Assembly (NCBI GenBank): GCA_963722255.1
Contig: CAVRJO010000001.1
Coordinates: 832,001-896,000, forward strand
DNA from: Candidatus Babeliales bacterium
GTDB taxonomy: Bacteria > Babelota > Babeliae > Babelales > JANWKD01
Length of the DNA: 64,000 nt
Direction: 5' to 3'
Below, in pieces: positions 1-64,000 of the stretch. Position 1 is the first letter of the stretch; every line of letters begins with the position of its first letter. The translations under genes and the position numbers were made by a program. A model generated the notes under the pieces. The model did no database searches, was not told the origin of the DNA, and saw only the letters and a program-made list of their open reading frames with translations.

Positions 1-460
1 ACGCTGCTATAATATGCTTGACCTCTTAACAGGATTTGATTGGGAAGTTGGCAATGTTCAAGTAGAGGTTGCTTATGGATTGTGGGCTCGTGGAAGAGAG
101 CAATTAAAGCTTGCTGATTGCTTCCCTGCTGATTACGCCTTTGCAGGCGTAGGCTTTTTGCCTAACTCAAAAATACCTGCAAGTGCAAGCCTTAGTACAA
201 TCTCAGAACAGGCACCAAATGACGTCAATGCCACAACGGGCCAGCAACAGTTTGTTCCCATAACCGTACAAGATTTAGATCTCAATTCCGGTGCAGCTCG
301 AGGAGCATTATGCCATCGCGGGCACTTTACCGTTAGCTATCTTTATCAAGGTGATATAATTGAAGGTTTTATGTCTTTGGGAGGCTATATTGAAATTTCT
401 CAATATAATTCAGCGCTTTCAAATTGGGGAATTTGGGGAAAGATAGGACTTGCACTATAA
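1..460 (+). CDS. Hypothetical protein, C-terminal part (probably starts upstream of window); possible outer-membrane beta-barrel
   Basis: Frame is open from the window edge. It ends in alternating beta-strand-like segments (WGIWGKIGLAL). No family recognised. Confidence 0.5.
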   Translation, partial: RCYNMLDLLTGFDWEVGNVQVEVAYGLWARGREQLKLADCFPADYAFAGVGFLPNSKIPASASLSTISEQAPNDVNATTGQQQFVPITVQDLDLNSGAARGALCHRGHFTVSYLYQGDIIEGFMSLGGYIEISQYNSALSNWGIWGKIGLAL

Positions 461-502
461 AGAACTTTTCTAAGCATTATTATTGTTAGTTATTTTTTAA
501 AT

Positions 503-883
503 TTATTCGTTTGATTCAACATTTTGGGTTGTAGTTTCAATTTCATTAATCACAAAAGAAACTGATTCTTCACCATCAACCAACTTTAATGTCGCAGGTG
601 TTCCGACTATTACAGGTTGAGCAACCAAAGCTTCATTTTCACCTTGAACTACATAAAAATTAAATTCTACTACCAAAATGCCTTCTTCATTTTTAGCCAT
701 TTTAGTAATAACTACTTTGAAAGTTTTACCATTAAGTTCAAATGTTATTTGTGAAAGTGATTCAGATAACACAACAGAGTGAGATGCAGTTTGATTGCCA
801 ATTGTATGTATTGTTTCAAAAGCAATATCTGCTTTTGCGATTGATGAAGCCAATAAAATAATTGATAATAAGAGCTTTTTCAT
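503..883 (-). CDS. Secreted hypothetical protein
   Basis: Sec-type signal MKKLLLSIILLASSIAKA; GGAGA RBS upstream. Confidence 0.75.
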   Translation of the reverse strand: MKKLLLSIILLASSIAKADIAFETIHTIGNQTASHSVVLSESLSQITFELNGKTFKVVITKMAKNEEGILVVEFNFYVVQGENEALVAQPVIVGTPATLKLVDGEESVSFVINEIETTTQNVESNE

Positions 884-959
884 AGGTTCTCCCTAAAGTA
901 ATAAAAATAATGCTTAGAAAAGCTCATGAAAAAATTAATTGTTACATTAATTTAGCTTC

Positions 960-987
960 ACTATACTGCTTTGCAGCTTTTTGTCAA
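960..987 (-). promoter_or_regulatory. Sigma-70-type promoter for 503..883
   Basis: Minus strand TTGACA-16 bp-TATAGT. Confidence 0.6.
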
Positions 988-1130
988 TTTAATCTTTTTT
1001 AGCAAGCATAAAAAATAGTGAACCGTTTTCTAAAATTTTTCAATTATTTTTAAAAAATAATTTATATAGATAATTTTATTTTTTTCTATTAAACTTTTCT
1101 TGTATTTTACACCCTCTAAAAATCTAATGT

Positions 1131-2306
1131 ATGCTCTCAAATCAATTTAGAACTATTTCGATACATCCATTATTTATAGCCTTATGCTTTTTTAGTGCAG
1201 GAGTTTATGCACAAACAGCCTGTAGCCAACTTGCACTATCTATGATGTTGCTTGTTGCTCTTTGCATACTTTGCTTACTACAAAAAAAATTTATTTCTTT
1301 GCAAAAAATTATGTATGCTTGCGCATTCTTTGCAGGAAATTATGCTTATAATGCTCAATTAACCAATCACAATCACTTTTTTACAACCATCGATGAACAA
1401 CAGCCATATAGCTTGACCGGGGTTATTGCTTCTATCCAAGATCTTCAATTCAAACGATATTCACGTTATTGTATTCTAAAAAACGTTACCTTGTATCAAA
1501 ATAAATCTAATACAATTGTGCATGAAAACTTTTGCATGGGCTTTTATTCAAATAATCTCAATGATTTTTGCATAGATGATACAATCTCTTTACAAGGTAT
1601 CAAGTTTAAAAATCCACACGCATCATATCAACACTACCTCATTAAGGAAGGACTCATTGCTACCTCTTTTTTACAGAATGAATGCCAACCATATCTTGTA
1701 TCTCGGCCATTATTCTCATTCAAACGTTGGATTTTCAATAAAAAAAATGAACTTTTATATTCGTTAAAAAACAAAATGAACGCATCATCTTTTACATTCT
1801 TTTCTTCCCTTTTTCTTGGCAATAAAACGAATAGTTTTCATTATGAAAAATTAAAAGATCATTTTAAACGTTGGGGTTTATCACATTATCTAGCTCGTTC
1901 CGGACTCCACTTAATTTTATTTATTGCCCTCTGGCAATTTCTCTTACGATTTATACCCTTGGCATTCATTATAAAGCATCTAATCCTAAGTTGTATAGTA
2001 GTTCTATATTTCATATTTAGTTGGCCAAGCTTGCCGTTTATTCGTTCTTGTATTACGTATTTTGTATATTTTATTTATATTCTATGCAATAAGCAGATCG
2101 ATTCTTTGCATATACTTACTCTTGTCACATGGCTTATACTTCTGTCTAATCCTGTGCAGCTTTTTTCACTTGACTTTCAACTGAGCTTTGGTCTCACCTT
2201 CGCGCTAATTTGGTTTTCACGATTGCAAAGAGTGCAAACCAAAAATCGAACCACATCCCACAAAATAAATCCAATTACGAATTTAGAATTTATACAAAAG
2301 CATTGA
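1131..2306 (+). CDS. comEC: ComEC/Rec2 family competence membrane protein (no C-terminal metallo-beta-lactamase domain)
   Basis: N-terminal TM helices, OB-like soluble region, FKRWGLSHYLARSGLH motif, and NPVQLFSLDFQLSF motif. Confidence 0.85.
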   Translation: MLSNQFRTISIHPLFIALCFFSAGVYAQTACSQLALSMMLLVALCILCLLQKKFISLQKIMYACAFFAGNYAYNAQLTNHNHFFTTIDEQQPYSLTGVIASIQDLQFKRYSRYCILKNVTLYQNKSNTIVHENFCMGFYSNNLNDFCIDDTISLQGIKFKNPHASYQHYLIKEGLIATSFLQNECQPYLVSRPLFSFKRWIFNKKNELLYSLKNKMNASSFTFFSSLFLGNKTNSFHYEKLKDHFKRWGLSHYLARSGLHLILFIALWQFLLRFIPLAFIIKHLILSCIVVLYFIFSWPSLPFIRSCITYFVYFIYILCNKQIDSLHILTLVTWLILLSNPVQLFSLDFQLSFGLTFALIWFSRLQRVQTKNRTTSHKINPITNLEFIQKH

Positions 2307-2370
2307 TTTACTCATATTGAATTAAGTATTCTACAATTAAATACAAGTATTTAACAAAAAGGAGAAGTTC

Positions 2371-3795
2371 ATGCTTATCTATATTAAAAACTATTTTTAT
2401 CGCAGCACCGGGTTATTTCTTTGTATACTCATTCCGCATCTTATGATGAATAACCATTCTTCTTATTGCATTTCTGAAAAATTTATTTCAAAAATTGAAT
2501 CAGCATTACCGACGGATATTCTCAAGCTTAATAATAAAATTGTTACTGAAAAAGATTTAACTATCATATTTTATCTTGCCGGTGTAAACAATCTAGGCTA
2601 TTTTTTAAGAAAAAATCTAAATCAATTAGCAGAAAAGGGCTCCAATAAATATTACAATATAATTGTACAACTTGATGTGCTGCTTCCTGGCAATAAAAAA
2701 GTTACAAAACGTTACTTTGTTGAGAAAAACAAATTGGTTATTTTAAATCAAAATGACCCATCGACACAGAGCATGGATAGTGGCGACCCAAACAGTCTTA
2801 TTAGCCTATGCACCTATTGCGTTGAAAATTATCGAGCAAAAAACTACATGCTCGTGCTATCAAATCATGCAACTGGTATTATTGATATAGGCCAAATGAG
2901 AGCCGTAAATCCATCTCAACTGTTTACTTTTAATCCAACAACAAACATGATTGAATTAAACAGAAATTTGCCTTTCTTAGAATTTATTATGTCACCAGAA
3001 AATCAACGTGGTATATGTTTTGACGACATAACTGGCCACTATTTAACAAATAGACAACTTGATATGGCGCTCAAAACTATTTGCACCAAAATCATTAAAA
3101 ATAAGTTTGAAACCATAATATTTGATGCATGTCTGCAACAAATGTATGAAATTGGGGCTTTACTCAAACCCTATGCAAAAATCATGCTTGGATCACAAGA
3201 GGTAATTTTAGCGCCAGGCCTAGATTATGAAGATGTACTGACTCCTTTTGAAAACAAGAAAATAGATACAGCCATCTTTGCAAAACATGTTGTTGCTTCA
3301 TATGAAAATACCTACAAAAAAATAACGCATGACTACACTTTTTCAGCGGTTGACTTGTCATTGATGCAATTTTTAGAAAACAACGTAAATGCAACAGCAG
3401 CATTGTTGACTGAGGGAATTAAGCACCGACAAAACAATTTTATCAAAGAAGCAATTAAAACAAGCAGACATAAATTATTATGCACACATTTTGAAGAACC
3501 AAGCTATATTGATCTACACCATTTTTACACAAATTTATTAAACAATCTTTCTCGCTTTAATTTCCAATCAAATCAACACGATGAATACCTTAAATCATTA
3601 ATCAACAAAATTAACCACCACCTTAAAGATGGATTAGCAATCATCAAAAAGGTAGTCTTTGCAAATGTTGCAGGAAAGAATATTAGTCAAGCAAAGGGCT
3701 TGTCAATCTACTTCCCTGAATATGGTCAAAAACATCCCTCATATGGCTATAACCATCAATGGAGTCAATTCTTAGATTATTACTTACACTCGTAA
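2371..3795 (+). CDS. Clostripain-family (C11) cysteine peptidase
   Basis: FYLAGVNNL, SMDSGDP, LSNHATG (catalytic His), FDACL (catalytic Cys), GLSIYFP; hydrophobic N-terminus. Confidence 0.85.
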   Translation: MLIYIKNYFYRSTGLFLCILIPHLMMNNHSSYCISEKFISKIESALPTDILKLNNKIVTEKDLTIIFYLAGVNNLGYFLRKNLNQLAEKGSNKYYNIIVQLDVLLPGNKKVTKRYFVEKNKLVILNQNDPSTQSMDSGDPNSLISLCTYCVENYRAKNYMLVLSNHATGIIDIGQMRAVNPSQLFTFNPTTNMIELNRNLPFLEFIMSPENQRGICFDDITGHYLTNRQLDMALKTICTKIIKNKFETIIFDACLQQMYEIGALLKPYAKIMLGSQEVILAPGLDYEDVLTPFENKKIDTAIFAKHVVASYENTYKKITHDYTFSAVDLSLMQFLENNVNATAALLTEGIKHRQNNFIKEAIKTSRHKLLCTHFEEPSYIDLHHFYTNLLNNLSRFNFQSNQHDEYLKSLINKINHHLKDGLAIIKKVVFANVAGKNISQAKGLSIYFPEYGQKHPSYGYNHQWSQFLDYYLHS

Positions 3796-3803
3796 AAAAA
3801 GCG

Positions 3804-3842
3804 TTGTCAGTGAGTTCAATTATTATTTGAACTCACTGACAA
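3804..3842. terminator. Bidirectional intrinsic terminator
   Basis: Perfect 16-bp inverted repeat TTGTCAGTGAGTTCAA/TTGAACTCACTGACAA with 7-nt loop, between convergent genes. Confidence 0.8.
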
Positions 3843-3859
3843 TTTTCTAAAAAATTATT

Positions 3860-4213
3860 TTAGTCTTTCTTTTCCTTAGCCTTCTTGTTCGCTTGGTACA
3901 GCTGCACAGTTATAGCTGCAACCCCAGCGCAGAAAGCGGCACCGACAGGAGCGACTAGAGTCCCAACAACGAACATATCCGGTCTTTCTAAAGGAAATTG
4001 ATTAAATAGTATGCAACAAGAACCTAAGCAAACAGCACCTGATATAGCAGCTTCGCAACAACTATGTTCATCATACTCTATTTGATTAGAGGGCATTTTT
4101 TTATGTTCTTTGCACATCTCTTTCTTTTCGCAACGTTCCATTGATGATATTTCAAAACTGGTGCACAACAAAATAGGCAAAAACAACAGACTTAAAAATC
4201 TTCTTTTTTTCAT
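3860..4213 (-). CDS. Secreted/membrane hypothetical protein (Cys-rich, two hydrophobic segments)
   Basis: Signal peptide then MER; AAGGAG RBS; C-terminal hydrophobic hairpin. Confidence 0.7.
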   Translation of the reverse strand: MKKRRFLSLLFLPILLCTSFEISSMERCEKKEMCKEHKKMPSNQIEYDEHSCCEAAISGAVCLGSCCILFNQFPLERPDMFVVGTLVAPVGAAFCAGVAAITVQLYQANKKAKEKKD

Positions 4214-4350
4214 ACAAGCTCCTTAAAAAATGGCGTAGAATAAAGAAATTAATATTTTTTCAATTGTATATTAAACTAACAACAAGCAGTTTATTCTAAC
4301 TTTTGCAACAACAAAATACAATCAAAAAATCTCTATTTGGAAAGGCACAT

Positions 4351-4929
4351 ATGACTCATAAAACAAACTCCGATCTACTTCATGAACTGTACAGCAAATT
4401 CCCAAACTGCCAGTCAATACCAATCGATACCCAGGGGGCCACGAGAGTTGTCTATGGCCAAGGAAATCCTAATGCGGAACTTATGATCATCGGTGAAGCA
4501 CCAGGTCAAAAAGAAGATGAGCTTGGCAAACCTTTTGTAGGAAGATCAGGAGAACTGCTTACTAATACCTTGCAAGCACTTGGCATAAAAAGAGAGGATA
4601 TTTTTATAACAAATGTTGTTAAGTGCCGTCCCCCTAATAATAGAACCCCAACACAAGAAGAGGTTGATCTTTATAAAAAATATTTTTTAATACCTGAAAT
4701 TAAAATAATCAGGCCAAAAATAATTATAACCGTAGGAAACATAGCATTCAAAGCGATTCTTTCTGATACTGGATTAACAATTTCAAAAGCCCGTGGTCAA
4801 TTGTTCCAACGCGGCAATTTTCTCATTATACCCACCTTCCATCCTGCGTATATATTAAGAAACCCTTATGAATTAAACAATTTTAAGGCTGATCTCGCTT
4901 TGGGCGCCTCATTTTTAAAAAAGGAATAA
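4351..4929 (+). CDS. udg: Uracil-DNA glycosylase family 4
   Basis: IGEAPG, PFVGRSG, TNVVKCRPPNNR, PTFHPAY motifs. ATG at 4351 has a GAAAGG RBS (ORF track starts at 4303). Confidence 0.92.
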   Translation: MTHKTNSDLLHELYSKFPNCQSIPIDTQGATRVVYGQGNPNAELMIIGEAPGQKEDELGKPFVGRSGELLTNTLQALGIKREDIFITNVVKCRPPNNRTPTQEEVDLYKKYFLIPEIKIIRPKIIITVGNIAFKAILSDTGLTISKARGQLFQRGNFLIIPTFHPAYILRNPYELNNFKADLALGASFLKKE

Positions 4930-4957
4930 TAAAAAAAATTAAAAGTGCACATAGAAA

Positions 4958-5238
4958 TTGTGGATAACTATGTGGATAACTATGTGGATAACCTGTGGAT
5001 AACTTTGGACATATCTGTCATTGTTTGCTGCAGAAGGCGACTTCAAAGCCCATGCTATTTAAATTACCACATAGAAGATGATATTGAACCATATGGGGCA
5101 AGTTATCCACAAGTTATCCACATAGTTATCCACAAAAAAAATTGGCAAATAATGCTGTATTCTAAAGGCTTTTTGCAAAAGTTATCCACAAAAATGCGTT
5201 TGCCTATTATTATTAATAATATATATATATATAAATAA
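4958..5238. promoter_or_regulatory. oriC: Chromosomal replication origin (oriC)
   Basis: TGTGGATAA at 4959, 4971, 4983, 4994; TTATCCACA at 5103, 5114, 5126, 5182; NTA repeats at 5204-5221; AT-only tract to about 5238. Confidence 0.9.
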
Positions 5239-5371
5239 TGGTAATACGAGGTGGTGTTTTGAGATGTATGCGGTAAATTTTAAAATCTTACGCATTGCTT
5301 CTCTTTTTTTTATTTTTTGGTACACTTTAAACTAATCCCTACAATTTATATGATTTAATACAGAGGATATC

Positions 5372-6448
5372 GTGAAACTTTCTCAAGTTATAGAAGAACT
5401 CGTCGAAGAAAAAGGTCTGGAACGTACTATTCTTAGTACTATCATTTGTGAAGGCATGTTGGCTGCTTATGAAAAACGGTATCCAGGATTAGTCTTTAAG
5501 GTTGACTATGACAAAAAATCTGACGAAATTGAAATCAAGGCTCAAAAAGATGTTGTTGCCGCTGTTGAAGATGAAGAGACAGAAATAAGCTTACGAAAAG
5601 CTCGCAATATTAATCCTGAAGCGGCGGTTGGAGATCGTATTTGGGTGCCATTTGAGGGCCGCATCGGACGTATCGAAATTTTAAGAGCAAAGCAAGTTAT
5701 AGCAAACAAAATACGCCTTATTGAATCCACTATCATTTACGATCAGTTTAAAGATAAGCAGGGGTCAATTGTTCATGGTGTTATTCATAAATGTGAATAT
5801 GGTGGCGCTACAATTAAAATTGAAGAAACCCTCGCTTTCTTACCTAAATCTCTAAGTATTCCCGGAGATAAATGCACTGTAGGTTTTCCAATTAGGGCAA
5901 TTCTTAAGGAAGTTTTGGCCGAACCTAGAAACGATAATCAACTGATTTTGGATAGAACTAGTCCATTGTTTGTTGAAAAGCTTTTTGAATTGGAGATTCC
6001 TGAAGTCTTTGAAAAGCTTGTAGAAATAAAAAAAGTAGTTCGCATTCCAGGTTATAAATCTAAAGTAATTGTTGTTTCGCATGATAAGAATATTGATCCT
6101 GTTGGAACATGTGTTGGAATCGGCGGAGTTAGAATAAAACCTATTTTAAAAGAACTTGTTGCGGAGAAAGTCGACATTATTGCTTCGCGTGATTCATTAG
6201 AGCTTCTTATAAAAGATGCATTGAAACCCGCTGTTGTCAATCGTGTTGAGCTTGTTGACAGTAAAAATGCTCATGTCTGGCTTGATGAAGATCAAAGATC
6301 ATTGGCAATTGGAAAGGGTGGACAGAATATCCTTTTAGCCTCCCAATTGGTTGAACTGAATATTCATCTTGTGAACAGCGAGCCTCAAAATAGATCGAGT
6401 AATGAAGATAAAGAAATAATGCTAGAAAAAACTTTTGAAGAAAATTAA
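5372..6448 (+). CDS. nusA: Transcription termination/antitermination factor NusA
   Basis: GRIEILRAKQVI, S1 domain, LFELEIPE, DPVGTCVG, LAIGKGGQN; GAGG RBS before GTG. Confidence 0.97.
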   Translation: MKLSQVIEELVEEKGLERTILSTIICEGMLAAYEKRYPGLVFKVDYDKKSDEIEIKAQKDVVAAVEDEETEISLRKARNINPEAAVGDRIWVPFEGRIGRIEILRAKQVIANKIRLIESTIIYDQFKDKQGSIVHGVIHKCEYGGATIKIEETLAFLPKSLSIPGDKCTVGFPIRAILKEVLAEPRNDNQLILDRTSPLFVEKLFELEIPEVFEKLVEIKKVVRIPGYKSKVIVVSHDKNIDPVGTCVGIGGVRIKPILKELVAEKVDIIASRDSLELLIKDALKPAVVNRVELVDSKNAHVWLDEDQRSLAIGKGGQNILLASQLVELNIHLVNSEPQNRSSNEDKEIMLEKTFEEN

Positions 6449-6523
6449 CAATTAGGGCATATAAGTGATTTAATTTGCTGAAATAAAAAATAATTAATCC
6501 GATAGTGAGATAATGTAAAGACT

Positions 6524-8524
6524 ATGCGTATATACGAATATTCAAAAAAAAATAATGTTTCCAACAAAGAGCTTCTTGATTTATTAAAAGAACAGAGTTT
6601 CGATGTTGTTACGCATATGTCGGCGCTATCAGATGAAGCAATAGCTTTCCTTGATAGCCATTATGCTCAAAAATCTACTCCTTTAACTCCTTCATCGCAA
6701 CAAAAAGAAAAAAACGTGTCGACCATACAAGAAAAACCAAAGTTTGTAGAAAAGAGCGCAAAGCCTGTATCTGATTCTATGCCCCATGAAACACCTATGC
6801 AAAAACCTCCAGCAGAAGAAGAATTTGTTTTAGCACCAATGACGGTAAGTCAATTTGCACAAAAAATTAAAAAACCGGTTAATGATGTTATGCTGACCCT
6901 GCTAAAACAGGGTTTTGTATCTTCAAAAAATCAATTATTGCCCATTAAAATGGTCGAGCAACTAGCTCGTCATTATCAAATTACTATTTCGACCCAACAG
7001 GCAAAAAAAGAAGTAGAGTCTGCTCATGAGGTTGAACAAAAAATTGTATTAGATGCAGAGCACCAGCGACTTCCTATTGTTGTGGTTATTGGGCATGTTG
7101 ATCATGGAAAAACAACGTTGCTTGATTTTATACGTAATACTCGCGTTGCTGCACGAGAACATGGTGGTATTACGCAACATCTAGGCGCCTACGAGGTTAA
7201 AACTCCTCATGGTGGGATTGTCTTTTTAGATACTCCTGGCCATGCAGCATTCATAAAAATGCGAGCTCGTGGAGTAAAGGTTGCCGATATTGCTATTCTT
7301 GTTGTTGCTGCTGATGATGGAGTTATGCCCCAAACTGTTGAGGCTATTAAGCATACAAAAAATTTAAAAGTTCCTATCATTGTTGCTATTAATAAAATTG
7401 ATAAAGCAACGCCTATTCAAATTGAAACAGTTAAGCGTCAACTTACCAACTATGATTTATTGCCAGAAGAATGGGGTGGCCAAACAATTTGTGTTCCTAT
7501 CTCTGCAAAAACAGGAGTTGGCATTGATCAATTATTAGAAATGATCCAATTGCAGGCTGAAGTTATGGAATTGCGTGCTGATGCGACAAAGCCCGGTAAA
7601 GGTTTTGTTCTTGAAGCTCGGATGGAAAAGGGTCGCGGTGCGGTAGCTACTGTTATTGCTCAAGAGGGGACGATTAAAATTTCCGATTATTTTAGAGTTG
7701 GTTCAACGTTTGGCAAAGTGAACTCCTTAGTCGATTCAACTGGAAAAAGTTTGAAAAGTGTAGGCCCTTCAATTCCGGTACTTATTGCAGGATTTGATCT
7801 TTTGCCTGAAGCCGGTGATTTTTTTGAAGTGATACCCCAAGATCAGTATCAAATAGCAAGATCTTCTCGTGAGGCTATCAAAGAAGAGCCGAAGCATTTT
7901 GCTACAGAAGGTGCACTTAATCTTCTTGTTAAGGCTGATACTAAATCTAGCAGTGAAGCGCTTGTTCAATCTATTGAACAGCTAAATGAAAAAAGCGTTA
8001 AGAAGTTTCAGGTTGTTTATACAGGCATTGGTGATATTAGAGAAAGTGATGTGGAGCTTGCGCATACCACTGATTCGATAATTTATGGTTTTAATGTAAA
8101 ATTTGAATTAAAGGCTGCAGCTCTTGCCCAAAAGCTTAATGTGCAAATTAGAACTTTCCAAATTATTTATAAAATGCTTGATGATATTGAGCTTTTGGCT
8201 AAAGAAAATGAACCTGTTAAATATGTTTCTACAAAAATTGGCGAGGCAGTAGTTCGTAAGATTTTTGAAATAAAAAACCTTGGTACCATCGCTGGTTGTT
8301 ATGTAAAAGAAGGAAGACTTTCTCGCAATGGCCGAGTTATCATTATGCGTGGTAAGAACAAAGTTGGAGAAGGTTCGATTAAAAGCTTGGAGCGTGATAA
8401 AAAATCGGTGAAAGAAGTTCATGCAGGATTTGAATGTGCGTTTTTGGTTGAAGGTTTTAATGAGTGGAAAATCGATGATCGCGTTGAATGCATTATTGAG
8501 CTTCCTGCAAAAGCAAATAATTAA
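6524..8524 (+). CDS. infB: Translation initiation factor IF-2
   Basis: [27 protein letters not shown] GTPase motifs. Confidence 0.98.
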
Positions 8525-8617
8525 AATATAGATCAATTTCTTGATAAATTTTGCTTAGCTTTTTATTATACGTTTATTCAAGGGCATGGCTTTTTGCTGG
8601 CAAGAGGGGAGTTGTTT

Positions 8618-9634
8618 ATGAGTAGTATTATAATTTTGAAGCTTTTATTCTCAGTAATATTTTCATTTTTGGTCACTTTTTATTTAGTTCCCATGTTTGT
8701 TATTTTTGCTTATCGTTTGAATGTTTTGGATGTTCCCGATGGTAAAATAAAAAAACATGCTCAAGTTACCCCTTATTTGGGGGGTGCGGCAGTTTTTGTT
8801 GGGTTTTTGATGTCACTTGCACTTGTATTTCCCTTTGAAAACAAAATTTTACTTTTTATTGTTGGTTCAACCTTGTTGCTGTTTGTAGGGCTTATTGATG
8901 ATATCCTGAGGATCAAGCCATATCAAAAGTTTTTTGGACAAGCTGTTGCTGCCTTATGTTTTTTAAAAGCAGGATTCCATTTAAAAGAGCTGTTTTTTTT
9001 ATCAAATTATTGGAACATTCCCATATCATTTCTTTGGATGATGACCATTATTAATGCCTATAATTTAGTCGATGTTATGGATGGTCTTGCAACAACTCTT
9101 GCATCTTGTGCTGCATTATCATTTATTGTTGTCGCTCTTTGTTTTGGTCAGATTCATATTGCTCTCCTTTTAGGTGCTTTGTTGGGTTCCTTGCTTGCTT
9201 TTCTATGGTATAACAAACCTCCAGCAAAAATATATTTGGGAGACGCCGGGTCTTTATTTATTGGTGGTATATTGGCTACAGTACCATTCTTATTTAACTG
9301 GAGTTTGCATAATTGGTATGGATTTTTAACGCCACTCATAATTTTGGCTATTCCTTTGCTTGAAGTTTCATTTTTAATTATTATACGATTATACAAAGGA
9401 ATTCCTTTTTACCAGGGAAGCCCGGATCATTTTTGTTTATACCTGAAGGCAAATGGTTGGTCAGTCTGGGAAATTTTAATGTATGTCATGATTATGTCTA
9501 AACTCTTATTAGTTGTTTCATTGTTATTTTCTTCCGGATATATTAATCTATTTCAGTGTATTGTCTTTGCGTTTCTTTTTCTTTTTTGCTGGACAACTCT
9601 CTTGGTGCGAAAAAAAAGGGTTGCTTTTTTTTAA
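8618..9634 (+). CDS. MraY/WecA/TagO-family undecaprenyl-phosphate GlcNAc-1-phosphate transferase
   Basis: KKH..TPYLGG, GLIDD, NAYNLVDVMDGLA, PPAKIYLGDAGS; many TM helices; GAGGGGAG RBS before ATG 8618. Confidence 0.9.
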   Translation: MSSIIILKLLFSVIFSFLVTFYLVPMFVIFAYRLNVLDVPDGKIKKHAQVTPYLGGAAVFVGFLMSLALVFPFENKILLFIVGSTLLLFVGLIDDILRIKPYQKFFGQAVAALCFLKAGFHLKELFFLSNYWNIPISFLWMMTIINAYNLVDVMDGLATTLASCAALSFIVVALCFGQIHIALLLGALLGSLLAFLWYNKPPAKIYLGDAGSLFIGGILATVPFLFNWSLHNWYGFLTPLIILAIPLLEVSFLIIIRLYKGIPFYQGSPDHFCLYLKANGWSVWEILMYVMIMSKLLLVVSLLFSSGYINLFQCIVFAFLFLFCWTTLLVRKKRVAFF

Positions 9635-9969
9635 GTTGTAGAGCGCTTTGAGATTGTTGTTTTTTTACAAAATTCGAATTTTTGAAATATTAATATCTCA
9701 ATAGGCGGCATTAATAGGTTGTTTTTTGTTGTTGCTTTTCTTGTAATGTACCATTCGTTGTTTTTTATTTTTTTTTAATCAAAACTATAAACGCTTCATG
9801 TTTAATTTGGTATTAAACTCCATATCTGCCTTCTGTGATAGTTTGGTTTTAAGGTAATATGAGTTGAGGCACTGCTTTTTGAGAGTAATAGCTCATTAAT
9901 TACATAAATTATGTGCTACAATTCCTTCTTAGCTTATTTAGGTTTTTGAGCTATTATCTCTCTTCTTTA

Positions 9970-10857
9970 TCAAACATCCAAGAGAAGTTTTGTTTCTGCA
10001 GATACGAGATTTTTTAAAACAGCCATGTTTTTTAAATCGTCACTGAGATCTGTTGCCGATTTAGGCGTCTCAAGTATTTTAGGTATATCAAGAAATTTCT
10101 CGTCGTTCATAAGCAAGCGGAAAGCTTCAAGACCCATTGCGCCTTGACCTATATGTGCATGGCGATCTACTCGAGAGCCAAGCGCCTTAGCTGAATCGTT
10201 GCAATGAAAAGCTTTTAAACGTTGCAGTCCAATGAGATCATCAAAATGATGCCACAGAGCAGTGTACTGTTGTTGGGTGCTAAAAGCATATCCTGCAGCA
10301 AATCCATGACATGTATCAAAACAAACCCCTATTCTTTCTTGTGGCGTGACGTTATTGGCTATTGCGGCTAATTGCTCAAAGGTCGATCCTAAGCTTGAAC
10401 CTTGCCCTGCTGTATTTTCTAAAAGAATCATGGTGTTGCCTGTATCCAGTTTAAGAACCTCAGTTAGGGCTTGTCCGGCATTATCCAAACCTTCTTCAAG
10501 AGATGTGTGTGTAAAAGCGCCTGGATGAAGAACAAGGAATGGTATGCCGAGCATGTGACATCGAGTAAGTTCTTCTTTAAGCGCAAGAATCGATTTGCGT
10601 CTTAATTCTTCATCAGATGTGCCTATATTAATAAGATAACTTGCATGCGAAATTATGAGCTGGCACGATGAGTGGTTTAGGGTATTTTTAAACAATTGGG
10701 CTTGTTCAGGAGTGATTGGCTTTGAGGCCCATTGTCGACTACTTTTTGTGAAGATTTGAAGAGCTGTGCAACCGATTTCTTCGCCTTTAATGATGGCTTG
10801 TTCAAATCCGCCGGAAATTGATAAATGAGCCCCAAGTAAGAGTTTCTTTTTTGTCAT
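9970..10857 (-). CDS. nfo: Endonuclease IV (AP endonuclease)
   Basis: GAHLSISGG, HASYLIN, LHPG, ENTAGQG, FDTCH, HCNDS, DRHAHIG, ILETP. Confidence 0.97.
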   Translation of the reverse strand: MTKKKLLLGAHLSISGGFEQAIIKGEEIGCTALQIFTKSSRQWASKPITPEQAQLFKNTLNHSSCQLIISHASYLINIGTSDEELRRKSILALKEELTRCHMLGIPFLVLHPGAFTHTSLEEGLDNAGQALTEVLKLDTGNTMILLENTAGQGSSLGSTFEQLAAIANNVTPQERIGVCFDTCHGFAAGYAFSTQQQYTALWHHFDDLIGLQRLKAFHCNDSAKALGSRVDRHAHIGQGAMGLEAFRLLMNDEKFLDIPKILETPKSATDLSDDLKNMAVLKNLVSAETKLLLDV

Positions 10858-11115
10858 GAATTGTTCTTCTGGCTATAATGATTAAATATCAGACTATCGA
10901 TTACAATTGATACAATATTAGTAATATTTATGCTGTTTCTCAGTATAAGGCAAATAAGCTTTATTTGACAAATTAATAAAAAGAGTTATTTTTTGCATTA
11001 TCGTTAGTTCATTAAATTCTGTCATTTTTCACAAATAAAAATAGAATTTTGAATGCGCAATGATGTGCACAATAATGTCATTCTTAAACATTTTTTCTCA
11101 AATAGGTAGGTCCTC

Positions 11116-13335
11116 ATGAAACGTAAATGGTTTGGTCGGTTTGTAGTAAGCTTATATTTAATCAGTAATGTAGGGATCTATGCGTATGAAGATGAGAAAA
11201 ATGATATCCACCTTGATGATGATATTCTACTTAATGCATCCCAGCCACTGACCAAAATTGGACGTCCTTATGATGTTTTTAATAATGATAATGCGGAATT
11301 TGATTTAGCAAACCAAGAGGCTCCGATTAATAATACGGTTGCTGAATCTTATGCTGCAATTGAAACAACTGATGAGGGTGTAGATTTTTCTTTGCAAGAT
11401 GCTAATGGTAAAAAAAATTTTACACAAGAGGCCATGAGTTTTGGATGGAAAAACCTAACCGGTAAGTTCCAAATTAAATTTAAGCCGGAGACCTTTTTTG
11501 CCCGCAATGCTAATTTGTTGAATAATGCAAATCGAGAGGATTTTGTTCAGTTCAGTAGAAGTACGCTTGATGTTAACTTTGCTCTTGATTATGGCAAAGA
11601 TTGCTATGGGTATAATGTAGTAGACTTCTTTATGACAATGCGTAACAAGTCAATTTGGGGAAATCCTGAAAGTATTGTGCGCTCAACGGTTACAAAAATT
11701 AAAACATTAGAGAGTCTAGATTCGGGCCATGCCCATTTCATTACTCGTCAGCTGCTATGGATTCGTGAATTATGGTTTAATTTTAGCGTTAACGATGCCT
11801 TAAATCTGCCTTTTAAATCAAAAATATTTTTCATGTTAGGGGCATTTCCTTTTGAGCTTGGCCGTGGTATTGCGCTTGGTTCAGCATATGCGGTTAACCC
11901 GGGAGTTCTAGGATTTTTCTCTGATAATACTATTGATCAGTATGCATTTGGGTATAAATTGAACTCTGAATTTGTGCCAAATAAGTTGAGTCTAGATTTG
12001 TATGGTGCAATTTTACAAAATAAGGGCGATAGCTTTAATGCAACGGGTGAAAAGATATATGGTCAAAAATTTCGTCACTTATTACATCCTGCTCGTGGGC
12101 CTGGTCATGTAGATTTTGTAATTGCAACTCGTTTAAAATGGTTCCCCAAAAAAACGGAATGCACTGTTATCTCGTTTGAACCCTACCTTTTATATAATAA
12201 TAATCCGGAACAAAGTATTGAATTTTTAGCTGATGCGGCATCACGTTTGGGAACAGCCGGTTTGTCAGGAGAATTTGTATATAAGAATTTTGAATGTGGC
12301 TTTGATGGTGCAAAAAACTTTGGTGAGCAGCTTGTTTGGGGTTGGGATCGCAATGTTATCGATCGTGAAAACAGAACAGGGGTATTTACCTTAGTAAACA
12401 GTCAGGTTGTTACCGCTGATCCTTCGGTAAATCCAAAAGCGCCAAAAGTTGTATTTTCGCCAAATGATGCTAATGGAAAAAACATTCAAACCATTATTGA
12501 TACTTCGGCACAAGATGCTTCTCAAAATGGTAAATTAATCGGCAATGCTATTGATCCGCAAACAGGATTGCCTATTCAGTTATTTAATAGTCTTAATAGA
12601 TTTAGAAATCAGTATCGCAACAAACTCTTAGGATGGATGTTTGTAGCTGATGCAGGCTATTGGTTTTGTGACAGAACGTTCCGTATTGCCGGTGGTGGCG
12701 GAGTTGCTTCTGGAGATGAAGATCCAAATAAAGATATTCATAATCCAAATGATAGTAATGTTGATGGGGATTTCAAAGGCTTTATTGGCTTGCAGGAAAT
12801 TTACACAGGTAATGATAGGTTGCAAAGTGTGTTTTTATTAGGTGGTGCCGGAAGAATTCCTCGTCCATTAACGACGCCATCGCAAGCATCCAACGTTTTA
12901 GTTACGTTACCAACGGTTGTTTCAGGCTTTACCAATATAGTATTTACCGGTGGTTCATTATTGTGGACGCCGAAATTTGAAAGTAAACCATTTAAGCTTC
13001 GCCCAAACATTTTGTTCTATTGGCAGCAACATGCGACCAAAAAATTTGATATTGCAACAAAAATGAGCTCAATGGAGTTTGCACGTAACTTCTTAGGCAC
13101 AGAGCTTAATACCTTCTTTGATATAAACTTGTTGCGTGAGCTTAAACTTTTTGTTGTTGGTTCTGTCTTTATTCCCGGCGGCCATTTTACCGATATTAAA
13201 GGCACACCGCTTAATAGAGATCAGCAAAAGCTACTTGACCTATTGGATCCAACGGGCGTTGATATTGACCCAATTCCATTGCTTGGTAATGATACAGCGT
13301 ATACACTTAATATTGGATTAGAGTATAGATTTTAA
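11116..13335 (+). CDS. Outer-membrane beta-barrel protein (possibly alginate-export/porin-like)
   Basis: Signal peptide, amphipathic beta-strands, ASGDEDP and LGTELN segments, C-terminal BAM-type signal YTLNIGLEYRF. Confidence 0.7.
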   Translation: MKRKWFGRFVVSLYLISNVGIYAYEDEKNDIHLDDDILLNASQPLTKIGRPYDVFNNDNAEFDLANQEAPINNTVAESYAAIETTDEGVDFSLQDANGKKNFTQEAMSFGWKNLTGKFQIKFKPETFFARNANLLNNANREDFVQFSRSTLDVNFALDYGKDCYGYNVVDFFMTMRNKSIWGNPESIVRSTVTKIKTLESLDSGHAHFITRQLLWIRELWFNFSVNDALNLPFKSKIFFMLGAFPFELGRGIALGSAYAVNPGVLGFFSDNTIDQYAFGYKLNSEFVPNKLSLDLYGAILQNKGDSFNATGEKIYGQKFRHLLHPARGPGHVDFVIATRLKWFPKKTECTVISFEPYLLYNNNPEQSIEFLADAASRLGTAGLSGEFVYKNFECGFDGAKNFGEQLVWGWDRNVIDRENRTGVFTLVNSQVVTADPSVNPKAPKVVFSPNDANGKNIQTIIDTSAQDASQNGKLIGNAIDPQTGLPIQLFNSLNRFRNQYRNKLLGWMFVADAGYWFCDRTFRIAGGGGVASGDEDPNKDIHNPNDSNVDGDFKGFIGLQEIYTGNDRLQSVFLLGGAGRIPRPLTTPSQASNVLVTLPTVVSGFTNIVFTGGSLLWTPKFESKPFKLRPNILFYWQQHATKKFDIATKMSSMEFARNFLGTELNTFFDINLLRELKLFVVGSVFIPGGHFTDIKGTPLNRDQQKLLDLLDPTGVDIDPIPLLGNDTAYTLNIGLEYRF

Positions 13336-13543
13336 CAGCTTGAATATAAAGGAATTACCCATGTTATTTGTTATTGTTTTTTTATTGCAGATGTGTTTGA
13401 GTTCATATACAGATTACCGGGAGCTATTTTATTTGGGTTTGAGTTTTGCTAAGAAATAGTTTATAGCAAACTCCGTATTTTTTTATGTAATATAAGTCAT
13501 AATGATAATGGTATAGTGTATAAAAAAATACAAGGAGTTTTTA

Positions 13544-13759
13544 ATGAATAAAATTATTTATAGTTTAGGCTTATTGTTCTGTGTGTCAGCGCTTGAGTCT
13601 ATGCAGCAAGATAAACCGATAAAAGTCTCAAATAATCCAAAAGATAATTCGGTAGTGCTTAATAAAGAAGGACAATCGCAGAGAAAAATTAACACAGAAT
13701 GTGTATGTTGTGGCAAGGACGTAGATCATGTGATGAAGCTCTATCAAGAAAATCGGTAG
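13544..13759 (+). CDS. Small secreted hypothetical protein
   Basis: AAGGAG RBS; signal peptide then MQQ; CVCCG motif. Confidence 0.65.
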   Translation: MNKIIYSLGLLFCVSALESMQQDKPIKVSNNPKDNSVVLNKEGQSQRKINTECVCCGKDVDHVMKLYQENR

Positions 13760-13767
13760 TTTTGGAA

Positions 13768-13798
13768 GGGCGATTAAATTACTACAAAGAAATCGCCC
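13768..13798. terminator. Probable terminator between convergent genes
   Basis: GGGCGATT...AATCGCCC stem followed by a T-run; long (15 nt) loop. Confidence 0.5.
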
Positions 13799-13818
13799 CT
13801 TTTAATTTTTTAAGCCTC

Positions 13819-14352
13819 TTACTTGTTAAGCTTTATGAATTCTGAAGCCGCGGGCTCGTCACCTAGTTTTTTGATAATATTTGCCACAAAGTTTACGAAT
13901 TCTTGTTTTGTTTTAAAGCCTGCTGCAGAACGTAACGTGCCTCGAATATTGACTGGAATAAAACCAATTCCTTCAATATTGAATACAGATTCTTGGTTGC
14001 TGGTAAGAAAAATAACAAAATTTTTAAATATAAGATTTTTAGGGGACTGGTTAAGGCGTTTTATTATTTGTTCAGTTGTATTTTTATCGAAAGGGTAGAG
14101 AGGTCTATTAAAAATGTCATTTAAATATCCAGCTAAATCAACTAGTTTGCTACTAATGTTCTTTTCTATCTGATATTTGCCTTCATAAACATATGTTCCT
14201 ACCTTCATATTTTTAATGTCATTAATGATCACCCCAATTTTAATTAATCTGTTTACAACAAGATTTTCAGGCGTTTCTTTTTGTCCTGCATTCACTGATG
14301 TTATAAGAAGCCCGCTTAGTATAAGGCGCATTAATTTTATAGAATTTTTCAT
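13819..14352 (-). CDS. Secreted hypothetical protein
   Basis: CAGGAG RBS before ATG 14352; signal MKNSIKLMRLILSGLLITSVNA. Confidence 0.7.
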   Translation of the reverse strand: MKNSIKLMRLILSGLLITSVNAGQKETPENLVVNRLIKIGVIINDIKNMKVGTYVYEGKYQIEKNISSKLVDLAGYLNDIFNRPLYPFDKNTTEQIIKRLNQSPKNLIFKNFVIFLTSNQESVFNIEGIGFIPVNIRGTLRSAAGFKTKQEFVNFVANIIKKLGDEPAASEFIKLNK

Positions 14353-14535
14353 GTTAAAATCTCCTGTTTTATCGATTAAAATTAGTTTTTTTAAAAGTAT
14401 ATCTATATTTGAGTATAATAAATTATTATTCAAATATTCAATAATACAAACAATAACTCATTATAACTCTGGAATTATCAAACTTAAAGATGGTACAATT
14501 TTTTGACTGGTTTAAAAGCACAAGGGAACTCTTTT

Positions 14536-14895
14536 ATGAATAAAATACAAGTAATGCTCTTATTAATGATGGTGTCTTTATCAAAATGTATGGAAAATGA
14601 ATTTCGGGAAGGTAGTAGTTCTTCATCAAGCACAGAACGCACTCAAGAAGGTTATTTAAGTGAAATTTTGGGTAGCGACTTGGATACGTTGTCTTCTGAT
14701 TCTCCGTTAACATCACCACGTGAATGTGATGAAAATCCGGTTGAAAAAACCGCTTTGTTTCCAAAAAAGATAACCGATAAAAGCTCGCTTTCTGATCAAG
14801 ATACCTCATGTATTTGTTGGTTATGTTGTTGCTTATTTTGTGCGACAAGAAAGAATGAGGGGGCGCAAGCGGTCTACAAGGCCATTGAGAAGTAA
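14536..14895 (+). CDS. Secreted Ser-rich protein with Cys-rich hydrophobic C-terminal segment
   Basis: Signal then MEN; SSSSSS, SPLTSPR, CICWLCCCLFC. Confidence 0.7.
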   Translation: MNKIQVMLLLMMVSLSKCMENEFREGSSSSSSTERTQEGYLSEILGSDLDTLSSDSPLTSPRECDENPVEKTALFPKKITDKSSLSDQDTSCICWLCCCLFCATRKNEGAQAVYKAIEK

Positions 14896-14985
14896 GTTTT
14901 ATGAGCACCACGTTTTAACTCTTTAAAAAGATGCTATACTAAGTAAGTAAAAAATAATTAATTGTGCTTAGTGTAGAGAGCAACC

Positions 14986-16755
14986 ATGCAAAAATTTTAT
15001 AAACGCACGACCGGGTGCGGTTTACTTGATGAGACATTTTTAGGTAAGACTGTTGATATTTCAGGATGGGTCAATTCTCGTCGTGACCATGGAGGCCTTA
15101 TTTTTGTCGATCTTCGAGATCGGAGTGGTTTTATGCAGTTGGTTTTCAATCCTGCATTTTCTGCTGAAGCGCATACACTTGCTCATTCATTACGTTCTGA
15201 ATTTGTTATATCAGTTACGGGAAAAGTGGTTGAACGTTCTCCAGAAACGATTAATACAGAAATGAAGACAGGTAATTATGAGTTAGCGGTAACCGGACTT
15301 ACTATCTTAAACAAATCAAAAACATTGCCATTTGCTCTTGATGCTGAAAATATTGATGAAGAATTGCGTCTTAAATATCGTTATATTGATTTACGCAGAC
15401 CAAGTATGCAAAATCATCTTTCATTGCGCCATTGGATTGTGTTTGCAATGCGGGCATTTTTGCATGAACAGACTTTTTACGAAATTGAAACACCCATATT
15501 AACAAAAAATACTCCTGAGGGGGCTCGAGAATTTTTAGTACCATCCAGAATAAATGAGGGTTGTTTTTATGCATTACCGCAATCACCGCAACTTTATAAA
15601 CAACTTTTAATGGCGAGCGGCTATGAACGTTATTTTCAGGTAGCCCGTTGTTTTAGAGATGAAGATTTGCGTGCTGATCGTCAGCCTGAATTTACTCAAC
15701 TTGATATTGAAATGTCATTTGTCTATGAAGATGATATAATGCGCCTTATTGAAAATCTTTTTGCGTATATTTTGAAAAATCTTTTTGGTATGGAATTGGC
15801 ACTTCCACTTCCTCGTATGACCTATGATGATGCTTTTGATGCCTACGGTTCAGATAAGCCCGATTTACGCTTTGATTTAAAGATTCATACCTTTACAGAA
15901 ATTTTCAAAGATACTGAACTTACCTTTTTGAGAAAGATTTTAGACAAAGGAGGCAAGATTGGTGGCTTATATGTCCATGGTAAAAATTTTACCCGCTCCG
16001 AGCTTGATGGACTTGTTGATTGGGCGCAAAAAACATGTAACAGTGGCCTAGTATGGATTCGTGTGGGAGAAAATAATAGCTTAGAAGCTCCCGTTGCAAA
16101 ATTTTTCCCTGCTGATTTTTTTGCTCGTTTGCAAACAGTTTGTCCAACGTTGCAAAAAGGCGATACGCTCTTTTTAATTGCCGGTGACTATGAAGATGCT
16201 TGGACGTATTTGGGTAGATTGCGTTTAGAATTGGCACGCATGCTGAATGTTATTCCTGAAGGGCAACTGCATTTTTCTTGGGTTACAGATTTTCCTTTGT
16301 TTGAATTTGAAAAAGATTCTAAGACATGGAACTCAAAACACCATCCATTTACTTCGCCTGCTGCTGGCTGGGAACAACAAGAATCTGGTCAAATGAAAGC
16401 GCGCGCCTATGATATTATTTTAAATGGGGTAGAGCTTGGTGGCGGTTCAATTAGAATTTTTGATAAAGAAACACAGCACAAAGTATTTAAATTATTGGGT
16501 CTTGATGAGCATGCTATGCAAGAAAAGTTTGGATTCTTGCTTGAAGCACAAGAATTTGGCTTTCCGCCTCATGGTGGAATTGCTTTAGGAATTGATCGTT
16601 TAATTATGTTACTTGCTAATGCACAATCGATTCGCGAAGTAATTGCATTTCCAAAAACTGCACGAGGTCATGATCCTATGATGCAATCTCCTACTGGTGT
16701 TGATGATAAGCAGCTTCGTGATTATGGTCTTAAATTGCTTCATCCTAAAAAATAG
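14986..16755 (+). CDS. aspS: Aspartate--tRNA ligase (probably non-discriminating)
   Basis: RRDHGGLIFVDLRD, ALPQSPQ, FRDEDLRADRQPEFTQLD, HHPFT, PPHGGIALGIDR. His in RDHGG is typical of non-discriminating enzymes. Confidence 0.98.
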   Translation: MQKFYKRTTGCGLLDETFLGKTVDISGWVNSRRDHGGLIFVDLRDRSGFMQLVFNPAFSAEAHTLAHSLRSEFVISVTGKVVERSPETINTEMKTGNYELAVTGLTILNKSKTLPFALDAENIDEELRLKYRYIDLRRPSMQNHLSLRHWIVFAMRAFLHEQTFYEIETPILTKNTPEGAREFLVPSRINEGCFYALPQSPQLYKQLLMASGYERYFQVARCFRDEDLRADRQPEFTQLDIEMSFVYEDDIMRLIENLFAYILKNLFGMELALPLPRMTYDDAFDAYGSDKPDLRFDLKIHTFTEIFKDTELTFLRKILDKGGKIGGLYVHGKNFTRSELDGLVDWAQKTCNSGLVWIRVGENNSLEAPVAKFFPADFFARLQTVCPTLQKGDTLFLIAGDYEDAWTYLGRLRLELARMLNVIPEGQLHFSWVTDFPLFEFEKDSKTWNSKHHPFTSPAAGWEQQESGQMKARAYDIILNGVELGGGSIRIFDKETQHKVFKLLGLDEHAMQEKFGFLLEAQEFGFPPHGGIALGIDRLIMLLANAQSIREVIAFPKTARGHDPMMQSPTGVDDKQLRDYGLKLLHPKK

Positions 16756-16764
16756 TTTAATAAG

Positions 16765-16797
16765 AAAGAGACTTGTACTTTTTATACAGGTCTCTTT
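16765..16797. terminator. Bidirectional terminator
   Basis: AAAGAGACTTGTA/TACAGGTCTCTTT stem with one G-U pair, between convergent genes. Confidence 0.7.
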
Positions 16798-16808
16798 AAA
16801 AAAGATTA

Positions 16809-17303
16809 TTATAAATTAGCCTTTTTACTTTGCTTGTTTTTGCTTGCTTTTATTTCGATAAATAGTTTGTAGTTAGGATTAGGCATTGTATCTTCCCATT
16901 TATGAAGTGAAGTTTTTTTTGCCAATGATGGATACATCGTATTGAGTATTTCTATTGCTTGCTTTGCATCATTAATATTTTGAAAATAGAGTTTGCTTTT
17001 TTTAATAGTATCAAAAGAAAGCCCATGTTTGCCTAATTTCCTTATGAGCTCTTTTGCAATTTCATGAGTTTGTGTATCGGCAGTTTTAGTTAGAACGGGG
17101 AATTGTATAATTTCTATTGGTTTTTGTGTTTCAAAGAGTAGTTCATTTTTTACTCTAAAAAGCTCTTCTGCTTTTTCATATAGTTTTTCTGCAGTATTGA
17201 TTATCGTATCTTCTATTTTTTTATACATGCCAAAGTTATTGCAATAAACAAAAAATATTAGGATCAATAAGATATAGTTGTTAATTATTTTCATGAGTTT
17301 CAC
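16809..17303 (-). CDS. Secreted protein with RidA/YjgF-like C-terminal domain
   Basis: Signal-like N-terminus. QT..I..EL...LGKHGLSFDTIKKSKLYFQNIND...PNYKLFIEIKAS follows the RidA pattern. Confidence 0.55.
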   Translation of the reverse strand: MKLMKIINNYILLILIFFVYCNNFGMYKKIEDTIINTAEKLYEKAEELFRVKNELLFETQKPIEIIQFPVLTKTADTQTHEIAKELIRKLGKHGLSFDTIKKSKLYFQNINDAKQAIEILNTMYPSLAKKTSLHKWEDTMPNPNYKLFIEIKASKNKQSKKANL

Positions 17304-17459
17304 CTTGTGGTACTAAATTAAATTTGATTATACTTTCTTTAATTATACCAAATTTATATATAATTATAAATAGTATTATTTTTTTAAGAGCTAAAAAAGC
17401 TCTTAGTATGTAGACAAGTGTAATTGAATGCAAAATTTTAAGGATGAATGCTGAAAAAA

Positions 17460-17873
17460 TTAACTGAAGTTAACAGATTCTGTCAATTTTTTTAATACAG
17501 CATAGTGATTATCTATTTTTGCACATAATTCCTGTGCATTTTCTTCATTGTAAACATGTGTTGTAGCATTACGAATTTCAACGATCTCTAAAAGTTGTTC
17601 TAATTCTTGTTCATTAATTATCTTATTGTTCATACAAGCTTTAAAAACTGTCTTTGATCCTGTGGTCTCTGATCCATATTTGTCAAAGAGATATGCTTTA
17701 TAAAATTTCCATAACATTTCAAAATAAAGTTCAAAATGTTTAATAACAGATGCAGTATATGCTTCTAATTCTGCTTGTGAGGTACCCGGATGTTTTTTAT
17801 AGAGCTCTAAAGCTCGCTCAAAAGCCTTTTGTGATTTTATAAGTGCTTTATATTTATATTCTACTTTTTCCAT
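17460..17873 (-). CDS. HEPN-domain toxin (HI0074-like nucleotidyltransferase substrate-binding family)
   Basis: VIKHFELYFEMLWK and the RX4H RNase motif RNATTH followed by VY. Confidence 0.85.
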   Translation of the reverse strand: MEKVEYKYKALIKSQKAFERALELYKKHPGTSQAELEAYTASVIKHFELYFEMLWKFYKAYLFDKYGSETTGSKTVFKACMNNKIINEQELEQLLEIVEIRNATTHVYNEENAQELCAKIDNHYAVLKKLTESVNFS

Positions 17874-18154
17874 ACTATTCCATCTTTAACTATATTTTGT
17901 TGTAACTCACTGGGTATTGCGTGAAAATCAACAACGTCAGTATTCTGAATAAGATTGAGGCATTCAATCATATTTCTAATTTTTTGGAGCTCAACGATAT
18001 CTATTTTATGATCATTATCGATAGCTATATCAATATCTGACCCTAATTTATTTTCCCCGCGCGCATATGAGCCAAAAAGATATATTTTAGCATTAGGAAA
18101 AAACATACTAATTATAGCAATGATTCTGTTTTTTTGTTGTATAGAATTGTTCAC
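17861..18154 (-). CDS. Minimal nucleotidyltransferase (MNT) antitoxin
   Basis: LFGSYARGENKLGSDID matches GSX10DXD; overlaps the HEPN gene. Confidence 0.88.
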   Translation of the reverse strand: MNNSIQQKNRIIAIISMFFPNAKIYLFGSYARGENKLGSDIDIAIDNDHKIDIVELQKIRNMIECLNLIQNTDVVDFHAIPSELQQNIVKDGIVWKK

Positions 18155-18242
18155 AATGTTCCTTATACTATTTTAAAGTCTTTTCATTATAGAATAAAAA
18201 CAACACATAAAACAATTTTTATGTATGGTAATACAGCTAATC

Positions 18243-18542
18243 TTAGTGTTTCTTACTTTTTTTACGGCGTACAAAAATAGATAATGAGCCAAAAAGGATA
18301 GCAATGAATGCATAAAATAAGATTAGTGTTTTAGGTGCTATACCATACGATTTTAAAATATAGTGTAACAAACTAAATGCAATAAAAGTACCTAGGATAA
18401 TTAAAGTTAATCTTGGGGTAATTATTTTTTTAAAATCCCATCCAAAGATACGTGATGCACAATATGCAAGAATTAGTCCAACTGCTGTCCCTAAAATAAC
18501 GCCTATGATTGATGCAATTGTGTTTAATAAAAGTTGATTCAT
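18243..18542 (-). CDS. Small 3-TM membrane protein
   Basis: Three hydrophobic helices; similar to neighbour (AYCASRIFG vs AYSASKIWG). Confidence 0.7.
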   Translation of the reverse strand: MNQLLLNTIASIIGVILGTAVGLILAYCASRIFGWDFKKIITPRLTLIILGTFIAFSLLHYILKSYGIAPKTLILFYAFIAILFGSLSIFVRRKKSKKH

Positions 18543-18856
18543 TTATTGTTTCCTTTTTTATAATATTTTTTTGCTAAAATGACGAAAAAAATAATAATGG
18601 CTACTGTGTTTACAACTACAAAAACTGTTTGATAGCGCTGTAAGTTTTGTGCAAAACCAAATTTGCGCGCTATTACTTGCAAAACATAGCTAAGCTCACA
18701 ACCAAGAATAATTAAAAAAAATAAATTGAGTGGCTTTCTTATTTGAAACCCCCATATTTTTGAAGCACTATAAGCAACCGCATATATGATTGCTGCAAGA
18801 ATGCATCCTGCTCCTGCCCAAACAAGTAATCCTAGCAAAAAATTGTAGATTTCCAT
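18539..18856 (-). CDS. Small 3-TM membrane protein (paralog of 18243..18542)
   Basis: Three hydrophobic helices; overlaps the next gene; AAGGGA RBS. Confidence 0.7.
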   Translation of the reverse strand: MEIYNFLLGLLVWAGAGCILAAIIYAVAYSASKIWGFQIRKPLNLFFLIILGCELSYVLQVIARKFGFAQNLQRYQTVFVVVNTVAIIIFFVILAKKYYKKGNNK

Positions 18857-19071
18857 TTTTATCCCTTTTTTTCTTATTTTTACATGCCATTTATTGTAAG
18901 CATATCTGATATTTTGGCTTCAATTCAATAATTTATCAATTTTGATATTTTATAGTAGATGAATTATGATTTTTTCGACTATTGCAAATAGAAACTGTAT
19001 TTTGATACTCTATTAATTAGATAATTAAAAAAATAGTGCTTTAAAAACAGCCAATAATTGGGGAGGATATT

Positions 19072-19524
19072 GTGAAGAAAATAGTAGTTATAACTTTTTT
19101 AGCAGCAAGTTTGCTTTTACAAAAAAACAATTTTGCGCAAGAAAATCATAAACTTTTGATTGAAAATAAAACTGATCAAGAATTATATATCGATGTAGAA
19201 AGTTCTTTTAAATGTGTTTCAACATCCCCGAGAACTAACTGCGGCTTTCTCGCAGGAAAAAAAACAATGCTTGATTTTTCTCTAGAACCAAAAACAACTA
19301 AAGATATACAGGCTGAGATAATAAAAGAACTTAATATAAATCCTCAGAAAATGAAAATAGTGATCGAGTCTATCGCAATAAGAGGTATTGTTGATAAATT
19401 TGATAAAATAAAGATTTATGGAAGTAATAAATTGGTAAGTCCACAAAAAACTCACTACGCTGTAACCATTAGAAATAATAAAGAGTATCATGTAGATCAG
19501 TTGATAATTGAAGAAGTGAAATAG
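19072..19524 (+). CDS. Secreted hypothetical protein (IxNxT family)
   Basis: GGAGG RBS, GTG start, signal peptide, LLIENKT. Confidence 0.75.
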   Translation: MKKIVVITFLAASLLLQKNNFAQENHKLLIENKTDQELYIDVESSFKCVSTSPRTNCGFLAGKKTMLDFSLEPKTTKDIQAEIIKELNINPQKMKIVIESIAIRGIVDKFDKIKIYGSNKLVSPQKTHYAVTIRNNKEYHVDQLIIEEVK

Positions 19525-19576
19525 GTAATTAAAAAGATATATGTAATTATAAATGAATTTAATTAAGGAGAATGAC

Positions 19577-19939
19577 ATGAAGAAGGTTTTTATACTGATC
19601 TTGAGTATAATTATAGTGGTTTCATCTCAAATAGAAGCTCAAGTAAAAGGTCATATTTTAAACAAAACGCCTTATGATATTTTTCTTATATTGCCATATT
19701 CTTCTTATACCAATACTTGGGTTGTTAAAACAGGTTCTAGTAAAGACTTTTATAATGGTGACAACTCAGTTACGATTTCTTTTCCACCTTATGTCGATAC
19801 AAGTGGGTTTGCCAAAGCTCCAGCAGTGAATAATTTGGAAAGCGGGAATTATGTGGTTACATTTGATAAAAATACACAGAAGTTTGCTATAACAAAATTA
19901 CCTATATCAAAAAGCGCAGCTCTTCAGGGTAAAAAATAA
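19577..19939 (+). CDS. Secreted hypothetical protein (IxNxT family)
   Basis: AAGGAG RBS; signal ending IEA; GHILNKTPYDI. Confidence 0.75.
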   Translation: MKKVFILILSIIIVVSSQIEAQVKGHILNKTPYDIFLILPYSSYTNTWVVKTGSSKDFYNGDNSVTISFPPYVDTSGFAKAPAVNNLESGNYVVTFDKNTQKFAITKLPISKSAALQGKK

Positions 19940-19975
19940 TGAACGAAATTAAAATTAAATAAAGGGAGAATAAAA

Positions 19976-20293
19976 ATGAAGAAGATAGTTATAGTAATTT
20001 TAAGTGCATTACTAGTTGTTTCAACGCAAGTTGATGCGGGGACAATTATTAATAATACAAATTATAATGTAAGCATTTATGGATATGGTACTATGGTGCT
20101 TGCACCTCGAACTACATGGCAAATTCCGCCCACTGCTAAAAAATTATCCGGTATAGAGTTGATGACGAATACTAATTTTGAAGGAGATGTGGATCCACGA
20201 TTTAATTATGAACTTATACTAGATCCTACTAAAAAACAATATGTTATCAAAAAGCTTATGCAGTCTATACAAGGTTCTGTGGTAAAAAAATAG
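19976..20293 (+). CDS. Secreted hypothetical protein (IxNxT family)
   Basis: GGGAG RBS; signal ending VDA; GTIINNTNYNV. Confidence 0.75.
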   Translation: MKKIVIVILSALLVVSTQVDAGTIINNTNYNVSIYGYGTMVLAPRTTWQIPPTAKKLSGIELMTNTNFEGDVDPRFNYELILDPTKKQYVIKKLMQSIQGSVVKK

Positions 20294-20323
20294 TAAATTT
20301 GTGGTTGGATAAGGAATAATTGA

Positions 20324-20725
20324 ATGTGTAGGATTACAAAAAACATTGTTTATGTATTAGTAGTAGCGATTATGATTTGGCATACTGGGTCAATGCTTGC
20401 TAAGGGTTATATGGCATTAAAGCTTGATGTTGGCTATGAAGCAGAACATCAACGGCCTACAAATGCCATGGGAACTAGAGTTGGTGAATCTGATACCAGA
20501 AATTTTATCCAAAATTATGGCTTAACGACTAATCCGAATCCAACATACAACAGTATTGAAGGAGCTCAATCATATAAAGAGATGTCCGGCGATTATTATG
20601 GAGCTGATGAATTTGAAGAAATTTCCGGTTTTACAGAAAGTGAAAGTTCACATCCTTTTGCTCGAGATATTGAAGAACAAACGCGTGTTTCAGTTGATCA
20701 CCCCTATGAACATCAATTTGATTAA
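20324..20725 (+). CDS. Secreted acidic hypothetical protein
   Basis: AAGGA RBS; hydrophobic N-terminus; acidic C-terminus. Confidence 0.65.
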   Translation: MCRITKNIVYVLVVAIMIWHTGSMLAKGYMALKLDVGYEAEHQRPTNAMGTRVGESDTRNFIQNYGLTTNPNPTYNSIEGAQSYKEMSGDYYGADEFEEISGFTESESSHPFARDIEEQTRVSVDHPYEHQFD

Positions 20726-20818
20726 AATAACTATTTATTGCAAAAAAGATTTTTGATTATTTACACTTAACTTTATATAAGCATATTTTTTACTCGTGTA
20801 AAGTAGGTAAGGTTTTTA

Positions 20819-22072
20819 GTGAAAATTACCAATGTAAAAGCACGTGAAATTTTTGATTCTCGAGGTATGCCAACTCTTGAGTGCCAAATTTTTCTTGACC
20901 ATGATCATTACGTTTTAGCATCAGTCCCTTCAGGAATGTCAAGGGGTATTCATGAAGCAGTGGAACTACGCGATGGAGGATCACGATTATTTGGTAAAGG
21001 TGTTTTAAAAGCAAGTCAGATTATAGAAACGGTTTTTGCGCCGCAACTTATTGGCACATCTCCAGATCTTTTAGTTATCGATACTTTTATGATTGAGGCG
21101 GATGGAACGGTAAATAAAGCAAAGTATGGTGCAAATAGCATGCTTGCTGTAAGTATGGCTGTTGCAAAGGCACAAGCATTGAGTGAGCATATGGAGCTTT
21201 ATGAATGTATAGCGCATCTTTATGGTGCACAAACGGTAATGCTCCCGTATCCGCTCTTTAATGTAATCAATGGTGGCATTCACGCAGATAATAATCTCTT
21301 TTTTCAAGAATTTATGATTTTGCCTATTGGTGGATCAAATTTTCGAGAGTCGCTTGAATTGGGGGCGCTATTTTTTTATGAACTAAAAGTCTTATTAAAA
21401 AAAACAAACAAACCAATTGTATATGGCGATGAAGGTGGAATTGCATCTTCATTTGAATCAGAATATGAAGCACTCGATATGATAACCGAGGTAATAGCGC
21501 GAATTGGCGATGGCAATCTATTTCGTATAGCTCTTGATGTTGCAGCATCCGAATTTTATAATGTTACAACGCACTGTTATGATTTACATGATGAATTCTT
21601 AACATCAGAAGAACTAGTCGCTTTGTATGCTAAACTTATTCAAACATATCCAATTTTCTCAATTGAAGATGGATTAGCGCAAGATGATTGGCAAGGATGG
21701 ATGCATATGAAGAGCGTTTTGGGTGACACTATTCAGCTTGTTGGTGATGATCTTTTTGCGACTTCTGCTCAAAGAATTAAACATGGCGTTATGGTTGATG
21801 CCGCTAATGCTGTCATTATTAAACCCAATCAGGTGGGAACGATTACTGAAACATTGCAAACTATTCAATTTTGTTTCGAACAGGGTTTAAATACTATCAT
21901 CTCACATCGATCCGGAGAAACAGAAGATACTTTTATTGCTGATTTAGCCGTAGGAACAAGTGCAGGTCAAATAAAAGCCGGTGGTCTTTCTCGTTCAGAG
22001 CGGCTTGCAAAATATAATCGTTTATTACGCATTGAAGATACGTTGTTATCAAGTATGTTGCTCGATGTTTAA
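20819..22072 (+). CDS. eno: Enolase
   Basis: AREIFDSRG, ELRDG, GDEGG, LDVAASE, VGDD, IKPNQ, SHRSGETED, RSERLAKYN. Confidence 0.97.
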   Translation: MKITNVKAREIFDSRGMPTLECQIFLDHDHYVLASVPSGMSRGIHEAVELRDGGSRLFGKGVLKASQIIETVFAPQLIGTSPDLLVIDTFMIEADGTVNKAKYGANSMLAVSMAVAKAQALSEHMELYECIAHLYGAQTVMLPYPLFNVINGGIHADNNLFFQEFMILPIGGSNFRESLELGALFFYELKVLLKKTNKPIVYGDEGGIASSFESEYEALDMITEVIARIGDGNLFRIALDVAASEFYNVTTHCYDLHDEFLTSEELVALYAKLIQTYPIFSIEDGLAQDDWQGWMHMKSVLGDTIQLVGDDLFATSAQRIKHGVMVDAANAVIIKPNQVGTITETLQTIQFCFEQGLNTIISHRSGETEDTFIADLAVGTSAGQIKAGGLSRSERLAKYNRLLRIEDTLLSSMLLDV

Positions 22073-24445
22073 GGGAGCTTCATGCTCTGATAAAGGATTT
22101 TCTTGTCCTCGTATCAAATCTTCAAGTTGCCGTATTTTATCACGTTCTTCGCTATGAATCTTGCCAGGGATTGGAACTTCAGGTCTTTCTGCAATATAGT
22201 CATCAATAACATCATGCGCAAAGTTAGGGTCAGGCTTGAAGAACCAACGTGTAATTGGATCACGTAAATCTTCAAAATTTGAAGACTCTTGAAGATTATT
22301 TTCAGCATAGCACAATTTGCTTTCTGTATAAGGATCATAACCACCACCCAGTCGAGGTTTAATGATTTTGGGACAAATAAAAATCATTAAGTTTGTTTTT
22401 ATTTTCACCTTGTTGCGACGCTTGAAGAACCAACCAAATAAAGGAATCTGACTCAAAAATGGTGTATCGTTTTCAATAGTTTGATCACTAATTTTAACCA
22501 GTCCTCCTAAAGCAAGCACCTCACCATCACCTACATTGGCATTAGTTTGCACCAATCGTGTTGCGCGATTGTTTGCGCTACTTAAAAATTCGTTGACGGT
22601 AATGTTGATTTGAAGATTAATATTTTTTGCACCTTCGCTGATGGTAGGTAAAATATCAATCGCAGTTGCAGCAGTAACATATTCATTTTTTACGGTAATG
22701 GATCCGCCATCACTATTTGCTCCACCAGGTAAAAAACGCTGTTGAGCAAGAGAAATTGTTGCTTGCTTGTTGTCCATAGTTGTAATAAACGGTTGTGTTA
22801 ATATGGTAGTATTTGCGTACTTATCTAAAATTTGTAAAATATTCCAAATTCCGCTTCCATTTGGGTCATTAAAAGAAATTATTAGTGAACCAGGTGTTGA
22901 TTGATTTGCAAAGTTGGCCGTACCATCTAGCTGCAAAAGATTTGCCATCAATGCATTTGCAGGAAATTGATTAACAGTTTGACCAAGTTCATTGGTAATT
23001 CCAGCGGCTGTAATAATTGGGGTTGTAAGATTTGCCGTTTGAAAATTAATGTTATCTGAGACGCTTGTGTTAAAACCACTTTTGTTACGCATTTGCGTTC
23101 CAACGATTTGGTTTTTTTGTGACGTAAGATCAACAACTAAAACTTCTATTGCTACCTGTGGTTGAGGCGTATCAAGTTCTTTTATTAATTTTTTTATACG
23201 TATCCAATCTTCTTTACGTGCAGCAACGAGCAAACGGTTGCCTCCTTGTTGTACGCCTTCTGATTGTGCTGCCTCCGGTTGTCCCTCTACAGCCGTAGGA
23301 GCAATTGTTGCAGCAATGCTTGTTTTTTCAGCTTCAACAATAACATCTTGAAAATATCTACGAGGGCCGGCAGAGACTTGCCCTTGTGATTGAGCTGTGG
23401 TGTCTTGTTTGTTAACTAATTGTTGCAATATGGGAGCAAACTCTTCTGCATTTAAATATTGTAGATCATATAAATGTAGTATTGATTTTCCTGAATCAAG
23501 AGGATGATCGATATATTTTACAATGAATTCTTTAACAATATGAATAGACCGTGTTGTTCCCATAATTACAATGGTGTTTGTGCGATCTAGCGCAAGAACC
23601 TTGGTGTTCGGTGGAAAATAGGTGCTTGATTTTATGGGTGCTTCGCGTGCAACACCCGGAGTAACAGGTACTTGTGCTGTTGCAAGAAGCTTTTTGAATA
23701 GCTCTTCGATAAAAGTTGCTTGCACATGAAATAGAGGAATTACTTGAATATCGTCAGGAATCCCTTCAAGATCAAGTTGTCGAATTATCGTCATTGCAGC
23801 ACGTATGATATTTGATTTATCAATAAGGATCAATGCATTTGTTTTAGCATCAGTTTTAATGACCGCAGTAGGTGAAAGCATTCCTGTTGGTGCTTTTAAA
23901 ATTTGATCTAAAGGACTATTAGGATCGGTAACTTTTAAATTAGAAAGATAAAATACTGCTTGAATGACTTGTCCAGTTTCCGGCAAATCTTCTAAAGGAG
24001 GATTTATATAGAGTGGAAGTGGTTCACGTTGAATGTTTTGATCGATTTTTAAAAGAGTCAATTGATCATTTTTAAGTTCCCAACTATAACCAATAAAATC
24101 AAGAATTCTACCTAGTTCTTGCCATGCTTGATCGAGTGTAACTTTGTAGGGAAGTGAAAATTTAACTTTTGCTGAAAGCGCTTGGGACCCCTGAGGTAAA
24201 AGCACATTGACTTTCTTTTCTGCTGCGAGTTCATTAATGATGTCTATGAGAGCAACATCTTGATAGTTAAATGAATATTTCTTTTCAAAACTTTTTGATT
24301 CAGGTTGCTCTTGAGTAACTGATTCTAAGGTAGGTTTTATATTGAGTTTTTCCTCAAGTAGTTGTTTTATTGATTCTTCAGGTTGCGCATCAACCTTGAC
24401 AAAGGTATTCAATAAAAGGAGCATTAAAACTATTTTTAAAACCAT
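22049..24445 (-). CDS. gspD: Type II secretion secretin GspD (copy 2)
   Basis: Signal peptide, N0/N-domain repeats (LQYLNAEE), LDTPQPQVAIEVLVV, ALGGL, TPFLSQIPLFGWFFK, NLMIFICPKII. Confidence 0.9.
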   Translation of the reverse strand: MVLKIVLMLLLLNTFVKVDAQPEESIKQLLEEKLNIKPTLESVTQEQPESKSFEKKYSFNYQDVALIDIINELAAEKKVNVLLPQGSQALSAKVKFSLPYKVTLDQAWQELGRILDFIGYSWELKNDQLTLLKIDQNIQREPLPLYINPPLEDLPETGQVIQAVFYLSNLKVTDPNSPLDQILKAPTGMLSPTAVIKTDAKTNALILIDKSNIIRAAMTIIRQLDLEGIPDDIQVIPLFHVQATFIEELFKKLLATAQVPVTPGVAREAPIKSSTYFPPNTKVLALDRTNTIVIMGTTRSIHIVKEFIVKYIDHPLDSGKSILHLYDLQYLNAEEFAPILQQLVNKQDTTAQSQGQVSAGPRRYFQDVIVEAEKTSIAATIAPTAVEGQPEAAQSEGVQQGGNRLLVAARKEDWIRIKKLIKELDTPQPQVAIEVLVVDLTSQKNQIVGTQMRNKSGFNTSVSDNINFQTANLTTPIITAAGITNELGQTVNQFPANALMANLLQLDGTANFANQSTPGSLIISFNDPNGSGIWNILQILDKYANTTILTQPFITTMDNKQATISLAQQRFLPGGANSDGGSITVKNEYVTAATAIDILPTISEGAKNINLQINITVNEFLSSANNRATRLVQTNANVGDGEVLALGGLVKISDQTIENDTPFLSQIPLFGWFFKRRNKVKIKTNLMIFICPKIIKPRLGGGYDPYTESKLCYAENNLQESSNFEDLRDPITRWFFKPDPNFAHDVIDDYIAERPEVPIPGKIHSEERDKIRQLEDLIRGQENPLSEHEAPLNIEQHT

Positions 24446-24454
24446 GGTTATTTT

Positions 24455-25021
24455 TTACTCCGATTTCTGTAATTCTTGCTTTGGTTCTAGCGTAGCAATC
24501 GTAATTTTTACGTTAATAGCTTGAGGTTTTTTTGCTTTTTCTATTTCAAGTTCTTTTGTATAAATTCTTTCTTCTTGTTCAATAGCATAGAGCAATTCAC
24601 TTAATTTTTTTGTATTCAAGTTAGCAAGATTCGCGTAAAGTGTCCATTCGGTATATCCATCAAGCACGTCTTTAGGTAATGTTTCCGGTTCTTGAGCCTT
24701 GTTTGAAGCGATGCCCAACCTTTCAAGAAGATTTTCAAAATATTGTGCAATTTTAAAACTTTTATCTTTTGCTAAAATTGTATTTACTTCTACTTGTTGC
24801 TTTTTGACACGTTCATAGCGTTCAAGCATATTTTGAACATCTTTTCTTTTTTTATTTATAGCACTAATTTTTGATTTAAGCTGTCCTGCAGAGCGATAGT
24901 AGGTAACAATAAGAAGCCCTAAAAGTAGTATAATGCAACTTAAAGCGATCAGAGCATATTTTTTAAAATCTTTTGCATCAAGAGTATCAAGATAATTTTT
25001 AATGCTGAGGATGAAGTTCAT
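24455..25021 (-). CDS. gspM: GspM/PilO-like inner-membrane platform protein
   Basis: Single TM, coiled coil, and a ferredoxin-like C-terminal pattern; immediately after the gspL-like gene. Confidence 0.65.
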   Translation of the reverse strand: MNFILSIKNYLDTLDAKDFKKYALIALSCIILLLGLLIVTYYRSAGQLKSKISAINKKRKDVQNMLERYERVKKQQVEVNTILAKDKSFKIAQYFENLLERLGIASNKAQEPETLPKDVLDGYTEWTLYANLANLNTKKLSELLYAIEQEERIYTKELEIEKAKKPQAINVKITIATLEPKQELQKSE

Positions 25022-26652
25022 TGTTCATCTCCATTTTTTTTCAATGGTAACGTAATGATAAATTTTGGAGCTTGCAGACTTGCAATAGAACTAAACAAAT
25101 TTGATCGTTTAAGTTCTTTTTCTAATATTTTTAAAGCATCAAAATCTCGAACTTCACCATCGAGTATAATATTTCTTGGTTCCTCAGTGATGCTTAATTT
25201 TTTTAGATTAAGCCCGGTGGCTTCGCGATCAATTGCTGCAGTAAGATCTTGCAAGTATTTCAAAAATGAAAAACGCGTTTGGCTTGAGAATGCAAACCAA
25301 ATTGTTTCTTCTTGTTTCACTTTTTCTTCAGATTTTTTTAATGCTTCAGTCAAGGATTTTGCGGTCGTTAATCCACGGTGTTTAAGCGTGGAAACAATTG
25401 CGATTTCATAATTTTTTAAGGCTTTTTTGAGCGTTCCCAGTTGCCAATAGGTATAAAAGAGAATACCTGCAAAGGTGAGCACAATAAGCGAAAGCGCAGT
25501 AAAAAGTTGTCGATAAAAAAGCCCTGAATCAACAATTGAAAATTCATGTCTTCTTAAATTAAAATTTTCAACAGTTGGGGTAATAAGCGCTGTACTTAAA
25601 CTTAAGATGGAAGACTGAGGGATTCTGTTTCCACTTTTTAAGGTTATGAAGTCAGTTTTTAATAGTTCATTGCTATCAAAAAGGTTACAGGTGATTCCTA
25701 ATTGTTGTGTAAAAAATTGTGGTAGGTTAGCAATATCAGAACCTTGGCCTAAAAGAAGAATCTCTTTTATCTTATTTTCAGTTTTAGTTTGCGCCGTAAA
25801 AGAATCAAGAGTGAATTTAATTTCATTTAAGAACGATGATAATGCTTCTTTGATTGCATCATTAAAGGGTTGATCATTATTGTGATTAAAGCCAAACCTA
25901 ATAATTTTTTCTAAGGCATCATTTGAATTTATACTATTTTTTTGCGCTACTTGTTTAGCCCATTGCAACAATCCTTTTGCAAGTGTTCGTACAAGAGTTA
26001 ATTTTCCATCTACAATGAAGGCGATGCGTGTTACATTAAAACCAATATCAATGAGCGCATAGTTTCCTGTCGCGTCTTTATATTTTGGAATGCATTTATA
26101 AAGTCCATAAAGATCAAAGAGATCGACCGTAATGGTTGTAGGACTTACACCTGCTTGTTCAAAATAGCTTATATGTTCTGCAATATGTTCTTTTTTAACT
26201 GCTGCAGCTAATATAACCGATGATTGTTGTGCAGGATTGCTTTGAGTGATAATAAAATCGATAATGGTTTGGTTAATGGGAAAAGGTAAAAAGGGTTCAA
26301 TTTCGTAATTGATAACCATGCTAATTTTTTCAGGATCTGAAAAAGGAAGTGTTAATTCTTTGAATATAGCAATTGAGCTTGAGATGGATGTTCGTAATGC
26401 ATCATAGCGATCAACTTTGGTTAAAATAGTAGCAATGGTTTTAGAAACGCGTTCAGCATAAGGAGCGGTTGCTTCTAATTCTAAAGGCTGATCGATGAAC
26501 TTTTCGAGCGTAACTTTTTTCCCATGTAATAAGAGTTGTGTAACATGAATAGTTGTTTTACCTATATCAAAGCCTAAAATTCGCTGTTTAACCAGATAAT
26601 ATGAACCTACTTTTTTGGGGATTAAAACATCAGTAATTAAGCGACCAATCAT
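25018..26652 (-). CDS. gspL: GspL / PilM-PilN-like protein (actin-like cytoplasmic domain, TM, periplasmic domain)
   Basis: ILGFDIG and ALIDIGFNVT actin-fold motifs, LTLPF, C-terminal IILDGEVRDFDAL; lies between two secretins. Confidence 0.8.
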   Translation of the reverse strand: MIGRLITDVLIPKKVGSYYLVKQRILGFDIGKTTIHVTQLLLHGKKVTLEKFIDQPLELEATAPYAERVSKTIATILTKVDRYDALRTSISSSIAIFKELTLPFSDPEKISMVINYEIEPFLPFPINQTIIDFIITQSNPAQQSSVILAAAVKKEHIAEHISYFEQAGVSPTTITVDLFDLYGLYKCIPKYKDATGNYALIDIGFNVTRIAFIVDGKLTLVRTLAKGLLQWAKQVAQKNSINSNDALEKIIRFGFNHNNDQPFNDAIKEALSSFLNEIKFTLDSFTAQTKTENKIKEILLLGQGSDIANLPQFFTQQLGITCNLFDSNELLKTDFITLKSGNRIPQSSILSLSTALITPTVENFNLRRHEFSIVDSGLFYRQLFTALSLIVLTFAGILFYTYWQLGTLKKALKNYEIAIVSTLKHRGLTTAKSLTEALKKSEEKVKQEETIWFAFSSQTRFSFLKYLQDLTAAIDREATGLNLKKLSITEEPRNIILDGEVRDFDALKILEKELKRSNLFSSIASLQAPKFIITLPLKKNGDEQ

Positions 26653-29474
26653 CCGACAACCTCCTTAGTTTCCGGTAAAAAATCTGTGATCGACTGTTTC
26701 CTTTTGAGCGTTTTCTGATTTTTAAGCTTTGCTTGTGCGATTGAAGCTATTTTTGTTTCATCAGGAGAACCATTTTGTTTATTAGTAGTACAAAGAGGTA
26801 TACATTCTGTAGTAGCTCGCTTTCTAATTGGTGCATATTCACTTTCAGGACATTGGCTGATTGGTTGGCATGGACGAGGATTTTCAGGTTCACAAAGTTG
26901 TGTTACATGATCATCCGGCCCTGGAGGACAACAGCGACATCCTCCAATACAATCGGCGTAATTATTTGGACACACAAGAGGAGGACATATTGCTGCCATC
27001 TGCGCAGCGATAGAATCTTCTTCATATTCCTGGCCCGTACGGCAGTTGTATGCAAGTGGCATTGAGCAAGCGCTTACATTATTGATATAGTTTTCAACGA
27101 TTTCTGTATTTTCGCATGGCGTATCTTTGAAGAACCAACGATGAATAGGATCTCGCTGTTCAGAACAATCCTTCATAGAGCACATAACGTCTTCAGCTTC
27201 CGAAGCTTTCTTTTCAGTGTATGCGCTCATCCCACCTTGAGGACGTGGTTGAACTATTTGTGGAGAAATAAAAATAATTAAATTGTCTTTTAATTTATTT
27301 TTATACTTATTTTTAAAGAACCAACCGAATAATGGTATGCGTTGCAAAAGTGGCACACCATTCTGAAGCTCGTTAATATTGTCTTGTATAAGTCCACCAA
27401 TTGCTAAAATCTCATTGTTGGCCATATTTGCATTAGTTTTAACCGTTTTTGTATCTTTAGTAGGGTTTATTGCATCGGCATTAGTGAAGGTATCAAGACT
27501 TATTTCAATAGCAAGATTAATAATGCCGCTGCTGTTTATTTGCGGTGTGATAGCAACCGAAAGATTAGCCGATACGTCGCCAAGAGTATTCTGAACAGGT
27601 CCTGCACCGGTTACTGTTCCCGTAGCAACACGACGGGTTTCACCAACAGAAACTTGCGCTGTGTATTTATTGGTGGTTGTTAAAAATGGATGCGATACAA
27701 CGCTGGTATACGCATAGGTTTCAAGCGCTTGAAAGAGCGCCCAAACGCCACCAACTAAGCTGCTGCCTATTGAAATTAATGTTGTCCCGGGGTTAAATCC
27801 TGTTGCTAAACTAACCAGATTGCCCATGAGGCCCCCCGCAGGATCAGTAACGATCGAAGTCTGAAGTCCAGGAACGCCTAAGCCAGAGGTTTGAAATGCA
27901 ATATTATCAGTAATTCCAAGTGTGTCTAAACGCTTATTGCGAATTTGTGTTCCAAGAGATTTAATTTTGTTAACAGCAACATTAACAATGAGTACTTCAA
28001 TCGCAACCTGCGGTTGTTTTACGTCCAATTTTTTTATGATTTCTTCTACTTTTAAGTAATCATCTTTTTCTGCTTTGATTAACAGTTTATTTCCCGAAGG
28101 TTCAGCGATAAAGGTCATTGGGCGCAAAAATTTATCTCCATCAAGAACTCCACCATATTTAGCTGCAACACTGCCTGGTGCAAAATTTGTAACTTTGCTT
28201 AAAATTGCAGCCATATTTTCAGCATTCGCATATTGCAATTTATAAACATAAAGAGGCGAATAAGGCTGCTTGAGGGAAGTGTCAACATATTCAAGAATGA
28301 AATTTTCAACTTTTTCTATACCTTCTCTAGTTCCCAAAATGATTAAGGCATTTCCACGAGGCTCAGCAAATAATCGAGTATCTTCAGGAAAATAGATGGA
28401 TGTTGATTGCTTTTTTTGACCAAAGAGCCTTGTTGCTATGGTAGATTTTTCTTCGGTAGATACGAGATTATCATAGAGTGCTACGACATCTTGGGCGTTT
28501 GCATGTTTTAGTTTTAAAACAGACATACCTTCTGGCATGCTAACGCTATCAAGTTCTGAAATGATTGACATGAGGGAACGAATATTGGCTGCTTTATCGG
28601 TAAAAATTATCGCATTTAAGGCATTGAAAGTTTGAACAATTGCTGTTTTGCTTTTAAGATCTTGAACGAGATTGGCAAGGTTTGCAGCAGGACCATTTTC
28701 AACAAAATAGACGTAGCGAATTTTAGTATCATTGTTTGGCAATAATTTCCAATTTATTCCAACAAATGCAGGCAAAGCTGCTTGATTTGCAATATCTAAG
28801 GGAACTACATTGTATGAGTCGGGAAAATTATTGGTAAAATGAGTAGGTACGAGCGTTAATCCAAAAAGATCAAGAAAGTTTAAGAAAAGATCCCAAACAT
28901 TTCGTTTGCTCATGGGCTCATGTGTTCTATACGTTATTAGGTTTCCTGCGACTTTTCCTGCCACAGGTGGATTGATTGCATCACCGGTAAGAAATTTAAC
29001 TTTAAAAATAGATTCGACCCACCCAAGAAGATTGAGAAGCTCTGTTTTATCAAGATTAACCGATATAGTTTTTTCTGAAGGATTAAATGCTTCAAAAGGC
29101 ATAAGAGATGAAGGGTTTCTTAACAAATGCTCTTCAGTATCTTCTCGCGATTTAAATGATGAAGCAAGATCTTGTTGTGAGATTGAAATGTTTTTGGGAA
29201 TGTCCATTTCATTTGGGACTTTATCTATTTTTTTGGGTTGAGCAGTTTGTGGTAATGGATCTTCAAAGCCTTTATTGTTTCGCTGTAATCGTTCTTGCTT
29301 TGAAACTCTTCTTTTTTTAACGCGACCATTATCTTTTGTGGAACCTGATGAAGATAACGTAGGTTCTGATGCCATAGTGTTGTTCATCGTAGGCAAACAG
29401 AGAAAAATAAGCACCAAGAATGTATTGCCAAGAGCTTTATAATAATTTCTAACGTTCATGTATCTTTTCCACAT
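26649..29474 (-). CDS. gspD: Type II secretion secretin GspD (copy 1) with Cys-rich C-terminal extension
   Basis: LKHANA and LQYANA N-domains, LDVKQPQVAIEVLIV, AIGGLI, VPLLQRIPLFGWFFK, NLIIFISPQIV. Confidence 0.9.
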   Translation of the reverse strand: MWKRYMNVRNYYKALGNTFLVLIFLCLPTMNNTMASEPTLSSSGSTKDNGRVKKRRVSKQERLQRNNKGFEDPLPQTAQPKKIDKVPNEMDIPKNISISQQDLASSFKSREDTEEHLLRNPSSLMPFEAFNPSEKTISVNLDKTELLNLLGWVESIFKVKFLTGDAINPPVAGKVAGNLITYRTHEPMSKRNVWDLFLNFLDLFGLTLVPTHFTNNFPDSYNVVPLDIANQAALPAFVGINWKLLPNNDTKIRYVYFVENGPAANLANLVQDLKSKTAIVQTFNALNAIIFTDKAANIRSLMSIISELDSVSMPEGMSVLKLKHANAQDVVALYDNLVSTEEKSTIATRLFGQKKQSTSIYFPEDTRLFAEPRGNALIILGTREGIEKVENFILEYVDTSLKQPYSPLYVYKLQYANAENMAAILSKVTNFAPGSVAAKYGGVLDGDKFLRPMTFIAEPSGNKLLIKAEKDDYLKVEEIIKKLDVKQPQVAIEVLIVNVAVNKIKSLGTQIRNKRLDTLGITDNIAFQTSGLGVPGLQTSIVTDPAGGLMGNLVSLATGFNPGTTLISIGSSLVGGVWALFQALETYAYTSVVSHPFLTTTNKYTAQVSVGETRRVATGTVTGAGPVQNTLGDVSANLSVAITPQINSSGIINLAIEISLDTFTNADAINPTKDTKTVKTNANMANNEILAIGGLIQDNINELQNGVPLLQRIPLFGWFFKNKYKNKLKDNLIIFISPQIVQPRPQGGMSAYTEKKASEAEDVMCSMKDCSEQRDPIHRWFFKDTPCENTEIVENYINNVSACSMPLAYNCRTGQEYEEDSIAAQMAAICPPLVCPNNYADCIGGCRCCPPGPDDHVTQLCEPENPRPCQPISQCPESEYAPIRKRATTECIPLCTTNKQNGSPDETKIASIAQAKLKNQKTLKRKQSITDFLPETKEVVG

Positions 29475-30598
29475 TATGCTTGATGGTTAAGGAGCATATT
29501 TAAGTTTCTCCTGTCTCGATTTCCATAATTTACCATCTCACGTTTTTGTTGCATTTTCAACTGATCTAATGTTGGCGCAAACTGTTTTTGTTTGCGCAAG
29601 AGGTCAATTTTTTCTGCCTCTATTTCTTGTAATGATTTTTCTTTACCCAATATAGTTTGCGTTTCAACCGTTGGTTCTTCCAACTGTTGCAGTGTATACG
29701 TTATGTTTATTTCTTGTTGATTACGCAGAAGGGTTACTTCGATGGTACTTCCAAGATCCATTGAAATTATTTTTTGATAAATTTCAAAACGCGAATCAGT
29801 TGTTGTAGCGGGTATTGCATTTATTGATTCGATAATATCGCCTGTTTGCAATCCCAGAGCAATTCCAATTGTTTTTGGTTGTAACGTACCAATTCGGCAT
29901 CCAATGCTTTGTCCTTTTTTGTAAACAGTGAATAAATTGAGCGTCTCAATAAGTTCAGCTAAGTTAGGAATCGACTGAATAAATGCACGAGGATCAACAA
30001 GATAATCAAATGGCCCTTTCTTTTGAACAACAGAAGACCAATTTGCTCGTGATTGCATTTGCTGATCGATTTCAGCATCATACTGATTTACATAAAGGGT
30101 CTCTTGTTGGCCATTTGAGCGTACTAAAATAATTTTATTGGTGAAAATTCTTATGAGTTGTGCATCATCGATTCTATCACCTACGATATAGTTTTTCGTG
30201 ATTGAATTCTTACTGTCTTGAATAATGGCAATATTTTCAGATTCATCTGAAAGAGTAATTATTCCCTTAAGAACAATCTGTAAAGGTTCTAAAAACTTAG
30301 GAGGCAATGCAAGAGGGACTTTTACCGGTTGAGGAGTTGGTGGTTCAGGCATAGTAATTTTTTGAACCTCTTTTTCTTCCTCTTTTAATTCCTGTGGTTT
30401 GTATGTTTCAAAAAGATCATTGATATAAATTTTACTTAAATCAATTTTTGAAACAGCTTTTTTCGGTAATTTTATTTCCATTTTTGATGTTAAAGGTACT
30501 GGGGTAGGAACTTTTTGTTGTGAAATAAACATGAACCCTACAATCGTTATGAAAACAATAAAAAGTATATCATTAACGAGCCAAAAGGGATGTTTCAT
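29474..30598 (-). CDS. gspC: Type II secretion protein GspC (HR + PDZ domains)
   Basis: N-terminal TM, LKGII...AII HR domain, PDZ motif LGLQTGDIIESIN; directly upstream of gspD. Confidence 0.85.
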   Translation of the reverse strand: MKHPFWLVNDILFIVFITIVGFMFISQQKVPTPVPLTSKMEIKLPKKAVSKIDLSKIYINDLFETYKPQELKEEEKEVQKITMPEPPTPQPVKVPLALPPKFLEPLQIVLKGIITLSDESENIAIIQDSKNSITKNYIVGDRIDDAQLIRIFTNKIILVRSNGQQETLYVNQYDAEIDQQMQSRANWSSVVQKKGPFDYLVDPRAFIQSIPNLAELIETLNLFTVYKKGQSIGCRIGTLQPKTIGIALGLQTGDIIESINAIPATTTDSRFEIYQKIISMDLGSTIEVTLLRNQQEINITYTLQQLEEPTVETQTILGKEKSLQEIEAEKIDLLRKQKQFAPTLDQLKMQQKREMVNYGNRDRRNLNMLLNHQA

Positions 30599-30727
30599 TA
30601 AGCTTTCCTTTTTTAAATTTTATTTTCAAACAATAACCTTGTTGGGTTAGGTTTGTCAAGCGGAAATTTAAGATTCTTGAGGCGTTGTCAGCTAAATGAA
30701 AAGTGAGAAAATGCATATTAATAACAC

Positions 30728-31714
30728 CTATGGCGTAGGAATGGTGTTAAGAATTATGCGAACAATATCATCCGATTCAATTGCTTGACTTTCGGCCTCG
30801 TAGGTCAGAATAATTCTATGTCTTAATATTGGCAATGCTACAGCTTTAATATCATCAGGAGTTACAAAATATCTTTTTTTCAGAAAAGCATGCGCTTGAG
30901 CCGCATTGATAAGAGCAATAGTTGCGCGCGGTGAAACACCATATTTTATCAAGTTTTTGAGTTGATTAAGATTAAATAATTCTGGGGTTCTCGTTGCAAA
31001 GACAAGCGCTATGCAATAATTATAAATTTTTTCATCAATATATATATCTTTAATAAGCCGTTGCTGAGTCAAAATTTCTTCATGAGAAATTTGCTGTGTA
31101 ATGGGCAGTTCAAGATGAGTCTTTTTAACAATCTCTTTTTCTTGTTCCATTGTTGGGTAGGTGACGAGGAGCTTAAACATGAAGCGATCGATTTGAGCTT
31201 CAGGTAGTCGATAAGTGCCTTCTTGTTCTACGGGATTTTGAGTAGCAAACACCAAAAATGGTTTTTCAAGATTAAAGGTTGTAGATCCAATAGTAACTTG
31301 TTGCTCTTGCATTGCTTCAAGAAGTGCTGCTTGCACCTTTGCCGGAGCCCGATTAATTTCATCAGCTAAAATTAAATTTGCAAAAATAGGGCCTTTTTTT
31401 GTTTCAAAATCTTGAGTTTTTTGATTATAAATTAAAGTCCCAATTAGATCTGCCGGAAGAAGATCTGGTGTAAATTGAATTCGTTTGAATGAAAGGCCCA
31501 ATGCTTTTGTTATGGCTTTAATCATAGTTGTTTTTGCAACTCCAGGAACTCCCTCAAGAAGGACATGGCCATTGCAAAGAATGCTTATAAGAATAAAGGT
31601 GATAATATCTTCATGACCAACAATAACTTTGCTTACTTCGTGAGCTATGTTGGTAAATTTTTTTTCTTCTTTAATGTGTTCTGCAAGGGTAACGCTTGAA
31701 ACATGTGCTTCCAT
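30728..31714 (-). CDS. moxR: MoxR-family AAA+ ATPase
   Basis: HVLLEGVPGVAKT, RIQFTPDLLPAD, LADEINRAPAKVQAALLEAM, ATQNP, DRF, SPRA. Confidence 0.95.
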   Translation of the reverse strand: MEAHVSSVTLAEHIKEEKKFTNIAHEVSKVIVGHEDIITFILISILCNGHVLLEGVPGVAKTTMIKAITKALGLSFKRIQFTPDLLPADLIGTLIYNQKTQDFETKKGPIFANLILADEINRAPAKVQAALLEAMQEQQVTIGSTTFNLEKPFLVFATQNPVEQEGTYRLPEAQIDRFMFKLLVTYPTMEQEKEIVKKTHLELPITQQISHEEILTQQRLIKDIYIDEKIYNYCIALVFATRTPELFNLNQLKNLIKYGVSPRATIALINAAQAHAFLKKRYFVTPDDIKAVALPILRHRIILTYEAESQAIESDDIVRIILNTIPTP

Positions 31715-31769
31715 TTTTTACCTCACAATACTAAAAATTTTATTACAAAACAGAAAAATATACATGATC

Positions 31770-31798
31770 ATTGTACCAAGAGAGTCTCTCTTTGACAA
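31770..31798 (-). promoter_or_regulatory. Sigma-70 promoter upstream of moxR with palindromic spacer
   Basis: Minus strand TTGTCA-17 bp-TACAAT with extended -10 TG; spacer contains AAGAGAG-N-CTCTCTT. Confidence 0.6.
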
Positions 31799-31851
31799 GG
31801 AGGATATTTATAATAAAAATTATAGTAGTGAGACATGTTAATGTAGAAAAA

Positions 31852-33693
31852 CTAGCTTCTCTGCATTCTTTTTGCTCTAACCAAAAGATCTTTTAAGTGA
31901 GCAGCAACTCTTTTTAATTCTTCTAATTGTGCTATGAGTTTATTTGTATTTACAGGAGTTCTTGTAGCTATGCTTCTTTTTCTTTCCTCTTCTTTACGAC
32001 GTTCTTCTGCTTGCGCGCTGCGTTGAGCTTCGAGTTGTTCTTTTTTTCGTTGTTCTTCAAGAGCTTTTTTGCGCTGCTCTTCTTTTTGTTTTTTTTCTCG
32101 TTCTCTTTGCGCTTCTTCTTGCCGTTTACGTTCGCGCTCTCCTTGCTCTCTTCTTTTCCGTTCTTCTTCTAAGCGGCGTTGTTCTTCAAGAGCTTTTTTA
32201 TGCAGTTCCAGTTCTCTTTGGCCTCGCTCTTGTTCAAATTTTTCAATCTTTTCTCTTTCTATACGTTGGGCTTCAAAAAGGCTTGCTTTTTCTTCTTCTT
32301 CTCTACGTTTTTTTCTTAATTCTTCTGCTTTTTTTTCTTCTTCTAGAAGCTTATCAATGAGTTTTGAAATGGCTTTTTCATCTGCTTCTTTTTGTTTGCC
32401 CTTTTGTTCTTTTTTCTCTATTTTTTCTATTAATAGTTTTCTTGTTGCTTTTTCTCTTTCGGCTTGTTTACGTATAGCTTCTTGCATTTCTTCTCGTCGT
32501 TTTTGTCCTTCCTCTGTAGGAGCTTCTTGAGCAGCTTCTTCGATTTGTTGGTAAAAAAGAATGTAACCGTCTTTATTAATCTCTTGTTGGGCTTGTGTCT
32601 CTGTAACCCGATTAAAAGCTGAGTCGTTACATAAATACCATTGATTGTTTAATTTTACATAAGCAACATAATGACCAGAATTTGCAGCAGGTCCTTGATG
32701 ATTAATTGCTGCATAAAGATCATATTTTGTATTCTTTGTGCCTTCTATAAATTTCGTCATACTAAGGATGAAGGGAATTTCTATCTTGTGCGATAATTTT
32801 ATGACATCGCGGTCATTCTTTTCTGGGTCAAAGCCACTTCCAAATCTCAAAAGGTTGATCAACAATATCGGCGATGGTTGCGTTATTTGCTGTTCATAAA
32901 GTTGTTTATTTAGCATCTCGGTCAAACTGGCATAACGCTGTATTTTTGATAGAATCTTAATCCGTCCTTTTGAGCTATAAGCATCTGAAGATTCTCCTCG
33001 TTCTACTTGATTAAAATTTAATATTTCATTACCAGCAAACGTCGGTAGAAAAAGCAAAAGTTGTGGTCGAATATATGGTTCTTCTTTTATTTTGAAAAAT
33101 AAAAGATCTGATATTTTTTTATAGTTTATCGAATCTTCATTGGTGCCTTGTAATGAAGAAATTAATCTATCTAAAAATTCGCTCGCATCTTGTTCTTCAG
33201 CCATTTTTTGAATTTTGTTCAAGAGGATTTTTATTTCTTCAGGATTTTTTTTAAGGGTATTTGCTAATGTTTTGACAAGTTCTGATTCCTTGCCTTGTTC
33301 TTTTCCATATTGTTTCAAAGATTCTTCAAGAGCTCTCTTTAATTCTATATCTTCTATTGAAGATGATTCTTCTTCTTTAATAGAAGGTGATTCGCGTTGC
33401 TCAGTAGTAGGTACAAGGGAAGAATAAAATGTGAATAAAGAAGCATCGATCGCGTGTTGATCATTGAGTTTAATTGAGTTCAATAAGTTTTGAAATTGTT
33501 GTGAGATTGGGTCAGTAAATTGTAAAGTTGGTATAAGCTCTGTCAATGGATTAGTTGCATTAAGCGCTTGAATAATTGCATTGACATAACAGCTGCTCCC
33601 ATAATTTCTTAACTTTGGTGGTTGTGTTTTAATTGAAATTGGAAACACAACTAAAAACAATAAACAACTTACTATCAAAATAATTTTTTTCAT
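31852..33693 (-). CDS. Secreted USP-family (peptidase C19) deubiquitinase with UIM-like insert and long charged helical tail
   Basis: Signal peptide; Cys box LRNYGSSCYVNAIIQAL; EQDASEFL; His box YDLYAAINHQG..NSGHYVAYVK...WYLCNDS; GYILFY; E/K/R-rich tail. Confidence 0.9.
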   Translation of the reverse strand: MKKIILIVSCLLFLVVFPISIKTQPPKLRNYGSSCYVNAIIQALNATNPLTELIPTLQFTDPISQQFQNLLNSIKLNDQHAIDASLFTFYSSLVPTTEQRESPSIKEEESSSIEDIELKRALEESLKQYGKEQGKESELVKTLANTLKKNPEEIKILLNKIQKMAEEQDASEFLDRLISSLQGTNEDSINYKKISDLLFFKIKEEPYIRPQLLLFLPTFAGNEILNFNQVERGESSDAYSSKGRIKILSKIQRYASLTEMLNKQLYEQQITQPSPILLINLLRFGSGFDPEKNDRDVIKLSHKIEIPFILSMTKFIEGTKNTKYDLYAAINHQGPAANSGHYVAYVKLNNQWYLCNDSAFNRVTETQAQQEINKDGYILFYQQIEEAAQEAPTEEGQKRREEMQEAIRKQAEREKATRKLLIEKIEKKEQKGKQKEADEKAISKLIDKLLEEEKKAEELRKKRREEEEKASLFEAQRIEREKIEKFEQERGQRELELHKKALEEQRRLEEERKRREQGERERKRQEEAQREREKKQKEEQRKKALEEQRKKEQLEAQRSAQAEERRKEEERKRSIATRTPVNTNKLIAQLEELKRVAAHLKDLLVRAKRMQRS

Positions 33694-33818
33694 GACCACC
33701 CTCATAAACTTTTACTGATGTTTTAGTTTAGGCATAAAGGTGTTCAATAAGTCAATTGTTGTGAGTGTATTTATAAAATTAAATAAAAACAAAGCTGTAT
33801 ATTTTTATCAATAAATTA

Positions 33819-34610
33819 TTATGATTTTTTTGTTAATCCTGACATTAGTTCAGTTCCCAAAAAAATCCAACCAATTGTAGCAATACTGATTTTCACAGAT
33901 TTTATAAAAGGAGAAGAACCAATAAAATCTTCTGAAGCCATTAAGCGCCATAACGTACCAATCCCAACTGCACCATGAAATGTCGCTAACGCTAGAGATG
34001 TTTTTGGGTTTTTTTGCATGAATGCCTTTCGTTTAGGAGAAATGGCAGGTGTTTCTGCAGCTGTTTGCATTGTTTCATAAAGCCTTTCGGCATAGGCGCG
34101 TATTCCTGGAGTAAGTAACAGACTATTTAAAGCAATGCTGGGATATGCATATTCATCTTGCAAGAGATATTCGTTTTCTTCAAAATTATAATTCCAAACT
34201 GTGGCAGAGCCTTTGGAGTTTGCTTCTTCTTTTAAAAATACTTTGTTGATTAGTGAGGCAATGATTTCTTTATCTTTTTTATATTCTTGAATAATAAATT
34301 TTTTTACAGTTTCATGTTGAATGAATTGTTTTAAATTTATAATTTGTTGAGCATGTTCATCATTAATAAGATATGTGGGAATACAACGAACAATAACTGT
34401 TTTCTTACCTTGATATTCTTCATAAAAACATACATTGTCAGCTAATGATTTTTGTGCTAAAACTTCACCCATTGCGTCATGGTCTCCAAAATGAGTTGTG
34501 AATTCTGTGCTTGGGTTTTGTTGTGATTCTTGCTGTTCCATTGAGTAGCAAAAATTAATTAATGATACTATTGTTAAAAAAAACAGTGATTTTAAATTAA
34601 TTTTTTTCAT
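33819..34610 (-). CDS. Secreted hypothetical protein with C-terminal hydrophobic segments
   Basis: Signal then MEQ; two hydrophobic stretches at the C-terminus. Confidence 0.7.
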   Translation of the reverse strand: MKKINLKSLFFLTIVSLINFCYSMEQQESQQNPSTEFTTHFGDHDAMGEVLAQKSLADNVCFYEEYQGKKTVIVRCIPTYLINDEHAQQIINLKQFIQHETVKKFIIQEYKKDKEIIASLINKVFLKEEANSKGSATVWNYNFEENEYLLQDEYAYPSIALNSLLLTPGIRAYAERLYETMQTAAETPAISPKRKAFMQKNPKTSLALATFHGAVGIGTLWRLMASEDFIGSSPFIKSVKISIATIGWIFLGTELMSGLTKKS

Positions 34611-34613
34611 TTT

Positions 34614-35351
34614 TTACTTGCTCAAAATTAAATCGGTATTATCCAAATGATCTCTTATCTCTGTTGCCCATATAATTGCTATTTTAACATCTTCAATTTT
34701 ATTGTTTTTTCTATTGGTTATGCAAGAAGGCAGGTGTTTTTCGATTCTTTCTTTTGTAAAAAAACCTGAAAGAATAGTAGATAATCCAAAAATAGTTCCA
34801 GCTCCAACTAATTTGAAATCAGTTTCATAGCTGTTAAAACCGAATTTAAAAAAGTAATAACTCGAAATGCCAAGGATGGTAGTAATGCCTCCGCAAAAAA
34901 GTGAATCTATCGCTATTTTTTTAAAAGATTTATTATGTGGGAAATTTGCTTGTTCCCGCAAATAGTTTTGGTATTGCCGTAATCCTTCAAGTTCAATTTC
35001 AGAATTTTCTTGAATATGCTTTTTTTGTCGTATGAAATTATAAGTATCGTTAATTTTTACCAATTTTGTTAAAAATCGCGCTCGTGTTCTGAAATCAACT
35101 AATTCTTCATGAGATTTATTTTCATTATTATCTACAGAGCTTGTTGAAGGAGTTAGTAGAAATTGTATCCAAAAATAATCAAATAAACAATCAAGAAAGC
35201 TTTTATCATTTTTTTGAGTAAGCCCTTTTGCTATTCCTTTTCCTAATTCCTTTCTAAACCCTTTACGAAAATCGTCCATACCTTTTATAGTGATGCATGA
35301 GAGGGATAGTGCAAGGATAATAAAAAAATACTGTATACTTTTGTTTTTCAT
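34614..35351 (-). CDS. Secreted/membrane hypothetical protein with hydrophobic hairpin
   Basis: Signal then MDD; two Gly-rich hydrophobic segments near the C-terminus. Confidence 0.7.
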   Translation of the reverse strand: MKNKSIQYFFIILALSLSCITIKGMDDFRKGFRKELGKGIAKGLTQKNDKSFLDCLFDYFWIQFLLTPSTSSVDNNENKSHEELVDFRTRARFLTKLVKINDTYNFIRQKKHIQENSEIELEGLRQYQNYLREQANFPHNKSFKKIAIDSLFCGGITTILGISSYYFFKFGFNSYETDFKLVGAGTIFGLSTILSGFFTKERIEKHLPSCITNRKNNKIEDVKIAIIWATEIRDHLDNTDLILSK

Positions 35352-35368
35352 AAATTTGTCCGTTTAAT

Positions 35369-36499
35369 TTAATAATCCCCTTGTAAAATACGACTTCTAT
35401 ACTGCTCCATCAATTTTACCATAAAGTGCAAATTATGAATTGTTGCCAAAGTATAACCTGTTAACTCGTGTGCTTTGAATAAATGGTGCAAGTAAGCTCG
35501 TGTATACTGTTTGCAAGTAAAGCATACACAATTTTTATCAACCGGTTCAAAGCTTTCTTTATTGCTACCATGCATAATTTTGAGATTTCCCATCGTAGTA
35601 AAAAGCAATCCGTGACGAGCACAACGGGTTGGATGCGAACTATCAAAGGTATCAATACCAAGCTGAATAGCCTGATCCAATGAAAGTAGATCCCCAATGC
35701 CTAATAAATGATTTGGTTTTTCTTCAGGAATATGAGGCATGATATCGGTAAGCATAGTAATCATCTCTTCACGATTTTTACCTAAACTTCCGCCAATTGC
35801 ATGGCCATCAAAATCAAGCGATCCAAGGATTTGGCAACTTTTTTTGCGCAGTTCAGGATCAATACCTCCATGGATAACTGAGTAAATGGCCTGGTTATTT
35901 ATATTTTTTTTATGTTCATTAAGTGACCGTTCTTCCCAGCGGTGAGTGCGATCAAATGATTTTTTCAGTGCGCGTTGATCAATATGATAAGGCGGCAGCT
36001 CATCAAAGGGGATAATAATATCAGCGCCAAGAGATTTTTGAGCTTGAATAGAAACTTCCGGAGTTAAGAGTAAGGGCGACCCATCGCGATACGAACGAAA
36101 AAGAACTCCCTCTTCAGAAGTTTTAATAACAGATCCTTCAGTCTTTTTGGTGCCGCGGCTTTTAAGCTCATCATGAACCGTGCCATAGGCCAAACTAAAA
36201 ACCTGGAAGCCACCGGAATCAGTAATAATGGGGCCTTTCCGTTTGATAAAAGTGTGTAGCCCGCCGGCCTTTTTAACAATATCAACGCCGGGTTGAACCA
36301 TAAGATGGTATGTATTGCAAAACATAAGTTGTATGCCAATTTCATCAACAAGATGGCTATCGATTGCCTTAAGGGTTCCGTTGGTGCCAACGGCAACAAA
36401 ATTTGGGGTATCGATAATGCCATGCGGGGTGTGGATTTTTCCTACACGGGCTCGTGATTTTTTTGATTGATAGATGCGTTCAAAGTGTAACTGTTTCAT
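35369..36499 (-). CDS. tgt: tRNA-guanine transglycosylase
   Basis: CNTYHL, TDSGGFQVFSL, HLLGIG, Zn site CVCFTC...H, TIHNL. Confidence 0.95.
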   Translation of the reverse strand: MKQLHFERIYQSKKSRARVGKIHTPHGIIDTPNFVAVGTNGTLKAIDSHLVDEIGIQLMFCNTYHLMVQPGVDIVKKAGGLHTFIKRKGPIITDSGGFQVFSLAYGTVHDELKSRGTKKTEGSVIKTSEEGVLFRSYRDGSPLLLTPEVSIQAQKSLGADIIIPFDELPPYHIDQRALKKSFDRTHRWEERSLNEHKKNINNQAIYSVIHGGIDPELRKKSCQILGSLDFDGHAIGGSLGKNREEMITMLTDIMPHIPEEKPNHLLGIGDLLSLDQAIQLGIDTFDSSHPTRCARHGLLFTTMGNLKIMHGSNKESFEPVDKNCVCFTCKQYTRAYLHHLFKAHELTGYTLATIHNLHFMVKLMEQYRSRILQGDY

Positions 36500-37163
36500 A
36501 AGGCTTTACTCGCGAAATTCTTTTTGAGAACCAAAGGAATGGGGTTGTTCCTGCAATTACCATGAGTTTTATGCAGTAGCTGATACAAATAACTGGAATT
36601 ATAGAATCAAGTGTACCATAAAGCCCTAAAAAGCTAAAGAGGATAGTGTCAAGGAGCTGTGAAAAAACCAAAGAGGCATAATTGCGAAAGACAAGATAGT
36701 TATTATGGAGCCTTTTTCTTAGGAGCTCATAAAGAAAGGAGTCTATACGTTGAACAATATAGTAGGTAAATAATGAAGCGCAGATTATGCGTGGCATAAG
36801 CCCAAAGAGATGGTGAGCGTGATGGTGCATGGTGTCATGCATGCTTGGCATATAGAGAAGATGTATTTGTGAAAGTAGGGTATAGACGAGCGAAAGAATA
36901 AAACTAATGTTAATTGCTTTTTGTGTTATTCTTTTACCATAATACTCTTGTAAAAGATTTAAGCTAAGTACGAGACCTATGGTTAAGGCATCGGTAGGTG
37001 TTGCTTGAAACCCAAAGAGCATGATTTGTTTGGTTACAAAGAGATTAGAAAGAATTGCAAGTAAACCTATAAAAGTTATTAATGCTTCTTTGCCCAGATA
37101 GAGTGCGCCTAGTGCGCATCCTGTTATAAAAAGAGCATGGAAAACAAAAATAAGTTCATTCAT
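36480..37163 (-). CDS. yhhQ: Queuosine precursor transporter (YhhQ/Vut_1 family)
   Basis: SNLFVTKQI, LQEYYGK, PRIICASL, RNYASLVFSQLLDTILF; about 6 TM; overlaps tgt. Confidence 0.88.
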   Translation of the reverse strand: MNELIFVFHALFITGCALGALYLGKEALITFIGLLAILSNLFVTKQIMLFGFQATPTDALTIGLVLSLNLLQEYYGKRITQKAINISFILSLVYTLLSQIHLLYMPSMHDTMHHHAHHLFGLMPRIICASLFTYYIVQRIDSFLYELLRKRLHNNYLVFRNYASLVFSQLLDTILFSFLGLYGTLDSIIPVICISYCIKLMVIAGTTPFLWFSKRISRVKPYETVTL

Positions 37164-37168
37164 GCTAG

Positions 37169-37966
37169 CTATGCCTTATTCAAGAGATATGATAATACTG
37201 ATTGTTTGAACGAAGCTGGGATAAATAATCCCGCAGTTAGCCCCACTAATCCAGTTGCGAGCATGCATGTGCCTGAATAGTTTTTAAAAAAGCTGCTTTT
37301 TTTGTTTAGGTGCTCTGCAGGTATACGTTCCTCGGGTTTTGTTGCTATTGAGGTTGGCTGCAATATTTCAATTTTAGATTGTAGTAATTTTGCTTGGGAT
37401 TGCCGAAATTGTTCTTCAATTTTACGGTTTTTTTTGATCAATCTCTCTCTTGTAGCTCGTATATTATCAAGATCTTTTTGTAGTATTTTATATTCCTCAT
37501 TTAATATACTTATATCAACTCTTAAGGCTTCTCGTTCTTCCTGTAAATCTTCTTCCGAAAAATCTATGATAGGCTCAGGAGCTCGTTGATTACTTTGAAT
37601 ATTTAAATGACGCCTAAGGCTTGCTATTTTTCGTATCTTTCTTTCTAATCTATCGCTTTTTGGTTTTTGTAGCGCATTTATAAACTCTCCAACTTCGATT
37701 CCTGTAGTAAATGTTGTTAGCGGTATTGCTTTGAGTTTTTTAAAAATTTCTCCAAGAGTCGGTAACGATATAAAATTGGTCGCTTCGTGTGAATTTGAAA
37801 AATGAGAAATGTCAGGACGATATGCTGCCGCAGAAATACAGTGTAAGCCATCTCCTGGTTTGGCTTCGTATATTTTAGACTTTTTGTTCATGGTTTTTGT
37901 AACATGAATAGAGCCTAAGCCAATTAGAAATAATAGAAGATTTGAAAAAATTAAAGACTTTTTCAT
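37169..37966 (-). CDS. Secreted coiled-coil protein with C-terminal membrane anchor
   Basis: Signal then MNK; heptad-rich middle; C-terminal hydrophobic helix; paralog of 38063..38794. Confidence 0.75.
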   Translation of the reverse strand: MKKSLIFSNLLLFLIGLGSIHVTKTMNKKSKIYEAKPGDGLHCISAAAYRPDISHFSNSHEATNFISLPTLGEIFKKLKAIPLTTFTTGIEVGEFINALQKPKSDRLERKIRKIASLRRHLNIQSNQRAPEPIIDFSEEDLQEEREALRVDISILNEEYKILQKDLDNIRATRERLIKKNRKIEEQFRQSQAKLLQSKIEILQPTSIATKPEERIPAEHLNKKSSFFKNYSGTCMLATGLVGLTAGLFIPASFKQSVLSYLLNKA

Positions 37967-38062
37967 AAAATACTCCATTTATTATGATTATAATGTATTT
38001 TAATATATTTCAAATGTAACATAAATCTAAAAAAAGACAACTTACTATTAAGTGAGTATTCT

Positions 38063-38794
38063 TTAAGCTTTAGTAAGTAGATATGAGAAAATCGTCTGTT
38101 TTACTATAGGTAATGCTAATCCTGTAGCCAAGCCAATAGCTGCAGTAACTAGTGGTATGGAATAGGTGGAAAGAGGACTCAAATGCTTTTGTGGTATTTG
38201 TTGTGTTGTGTTTGGCATCTTTGTACAATTTCTTCTTACTTGTTCAAGATCATTAGGCACATTGGCTGTTCGTGCTTTTTTAGGATAGGATGGCTTCTTT
38301 TTTTCTTTCAAAATAGCCTTGATCGTATTTGTTTTTTCGGCTTTTCTTCCAATTTCTTCCTTTAATTTTCTATTTTTTGCGATTAGGTTGTTATTTCTTC
38401 TTATTAATCTTCTTCTGGTTTCAAGCAGTTTGTCGCGCTCCTCTTTAATTGGTGTTAAAAGAATATTGAAAAAGTTTTCGAGACAAAGCCTTGAACTATT
38501 TCTATTAAAGGCAATCGAAGAAACTGCATTGTTAACTACTTCACTAGTCAAACCAAATTTGTGAATATCGCCATAATTTATTGTAAGCATTGTATTGGTA
38601 TTAAGGCTACCAGCTAAAGTTCGAGCAAGTGCTGTAAAAATTCTTAAATGCTCTTCTTTTTTTTGATATTTTGATTTTATTTTAAATGTCAGTTCTTGAA
38701 CATAATGAGCGACTTCAATTTCCATAGTCATAGATAGCATTGGTATCAAGTTAAGAATTGCCAACAAAGATAAAGATTTTGCCATTTTTTTCAT
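38063..38794 (-). CDS. Secreted coiled-coil protein with C-terminal membrane anchor (paralog)
   Basis: Signal then MEI; ETRRRLIRRN vs ATRERLIKKN; near-identical tail KQ....SYLL.KA. Confidence 0.75.
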   Translation of the reverse strand: MKKMAKSLSLLAILNLIPMLSMTMEIEVAHYVQELTFKIKSKYQKKEEHLRIFTALARTLAGSLNTNTMLTINYGDIHKFGLTSEVVNNAVSSIAFNRNSSRLCLENFFNILLTPIKEERDKLLETRRRLIRRNNNLIAKNRKLKEEIGRKAEKTNTIKAILKEKKKPSYPKKARTANVPNDLEQVRRNCTKMPNTTQQIPQKHLSPLSTYSIPLVTAAIGLATGLALPIVKQTIFSYLLTKA

Positions 38795-38869
38795 GAGCTA
38801 TCCTAGAATCAAAAATTTTTTAATAAGATTACGTAAATGTTAAGCTCATTAACTACTTATATAACAGCA

Positions 38870-39247
38870 TTATTCCCAAGGTGTAACATTCTTTTGAAGG
38901 GGAATGATTAAATCATATGTGGAAAGATCATATAAATTTTGTCCTTGAAGAAAGTAGTCTCCTTTAATGCGATAATCATACCCATGCCCATTTATAATCA
39001 AGAGTGGTAAATTATCTTGAGTAAAAACCTGAAGAATATTTCCCTTTTGTGAGGATATTATTTTAAAGTCATTTCCATCATATTTTTCATCAAAATTATA
39101 ATATATCCGACCACCTGTCATGCATATGCCGTTGCCAATGTTAAGACAAAAAATCGGTTTTTGCATACAAAAAATTTGAGAGGTGCAAGAGGCAAAGATG
39201 AATGCTAAGATTAAACAGATTATTTGTTTGTTTTTTATAGTGTTCAT
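38870..39247 (-). CDS. Secreted hypothetical protein
   Basis: Signal-like N-terminus then MQK. Confidence 0.65.
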   Translation of the reverse strand: MNTIKNKQIICLILAFIFASCTSQIFCMQKPIFCLNIGNGICMTGGRIYYNFDEKYDGNDFKIISSQKGNILQVFTQDNLPLLIINGHGYDYRIKGDYFLQGQNLYDLSTYDLIIPLQKNVTPWE

Positions 39248-39328
39248 GCAATCTCACTTTATTCGAATTGGATGTTTATTGATGCATTAAAGTATAGAAT
39301 ATATCAGAAAAAAATTCTAGTTATACTA

Positions 39329-40060
39329 TTATGAGCAGAACAATCGAATATAATCTTGTTGTGTTTCTTTTACCATTGTTGCAATGAAATTGATAAAATT
39401 AGAATCATCGCTATGAGCCTTTTCAAGAGCGTTAAAATAATCAGCGCGCATAATTGGCGGAATTATAGTAATGGTGTAACCATCTTGCAAAAGAGCTAAA
39501 TTCATAAGAAGTCGTGCAACGCGACCATTTCCATCAATAAAAGGATGAATGAATACAAGTTTTTTATGTACTAATGCCGCAAATTCTACGGGATGCATTT
39601 GTAAGCGAATCGTCCTGAGCTCATCGATAAAGTCATGCATAAGATTTGGCACATCTTCCGGAACGGGCAAGGGATATTTCGAGCCGCTCAAGTATACTTT
39701 AACGCTGCGATATTTTCCTGCATTATGCTCATCAATTCTAAAATAAAAGAGATGGTGAAGCTGCTTTATAAGGGCTTCGGAAATTATTTTTTCTTTGAGA
39801 TGATCTAATAAAAAGTCAAAAGCATCCGAATGACCAACGGCTTCAAAATGATCCAGCAATCATTTGCCGCCAATAGTAATTCCTTCTTCAAGGACAACTT
39901 TAGTTTCAGACTCTGTTAAGGAGTTGCCCTCAAGAGCGTTGCTTGTGTATGTTAGACTAATTTTGTAATAATTCCACATTTGATTAAATGTTGGATCAAG
40001 TGGTCTAAACTCATCAATCTGTTTTTTTAGTGCATCAATTTGTTTAAAAATGGTTTTCAT
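39329..40060 (-). pseudogene. fic: Fic-domain AMPylase interrupted by one in-frame TGA at 39860-39862
   Basis: ORFs 39860..40060 and 39329..39859 are in the same frame (...ITIGGK*LLDHFEA...). SNALEGN is upstream of the stop; HPFIDGNGRVAR is downstream. Confidence 0.8.
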
Positions 40061-40109
40061 TTAAAATAACCCTTTATTTTTATATTCTAGCGCCACTATG
40101 TACGTATCA

Positions 40110-41132
40110 TTAGAAAATATCAAGATATAGATCAGAGTAAAGTTCTTGTTCAGCTTTATAGTTGCCAACAAAAGCGATCATTGCAGCATTATCGGTGCAA
40201 TAGTGTCGAGAGGGAGAATAAAATGCTAGGCCTCTCTTTAAACAAAAATCAGATAATGATTTCTTTAAATAGTTATTCGATGCAACTCCACCAACAAAGG
40301 TAATTGCTTTAACAGCAGAATACTCTTTCAATGCTCGTGTAAGACGCGAAATGAAAATATCTTTAATGCACACATGCAGCGAGCTAGCAACCTGTTTTTG
40401 AAATTCACTATTTGGTAGTTCAGTAAAATTTTTTGTAGCAATATCATAAAATCCGCGTTTAACAAGATCATACATGACCGAAGTTTTGAGTCCTGAAAAA
40501 CTAAAATCTAACGTCTGAATATTGCCACGGGTATAATGAAAAAAATCTTGAAAATTGACCTCTTCTGCTAGCTTTTCAAGCAAAGGACCACCTGGATAGG
40601 GCAAATGCATCATCTTAGCAATTTTATCAAAAGCTTCTCCGGCTGCATCATCAAGTGTTGTTCCTAATACCGTATACTCACCGAAATTATGCATGAGATA
40701 CAAGGATGTATGTCCTCCTGATGCAGTAAGACAAAGATGAGGGAAAGGAACATTGTTCTCAATACAAGCAGAAAATGCATGGCCTTCCAAATGATTGATT
40801 CCTATTATTTTTTTTTGTTTTGCAAATGCAAGTGCCTTTGCAAAGCTTAGTCCTACTAATAAAGACCCTGATAATCCGGGTTTTGTTGTGACAGCAATGA
40901 TATCAATATCATCTAATTTTTTTTTTGCTTTAGATAATGCCTCAGACACAATGCTATTAATTTTCTCAATGTGAGAACGTGATGCTATTTCCGGAACAAC
41001 TCCGCCATATTGTTTAAGGAGCTCTGTTTGTGAAAACAGGACATTAGAAAGAACGCCAAGATGAGAATCATAAATGCACGCTGCAACTTCATCACATGAT
41101 GTTTCTATTCCGAGGGTGATTCTCTTTTTCAT
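40110..41132 (-). CDS. tsaD: tRNA N6-adenosine threonylcarbamoyltransferase TsaD
   Basis: LGIETSCDE, GGVVPEIASRSH, NHLEGH, SGGHT, DDAAGEAFDK, CTDNAAMI. ATG 41132 overlaps the upstream stop (ATGA). Confidence 0.97.
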   Translation of the reverse strand: MKKRITLGIETSCDEVAACIYDSHLGVLSNVLFSQTELLKQYGGVVPEIASRSHIEKINSIVSEALSKAKKKLDDIDIIAVTTKPGLSGSLLVGLSFAKALAFAKQKKIIGINHLEGHAFSACIENNVPFPHLCLTASGGHTSLYLMHNFGEYTVLGTTLDDAAGEAFDKIAKMMHLPYPGGPLLEKLAEEVNFQDFFHYTRGNIQTLDFSFSGLKTSVMYDLVKRGFYDIATKNFTELPNSEFQKQVASSLHVCIKDIFISRLTRALKEYSAVKAITFVGGVASNNYLKKSLSDFCLKRGLAFYSPSRHYCTDNAAMIAFVGNYKAEQELYSDLYLDIF

Positions 41133-41884
41133 ATGCGTGTAGAATAATGGCTGCTTACATAACAATTCAAAGGATCTCTTACGGAAATAATGCAATTTTG
41201 AGCATACGGTTTTGAAGTTTTCGTTACTTTTGTATGCAGGCAGCGTAAATCAATCGCGGCAAAAAGCATTTTGGTGCTTACATCGCTGAGTATTTTTTCA
41301 TCAATTGCTTCATCAAAAACTATTTTTGGTAATTTAATGAAGATATCATCGGCTTTCCATTCTTCAGATTCTATTTTATTTACAAAGGTAGGGTTTGTAT
41401 AAAGTATTATAGTATCTTCAGGAATTGCACAAACGAGAACCGCGCCATTTTCATCATAACCGTTAAGTTCATCTATTTTCCAATATTCAACATGTTCTGT
41501 TGTTAGAATAGGCTTATCATTGGTTGTTGTTGTTATAAGTTCTTTTATCTTTGACTCGCGAGTAAATCTAAACAAGCGGTATGGTGCTTCAGTTTCTAAA
41601 AATTTAAAGTCTGCAGATTCAGGGAATTTTATTTTTTCGGTAATTAAAAGATGAAATTGATTGCAATTATGATTTTCATATATTTCAAAAACGCCTTTTT
41701 TTGAAATATATGTGTCTTTATTAATTTTAGGAGTACAATCGGTTCCTTTATAGAACATAGGATATGGAGAGGGATTTTCTATTTTTGAAGGAAATTGTAT
41801 GGTGCCTAAAAAGACCGATTGAGTTGCATAATTCATTGAATATGTAAATAAGGCTATTGTCAAAAATTTATAGAGTAAGTTCAT
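41129..41884 (-). CDS. Secreted hypothetical protein
   Basis: GAGG RBS; signal ending NYA; translationally coupled to tsaD. Confidence 0.7.
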   Translation of the reverse strand: MNLLYKFLTIALFTYSMNYATQSVFLGTIQFPSKIENPSPYPMFYKGTDCTPKINKDTYISKKGVFEIYENHNCNQFHLLITEKIKFPESADFKFLETEAPYRLFRFTRESKIKELITTTTNDKPILTTEHVEYWKIDELNGYDENGAVLVCAIPEDTIILYTNPTFVNKIESEEWKADDIFIKLPKIVFDEAIDEKILSDVSTKMLFAAIDLRCLHTKVTKTSKPYAQNCIISVRDPLNCYVSSHYSTRI

Positions 41885-42017
41885 AGCTTTACCTCACCAT
41901 TGTATACTTTTTTAAATAAACACTTAATGATAGAATAGCGTAAAGAATCTATTTTTTCAAAAATTTGTGTGAGATGGATGAAGGAGATATGATGGTATCT
42001 ATTTTTAAGGAGATTTC

Positions 42018-43250
42018 ATGAAATCATTACAAGCAGTTGATCCATCCATTCAAGCATTGATCAATCAAGAACTAGATCGTCAAGAGGCAACTATCGATCT
42101 TATTGCATCAGAAAATTATGCAGACGCCGCAGTATTGGGAGCTTTGGCTTCCGTATTTACCAATAAATATGCAGAAGGATATCCCGGTAAACGCTATTAC
42201 AGTGGTTGTTCAATAAGCGATGAAGTTGAATTATTGGCGCAGGCCCGGTGCAAACAACTTTTTGGCGCAGAGCATGTGAATGTTCAACCGCATGCAGGCT
42301 CCCCTGCAAATTTGGCGGTCTATTTTTCTGTTTTGAAACCCGGTGATTTAATTATGGGTATGAGTTTAGCAGAAGGTGGTCATTTAACCCATGGGCATTC
42401 AGTAAATTTTTCGGGTACGATTTATAAATCTGTTTCATATACAGTAAATCCTGAAACTGAAGAGCTTGATTATGATGAAATTCATAAACTGGCTCATGCT
42501 CATAAACCAAAATTATTGATCGCTGGAGCTTCAGCCTATTCAAAAGCAATTGATTTTACTCGTTTTGCAGCAATTGCTGAAGATGTAGGGGCCTTGTTTA
42601 TGGCAGATATTGCTCATATAGCGGGTCTTATTGCTGCCGGTCTTCATCAATCTCCAGTTCCATTTGCTGATTTTATTACGAGCACGACGCATAAAACATT
42701 ACGAGGTCCTCGTGGTGGATTAATTATGTGTAAACGGCAATATGCAGAAATAGTTGATAAAGCGATTATGCCCGGTATTCAAGGTGGTCCTTTTATAAAT
42801 GTTATTGCAGCAAAAGCAGTTGCTTTTGAGCAAGCGCTAAAACCTGAGTTTAAACTTTATCAAGAGCAGGTTATTGCAAATGCACGAAGAATGGCCATTC
42901 TGTTTCAGGAACGAGGATATAGAATTGTTGCTAACGGGACAGATAATCATCTATTTATAATAGATTTGCGCAACCAGCAGATTACCGGTAGGGCTGCTGA
43001 GATTGCTTTGGAAAAAGCAGGAATCAATGTAAGTAGAAGTTGTATCCCCTTCGATCCGGCAAAACCTTGGATAACCAGCGGTATACGTTTAGGAACGCCG
43101 GCAATTACTACGCGAGGTATGAGTGGGCAAGAGGTTGCACAGATCGTGGATTTTATAGATGAGGCTTTGCGAAATCACAGTAATGATCGACGACTTGGTG
43201 CTTTGAAAGATGAAGTAACCCTTTTTTGTAAAAAATTTCCCATTTATTAA
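42018..43250 (+). CDS. glyA: Serine hydroxymethyltransferase
   Basis: LIASEN, NKYAEGYPGKRYY, GGHLTHG, TTHKTLRGPRGG, SGIRLGTPA. Confidence 0.98.
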   Translation: MKSLQAVDPSIQALINQELDRQEATIDLIASENYADAAVLGALASVFTNKYAEGYPGKRYYSGCSISDEVELLAQARCKQLFGAEHVNVQPHAGSPANLAVYFSVLKPGDLIMGMSLAEGGHLTHGHSVNFSGTIYKSVSYTVNPETEELDYDEIHKLAHAHKPKLLIAGASAYSKAIDFTRFAAIAEDVGALFMADIAHIAGLIAAGLHQSPVPFADFITSTTHKTLRGPRGGLIMCKRQYAEIVDKAIMPGIQGGPFINVIAAKAVAFEQALKPEFKLYQEQVIANARRMAILFQERGYRIVANGTDNHLFIIDLRNQQITGRAAEIALEKAGINVSRSCIPFDPAKPWITSGIRLGTPAITTRGMSGQEVAQIVDFIDEALRNHSNDRRLGALKDEVTLFCKKFPIY

Positions 43251-43324
43251 ATTCGTCTCTTTATAGTTGTTAATTGGTTTAAGTAAACTTGTTTAGAAGA
43301 AGCATATTTAATAAGGGGATTATT

Positions 43325-43660
43325 ATGAAGTGGCTTATTATTTTTATTATGGGGATCAGTCTTTTTTGGCAGATTAAATTGTTGCCCATGGAAAGCAAAG
43401 TGGTTGAGAACGGAGATTCTGAGGCAGAGAGATTTAAACAAATAAAAATAAGAAAACTATCGGGTTTCGATGCCCTTCGTGATTATAAACCAACATCTCC
43501 TCGAACAGCGGCATTCTTTAGCCCTAATTCTCCAAGGGCAGAAGGAAAAGCTTGTTGTTTATGGGATGATTCATGTAACTGTTTTTTTTATTACTGTTTG
43601 TGCATGCCCCTTTGTTATATGTGTTGTCAAAGTGGGAATGATTCATATAACTCGATGTAA
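43325..43660 (+). CDS. Secreted protein with SP/TP motifs and Cys-rich C-terminus
   Basis: AAGGGG RBS; signal then MES; PTSPR, SPNSPR; CCLWDDSCNCFFYYCLCMPLCYMCC. Confidence 0.7.
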   Translation: MKWLIIFIMGISLFWQIKLLPMESKVVENGDSEAERFKQIKIRKLSGFDALRDYKPTSPRTAAFFSPNSPRAEGKACCLWDDSCNCFFYYCLCMPLCYMCCQSGNDSYNSM

Positions 43661-43677
43661 AAATCAGCTAAAATACA

Positions 43678-43716
43678 AAACGGATGAAATAAGTAAAAAA
43701 CCTATTTCATCCGTTT
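43678..43716. terminator. Bidirectional terminator
   Basis: AAACGGATGAAATA/TATTTCATCCGTTT 14-bp stem between convergent genes. Confidence 0.75.
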
Positions 43717-43735
43717 AAAACTTAAAAAGATCTAA

Positions 43736-44086
43736 TTAAAATCTTTTTGGTCTTGGAGAGCCCCAGCCACCGCCGCCGTTTCCGCCGCGGCTACCGCCTC
43801 TGTCGCCACCAAAACGATCACCACCTGGACGAGGTCCACGCGCTTCAGGTGCACGTGCTTCATTTACTCGTAGGGTTTGTCTGTCTAGTTCATAGCCGTT
43901 AAGTTCAGCTATTGCTTGTTGAGCTTCCGCTGGATTAGGCATATCAACGAAACCAAATCCGCGCTTTTCACCGGTAAATTTGTCAATAATAATCTTAACT
44001 GAAGTAACTTCGCCTTTTTCAGCAAACAACTGTCTCAATTGATCTTCTGTAACCGTACGTGCGAGGTTACCAACATAAATATTCAT
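43736..44086 (-). CDS. RRM (RNP-1) RNA-binding protein with Gly/Arg-rich tail
   Basis: RNP2 IYVGNL, RNP1 RGFGFVDM, LRVNEA, GGDRGG tail. Confidence 0.95.
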   Translation of the reverse strand: MNIYVGNLARTVTEDQLRQLFAEKGEVTSVKIIIDKFTGEKRGFGFVDMPNPAEAQQAIAELNGYELDRQTLRVNEARAPEARGPRPGGDRFGGDRGGSRGGNGGGGWGSPRPKRF

Positions 44087-44299
44087 CGTATATTAAACTC
44101 ATAAAAAAAATAAAAAAATAAAAACTCAACAACTTACTATTAACCCTAGAGTAACCACCTTTCGTTAAGATTAATGGATTTATATAATATAATGAAGCAT
44201 ACAGCATATTTTTAAAATTGTCTAAGGCTTTTGGTTTTCTCCGTAGTTCGCCTGAAGGGCCTCTTTTTAAGGGTTTCCTAGTAAATAAGTCCCGAACCC

Positions 44300-44956
44300 T
44301 TATTTTTTAATAAAATCAAAGATGATAATCTCTTCTTGGTCCTCAGCGATTAAATAATGGAATGCATAAGCTGCTAGAATTGCACCAATACAACCGCCTA
44401 GTATATAGAGTACAAGATTTGACCATGAAAATGACATACCTGTAACTATTCCATACAGAACAGCGCCTATTGAAATAGCCGGGTTAAAGAGTCCCCCTGA
44501 AATAGGTCCACCCAAAGCAGCAAGGGCTAAAATGACTAACCCTATAGCAAGACCAAAAATATCATTGCCTTTATAGCGCTGAGATGTATTTACAACAAGA
44601 ATCAATAATACAAAAACGAAAGTTAATAATATTTCCATGATGAGGGCCTGCATATAGGTAACATGAACGCCGGGTGCAGGTATAGTCATGTGGCCATGAA
44701 TATAGGCAGTCATGGCAAATGCAGCAAATCCGCCTAGAATTTGAGCAGCGCAATAACGCAAGAATTCATTCCAATCTAATTTTCCGCGTAAGACAACTCC
44801 AAGTGAAACTGCAGGATTGAAATGGCCGCCTGATACAAAATGAGCGATATATACCCAAGCCATAAGCATCGTTGCTATTGCAAATTGATCAAAGGTTAAG
44901 GCAATGGTAAGAACAAAAAAGAATGTTCCTAGAAATTCAGTAATTAGTTTTTTCAC
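44300..44956 (-). CDS. Aquaporin (MIP family)
   Basis: EFLGTF, SGGHFNPAVS, SGGLFNPA; GTG start with AGGGAG RBS. Confidence 0.93.
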   Translation of the reverse strand: MKKLITEFLGTFFFVLTIALTFDQFAIATMLMAWVYIAHFVSGGHFNPAVSLGVVLRGKLDWNEFLRYCAAQILGGFAAFAMTAYIHGHMTIPAPGVHVTYMQALIMEILLTFVFVLLILVVNTSQRYKGNDIFGLAIGLVILALAALGGPISGGLFNPAISIGAVLYGIVTGMSFSWSNLVLYILGGCIGAILAAYAFHYLIAEDQEEIIIFDFIKK

Positions 44957-45032
44957 AATTTCTCCCTTTTTAGAAAAATTTGAATAAGAAGAATGACAAC
45001 AAAAAAAAATTACTGTTATCACTTTCTATAAG

Positions 45033-46439
45033 TCAAGAATTCAATTTGTTTATTGCTTCAATCTTTTTATTAATTTTTTCAACTAATTGAGCAGTAGTAT
45101 GTAATGGTAATAATTGTAAAAGCGAACAATCTTTGAGATCTTCTAAAGCTTTTTTGTCAGTTTTTGAATGAGCAAATGCTATTGAGGCAAGTATACAAGG
45201 CAGAGTTGGGGACAGTTCATTTTCATAGGGAATACCTTGCTCGCATTTTTGCTTAAAAGTTCCGATTGTTTGATTTAATGCTAATGAATAATAATATATT
45301 TTGGTCTTTAATATACCCTGTCCTGGAAATTTTTTACTTGGTTTGGCATGAGTGAACTGAACTATGGAATCTTCTAAAGACTCTAGTTTTTTATTATACA
45401 AGTTATACGCGGGTTGTTCGATTTTTTGGAAATTTTTATCAATATTAGAAAGCTCAATTGTTTTAACAATTTGCCATTTCTTTTCATTGTTATAAACATG
45501 GATTGTGATAGTGTTATTTGCATGATTTAAGACTGCAATAGTTTTTGCATCTAAGGAAGGTTTTAGATTTGCTTTTGCAGTATCTATTTTGCTGATTGAT
45601 GTTATGTCAAATTTGTTATCGTTGTTGCAAAAAAAGTATTCATCCTCAGTTGTAACAATGAAATTATGAGTATCAAGGATCAAAACTGTTCTTATGGGTT
45701 TATCAAATGTATATTCAATACTAGATTGTTGAAGAGTGGTGGAAATTATTGTTAAATACTTGCCACTTGAAAAGAGACAGATATTTTCATCTAAAAAATT
45801 TATTGTTTTCAAGGAAGAATCAGGATCAGTTTTAAAGCTAATTGATGAGTGTTCGCTCCACACATCACTCTTATTTTGGAAAATCTGCATTACGCTATTT
45901 TTGCACGCAACAGCTAAATAGTTTTGTTTAGGAGAAAATTTAGTTTCGAAGATATGACCTACAGTGGTAAATGATGAGATTCCAACACTAGGGTGATATG
46001 GAGCTGCAATACATAATAAGGGTGTAAGGGCAGAAAACAGAGAAATCACAGCGAATTTTGTGTGACTCTCAGCTAGTGGACTTGGCTTTTTTCTATACTC
46101 AACTTTCCATCCTTGTGAATGACAAAGGTAAAAAAGATGTTGTGCAATAAAAGGCTTTAAGTCTTCTGTGCATGGTTCTAGGAGTTTGTTCAATTGATCA
46201 CGTTTTTCATTAAGGTTGTATCCATTGATAGTTGCATATAGGGGTAACAAACTTTTAGCAAATTGTCTTCTTGCAATATCACATAATGATGCTGTTCCGT
46301 ACCCATTGGTACAAGAATTATAATTTAAATTATAACTTTCTTGAGCTGATTCATCGATGCCGGTTTGTTTCATAGGGAGGATTGTTGAATTGATAAATAA
46401 TGTGCAAAAGAGTGAAGAGAGCAGCAAGCTGTTTTTCAT
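45033..46439 (-). CDS. Secreted hypothetical protein, probable beta-propeller (WD40-like) region
   Basis: Signal then MKQ; KFSPKQNYLAVA and PSLDAKTIAV blade-like motifs. Confidence 0.6.
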   Translation of the reverse strand: MKNSLLLSSLFCTLFINSTILPMKQTGIDESAQESYNLNYNSCTNGYGTASLCDIARRQFAKSLLPLYATINGYNLNEKRDQLNKLLEPCTEDLKPFIAQHLFYLCHSQGWKVEYRKKPSPLAESHTKFAVISLFSALTPLLCIAAPYHPSVGISSFTTVGHIFETKFSPKQNYLAVACKNSVMQIFQNKSDVWSEHSSISFKTDPDSSLKTINFLDENICLFSSGKYLTIISTTLQQSSIEYTFDKPIRTVLILDTHNFIVTTEDEYFFCNNDNKFDITSISKIDTAKANLKPSLDAKTIAVLNHANNTITIHVYNNEKKWQIVKTIELSNIDKNFQKIEQPAYNLYNKKLESLEDSIVQFTHAKPSKKFPGQGILKTKIYYYSLALNQTIGTFKQKCEQGIPYENELSPTLPCILASIAFAHSKTDKKALEDLKDCSLLQLLPLHTTAQLVEKINKKIEAINKLNS

Positions 46440-46471
46440 GTTTATGCCTTTTTTTTATGTATGCATCTATC

Positions 46472-49255
46472 TTACTCTAATTCATCTTGATTGACGAGAT
46501 TTTCGTGTAACTGATCTTCATTTTCTTTATGATCATAAATTTCTATTTTATAAGCTTTCAAACGTCGATTGATTGATGATCTATTAACGCCTAAAAATGC
46601 CGCAACTTTATTTTGATTATGATCAAACTTTTCCATGAGCATCACTAATCGTTTAGGATCCCTCAAGGCATTTTTACCTAATCGAGCAGCTTCTGCCAAA
46701 TCTGGATCTGCAATATGAGAGGCTGGATCAAAAGTGACATTATGGTAGATTTCGTTCTTTTTAGATTTTTCGACCAGAATCTGATTAATTTTTTTTCTTA
46801 AGCCACACATGCTCAGAGAACGAGTTTTCATTAATTGCTCTTTATCACGCGATGTAAATTCAAGAAGATTCTGAAAATCATTTGCATTGCTCATTTCTTG
46901 TTGACTAAATTCTTTAATCAGTTCATCAAGCTCTTCTTGTGTTAAATTGAACAATGATGGCATCATCACAACAGTTTTGTGTAGTTCATCATACAAAGCT
47001 TTTGAAAATTTCTCTTCATTTACGAGAGTTTCTAGATTTTGGCTTGTTGAAAATATAACACGCACGTCAGCAGAAACACGTTTATTACTCTTACAAACGG
47101 TATAATAACCATATTTAAAAAATTCTGCTAATGCCTCCTGAGTACTCATTTCAAGTAGGTGAACATTTTGAATAAAAAGGGTACCGCTTGGATTAAGTTG
47201 CTCTAAAAGTGCTTGATCGAAATTTCCAAAAAGCGGACTTACACCAAAAAGTTTTATTGCAATAGCACCATTTTTTTCATGAGAATTCATGGTTAATTTA
47301 TGCATTTTTTCACGCAAACTAATATGGTGGAGTATTTCTGCAGTAGGCTCTAAATCATCCTCAGGCAGATCGAGCAAAACTGCTTTTTTACTAAGCGCAG
47401 CTTTAAGAAGTTCGATTTTGAAATTAAGTAAAGGAACGCTTGAGCCTGGAATCAGACGGTTAATTAATTTACCTGATTGTGTTGTTTGTAAGTAGAGTAA
47501 ATATTCCCATTCGGATGGATTACGAAGAATATGTGATTGCAATTTTAAAACATCTGAAATCTCAGGATATGCAACGGTGATAATAGTATTGTTTTTTTCT
47601 AAATGTGGTAATGCTGTTATTATGAGAGAGTTTCCCTTTGCATCCTGCGCGGTTGTTGATTGGCTGGTTTTGAACTCTTCAGCTTGTTTAACAATCCGTT
47701 TTATAGATTTGGTTAAGGGGTGACCATCAAGCATATTTATATTAATAGGTATGAGTTCTTTAGATGCTTGATTACCAAAAGTAAAATGATGACTTTTGTA
47801 AAAGAGTATACCGGTTTGCCGTTGTTTATTATCTCGCAAGAATGATTGAATACTTTCCTTAAATTGAGAATTTTCATGGTTAGTTTGATAAAGCCGTTCT
47901 TGTAAAATTTTATTTTGACTGAGCAGATCTTTGTAATTATTAAGTTGAAGAAGTGTTATTATATGGCCTAAATAACTTCCCATAATAAGCATCTGATCGT
48001 GCTCTAAATTACTAAAAAGCTCCTGTGCTCTTCGCGATGATGAAGCGATTATGATATATGCGATTAAATTGTTTTGTTCATAAATTGGTAAAAAAACATC
48101 AGCACGAATTTCATTCATAAAATCAAGGATCTCTTTATGAAGAGCCTCTTTTTGATAAAAATTGGTGAACTCTATTTCATCATAGAGCAAAATTTGTTGC
48201 ATACGCATATATTCAAGAAGTTTTTCATGCTTTAGACCATTATTTATTAAACGTTCAACAGCAGCCTCTTCCTGTGATAATATTTGAGGTTCACGCCTTG
48301 TAAGATGTGAGCTTTCGAATGCGATTTGTCTATAATAGATGGCAACTCTATTTGGATCTATGGATAAGGATTCTCTAAAAAATGTTTTGATTATGTAGTT
48401 GATTTCATTAAGGCTTTTTGCCTGTGTAATTGAAGCTAAAAAGTTTTTAAAATGATCAATAAATTTAAATTTTTGTGGCGATTGTATATTTTTTGAAAAA
48501 TTTAAAAAACGTAGCTTCATTATTTTACTGATCGAAAAATAGATAGCCCAAGCCAAAAATGAGTTTGAAAGGCCGATGATTAAATATAATTGTTTATAAT
48601 AAATTGAAAAATAATCCATAAATTGAGTGATGAGATAAGGAAAGATTAAATATTTTACAAGTATTGATATTTGTTTTTTTAATATTTTTGGAAATGTATT
48701 TTTTTTAATGATTCTGATAGTAAAGTAAAGGCTTGGAAGAACAAGCAAAAATGGTGCAATTAATGCTCCAGTGCGAATTATTGTTTGTTCTAAGATTCGT
48801 TCCTTGGGATCGACCGTATTGAAATGCATAAATGCAATATAAACAAAATAGCTTATCCAAGGGGTTCCAAGATAAATAAAAAACTTTTGTCGGAATTTGA
48901 AAATATAATTTTTTTCACAAAGGCTTTCAATAAAAAATCCTAAAGCTAAAAACAAAATATAATTAATCGCCCACGCTATACGAATAATAAATAAAGCTGT
49001 TTTATAATCTATACCAAATAAGTGTGTTGCTAGAAAAAGACCGGCTACCCAGGAAAAATCTACAATTAAGCTGCATGTTAATACGGTAAGTAATAGTAAG
49101 AGTTGTTTTTGGATTTTAGCCGATTTGACTGCAGTTGCTGTTAGAAAAATGAGTAAATAAATTTTAATTGTGCATGATAAAACTTCAATAAGCAGCAAAA
49201 GATAAGGGCTTTGCAACATCAGATTAAAATATTTATAAAACATCATTTTATCCAA
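46472..49255 (-). CDS. Membrane-anchored regulator: about 7 TM + GAF-like + degenerate sigma-54-interaction AAA+ + Fis-type HTH
   Basis: Hydrophobic N-terminal third; VFLPIY..NLIAYIII GAF-like strand; GTLFIQNV...ADVRVIFST; NQNKVAAFLGVNRSSINRRLK. Confidence 0.8.
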   Translation of the reverse strand: MDKMMFYKYFNLMLQSPYLLLLIEVLSCTIKIYLLIFLTATAVKSAKIQKQLLLLLTVLTCSLIVDFSWVAGLFLATHLFGIDYKTALFIIRIAWAINYILFLALGFFIESLCEKNYIFKFRQKFFIYLGTPWISYFVYIAFMHFNTVDPKERILEQTIIRTGALIAPFLLVLPSLYFTIRIIKKNTFPKILKKQISILVKYLIFPYLITQFMDYFSIYYKQLYLIIGLSNSFLAWAIYFSISKIMKLRFLNFSKNIQSPQKFKFIDHFKNFLASITQAKSLNEINYIIKTFFRESLSIDPNRVAIYYRQIAFESSHLTRREPQILSQEEAAVERLINNGLKHEKLLEYMRMQQILLYDEIEFTNFYQKEALHKEILDFMNEIRADVFLPIYEQNNLIAYIIIASSSRRAQELFSNLEHDQMLIMGSYLGHIITLLQLNNYKDLLSQNKILQERLYQTNHENSQFKESIQSFLRDNKQRQTGILFYKSHHFTFGNQASKELIPININMLDGHPLTKSIKRIVKQAEEFKTSQSTTAQDAKGNSLIITALPHLEKNNTIITVAYPEISDVLKLQSHILRNPSEWEYLLYLQTTQSGKLINRLIPGSSVPLLNFKIELLKAALSKKAVLLDLPEDDLEPTAEILHHISLREKMHKLTMNSHEKNGAIAIKLFGVSPLFGNFDQALLEQLNPSGTLFIQNVHLLEMSTQEALAEFFKYGYYTVCKSNKRVSADVRVIFSTSQNLETLVNEEKFSKALYDELHKTVVMMPSLFNLTQEELDELIKEFSQQEMSNANDFQNLLEFTSRDKEQLMKTRSLSMCGLRKKINQILVEKSKKNEIYHNVTFDPASHIADPDLAEAARLGKNALRDPKRLVMLMEKFDHNQNKVAAFLGVNRSSINRRLKAYKIEIYDHKENEDQLHENLVNQDELE

Positions 49256-49329
49256 TTCTTGAAATTAGGTCATACAAGACCTATAATGGCAGTAGTTAAT
49301 TTCTTTTTTTTATATAAGAGGGTATAATT

Positions 49330-49422
49330 ATGTTCAACAAAATTAATTTATTTACTGTTTTGACTGTATGTTTAACTCTTGTAGTATTACTCTGTACAGA
49401 ACAACCACCGCTCGTTTTTTAA
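49330..49422 (+). CDS. Putative 30-aa peptide MFNKINLFTVLTVCLTLVVLLCTEQPPLVF
   Basis: Below the ORF-track cutoff; AGAGGG RBS before ATG; signal-like hydrophobic core; divergent from the regulator. Confidence 0.4.
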   Translation: MFNKINLFTVLTVCLTLVVLLCTEQPPLVF

Positions 49423-49521
49423 ACCATTATTATTCTTGCAATATAGGCTATCATAGTGTTGTTATTTTACAATACAGAGAGATAATTGAATATGTTGCAA
49501 CGATAAAGTTTAAGAGCTGAT

Positions 49522-50055
49522 TTAATTTTTATTAATCGGCTCTTTTTTTATTTTTAATGTATTAAGAAACGTGAAGACTGTTTTTCGATTTTGAAAAATA
49601 AGAATGGCTTTATTTTTTTTGTTCTCTTCTAAGAGCCTGAGAATATCTTTTTTGTATAAACTATTAAAATTCCATACATAATTTAAAAAATATAAATCGA
49701 ACCGTTCATAACATCCATGAGCACTTGATGGTGTTGTTTTATGGTAATATTGTATGGTTCTTTTTAAAATTCTCCATAAACATATCATTCGTGCAAAATC
49801 TAAAAAAATAATTGTATCAGCATGCTTTATTCGTTCCTCAAACGTGCGCGTATAAATTCCTTCAATAATCCAATTTTCTTTTTTGCAGAGCAAGGTATGC
49901 TCTAATGCAAATTCAGCAAAAGGTCGTGCTTGCCAACCGGGAAGCCAATTATATTGATCCAAATGGTAGACGGGTAGTTGTAAAATTTTTTGAAGCTGTA
50001 ATGCAAGGGTCGATTTTCCTGAACCGCTTGAACCTATAATTGCAATTCGATGCAT
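49522..50055 (-). CDS. Adenylate-kinase-like P-loop protein (FlaR/topology modulation family)
   Basis: IIGSSGSGKSTLA, HLD, WIIEG, ADTIIFLD. Confidence 0.85.
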   Translation of the reverse strand: MHRIAIIGSSGSGKSTLALQLQKILQLPVYHLDQYNWLPGWQARPFAEFALEHTLLCKKENWIIEGIYTRTFEERIKHADTIIFLDFARMICLWRILKRTIQYYHKTTPSSAHGCYERFDLYFLNYVWNFNSLYKKDILRLLEENKKNKAILIFQNRKTVFTFLNTLKIKKEPINKN

Positions 50056-50126
50056 AGTTGCTCAATGATATTTGTACAAAGAAAATATGTGCCTGCCAAT
50101 AGGTTATTTTTGCAGCAGATCAAGCC

Positions 50127-50738
50127 TTATTGTAATTCTTTAATCCAAAAAACAAGAACATTCTCTCGAAGCTCTGCGTTCTCTTTTTCATCTATAATCG
50201 TGATCCATTCATGGTTTATTTTCATAGAGGTCTTTGTATAGCCTAAATGCTTCCATACTTCATCAGAATTCGTGTAATTTGATGGTTTCAAAGGATGATT
50301 TTCTTCTCGTTCAGAAGTTGCTAAACAAATATTCTTATAGCCCCATGATCGTACTTTTTCTTCTAATAATCTAAAAAGGTTTTTTGCAACTCCTTTGTTC
50401 CTATAAGAAGCCAAAACAATGGCATCACTAAGATAGTATGAAAGGGTTGGATCTAGATTAGTAGTTTGAAACAAAGAAGATATTCCTTTAAAACGTTCAT
50501 TTGCAAGCAATGGCACTCCTGTTATAAAGCCTGCAAGGTTATCATCCACCTTCGCATGAACTACTAAGCCTTGTGCATTTGATGCAAAATATTCAAAATA
50601 TTGTTGTGCTTCTTCAGGAGTTCCTTTGTATAAATAAGGATATTGTTTAAAAGTATTGAGCCACGTTAAAGGAATATCGTTTGAAATTCCTAAGATTTGT
50701 ATTCCAATTAAAATAGTAATTAATGGTGATGCTAACAT
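50127..50738 (-). CDS. GNAT-family N-acetyltransferase
   Basis: FKQYPYLYKG, YYLSDAIVLASYRNKGVA (motif A), WKHLGY. Confidence 0.85.
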   Translation of the reverse strand: MLASPLITILIGIQILGISNDIPLTWLNTFKQYPYLYKGTPEEAQQYFEYFASNAQGLVVHAKVDDNLAGFITGVPLLANERFKGISSLFQTTNLDPTLSYYLSDAIVLASYRNKGVAKNLFRLLEEKVRSWGYKNICLATSEREENHPLKPSNYTNSDEVWKHLGYTKTSMKINHEWITIIDEKENAELRENVLVFWIKELQ

Positions 50739-50764
50739 ATTGACCCTTTATAAGAAATTATCCA

Positions 50765-52918
50765 TTACCCAATTTGTTTCTCGCCGCCTCCTTGGCATGC
50801 TAACTGATCAATAGTTAAGGTTAAATGTGCAACAGTTTGTAACCGTTGTAAACTCATAACCGGTTGTGAATTTGTTTGATTGATTGTCGCAAAAAATGCT
50901 TTTAACAAATTTTCATGACCTTTGTCTTGCTTGTCTACTTTTTGATTAAATGATTGTGGTAAGCCAAATCCTTCAAGCGTTTTATAATCATCCATGATAA
51001 TTGTTTTACCATCATAATAAAGCTCCATTCGCTCTTTTCCGGCATTTGCGTGACCAAGAGCTGTATACAAAAGAGTACATAATGAACCATCGGCAAAACT
51101 AATTTGCACAGAAAAGTTATCTGTGGCAAATAGAGCATCGGTGTTAGGTTTCATGGTTTCAACAGAAACTGATACTGGTTGTGCATCAGTTAAAAAGCAA
51201 AAAAGATCAAAAATATGGCATGCTTCGCCAATGATGCGTCCTGCGCCAACCTCAGTTTGTATCCAATGCTCTTTAGGTATAAAGCCGGCATTCATGCGAT
51301 AATGCGCTATGATTGGTGTTGATCGTTTTATAATCTGTTGTTTTATCGATTGGATAAATGGTGCAAATGATCGATTGTAGTCAACGCACAGAGGGGTTGT
51401 GTTGGAAGAAAGAATAGGCATTAGCTTATCAAGTTGTTCAAAGGTAGTTACCATTGGTTTTTCTACAAAAATTGCCTTATTGTGTTTAAGTGCAGTAATA
51501 ATTTGATCACAATGAAGCTTGTGTGGTGAAGCAATGACAACCACATCCGCAAGATCTTTTGTATATAATTCTTGATCATCAGTTGAAACATGTGCTACAG
51601 CATAAGCTCTAGAGCTATTTGTGGCTGTTGCAATATCGGTATCAACTATTGCAGTCAATCTACTATTTTTTATTCCCGCAACGATGGGCATCAACACTCC
51701 TTGCGCAAAGCCACCGGCACCAATAAAGGCAACTCGAATTGAATCTTTGTAAGCAGGAGTAAAGGTAACTTCTTTTTTCATAGATTCTTTTTGCTCAGTA
51801 GTAGGTGTGTCATAGCGTAAGATTATTCCTAATTTTTTTTTGTCTTGTAAGTGGAGATATGCTTTATCTGCTTGCTCAATAGATATAACATCAGAAATGA
51901 GCGGTGAAATAGTAATTTTTCCCGCTTGTAATAAATAAACAAAGGCTTGCATATTGCGATTTTCCGTCCATCGAACATATGCGTAAGGATAGTCCACTCC
52001 ATCCTTTTCATAAGTAGGATCAGATCTACCAGGACCATAGGATGTTGACATAAGAAAGTCGATCTCTTTTTGATAAAAAGGAGATCTTTCTAACCCCAAT
52101 CCAACATCACCAACCAAAACAACTTTACCTTTTTTTCGCGTGATTTCCATAGCTTGTTGCACCAGTGAATTGCTTTGTGATGCAGCGGTGATAAGTGTAG
52201 CATCAACACCGCGATGATTGGTAAAAAATGCAATATCCTTTAGCAGTGTTTGGGATGTAGCAGAAAAAACAGCATCAGCTCCTACTTGTGTTGCAAGTTC
52301 AAGACGTTCTTGCACTATATCGATGCCAATTACGGTACATCCTGATAATTTTGCAAGTTGAACGGTAATTTGTCCCAACAACCCAAGTCCTTGAATGCAC
52401 ACAATTTCGCCAAGTTGTGGCGCAGCTCGACGTAACCCTTGTAGTGCAATTGCTCCAAGAGTGGTAATGCTTGCTTCTTGTAAAAAACTTTCATCTGAAA
52501 GCGTAACAACAAGATTTTCAGGAACGCACACGATATCTGCATGGTTGGCATAACCTGCTCCTGCGCATGCAACGGAATCTCCTATTTTAATATGTTTAAT
52601 ATATTTTCCCACGGCGATAACTTTGCCTGAGCAAGAGTATCCTAATTGAGAAACGCTGCCTGCTAATTTTGCTTGTATTAGATTTTTAGTTCCATGAATT
52701 CCTTGTGCACTAAGCGCATCAAATAATTTCGATATTTTTTTGGGTAGATTATGCAATAATGAACCTTGTGATGCTTGTGAAACTGTTGATGATTCAGTCC
52801 CCGAGCTAATAAAAGAATAGCATACAGATACCATTACTAAATTATCATCAAGAATAGGTTGGCAAACATCTCGAACTGCGATTGCCCCTTTATCTATAAA
52901 GACTTGTCTCATGAACAT
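50765..52918 (-). CDS. Bi-domain oxidoreductase (Zn-ADH-like + Gfo/Idh/MocA) of polysaccharide biosynthesis
   Basis: SFISSGTE, LGYSCSG, GLGLLG, SYGPGR, VRWTENRN; second domain IGAGGF, VEKP, GRIIGEACH. Confidence 0.9.
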   Translation of the reverse strand: MFMRQVFIDKGAIAVRDVCQPILDDNLVMVSVCYSFISSGTESSTVSQASQGSLLHNLPKKISKLFDALSAQGIHGTKNLIQAKLAGSVSQLGYSCSGKVIAVGKYIKHIKIGDSVACAGAGYANHADIVCVPENLVVTLSDESFLQEASITTLGAIALQGLRRAAPQLGEIVCIQGLGLLGQITVQLAKLSGCTVIGIDIVQERLELATQVGADAVFSATSQTLLKDIAFFTNHRGVDATLITAASQSNSLVQQAMEITRKKGKVVLVGDVGLGLERSPFYQKEIDFLMSTSYGPGRSDPTYEKDGVDYPYAYVRWTENRNMQAFVYLLQAGKITISPLISDVISIEQADKAYLHLQDKKKLGIILRYDTPTTEQKESMKKEVTFTPAYKDSIRVAFIGAGGFAQGVLMPIVAGIKNSRLTAIVDTDIATATNSSRAYAVAHVSTDDQELYTKDLADVVVIASPHKLHCDQIITALKHNKAIFVEKPMVTTFEQLDKLMPILSSNTTPLCVDYNRSFAPFIQSIKQQIIKRSTPIIAHYRMNAGFIPKEHWIQTEVGAGRIIGEACHIFDLFCFLTDAQPVSVSVETMKPNTDALFATDNFSVQISFADGSLCTLLYTALGHANAGKERMELYYDGKTIIMDDYKTLEGFGLPQSFNQKVDKQDKGHENLLKAFFATINQTNSQPVMSLQRLQTVAHLTLTIDQLACQGGGEKQIG

Positions 52919-54258
52919 TGTTCCTTATAGGTATTGAGCAGTTCTGTTAATTGAGGATCAAAAGGTGTTATACTTGTTAAACTGTTTGCAGGCCAAAATA
53001 GTTGTTCTTGTTGATCTGTTTTGGTTTGGGGTTGATAGAAGAGCCCACAGAAGTCTAAAATCTTTTTAGATTTTAAGGTATCTCTATCAAGCGTTTTGAA
53101 TTGTGTATGATGAACGAGGCAAACGATAATATCAGCATCTTGTATGCCATCATGCAAAGCAACATGCGGTTTATTAATGCGTGTTTGAACGATTGCTGTT
53201 TCAACATGAGGTTCACAAAGAAGCAATGAAATATCATCCTTTTGTGCGAGTGCGTGAGCAATTTCAAGTGCAGGTGATTCGCGTAGATCATTAACATCTG
53301 CTTTGAAAGTAAGACCTAAAGCAAGAACTGTTGGTTTTTTGCCATTATTTTTTTTGAACTCCTCTACCCATAATTCTACGCATGCAACTACTTGATGAGG
53401 TTTTTCATCATTAATGATGCGCGCTGCTCGCAGTAATTTTGATTGTTCAGGAAATGTCTCAATTAAAAACCACGGATCTACTGCGATGCAATGTCCACCA
53501 ACTCCACAAGAGGGATTAAGAAGTTTAACGCGAGGATGCTTATTTGCAAGTTCAATAATTTCAAAAGGATCAAGGCCGATTGAATAGGCCATTGAAGCAA
53601 CTTGGTTAGCAAACGCAATGGCAACATCTCTAGAGCTATTTTCTACAAGTTTTACCATTTCAGCGGCTGTTGCATTGGTTAGATATAAACTGCCTTTTAC
53701 AAATTTTTTATAAAATAGTTTTGCTTGATTCATTGATTCTTTATTAATGCCGCCTATTATTCGTGCATTGTATACAAGTTCAAAAAATATTTTACCAGGC
53801 AATACTCGTTCAGGACAATGGGCAACAAAGAAATCCTTTCCTGCTTTCATTCCAGTTTCTTGTTCCAAAAGTTGGGCGCATTGATCGGTTGTTCCAACAG
53901 GAATTGTTGATTCAATAATAACCACATCGCCATTTTTTAAAACAGGAATGAGTGCTTTGGTTGCATGAAATACATAAGAAAGATCAGCTTTTTTTTCTTC
54001 TTTAAATGGTGTTGGAACAGCAATGACAAAACAATCTGCAGCTTCAATAGTTGTTGTTGCTTGTAGTTTTTTTGATTCAACTAAAGGTTTGAGCCGTTCA
54101 TAAACTTCAGGTTCGTCGATAACTGGATCAAAATTATTAATACGCTCTACGCGTTTTGCATCAACATCATATCCGATTACATCAAAACCATGTTCAGCAG
54201 CAACCACTGCGGTTGGTAATCCAATATATCCTAAGCCTATAATACAAATTTTCTTCAT
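52909..54258 (-). CDS. wecC: UDP-N-acetyl-D-mannosamine dehydrogenase
   Basis: IGLGYIGLPTA, AVPTP, ESTIPVG, HCPERVLPG, GVGGHCIAVDPWF, DLRESP. Confidence 0.92.
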   Translation of the reverse strand: MKKICIIGLGYIGLPTAVVAAEHGFDVIGYDVDAKRVERINNFDPVIDEPEVYERLKPLVESKKLQATTTIEAADCFVIAVPTPFKEEKKADLSYVFHATKALIPVLKNGDVVIIESTIPVGTTDQCAQLLEQETGMKAGKDFFVAHCPERVLPGKIFFELVYNARIIGGINKESMNQAKLFYKKFVKGSLYLTNATAAEMVKLVENSSRDVAIAFANQVASMAYSIGLDPFEIIELANKHPRVKLLNPSCGVGGHCIAVDPWFLIETFPEQSKLLRAARIINDEKPHQVVACVELWVEEFKKNNGKKPTVLALGLTFKADVNDLRESPALEIAHALAQKDDISLLLCEPHVETAIVQTRINKPHVALHDGIQDADIIVCLVHHTQFKTLDRDTLKSKKILDFCGLFYQPQTKTDQQEQLFWPANSLTSITPFDPQLTELLNTYKEQCS

Positions 54259-54290
54259 GCCCAATCCTTCTATTTTTTTATTATTACTCG

Positions 54291-55472
54291 TTATAAGGTA
54301 GGAACTGCACCGCAACAATTATTGAGATTTGCAGGAACGGTACCGTAATAACGTTTGTTATGAATAATTTTAGCGATCATGTCTGCAGCATATCCTGATC
54401 CATAAATTGATGATGCCTTTGAATGCAAATATGATTGTTGCATGCATTGATTCATCGCTTTTATTATTGCATCTTGGTTGGTCCCAACCAAAGTAGCAAG
54501 TTCAGTCCATAATCCTTCAACGCGTTCTGTTTTATCGCGTAATACTAAAACTGGCTTTCCTAAACTTACAGCCTCTTCTTGTATGCCTCCGGAATCTGTA
54601 GCAACCCAATCAGCATTTAAAAGAAGATATACTAAATCTTTATATTGTACCGGGCGTGACAAAAACAATGTTGGAATTTTTGCAATGCCAACTTTATCAA
54701 TAGCTTCAAGAACATTAGGATTTGGATGAAAAGGATAAAAAATAAAGATGTCAGGATTTTGGTTAGCGAATTCTTTAATTGCAGATAAAATTCGTACAAT
54801 GCCGCCATTGAATGATTCTCTGCGATGTACCGTTAGTAGAACGATCTTCTTATTTTCTAATTTGCATTGCTGTACTCGATCAACAATAGATTCATTAATA
54901 GTGATCTCTTTATTGAGTATTTGATCTTTAATAATACGCAAAGCATCAACAACTGTATTGCCGGTGCAAAAAATTTTTTCTCGCGCAATTCCTTCTGCCA
55001 ACAGATTTCCTACATTAAGGGCGGTTGGTGCAAAATGGTAATCAGCCACCATGCTGATAAAACGACGATTCATTTCTTCTGGGTAAGGGCTTTTAATATC
55101 ATCAGTTCTTAATCCAGCTTCAACATGCCCAATAGGAATGTTTAGATAAAATGCAGCTAAAGCGGCCGTCATGCTTGAGGTTGTGTCGCCTTGTACCAGA
55201 ACTAAGCTCGGATTTACTTTATTGAAGAAGATTTTTAATTTTTGCAATGTGATTTCGGTAATATAAAAAAGATCTTGATTTGGCTTCATAATGTCAAGTT
55301 GATAATCAGGAGTTACATGAAATAAATCATATACTTCTTGCAAAAGATCTGAATGTTGATCAGTTGAACACAATACAATTGGAATCTGAAGGCGTTTAAA
55401 AGCAAAATAGAGCGGAAGCATTTTAATGCCTTCAGGACGTGTTCCCACTATGAGTACGATTGGACTGGTCAT
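54291..55472 (-). CDS. wecB: UDP-N-acetylglucosamine 2-epimerase (non-hydrolysing)
   Basis: GTRPEGIK, VQGDTT, HVEAGLR, PEEMNR, TVHRRE, TDSGGIQEEA. Confidence 0.95.
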   Translation of the reverse strand: MTSPIVLIVGTRPEGIKMLPLYFAFKRLQIPIVLCSTDQHSDLLQEVYDLFHVTPDYQLDIMKPNQDLFYITEITLQKLKIFFNKVNPSLVLVQGDTTSSMTAALAAFYLNIPIGHVEAGLRTDDIKSPYPEEMNRRFISMVADYHFAPTALNVGNLLAEGIAREKIFCTGNTVVDALRIIKDQILNKEITINESIVDRVQQCKLENKKIVLLTVHRRESFNGGIVRILSAIKEFANQNPDIFIFYPFHPNPNVLEAIDKVGIAKIPTLFLSRPVQYKDLVYLLLNADWVATDSGGIQEEAVSLGKPVLVLRDKTERVEGLWTELATLVGTNQDAIIKAMNQCMQQSYLHSKASSIYGSGYAADMIAKIIHNKRYYGTVPANLNNCCGAVPTL

Positions 55473-55586
55473 AACACTCTCCGGGTGAAATTATGAGTTC
55501 ATCTATGTTGCCAATAAGATACCACAGGTGGCAACTTTGGCAAGAGTAGTGTCGCGGTATCTTTAAAAGAGTGATAGATCAATTGT

Positions 55587-55781
55587 TTATTTGCAAATCA
55601 TCTGATTCAGTTGATCTGTAAATTTTTCGACTTCTTTTTCTATGTGTTCAAGTAGGGTATGAAATTTTTCATCAATTGCTTTTTTTGCATCATTTTTTGC
55701 GTGCATTGTGATAAAGTGTCTAATTTTGCAGAATTCATACATCAATTTTAGCTTATCATAATGGCAATCATTTACTTGCAT
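55587..55781 (-). CDS. Small helical hypothetical protein
   Basis: AAGGA RBS before ATG 55781; amphipathic helices. Confidence 0.6.
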   Translation of the reverse strand: MQVNDCHYDKLKLMYEFCKIRHFITMHAKNDAKKAIDEKFHTLLEHIEKEVEKFTDQLNQMICK

Positions 55782-56005
55782 ATTATTTTCCTTTTTTTCT
55801 ATAGATTTTTTTAATACACACGGTAATAATTGTTCCATTAATTGAGTAAAATTTGCAAGAATATTGTGCCTGGAAAAAATTTGAAGGCTAATGAAAATAA
55901 TGAAAAAAGTAATGAAAATATTGGCTTCTTTGTTGTTAATAAAATCATTATACTACAAGGAGCTCATTGTTTTGATGTTTCATCATAGATTAAAAGGAAT
56001 CTGAT

Positions 56006-57541
56006 ATGAAAAAAACTCTAGTAGTGCTTTTTGGGATACAAATTGTTTGTTCAAGCTTTGCAATGGAAGAAGAAAAATCCAAACGCCCTCGAGCTAAGAT
56101 TTCAGAAACAGCTATCCAAGAAGTTATGGATAGAGGAACCAGACGTGAGCTTCAAGAGGTTCCAGAAGGCCAGAATAATGGCCATTATTCTTTTGTTTAT
56201 GAGGATATTGAAAATGCTATTCGTGATCAAGCAAGCCAACCGAAACCACAAGAAAAAGAATATGCCGATGAAAAAGAACGTATGTTTGATAAACTTTGTA
56301 AAGCTGCTCATGACTGCGATGCTCAAGGTGTTGGTGAATTAATCGAAAAAGGAGCGCCTGTAGAATATAATGAAAATTCGGCTCTTTTTTCTGTTATTAA
56401 AGGCTTCCAGGGAAGATCCTACTGCATTGTTGAGTTGAATGGCAATAAAGAAGGTGGAATACAAGAACATGCAAAGAAGGCAAAAACGACTCTTTTAACA
56501 CTCATTGAAGCTGGTGCCGATGTAAATAAAAAAAATAAAGAATGCGAAACGCCTCTTATGCGTGCAGCGTTTTATGCGCTCAAGGGTTTGGTTAAACTGT
56601 TACTCAAGGCAAAAGCAGATAAGGAGATGGTAAACAAAGAAATTGGGGGCTCTGCATGGTACTACGCAGATGAAGTTTCAGAAGGGTACCCTCTTAAGTT
56701 TTATGCAGCAACCATGGATCCTTATTATCAAATAGCGTTTAGTTATCCGGAATATAAGCTGTATCGGCAAAAGTGTATTGACCTTTTAAGACCTACTGAA
56801 AATTCTCCACTTTTTGAGCAGTATTGCGCTCGCCAAAAGGTGCTAGAGAAACGTGAAAAACTTGAGCAGCTGTGCAATGCGACAAATAAGTTAGATATAA
56901 ATGCTGTTAAACAAATACTTGAAACAGGGGTTTCTCTTACTGAAGGTGAGCAGTCTTCATTTTATTATCCTCTTACTATGACACTGTGGTTAGCAGTAAA
57001 TGGTTTTATTCAATCTGTGAGCGAGGTTCGCATAGATAAAAGCATAAAAAAAGAAGCTATTGTTAAAACCATTGCTGAGTTACGTGAGCGTACAAAAATC
57101 ATAATAGAACAGTTAGTTAAAAATGGATTCGATATCAATGCAAAGAATTTTGATGGCCAAACAGCATTTATGCTAGCATTAAGTAGTGCAAACAAGCCTC
57201 TTGTAAAGAAATTTTTAGAGCTAAATGCGCGCACTGATATAAAAGATAATGATGGTTATACTGCATCAGACTATGCACAACTAGATTCTGCAGTGGTTAA
57301 AATTAATTTAAAAAAGAAAAGAATGTTTCACAGATTTGTAGAAAATTATTGTCACGCTCATATGGGTGACCAAGTTACTGAAGAAATAAACTATTTTGCT
57401 CCTGAGGATAGTGGCCAAGATGCAGAAACGACAGCTTTATGGGGTGTAGAGGTAAACTATTCTATAAAGAATATGATTTATTATAAAAAAAGGTTAGAGA
57501 AAGTTCATTCTCTTTTAACTAAGAAAGCTCAATTGGAATAA
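56006..57541 (+). CDS. Secreted ankyrin-repeat protein
   Basis: Signal then MEE; LIEAGADVN..ETPLMRAA; NGFDINAKNFDGQTAFMLA; KDNDGYTASDYA. Confidence 0.88.
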   Translation: MKKTLVVLFGIQIVCSSFAMEEEKSKRPRAKISETAIQEVMDRGTRRELQEVPEGQNNGHYSFVYEDIENAIRDQASQPKPQEKEYADEKERMFDKLCKAAHDCDAQGVGELIEKGAPVEYNENSALFSVIKGFQGRSYCIVELNGNKEGGIQEHAKKAKTTLLTLIEAGADVNKKNKECETPLMRAAFYALKGLVKLLLKAKADKEMVNKEIGGSAWYYADEVSEGYPLKFYAATMDPYYQIAFSYPEYKLYRQKCIDLLRPTENSPLFEQYCARQKVLEKREKLEQLCNATNKLDINAVKQILETGVSLTEGEQSSFYYPLTMTLWLAVNGFIQSVSEVRIDKSIKKEAIVKTIAELRERTKIIIEQLVKNGFDINAKNFDGQTAFMLALSSANKPLVKKFLELNARTDIKDNDGYTASDYAQLDSAVVKINLKKKRMFHRFVENYCHAHMGDQVTEEINYFAPEDSGQDAETTALWGVEVNYSIKNMIYYKKRLEKVHSLLTKKAQLE

Positions 57542-57677
57542 AACAAATATTCAAATAGGATTTTAATGTTTAAGATATTATTTGAATAGAATATTTATTG
57601 TTAATTGTTTGATTGATTAAAAGAAATAATTTATTCTCATTAAGAGGGATATTGGTTAATTAGGGTTAGGGAAATCT

Positions 57678-57905
57678 ATGTTTAAACTATTTTTATTGCT
57701 GATTTTGTGTGTAAGTTTATCGAGTTATTGTATGAACGATGATAAAAAATTAGACCCAGATTATCACCTTTGAAATCGGGTAAAGCTGATAGTTCAAAAA
57801 CAGATAAAATAAAAATCACTTTTGGATGGAGAATGGTTGATTTAGGCAATTCAGGACATATTTTGCAACGTCTTTATACTTCAAAAACAGTGAATGAAAG
57901 ATGAT
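57678..57905 (+). pseudogene. Broken secreted-protein gene (signal peptide then MND, stop after 31 codons)
   Basis: MFKLFLLLILCVSLSSYC-MNDDKK... ends at TGA 57771-57773; coding-like sequence continues in another frame. Confidence 0.4.
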
Positions 57906-58051
57906 GAAGAAATTAAAAAAAGTGACAATGATTTGTAAAAATTAAAATATATTTCTATTACTGCTTATTGTAAAAAAAGTGTAAAATATTTATACTTTTT
58001 TTATGATGTGTAAAATTAAAAAGTAGAAGTAAAAGTAGTAAGAGGAGTTGT

Positions 58052-58500
58052 ATGATTGCTCATAAAAAATATTTAATTTTCTTTATAGCGAGTTTGCTAT
58101 TTTCATCTAATGTAAATGCCAATGAAGCTATTCAGTCAAATGTTGCATGTGATAAGAATGAAGAAGATGTGATACATACGATTGACACAAGCAAATGGCA
58201 TAAACGCGAATGTTTTTGTTTGGTATTCTTAATGGTTTTTATTTGCCCTTAACCTATGCGTTAGCGCTTGGTTTTAATCTAATAGATCTTTCTCATCCAG
58301 TTATGCAAGAAAATTTACAACCATTTGCAAAAGGTGCAACGCTTGGCATCGGGTGTTGGTTTGCTTATAAAATTATTGAATGGTACTTACAAATGGCTGT
58401 TTTAAAAACGCTTAATGCTGCTCTGAAAAATCCCGTTATCAATAAAGTTGTGCGTGAGAATGATTTGTTGCAGAGACGAGAAGAAACTACTGTTGTATAA
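58052..58500 (+). pseudogene. Secreted/membrane hypothetical protein, apparently frameshifted near 58210
   Basis: 58052..58252 (signal peptide, GAGGAG RBS) and 58210..58500 overlap. One extra A would fuse them (…KRE-MFLFG…). Confidence 0.5.
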
Positions 58501-58523
58501 ATTGAATTGAATGGATTAATGTC

Positions 58524-59152
58524 ATGGGTATACAAAAGGGAATATTATTTGTTTTTTTCACCGGATTTGTTTTTACTATGTTTGCAATGAATGTAGAAGA
58601 AGATGAGGCTGCTTTGGCAAAAAGACAGAAATTGTTTGAGAATTTGTATGCTGCAGCACGCTCATGTTCTTCATCTTTGGTTTTTAAATTTCTCTTACAA
58701 AGCAATGAGCAGGTACTTTTTAACCATTGCGGAAATACTCCCTTGCATGAAGTTTCAATAGGGCTTTTTGAAAAAACATGTAACGTTATGAACGGAATAG
58801 TTGAAGATGCTGAATTACAAGTGGGTATTCCTATCGAGAAGCAAAGATATCCCTTTCATATTTCCTTTTAAGGGGCTATGATGTCAATGTTAAAAACTTT
58901 TTTGGTTTGACTCCGCTTATGCTGGTTGCTGCTTTTGGACAAAAAGGTTTAATGAGAAGATTATTAAATGCTGGTGCAAATACCGATCTTATCGATGAAG
59001 CAGGTTATAAAGCATATGACTTAGCGCATGAAGGGGATGGTATGATAGAAAAATTTAATGCCAACCTTGCATGTTATACTTATAGTGAAATGTACCAAAA
59101 TAATAAAAAAAAATGTATTAAACTTTTAACTGAAGCTGTTGGGTCAGATTAA
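58524..59152 (+). pseudogene. Ankyrin-repeat protein (paralog of 56006..57541), frameshifted near 58845-58865
   Basis: Signal then MNV; GNTPLH. Alternate frame reads LLRGYDVNVKNFFGLTPLMLVAAFG into ORF 58907..59152. Confidence 0.7.
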
Positions 59153-59264
59153 TACATATTAGTATATTTATTTGTTTAATAAAAATGTATCTTTTTAGAC
59201 ATGGCTATTTGTTTATGATAATTTTATTCATGAGGTTGTTACTATTTATTTGAAAGGATCTCTC

Positions 59265-59825
59265 ATGAATAAATTTTTTAATACACTTTTTATTGTTGTA
59301 TATACTGTTACTGGTTCAATGCATGCTCGTACATGGTGGGATATGGGTAGTAATAGTAGTAATTATGACTATAATGATTCCATTAATTTTGATGCAATCA
59401 AGAGAATTATTGAACAAGAAATGGATCATTTATTTCAGCCATATTCACAAACTTTAGTTAATCGAAATTATCTTGCTGAGGTGAAAGAATATGCAAAAAA
59501 AGAGATTTCTAAAACAATAAAAAATAGCTGTTCAACGCATACGAAAGCAAAAAAAATGGCAATTAAGCTGACCCAAGAATTTGCAGTTGACGTACTCGTT
59601 GAATGGGCGGCGCATATTGCTCGAGATTTGTTAAAAAATCCACCTGTTAATCCAAGTTACATAAACAAGCAAGATATTATTTCAGCAGTTAAACAGATCA
59701 TGCGATCACAAGCTCAATTAGCATTATTGGAAAAAGATCGTCGTTTAACAAAACTAGTTCAAAATTTAGTTGAAAATGTTCAAGTTTTAGTTGATCAAGA
59801 AATTAAATTTGCTCTCTCCTGGTGA
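59265..59825 (+). CDS. Secreted helical hypothetical protein
   Basis: AAAGGA RBS; signal ending MHA; similar to 62506..63063. Confidence 0.7.
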   Translation: MNKFFNTLFIVVYTVTGSMHARTWWDMGSNSSNYDYNDSINFDAIKRIIEQEMDHLFQPYSQTLVNRNYLAEVKEYAKKEISKTIKNSCSTHTKAKKMAIKLTQEFAVDVLVEWAAHIARDLLKNPPVNPSYINKQDIISAVKQIMRSQAQLALLEKDRRLTKLVQNLVENVQVLVDQEIKFALSW

Positions 59826-59847
59826 TAGATTCTAAAAAGGATGTTTG

Positions 59848-64000: not shown

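Follow-up and report, generated by a model that had tools for sequence, protein, structure and literature searches.

Here, we describe a USP-type (peptidase C19) deubiquitinase gene in a Candidatus Babeliales genome, within the window, by which we mean the whole analysed stretch of 64,000 nucleotides. The evidence supports a complete, eukaryote-type USP with an intact predicted active site behind a Sec-type signal, and we consider it probable that this active-looking enzyme is exported by the Sec and then the type II pathway and acts on host ubiquitin conjugates. We infer that the Sec system would take the USP across the inner membrane, that signal peptidase I would cleave it at T27|Q28, and that the protein, whose mature form has only two cysteines (C39 and C359), would fold in the periplasm. 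A secretin-based type II machine would then most likely release it, and for a bacterium dwelling in the cytoplasm the outside would be the host cell. There the triad C39-H345-D361 may cut ubiquitin, or a close Gly-Gly-ended relative, off host conjugates, while a UIM-like helix in the thumb would probably give a second ubiquitin contact and so favour chains. The Glu/Arg/Lys-rich tail could be a stiff spacer, and the conserved zipper helix at the C-terminus could serve for docking or pairing. The features are collected in Table 1; residue numbers follow the 617-aa ORF, and those of the real protein are four lower.

Table 1. Features of the USP gene and of its downstream neighbours, in window coordinates
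Feature	Position	Strand	Basis and remarks
USP gene	31852..33693	-	613 aa plus stop; ORF list, Shine-Dalgarno sequence, homologue starts
Predicted Sec-type signal peptide	33625..33693	-	residues 5-27; sequence reading, family -1 residues, model helix 4-20
USP (peptidase C19) catalytic domain	32536..33624	-	residues 28-390
Cys box KLRNYGSSCYVNAIIQA	33565..33615	-	aligns to the USP21 Cys box
Thumb-subdomain insert	33256..33408	-	about residues 100-150; alignment
UIM-like motif EDIELKRALEESLKQY	33307..33354	-	residues 118-133; consensus pattern
QDASEF box	33175..33192	-	residues 172-177
His box SGHYVAYVK...WYLCNDS	32620..32679	-	residues 343-362; aligns to the USP21 and USP2 His boxes
Glu/Lys/Arg-rich tail	31966..32538	-	residues 390-580; composition; read as ER/K-type single alpha-helix spacer
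Two 32-nt direct repeats in the tail	32048-32079 and 32177-32208	-	88% alike, 129 nt apart
C-terminal amphipathic helix	31870..31956	-	residues 584-612; family-specific, leucine-zipper-like
MoxR-type AAA+ ATPase	30728..31714	-	next gene downstream; Pfam AAA_3 E 1.6e-65, AAA_lid_2
GspC-like protein with PDZ	29474..30598	-	Pfam T2SSC 33.1 bits (cut-off 27); NCBIfam GspC_delta 78.7, below cut-off 150
GspD-like secretin, 941 aa	26649..29474	-	Pfam Secretin and Secretin_N; NCBIfam GspD 267.6 and PilQ 141.7 bits, both below cut-offs
PilM-like protein	25018-26652	-	Pfam PilM_2 E 2.9e-27
188-aa ORF	24455-25021	-	between the PilM-like gene and the second secretin
Second GspD-like secretin	22049-24445	-	Pfam Secretin E 2.5e-32

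The USP gene starts with a predicted Sec-type signal peptide

The longest ORF spans 31852..33705 on the minus strand and encodes 617 aa. A GAGG Shine-Dalgarno sequence was found 6-7 nt before the ATG at 33693, and MK(K/N/R/Q) is the start of all seven fetched homologues and of the database gene call P0002. We therefore take the gene to be the 613-aa version, which matches exactly the coordinates given in the initial annotation.

Read from the sequence, the N-terminus resembles a Sec signal, with a positive n-region (MKK), a hydrophobic h-region (IILIVSCLLFLVVFPI, a 16-residue core) and a c-region (SIKT). Signal peptidase I is predicted to cut between T27 and Q28, where the small or neutral residues Ile and Thr occupy positions -3 and -1; the mature end would start with Q28-P-P, and the catalytic C39 lies 11 residues past the predicted cut. 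The motif xPPxLxN was present within the first 60 residues in 58 of the 197 distinct USP sequences collected. In 49 of these 58 the -1 residue, just before [QKR]PP, is small (A 25, T 10, S 9, C 3, G 2), which argues for cleavage, whereas the -3 residue is Leu in 17, a less typical choice for signal peptidase I. Furthermore, 20 of the 35 complete USP ORFs from relatives' genomes carry the Cys box within 60 residues, behind a hydrophobic N-terminus. Such an N-terminus discriminates poorly by itself, since 298 of the 564 ORFs of at least 300 aa in the genome have one by a loose measure.

The tetrapeptide IVSC (residues 11-14) looks like a lipobox, and a lipoprotein signal was considered and rejected: counted from the preferred start it has only six residues in front of it, the hydrophobic core runs on past it, and C14 is not conserved among homologues.

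The catalytic domain is a complete USP domain

Pfam UCH (PF00443) matched residues 32-385 with 109.3 bits (cut-off 23.9; E 3.3e-31) and spanned positions 3-254 of the 254-position profile, a clear match in the UCH scan that the initial annotation had proposed. A USP fold starting right after the signal peptide with complete catalytic elements had been read there, and the full-length UCH match, the conserved boxes and the short distance from the predicted cut to C39 bear this out. N34, the oxyanion-hole residue, and C39 both lie within KLRNYGSSCYVNA, and the C39 codon is TGT at 33589-33591. The QDASEF box consists of Q172-D173-A174-S175-E176-F177, and the His box holds G344-H345-Y346 followed by N360-D361. 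The codons of the catalytic H345 (32671-32673) and D361 (32623-32625) were calculated, and the calculation was verified against the C39 codon. Across an alignment of 108 sequences, D173, G338, H345 and D361 were invariant, and N34, G36, C39, N42, Q46, Q171, G344, Y346 and W356 were at least 90% conserved. By the criterion of PMC10643670, Y346 represents the aromatic gatekeeper.

We also compared a family profile with solved sequences and obtained 108 matches, of which the best 60 were all ubiquitin carboxyl-terminal hydrolases and all eukaryotic USPs (USP2, E 3.8e-27). The AF2 model reached pLDDT 89.4 and pTM 0.85, with 93-98 for the blocks containing the Cys box and the His box. Strands 204-208, 211-215, 217-221, 229-234 and 248-251 were modelled at the place of the fingers, and the model aligned with canonical USPs over 250-265 residues. 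The model thus points to the presence of a thumb-palm-fingers fold.

A UIM-like motif lies in a thumb insert of some family members

The distance from the Cys box to the QDA box is 137 residues in this USP, compared with 77-96 in short family members and eukaryotic rows, owing to the insert in the thumb subdomain; family members P0008, P0031, P0034 and P0036 lack it, and in the bacterial USP family only one subclade carries it. UIMs consist of an acidic run followed by phi-x-x-Ala-phi-x-x-Ser. Within the insert the sequence reads E118-D119-I-E121-L122-K-R-A125-L126-E-E-S129-L, with the core residues L122, A125, L126 and S129 after the acidic E118, D119 and E121. We searched all 3274 ORFs of at least 60 aa in the genome (597,043 aa) with the strict pattern [DES][DES]x[DE]-phi-xx-A-phi-xx-S-phi, and the only match was this motif. 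In the model it falls within helix 120-151, and pLDDT over residues 101-140 is 56-72, which would fit a protruding helix.

The profile searches gave a more divided picture. Pfam UIM_2 (PF23625) scored 12.8 bits on the USP motif (E 0.15), below its cut-off of 21, and with a longer query of 67 aa around it Pfam returned no UIM family. The same aligned columns of homologue P0006 reached 22.0 bits (E 1.3e-4), above the cut-off. A UIM or UIM_2 match (PF02809, PF23625) was obtained in four of the eight family members tested, one of which reached the cut-off, and the match to the Vps27 UIMs was not significant (E 8.2). Hence the initial annotation's view that the insert matches a UIM holds for the consensus and for the strict pattern, whereas in the UIM scan that it proposed the window's own copy fell short and only the homologue passed at the aligned position. 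Since several family members lack the motif, it appears to be dispensable for core function.

The motif also bears on the nature of the substrate. Most USPs are ubiquitin-specific, and the UIM-like element, if real, points to ubiquitin too; both speak against the idea that the enzyme is instead specific for a ubiquitin-like modifier, such as NEDD8 or another Gly-Gly-ended protein of a protist host. We regard such a specificity as quite unlikely, although bacterial USPs do react with probes of this kind, TssM with NEDD8 probes (PMC10719079) and SnUSP2 and SnUSP3 with ISG15 probes (PMC10643670).

A charged tail links the domain to a conserved C-terminal helix

The catalytic domain is followed by a tail composed of 28% E, 17% K, 15% R, 10% Q and 9% A, with 12.6% hydrophobic residues and a single Pro; E, K and R together account for 61%. 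Its i,i+4 pairs run acid-to-base in 30 cases and base-to-acid in 29, and the hydrophobic fraction at heptad a/d positions is at most 0.20 in all seven registers. Judged by the composition rule in the available text of PMC5347031, the tail is predicted to form an ER/K single alpha-helix (SAH), with no hydrophobic heptad seam. SAH domains are described, in the accessible parts of PMC4183817 and PMC4571873, as spacers or a 'dog leash' linking functional domains. The other database version of the protein, P0002, lacks exactly those 43 residues that separate the two direct repeats of the tail (P0001 compared with P0002).

Beyond the tail, zipper positions L590, L594, L597, A601, L604 and L608 of the amphipathic helix are spaced 4-3-4-3-4. 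Fourteen C-termini aligned without gaps, with L594 and L608 invariant, and 25 C-termini likewise gave a gap-free alignment. The C-terminal helix is a conserved feature of the family, whose linkers measure anywhere between about 10 and more than 200 residues. A 25-sequence C-terminal profile found the USP as its sole C-terminal match in the genome (E 3.7e-4), and a loose regular expression for the helix matched 15 of the 35 USPs from relatives and 48 of the 564 control ORFs. An ESM Atlas search with residues 560-617 returned no usable match. The helix was also considered as a general sorting signal. A profile built from seven sequences weakly matched the C-termini of two other ORFs (E 0.078 and 0.59); the 25-sequence profile retained only the USP, and the idea was rejected for this genome.

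In the preferred reading the enzyme is released and the tail would be a stiff spacer. These features also raise the possibility that the enzyme stays tethered, either through an uncleaved signal anchor or through a zipper fixed to the bacterial surface or to a protein of a host or vacuolar membrane. The ER/K leash would then span about 28 nm, a figure that is simply 190 residues times 0.15 nm, and ubiquitin would be cleared only in a shell around the bacterium. The conservation of the C-terminal helix despite the variable linker, its restriction to the USP within the genome, the SAH-like composition with its printed leash role and the Leu at -3 in part of the family would all suit such a tether, while the small -1 residues argue for cleavage and no partner of the zipper was found. 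We consider tethering rather unlikely.

One may also picture a distinct bacterial deubiquitinase design, a secreted USP head with its own ubiquitin-chain reader (the UIM-like helix), a rigid ER/K helix of variable length (the 43-residue repeat-flanked indel) and a zipper that anchors or pairs at the far end. The helix would act as a ruler, so that ubiquitin is cleared within a set distance of an anchor such as the bacterium's own surface. Alternatively, the zipper would fold back onto the catalytic domain and activate it, much as the C-terminal peptide of USP7 does. We hold this design to be speculative and unlikely.

A secretin-based machine is the only outer-membrane route detected among those checked

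The initial annotation placed the USP gene beside the T2SS, which agrees with the same-strand genes downstream, namely the MoxR ATPase, the GspC-like protein, the secretin, the PilM-like protein and the second secretin (Table 1). NCBIfam GspD was the best match of both secretins, below its cut-off. The genome also carries two T2SSE ATPases and two T2SSF platform proteins. The GspC-like and GspD-like proteins lie below NCBIfam equivalog cut-offs, and the same set of parts could alternatively build a type IV pilus. No VirB4, FHIPEP (SctV/FlhA) or TolC-type OEP was found in the genome, which is 93% complete, and the secretin-based machine was the only outer-membrane route detected among the routes checked.

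We then looked at the same neighbourhood in relatives. The USP adjoins GspC/GspD-like genes in one of 39 relatives' USP loci, inspected over flanks of 1.5-10 kb (mostly 1.5-2.5 kb). This locus belongs to the same genus, and there the USP is 33% identical and the neighbour genes 64-81% identical. Because the linkage occurs in only one of the 39 loci, the neighbourhood is weak evidence for export; genetic linkage is not required for T2SS substrates. The upstream ORFs 33819-34610 and 34614-35351 are mutually unrelated, matched no Pfam or NCBIfam family and do not flank the USP in the genome of the same genus. Promoter-like sites (22 observed, 18.7 +/- 4.6 in shuffled sequences) and terminator-like sites (2 observed, 2.5 +/- 1.4 in shuffled sequences) were no more frequent than in shuffles, so the operon structure was uninformative.

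A precedent for this route is Burkholderia TssM, which the available text of PMC10719079 describes as a USP secreted by the T2SS; the same text states that the type II system cannot cross the host membrane. For a vacuole-dwelling bacterium the USP would therefore miss the cytosol by the type II route alone. The T2SS-delivered effector of the initial annotation is backed by the complete USP, the Sec-type signal, the secretin machine as sole detected route among those checked and printed precedents, whereas the gene linkage recurs in a single relative's locus; that the effector might strip ubiquitin from the bacterium or its vacuole was conjecture.

A Sec signal alone reaches the periplasm only, and the USP could accordingly be a periplasmic or envelope protease acting on a bacterial substrate, with no role in host ubiquitin. 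We judge this highly improbable. The whole USP fold appears to be kept in the model, including the fingers strands that hold ubiquitin, the Gly-Gly gatekeeper Y346 is conserved, and members of the family occur in intracellular parasites but were absent from all 14 free-living control genomes. To our knowledge, no periplasmic ubiquitin-like substrate has been described.

USPs occur in about a third of the sampled genomes of the phylum, and this one shows no sign of recent transfer

The source genome belongs to the Dependentiae/Babeliales (TM6), a group of intracellular protist parasites. Of the 230 sampled genomes of the phylum, 79 carried USP genes, against 0 of the 14 controls, with up to 11 USP matches per genome and a single 3751-aa frame carrying five USP domains. 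The statement of the initial annotation that USPs are uncommon in bacteria therefore does not hold within this phylum. Elsewhere in the source genome there are two tandem F-box-like ORFs. The search for other deubiquitinase and ligase families in it found no OTU, C48 or U-box; for OTU and U-box the negative is weak, because both were also blank in the control genomes. As to expression, no RNA run was listed with the USP gene, and only three soil-metagenome DNA runs contained 5-6% of the sampled words.

Recent acquisition of the gene from a eukaryotic or giant-virus source was rejected on database hits, fold matches, tree and GC content. The nearest named eukaryotic matches covered 24-30% of the query with E 1e-10 or weaker, the exception being plant USP20 (91% coverage, E 2.7e-6). 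Fold matches to giant-virus USPs (E about 1e-16 to 1e-17, 13-18% identity) were not stronger than those to eukaryotic USPs, and the giant-virus clusters that ESM Atlas listed first had a cosine of 0.85, under the tool's level for more than a lead. Pattern-based locus searches relied on very specific patterns and for that reason retrieved only three viral and five genomic relatives. In a tree from one quick run, with many long branches, rows picked from best matches and 18 of the 29 clade rows drawn from a library without taxonomy, the USP fell into a 29-row clade (SH-aLRT 97) that contains none of the six eukaryotic, three viral, one Cardinium and one chlamydial rows. The initial annotation had proposed a phylogeny against protist and giant-virus USPs. 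At 0.336, the GC content of the gene region falls within the range of the window (0.283-0.397).

The idea of exported C19 hydrolases in this phylum dates from 2015: according to the available text of Pagnier et al. 2015 (PMC4378268), three secreted C19 hydrolases are predicted in Babela, and the type II system is the sole secretion system named. The core of the initial annotation is therefore not new and repeats a prediction already in print for this phylum. In Chromulinavorax, 44% of CDS, and many putative effectors, carry a putative signal peptide (PMC6561590). Newly described with the present USP are the UIM-like insert, the Glu/Arg/Lys-rich tail of about 190 aa and the family-specific C-terminal leucine-zipper helix, of which we found no printed description in the literature. 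Overall, the initial observation is confirmed and its interpretation partly supported, the USP, signal and route parts standing and the gene linkage, the UIM cut-off and the claim of rarity not. The USP is a real but ordinary member of a known enzyme kind with some new decorations, and it opens no new kind of system.

About a third of the sampled phylum genomes carry USPs, compared with only four bacterial USPs, TssM and three Simkania enzymes, named in deubiquitinase reviews (PMC13720258). The Babeliales USP is a clean, compact representative, whose catalytic domain, some 360 residues long, immediately follows the signal peptide, and expression and assay should be easy because the domain is compact and the mature protein has only two cysteines. 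It would offer a first biochemical entry point to the handling of host ubiquitin by Dependentiae, and would test whether a single intradomain UIM-like helix shifts chain preference in a minimal USP.

Comparison with known USPs and other deubiquitinases

Among the closest known systems, the Babela C19 hydrolases (PMC4378268) share the phylum, the peptidase family, the predicted signal peptide and the proposed type II export. In the available text they are only listed from genome annotation, and the comparison extends to these four traits. TssM of Burkholderia pseudomallei and B. mallei is likewise a bacterial USP-type deubiquitinase reported to be T2SS-secreted (available text of PMC10719079). 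It lacks the whole fingers subdomain and carries an N-terminal Ig-like domain, whereas the Babeliales USP model keeps the fingers strands (204-251); because these strands are modelled and the alignment with canonical USPs extends over 250-265 residues, the Babeliales USP is not of the TssM type. SnUSP1-3 of Simkania negevensis are similarly 'more conventional' bacterial USPs with a full domain, a canonical active site and an aromatic gatekeeper, and SnUSP1 and SnUSP2 are active and linkage-promiscuous (PMC10643670, PMC13720258). In contrast to the Babeliales USP, whose domain directly follows the Sec signal, they are large proteins with catalytic domains that start far from the N-terminus (SnUSP3 187-522), in a chlamydia-like bacterium with type III and IV systems, and SnUSP2 has a predicted type III signal.

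The catalytic domains of USP46, USP12, USP7, USP14 and USP2 are the closest solved folds, from which the Babeliales USP differs by its signal peptide, thumb insert, lack of fingers cysteines, ER/K tail and C-terminal zipper. Human USP37 has three UIMs in an insert that lies later in the catalytic domain, whereas the Babeliales USP has one UIM-like motif, between the Cys box and the QDA box. As described in the available text of PMC6412040, the USP37 UIMs inserted inside the catalytic domain act on the proximal ubiquitin of a chain. USP25 and USP28 carry UIMs outside the catalytic domain, and the tandem UIMs of USP25 lead to K48-chain preference (available text of PMC5361193). Because the Babeliales insert is confined to one bacterial subclade, we see no sign of common descent with the UIMs of USP37, USP25 and USP28. 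Finally, in OtDUB of Orientia tsutsugamushi, as far as described in the available text of PMC7214410, a bacterial deubiquitinase is likewise combined with a distinct element that binds ubiquitin, but the enzyme belongs to the CE clan (Ulp1-like) and its ubiquitin-binding domain is of another kind.

The USP gene and its catalytic domain

A Shine-Dalgarno-type GAGG lies 6-7 nt ahead of the ATG at 33693 within the longest open reading frame, and MK(K/N/R/Q) is the N-terminus both in the gene call P0002, a second database version of the protein, and in 7/7 fetched homologues. On these grounds, the gene was assigned to the shorter frame, as the initial annotation had it; every other coordinate in that observation also proved correct. 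Residue numbers below follow the 617-aa frame (subtract 4 for the 613-aa protein).

Features of the USP locus and related loci
Feature	Position	Strand	Remark
Longest ORF	31852..33705	minus	617 aa
USP gene	31852..33693	minus	613 aa
UIM-like insert	33307-33354	minus	residues 118-133
Direct repeat 1	32048-32079		32 nt, inside the tail
Direct repeat 2	32177-32208		32 nt, inside the tail; 129 nt from repeat 1
Upstream ORFs	33819-34610; 34614-35351	same as USP	directly adjoining the USP gene
MoxR ATPase	downstream	same as USP	
GspC-like protein	downstream	same as USP	PDZ domain
First secretin	downstream	same as USP	941 aa
PilM-like protein; further ORF	downstream	same as USP	further ORF 188 aa
Second secretin	downstream	same as USP	798 aa
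Secretin cluster	22049-30598		two GspD-like secretins, GspC-like, PilM-like, 188-aa ORF
Same-genus USP locus (L095)	G001:C1:1140000-1159999		
Babeliales relative (L129)	G033:C17:5000-24999		frames 588-6239 and 7431-18683
F-box-like ORFs, same genome	G000:C2:565227-566351		302 and 307 aa, tandem

The Pfam UCH model (USP, peptidase C19) matched residues 32-385 with an E value of 3.3e-31 and 109.3 bits (cut-off 23.9), spanning profile positions 3-254 of 254 and hence the full domain, while no model of NCBIfam, a library for naming bacterial proteins, matched the protein. We then aligned it with the single-domain matches from a search of 1.84 billion representatives. Among these 108 sequences D173, G338, H345 and D361 were invariant, and N34, G36, C39, N42, Q46, Q171, R287, Y328, L330, G344, Y346, W356, Y381 and Y385 were conserved in at least 90%, indicating that the Cys box (N34, C39), the QDASEF box, N360-D361 and the His box G344-H345-Y346 with its aromatic gatekeeper are all present. 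An AlphaFold2 model of residues 1-400, built with the same alignment, reached a mean pLDDT of 89.4 and a pTM of 0.85, with the Cys-box and His-box blocks at 93-98. Whether the triad is assembled in a model, the point raised in the initial annotation, is thereby addressed indirectly. The model places strands at the fingers position (204-251), so the enzyme is not of the fingerless TssM type. The fingers contain no cysteine; apart from C14, which belongs to the signal, the whole ORF has just C39 and C359.

A signal-like N-terminus ahead of the Cys box

The N-terminus consists of MKK, IILIVSCLLFLVVFPI and SIKT, followed after the predicted cut by QPPKLRNYGSSC, so that 11 residues separate the cut from the catalytic Cys. 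The motif xPPxLxN was found inside the first 60 residues of 58 of the 197 distinct USP sequences gathered, and A, T, S, C or G stood directly before [QKR]PP in 49 of these 58. In relatives' genomes, the Cys box lay within 60 residues of the start, behind a hydrophobic N-terminus, in 20 of 35 complete USP ORFs. Judging from these sequences, a signal-like N-terminus ahead of the Cys box is a trait of the family. By the same loose hydropathy measure, 298 of the 564 long ORFs encoded in this genome also start with a hydrophobic stretch, and the feature therefore discriminates little; this share is consistent with the putative signal peptides described for 44% of CDS in Chromulinavorax (PMC6561590).

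The insert in the catalytic domain is probably a UIM

The initial annotation had read the insert EDIELKRALEESLKQY as a ubiquitin-interacting motif. Its sequence fits the consensus: an acidic run is followed by L122-x-x-A125-L126-x-x-S129-L, and among 3274 ORFs of at least 60 aa in the genome the strict UIM pattern matched this insert only, whereas the bare phi-xx-A-phi-xx-S-phi pattern matched 59 times. The profile score of this copy, on the other hand, fell short, since Pfam UIM_2 gave 12.8 bits (E 0.15) against a cut-off of 21, and a Pfam scan of the 67-aa piece holding the motif reported nothing. At the same alignment columns, P0006 exceeded the cut-off (22.0 bits, E 1.3e-4), and P0003, which is 67% identical to the protein, scored 14.5 and 13.7 bits. 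P0024 scored 13.2 bits, and Pfam gave no UIM match in P0005, P0007, P0023 and P0027. Overall, Pfam listed a match for 4 of 8 family members and placed 1 of the 8 above its cut-off. Against the PDB, phmmer returned the tandem UIMs of Vps27 at a non-significant E value of 8.2 only. The insert is missing in P0004, P0008, P0031, P0034 and P0036. In the AlphaFold2 model, the motif forms the start of a long helix (120-151), the N-terminal half of which is modelled with low confidence (pLDDT 56-72), in keeping with a helix that would protrude from the thumb. Overall, the insert is probably, though unproven, a UIM, and we put the chances that it binds ubiquitin at roughly even.

A charged tail and a zipper-like C-terminal helix

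Two further parts were missing from the initial annotation, namely a charged tail (390-580) and a C-terminal helix. The tail comprises 28% Glu, 17% Lys, 15% Arg, 10% Gln and 9% Ala; it contains a single Pro and 59 i,i+4 pairs of opposite charge. Hydrophobic residues make up 12.6% of it and occupy at most 0.20 of the a/d positions in every heptad register. By the criterion described in PMC5347031, this composition predicts an ER/K single alpha-helix and not a coiled coil. Similar charged tails were found in P0003, P0008, P0031 and P0034, and the remaining family members have merely 10-60 residues in its place. The 43 residues enclosed by the two direct repeats are precisely those missing from P0002. 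The tail may therefore vary in length, unless one assembly is collapsed and the gap arose in assembly.

A leucine-zipper-like helix (L590, L594, L597, A601, L604, L608) makes up the final 30 residues and aligned without gaps over 14 and over 25 family members, independently of linker length. It may be an activating peptide that docks onto the catalytic domain, or an element for pairing or anchoring. A profile of 25 helix sequences found the USP as its sole C-terminal match in this genome, and one of 7 sequences gave two weak matches elsewhere.

Distribution and phylogeny

The genome (1.62 Mb in 2 contigs, 93% complete) encodes one USP. PF00443 was found in 24 of the 61 genomes first sampled from the order. 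Across the phylum, with genomes at least 80% complete, it was present in 79 of 230 and in 47 of 131 genera, but in none of 14 control genomes. It was distributed very unevenly among families (27/35, 25/32, 6/70, 0/15 and 0/14).

In one quick tree of 53 rows of our choosing, with many long branches, the protein paired with P0003 (SH-aLRT 100), and the pair was nested in a 16-row clade (99) and then in a 29-row clade (97). The latter consists of 11 rows from Babeliales genomes, including this one, and 18 library rows of unrecorded origin with the same architecture as the protein studied here; no eukaryotic, giant-virus, Cardinium or chlamydial row of this tree fell into it. We saw no sign of a recent donor.

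Multiplied USP domains occur elsewhere. In a Babeliales relative whose genome has 11-14 PF00443 matches, a frame of 3751 aa (7431-18683) starts with a hydrophobic stretch followed by five USP domains, and adjoins an 1884-aa frame (588-6239) with one. Three library proteins of unrecorded origin have USP domains repeated in tandem at a regular period: 10 in P0022 (about 320 residues), 7 in P0025 (about 320) and 6 in P0026 (about 307). A 448-aa USP frame matching the family profile at E 2.4e-48 was also present on a contig of Cardinium endosymbiont cBtQ1 (L124), an insect endosymbiont of a different phylum.

Neighbourhood and proposed export route

The initial annotation had proposed an effector delivered by the neighbouring type II secretion system that strips ubiquitin from the bacterium or its vacuole. 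This is a reasonable reading that has been published for the phylum (Pagnier et al. 2015, PMC4378268, who predicted three exported C19 hydrolases for Babela and a type II system as its sole secretion machinery), but the position of the gene adds no support to it. In the same-genus genome, a USP lies at the same place with the same adjoining genes, and the secretin cluster is kept; the neighbours are 64-81% identical to those in the window, while the USP is only 33% identical, and synteny stops at the USP on the upstream side. That USP, identical in sequence to P0024, did not group as sister to the present protein in the tree. Its low identity to the latter points to very rapid divergence or to a paralogue having taken its place. 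At the other 38 USP loci of relatives, no such neighbours were seen in flanks of 1.5-10 kb. Since the linkage to secretin genes was seen only within the genus, it is local and has little meaning.

Both secretins matched GspD better than PilQ, yet under the NCBIfam cut-offs, and the first has a C-terminal extension of about 190 residues rich in Cys and Pro. Elsewhere, the genome encodes two T2SSE ATPases and two T2SSF proteins, while VirB4, FHIPEP and TolC-type OEP were not found in this 93% complete assembly. The putative export route thus rests on the predicted signal peptide and on the absence of other machines found.

Both ORFs upstream of the USP gene are hydrophobic at the N-terminus and again in C-terminal stretches; they showed no family match, are mutually unrelated and are absent from the same-genus locus.

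Comparison with known systems

The genome also encodes two tandem ORFs with F-box-like domains above the Pfam cut-off. Together with the USP, it therefore carries both kinds of host-ubiquitin gene, and the F-box-like ORFs would tie it to host ubiquitin in a second way. In the literature covered (ubiquitin in Dependentiae/Babelota; TM6, Babela and Babeliales), neither a UIM-like insert nor an ER/K tail nor a C-terminal zipper was found described for these enzymes. Of all parts, only the family-specific zipper, carried on a charged stalk of variable length, could prove to be new biology. The USP gene looks convenient for assay.

Conventional USPs are described from Simkania, which has three, two of them highly active (PMC10643670; PMC13720258). 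TssM is reported as a USP secreted by a type II system (PMC10719079); it is of the fingerless type, whereas the enzyme studied here is modelled with fingers strands. For a UIM-like insert within the domain, USP37 is a precedent, as its UIMs lie inside the catalytic domain and are described as acting on the proximal ubiquitin (PMC6412040).
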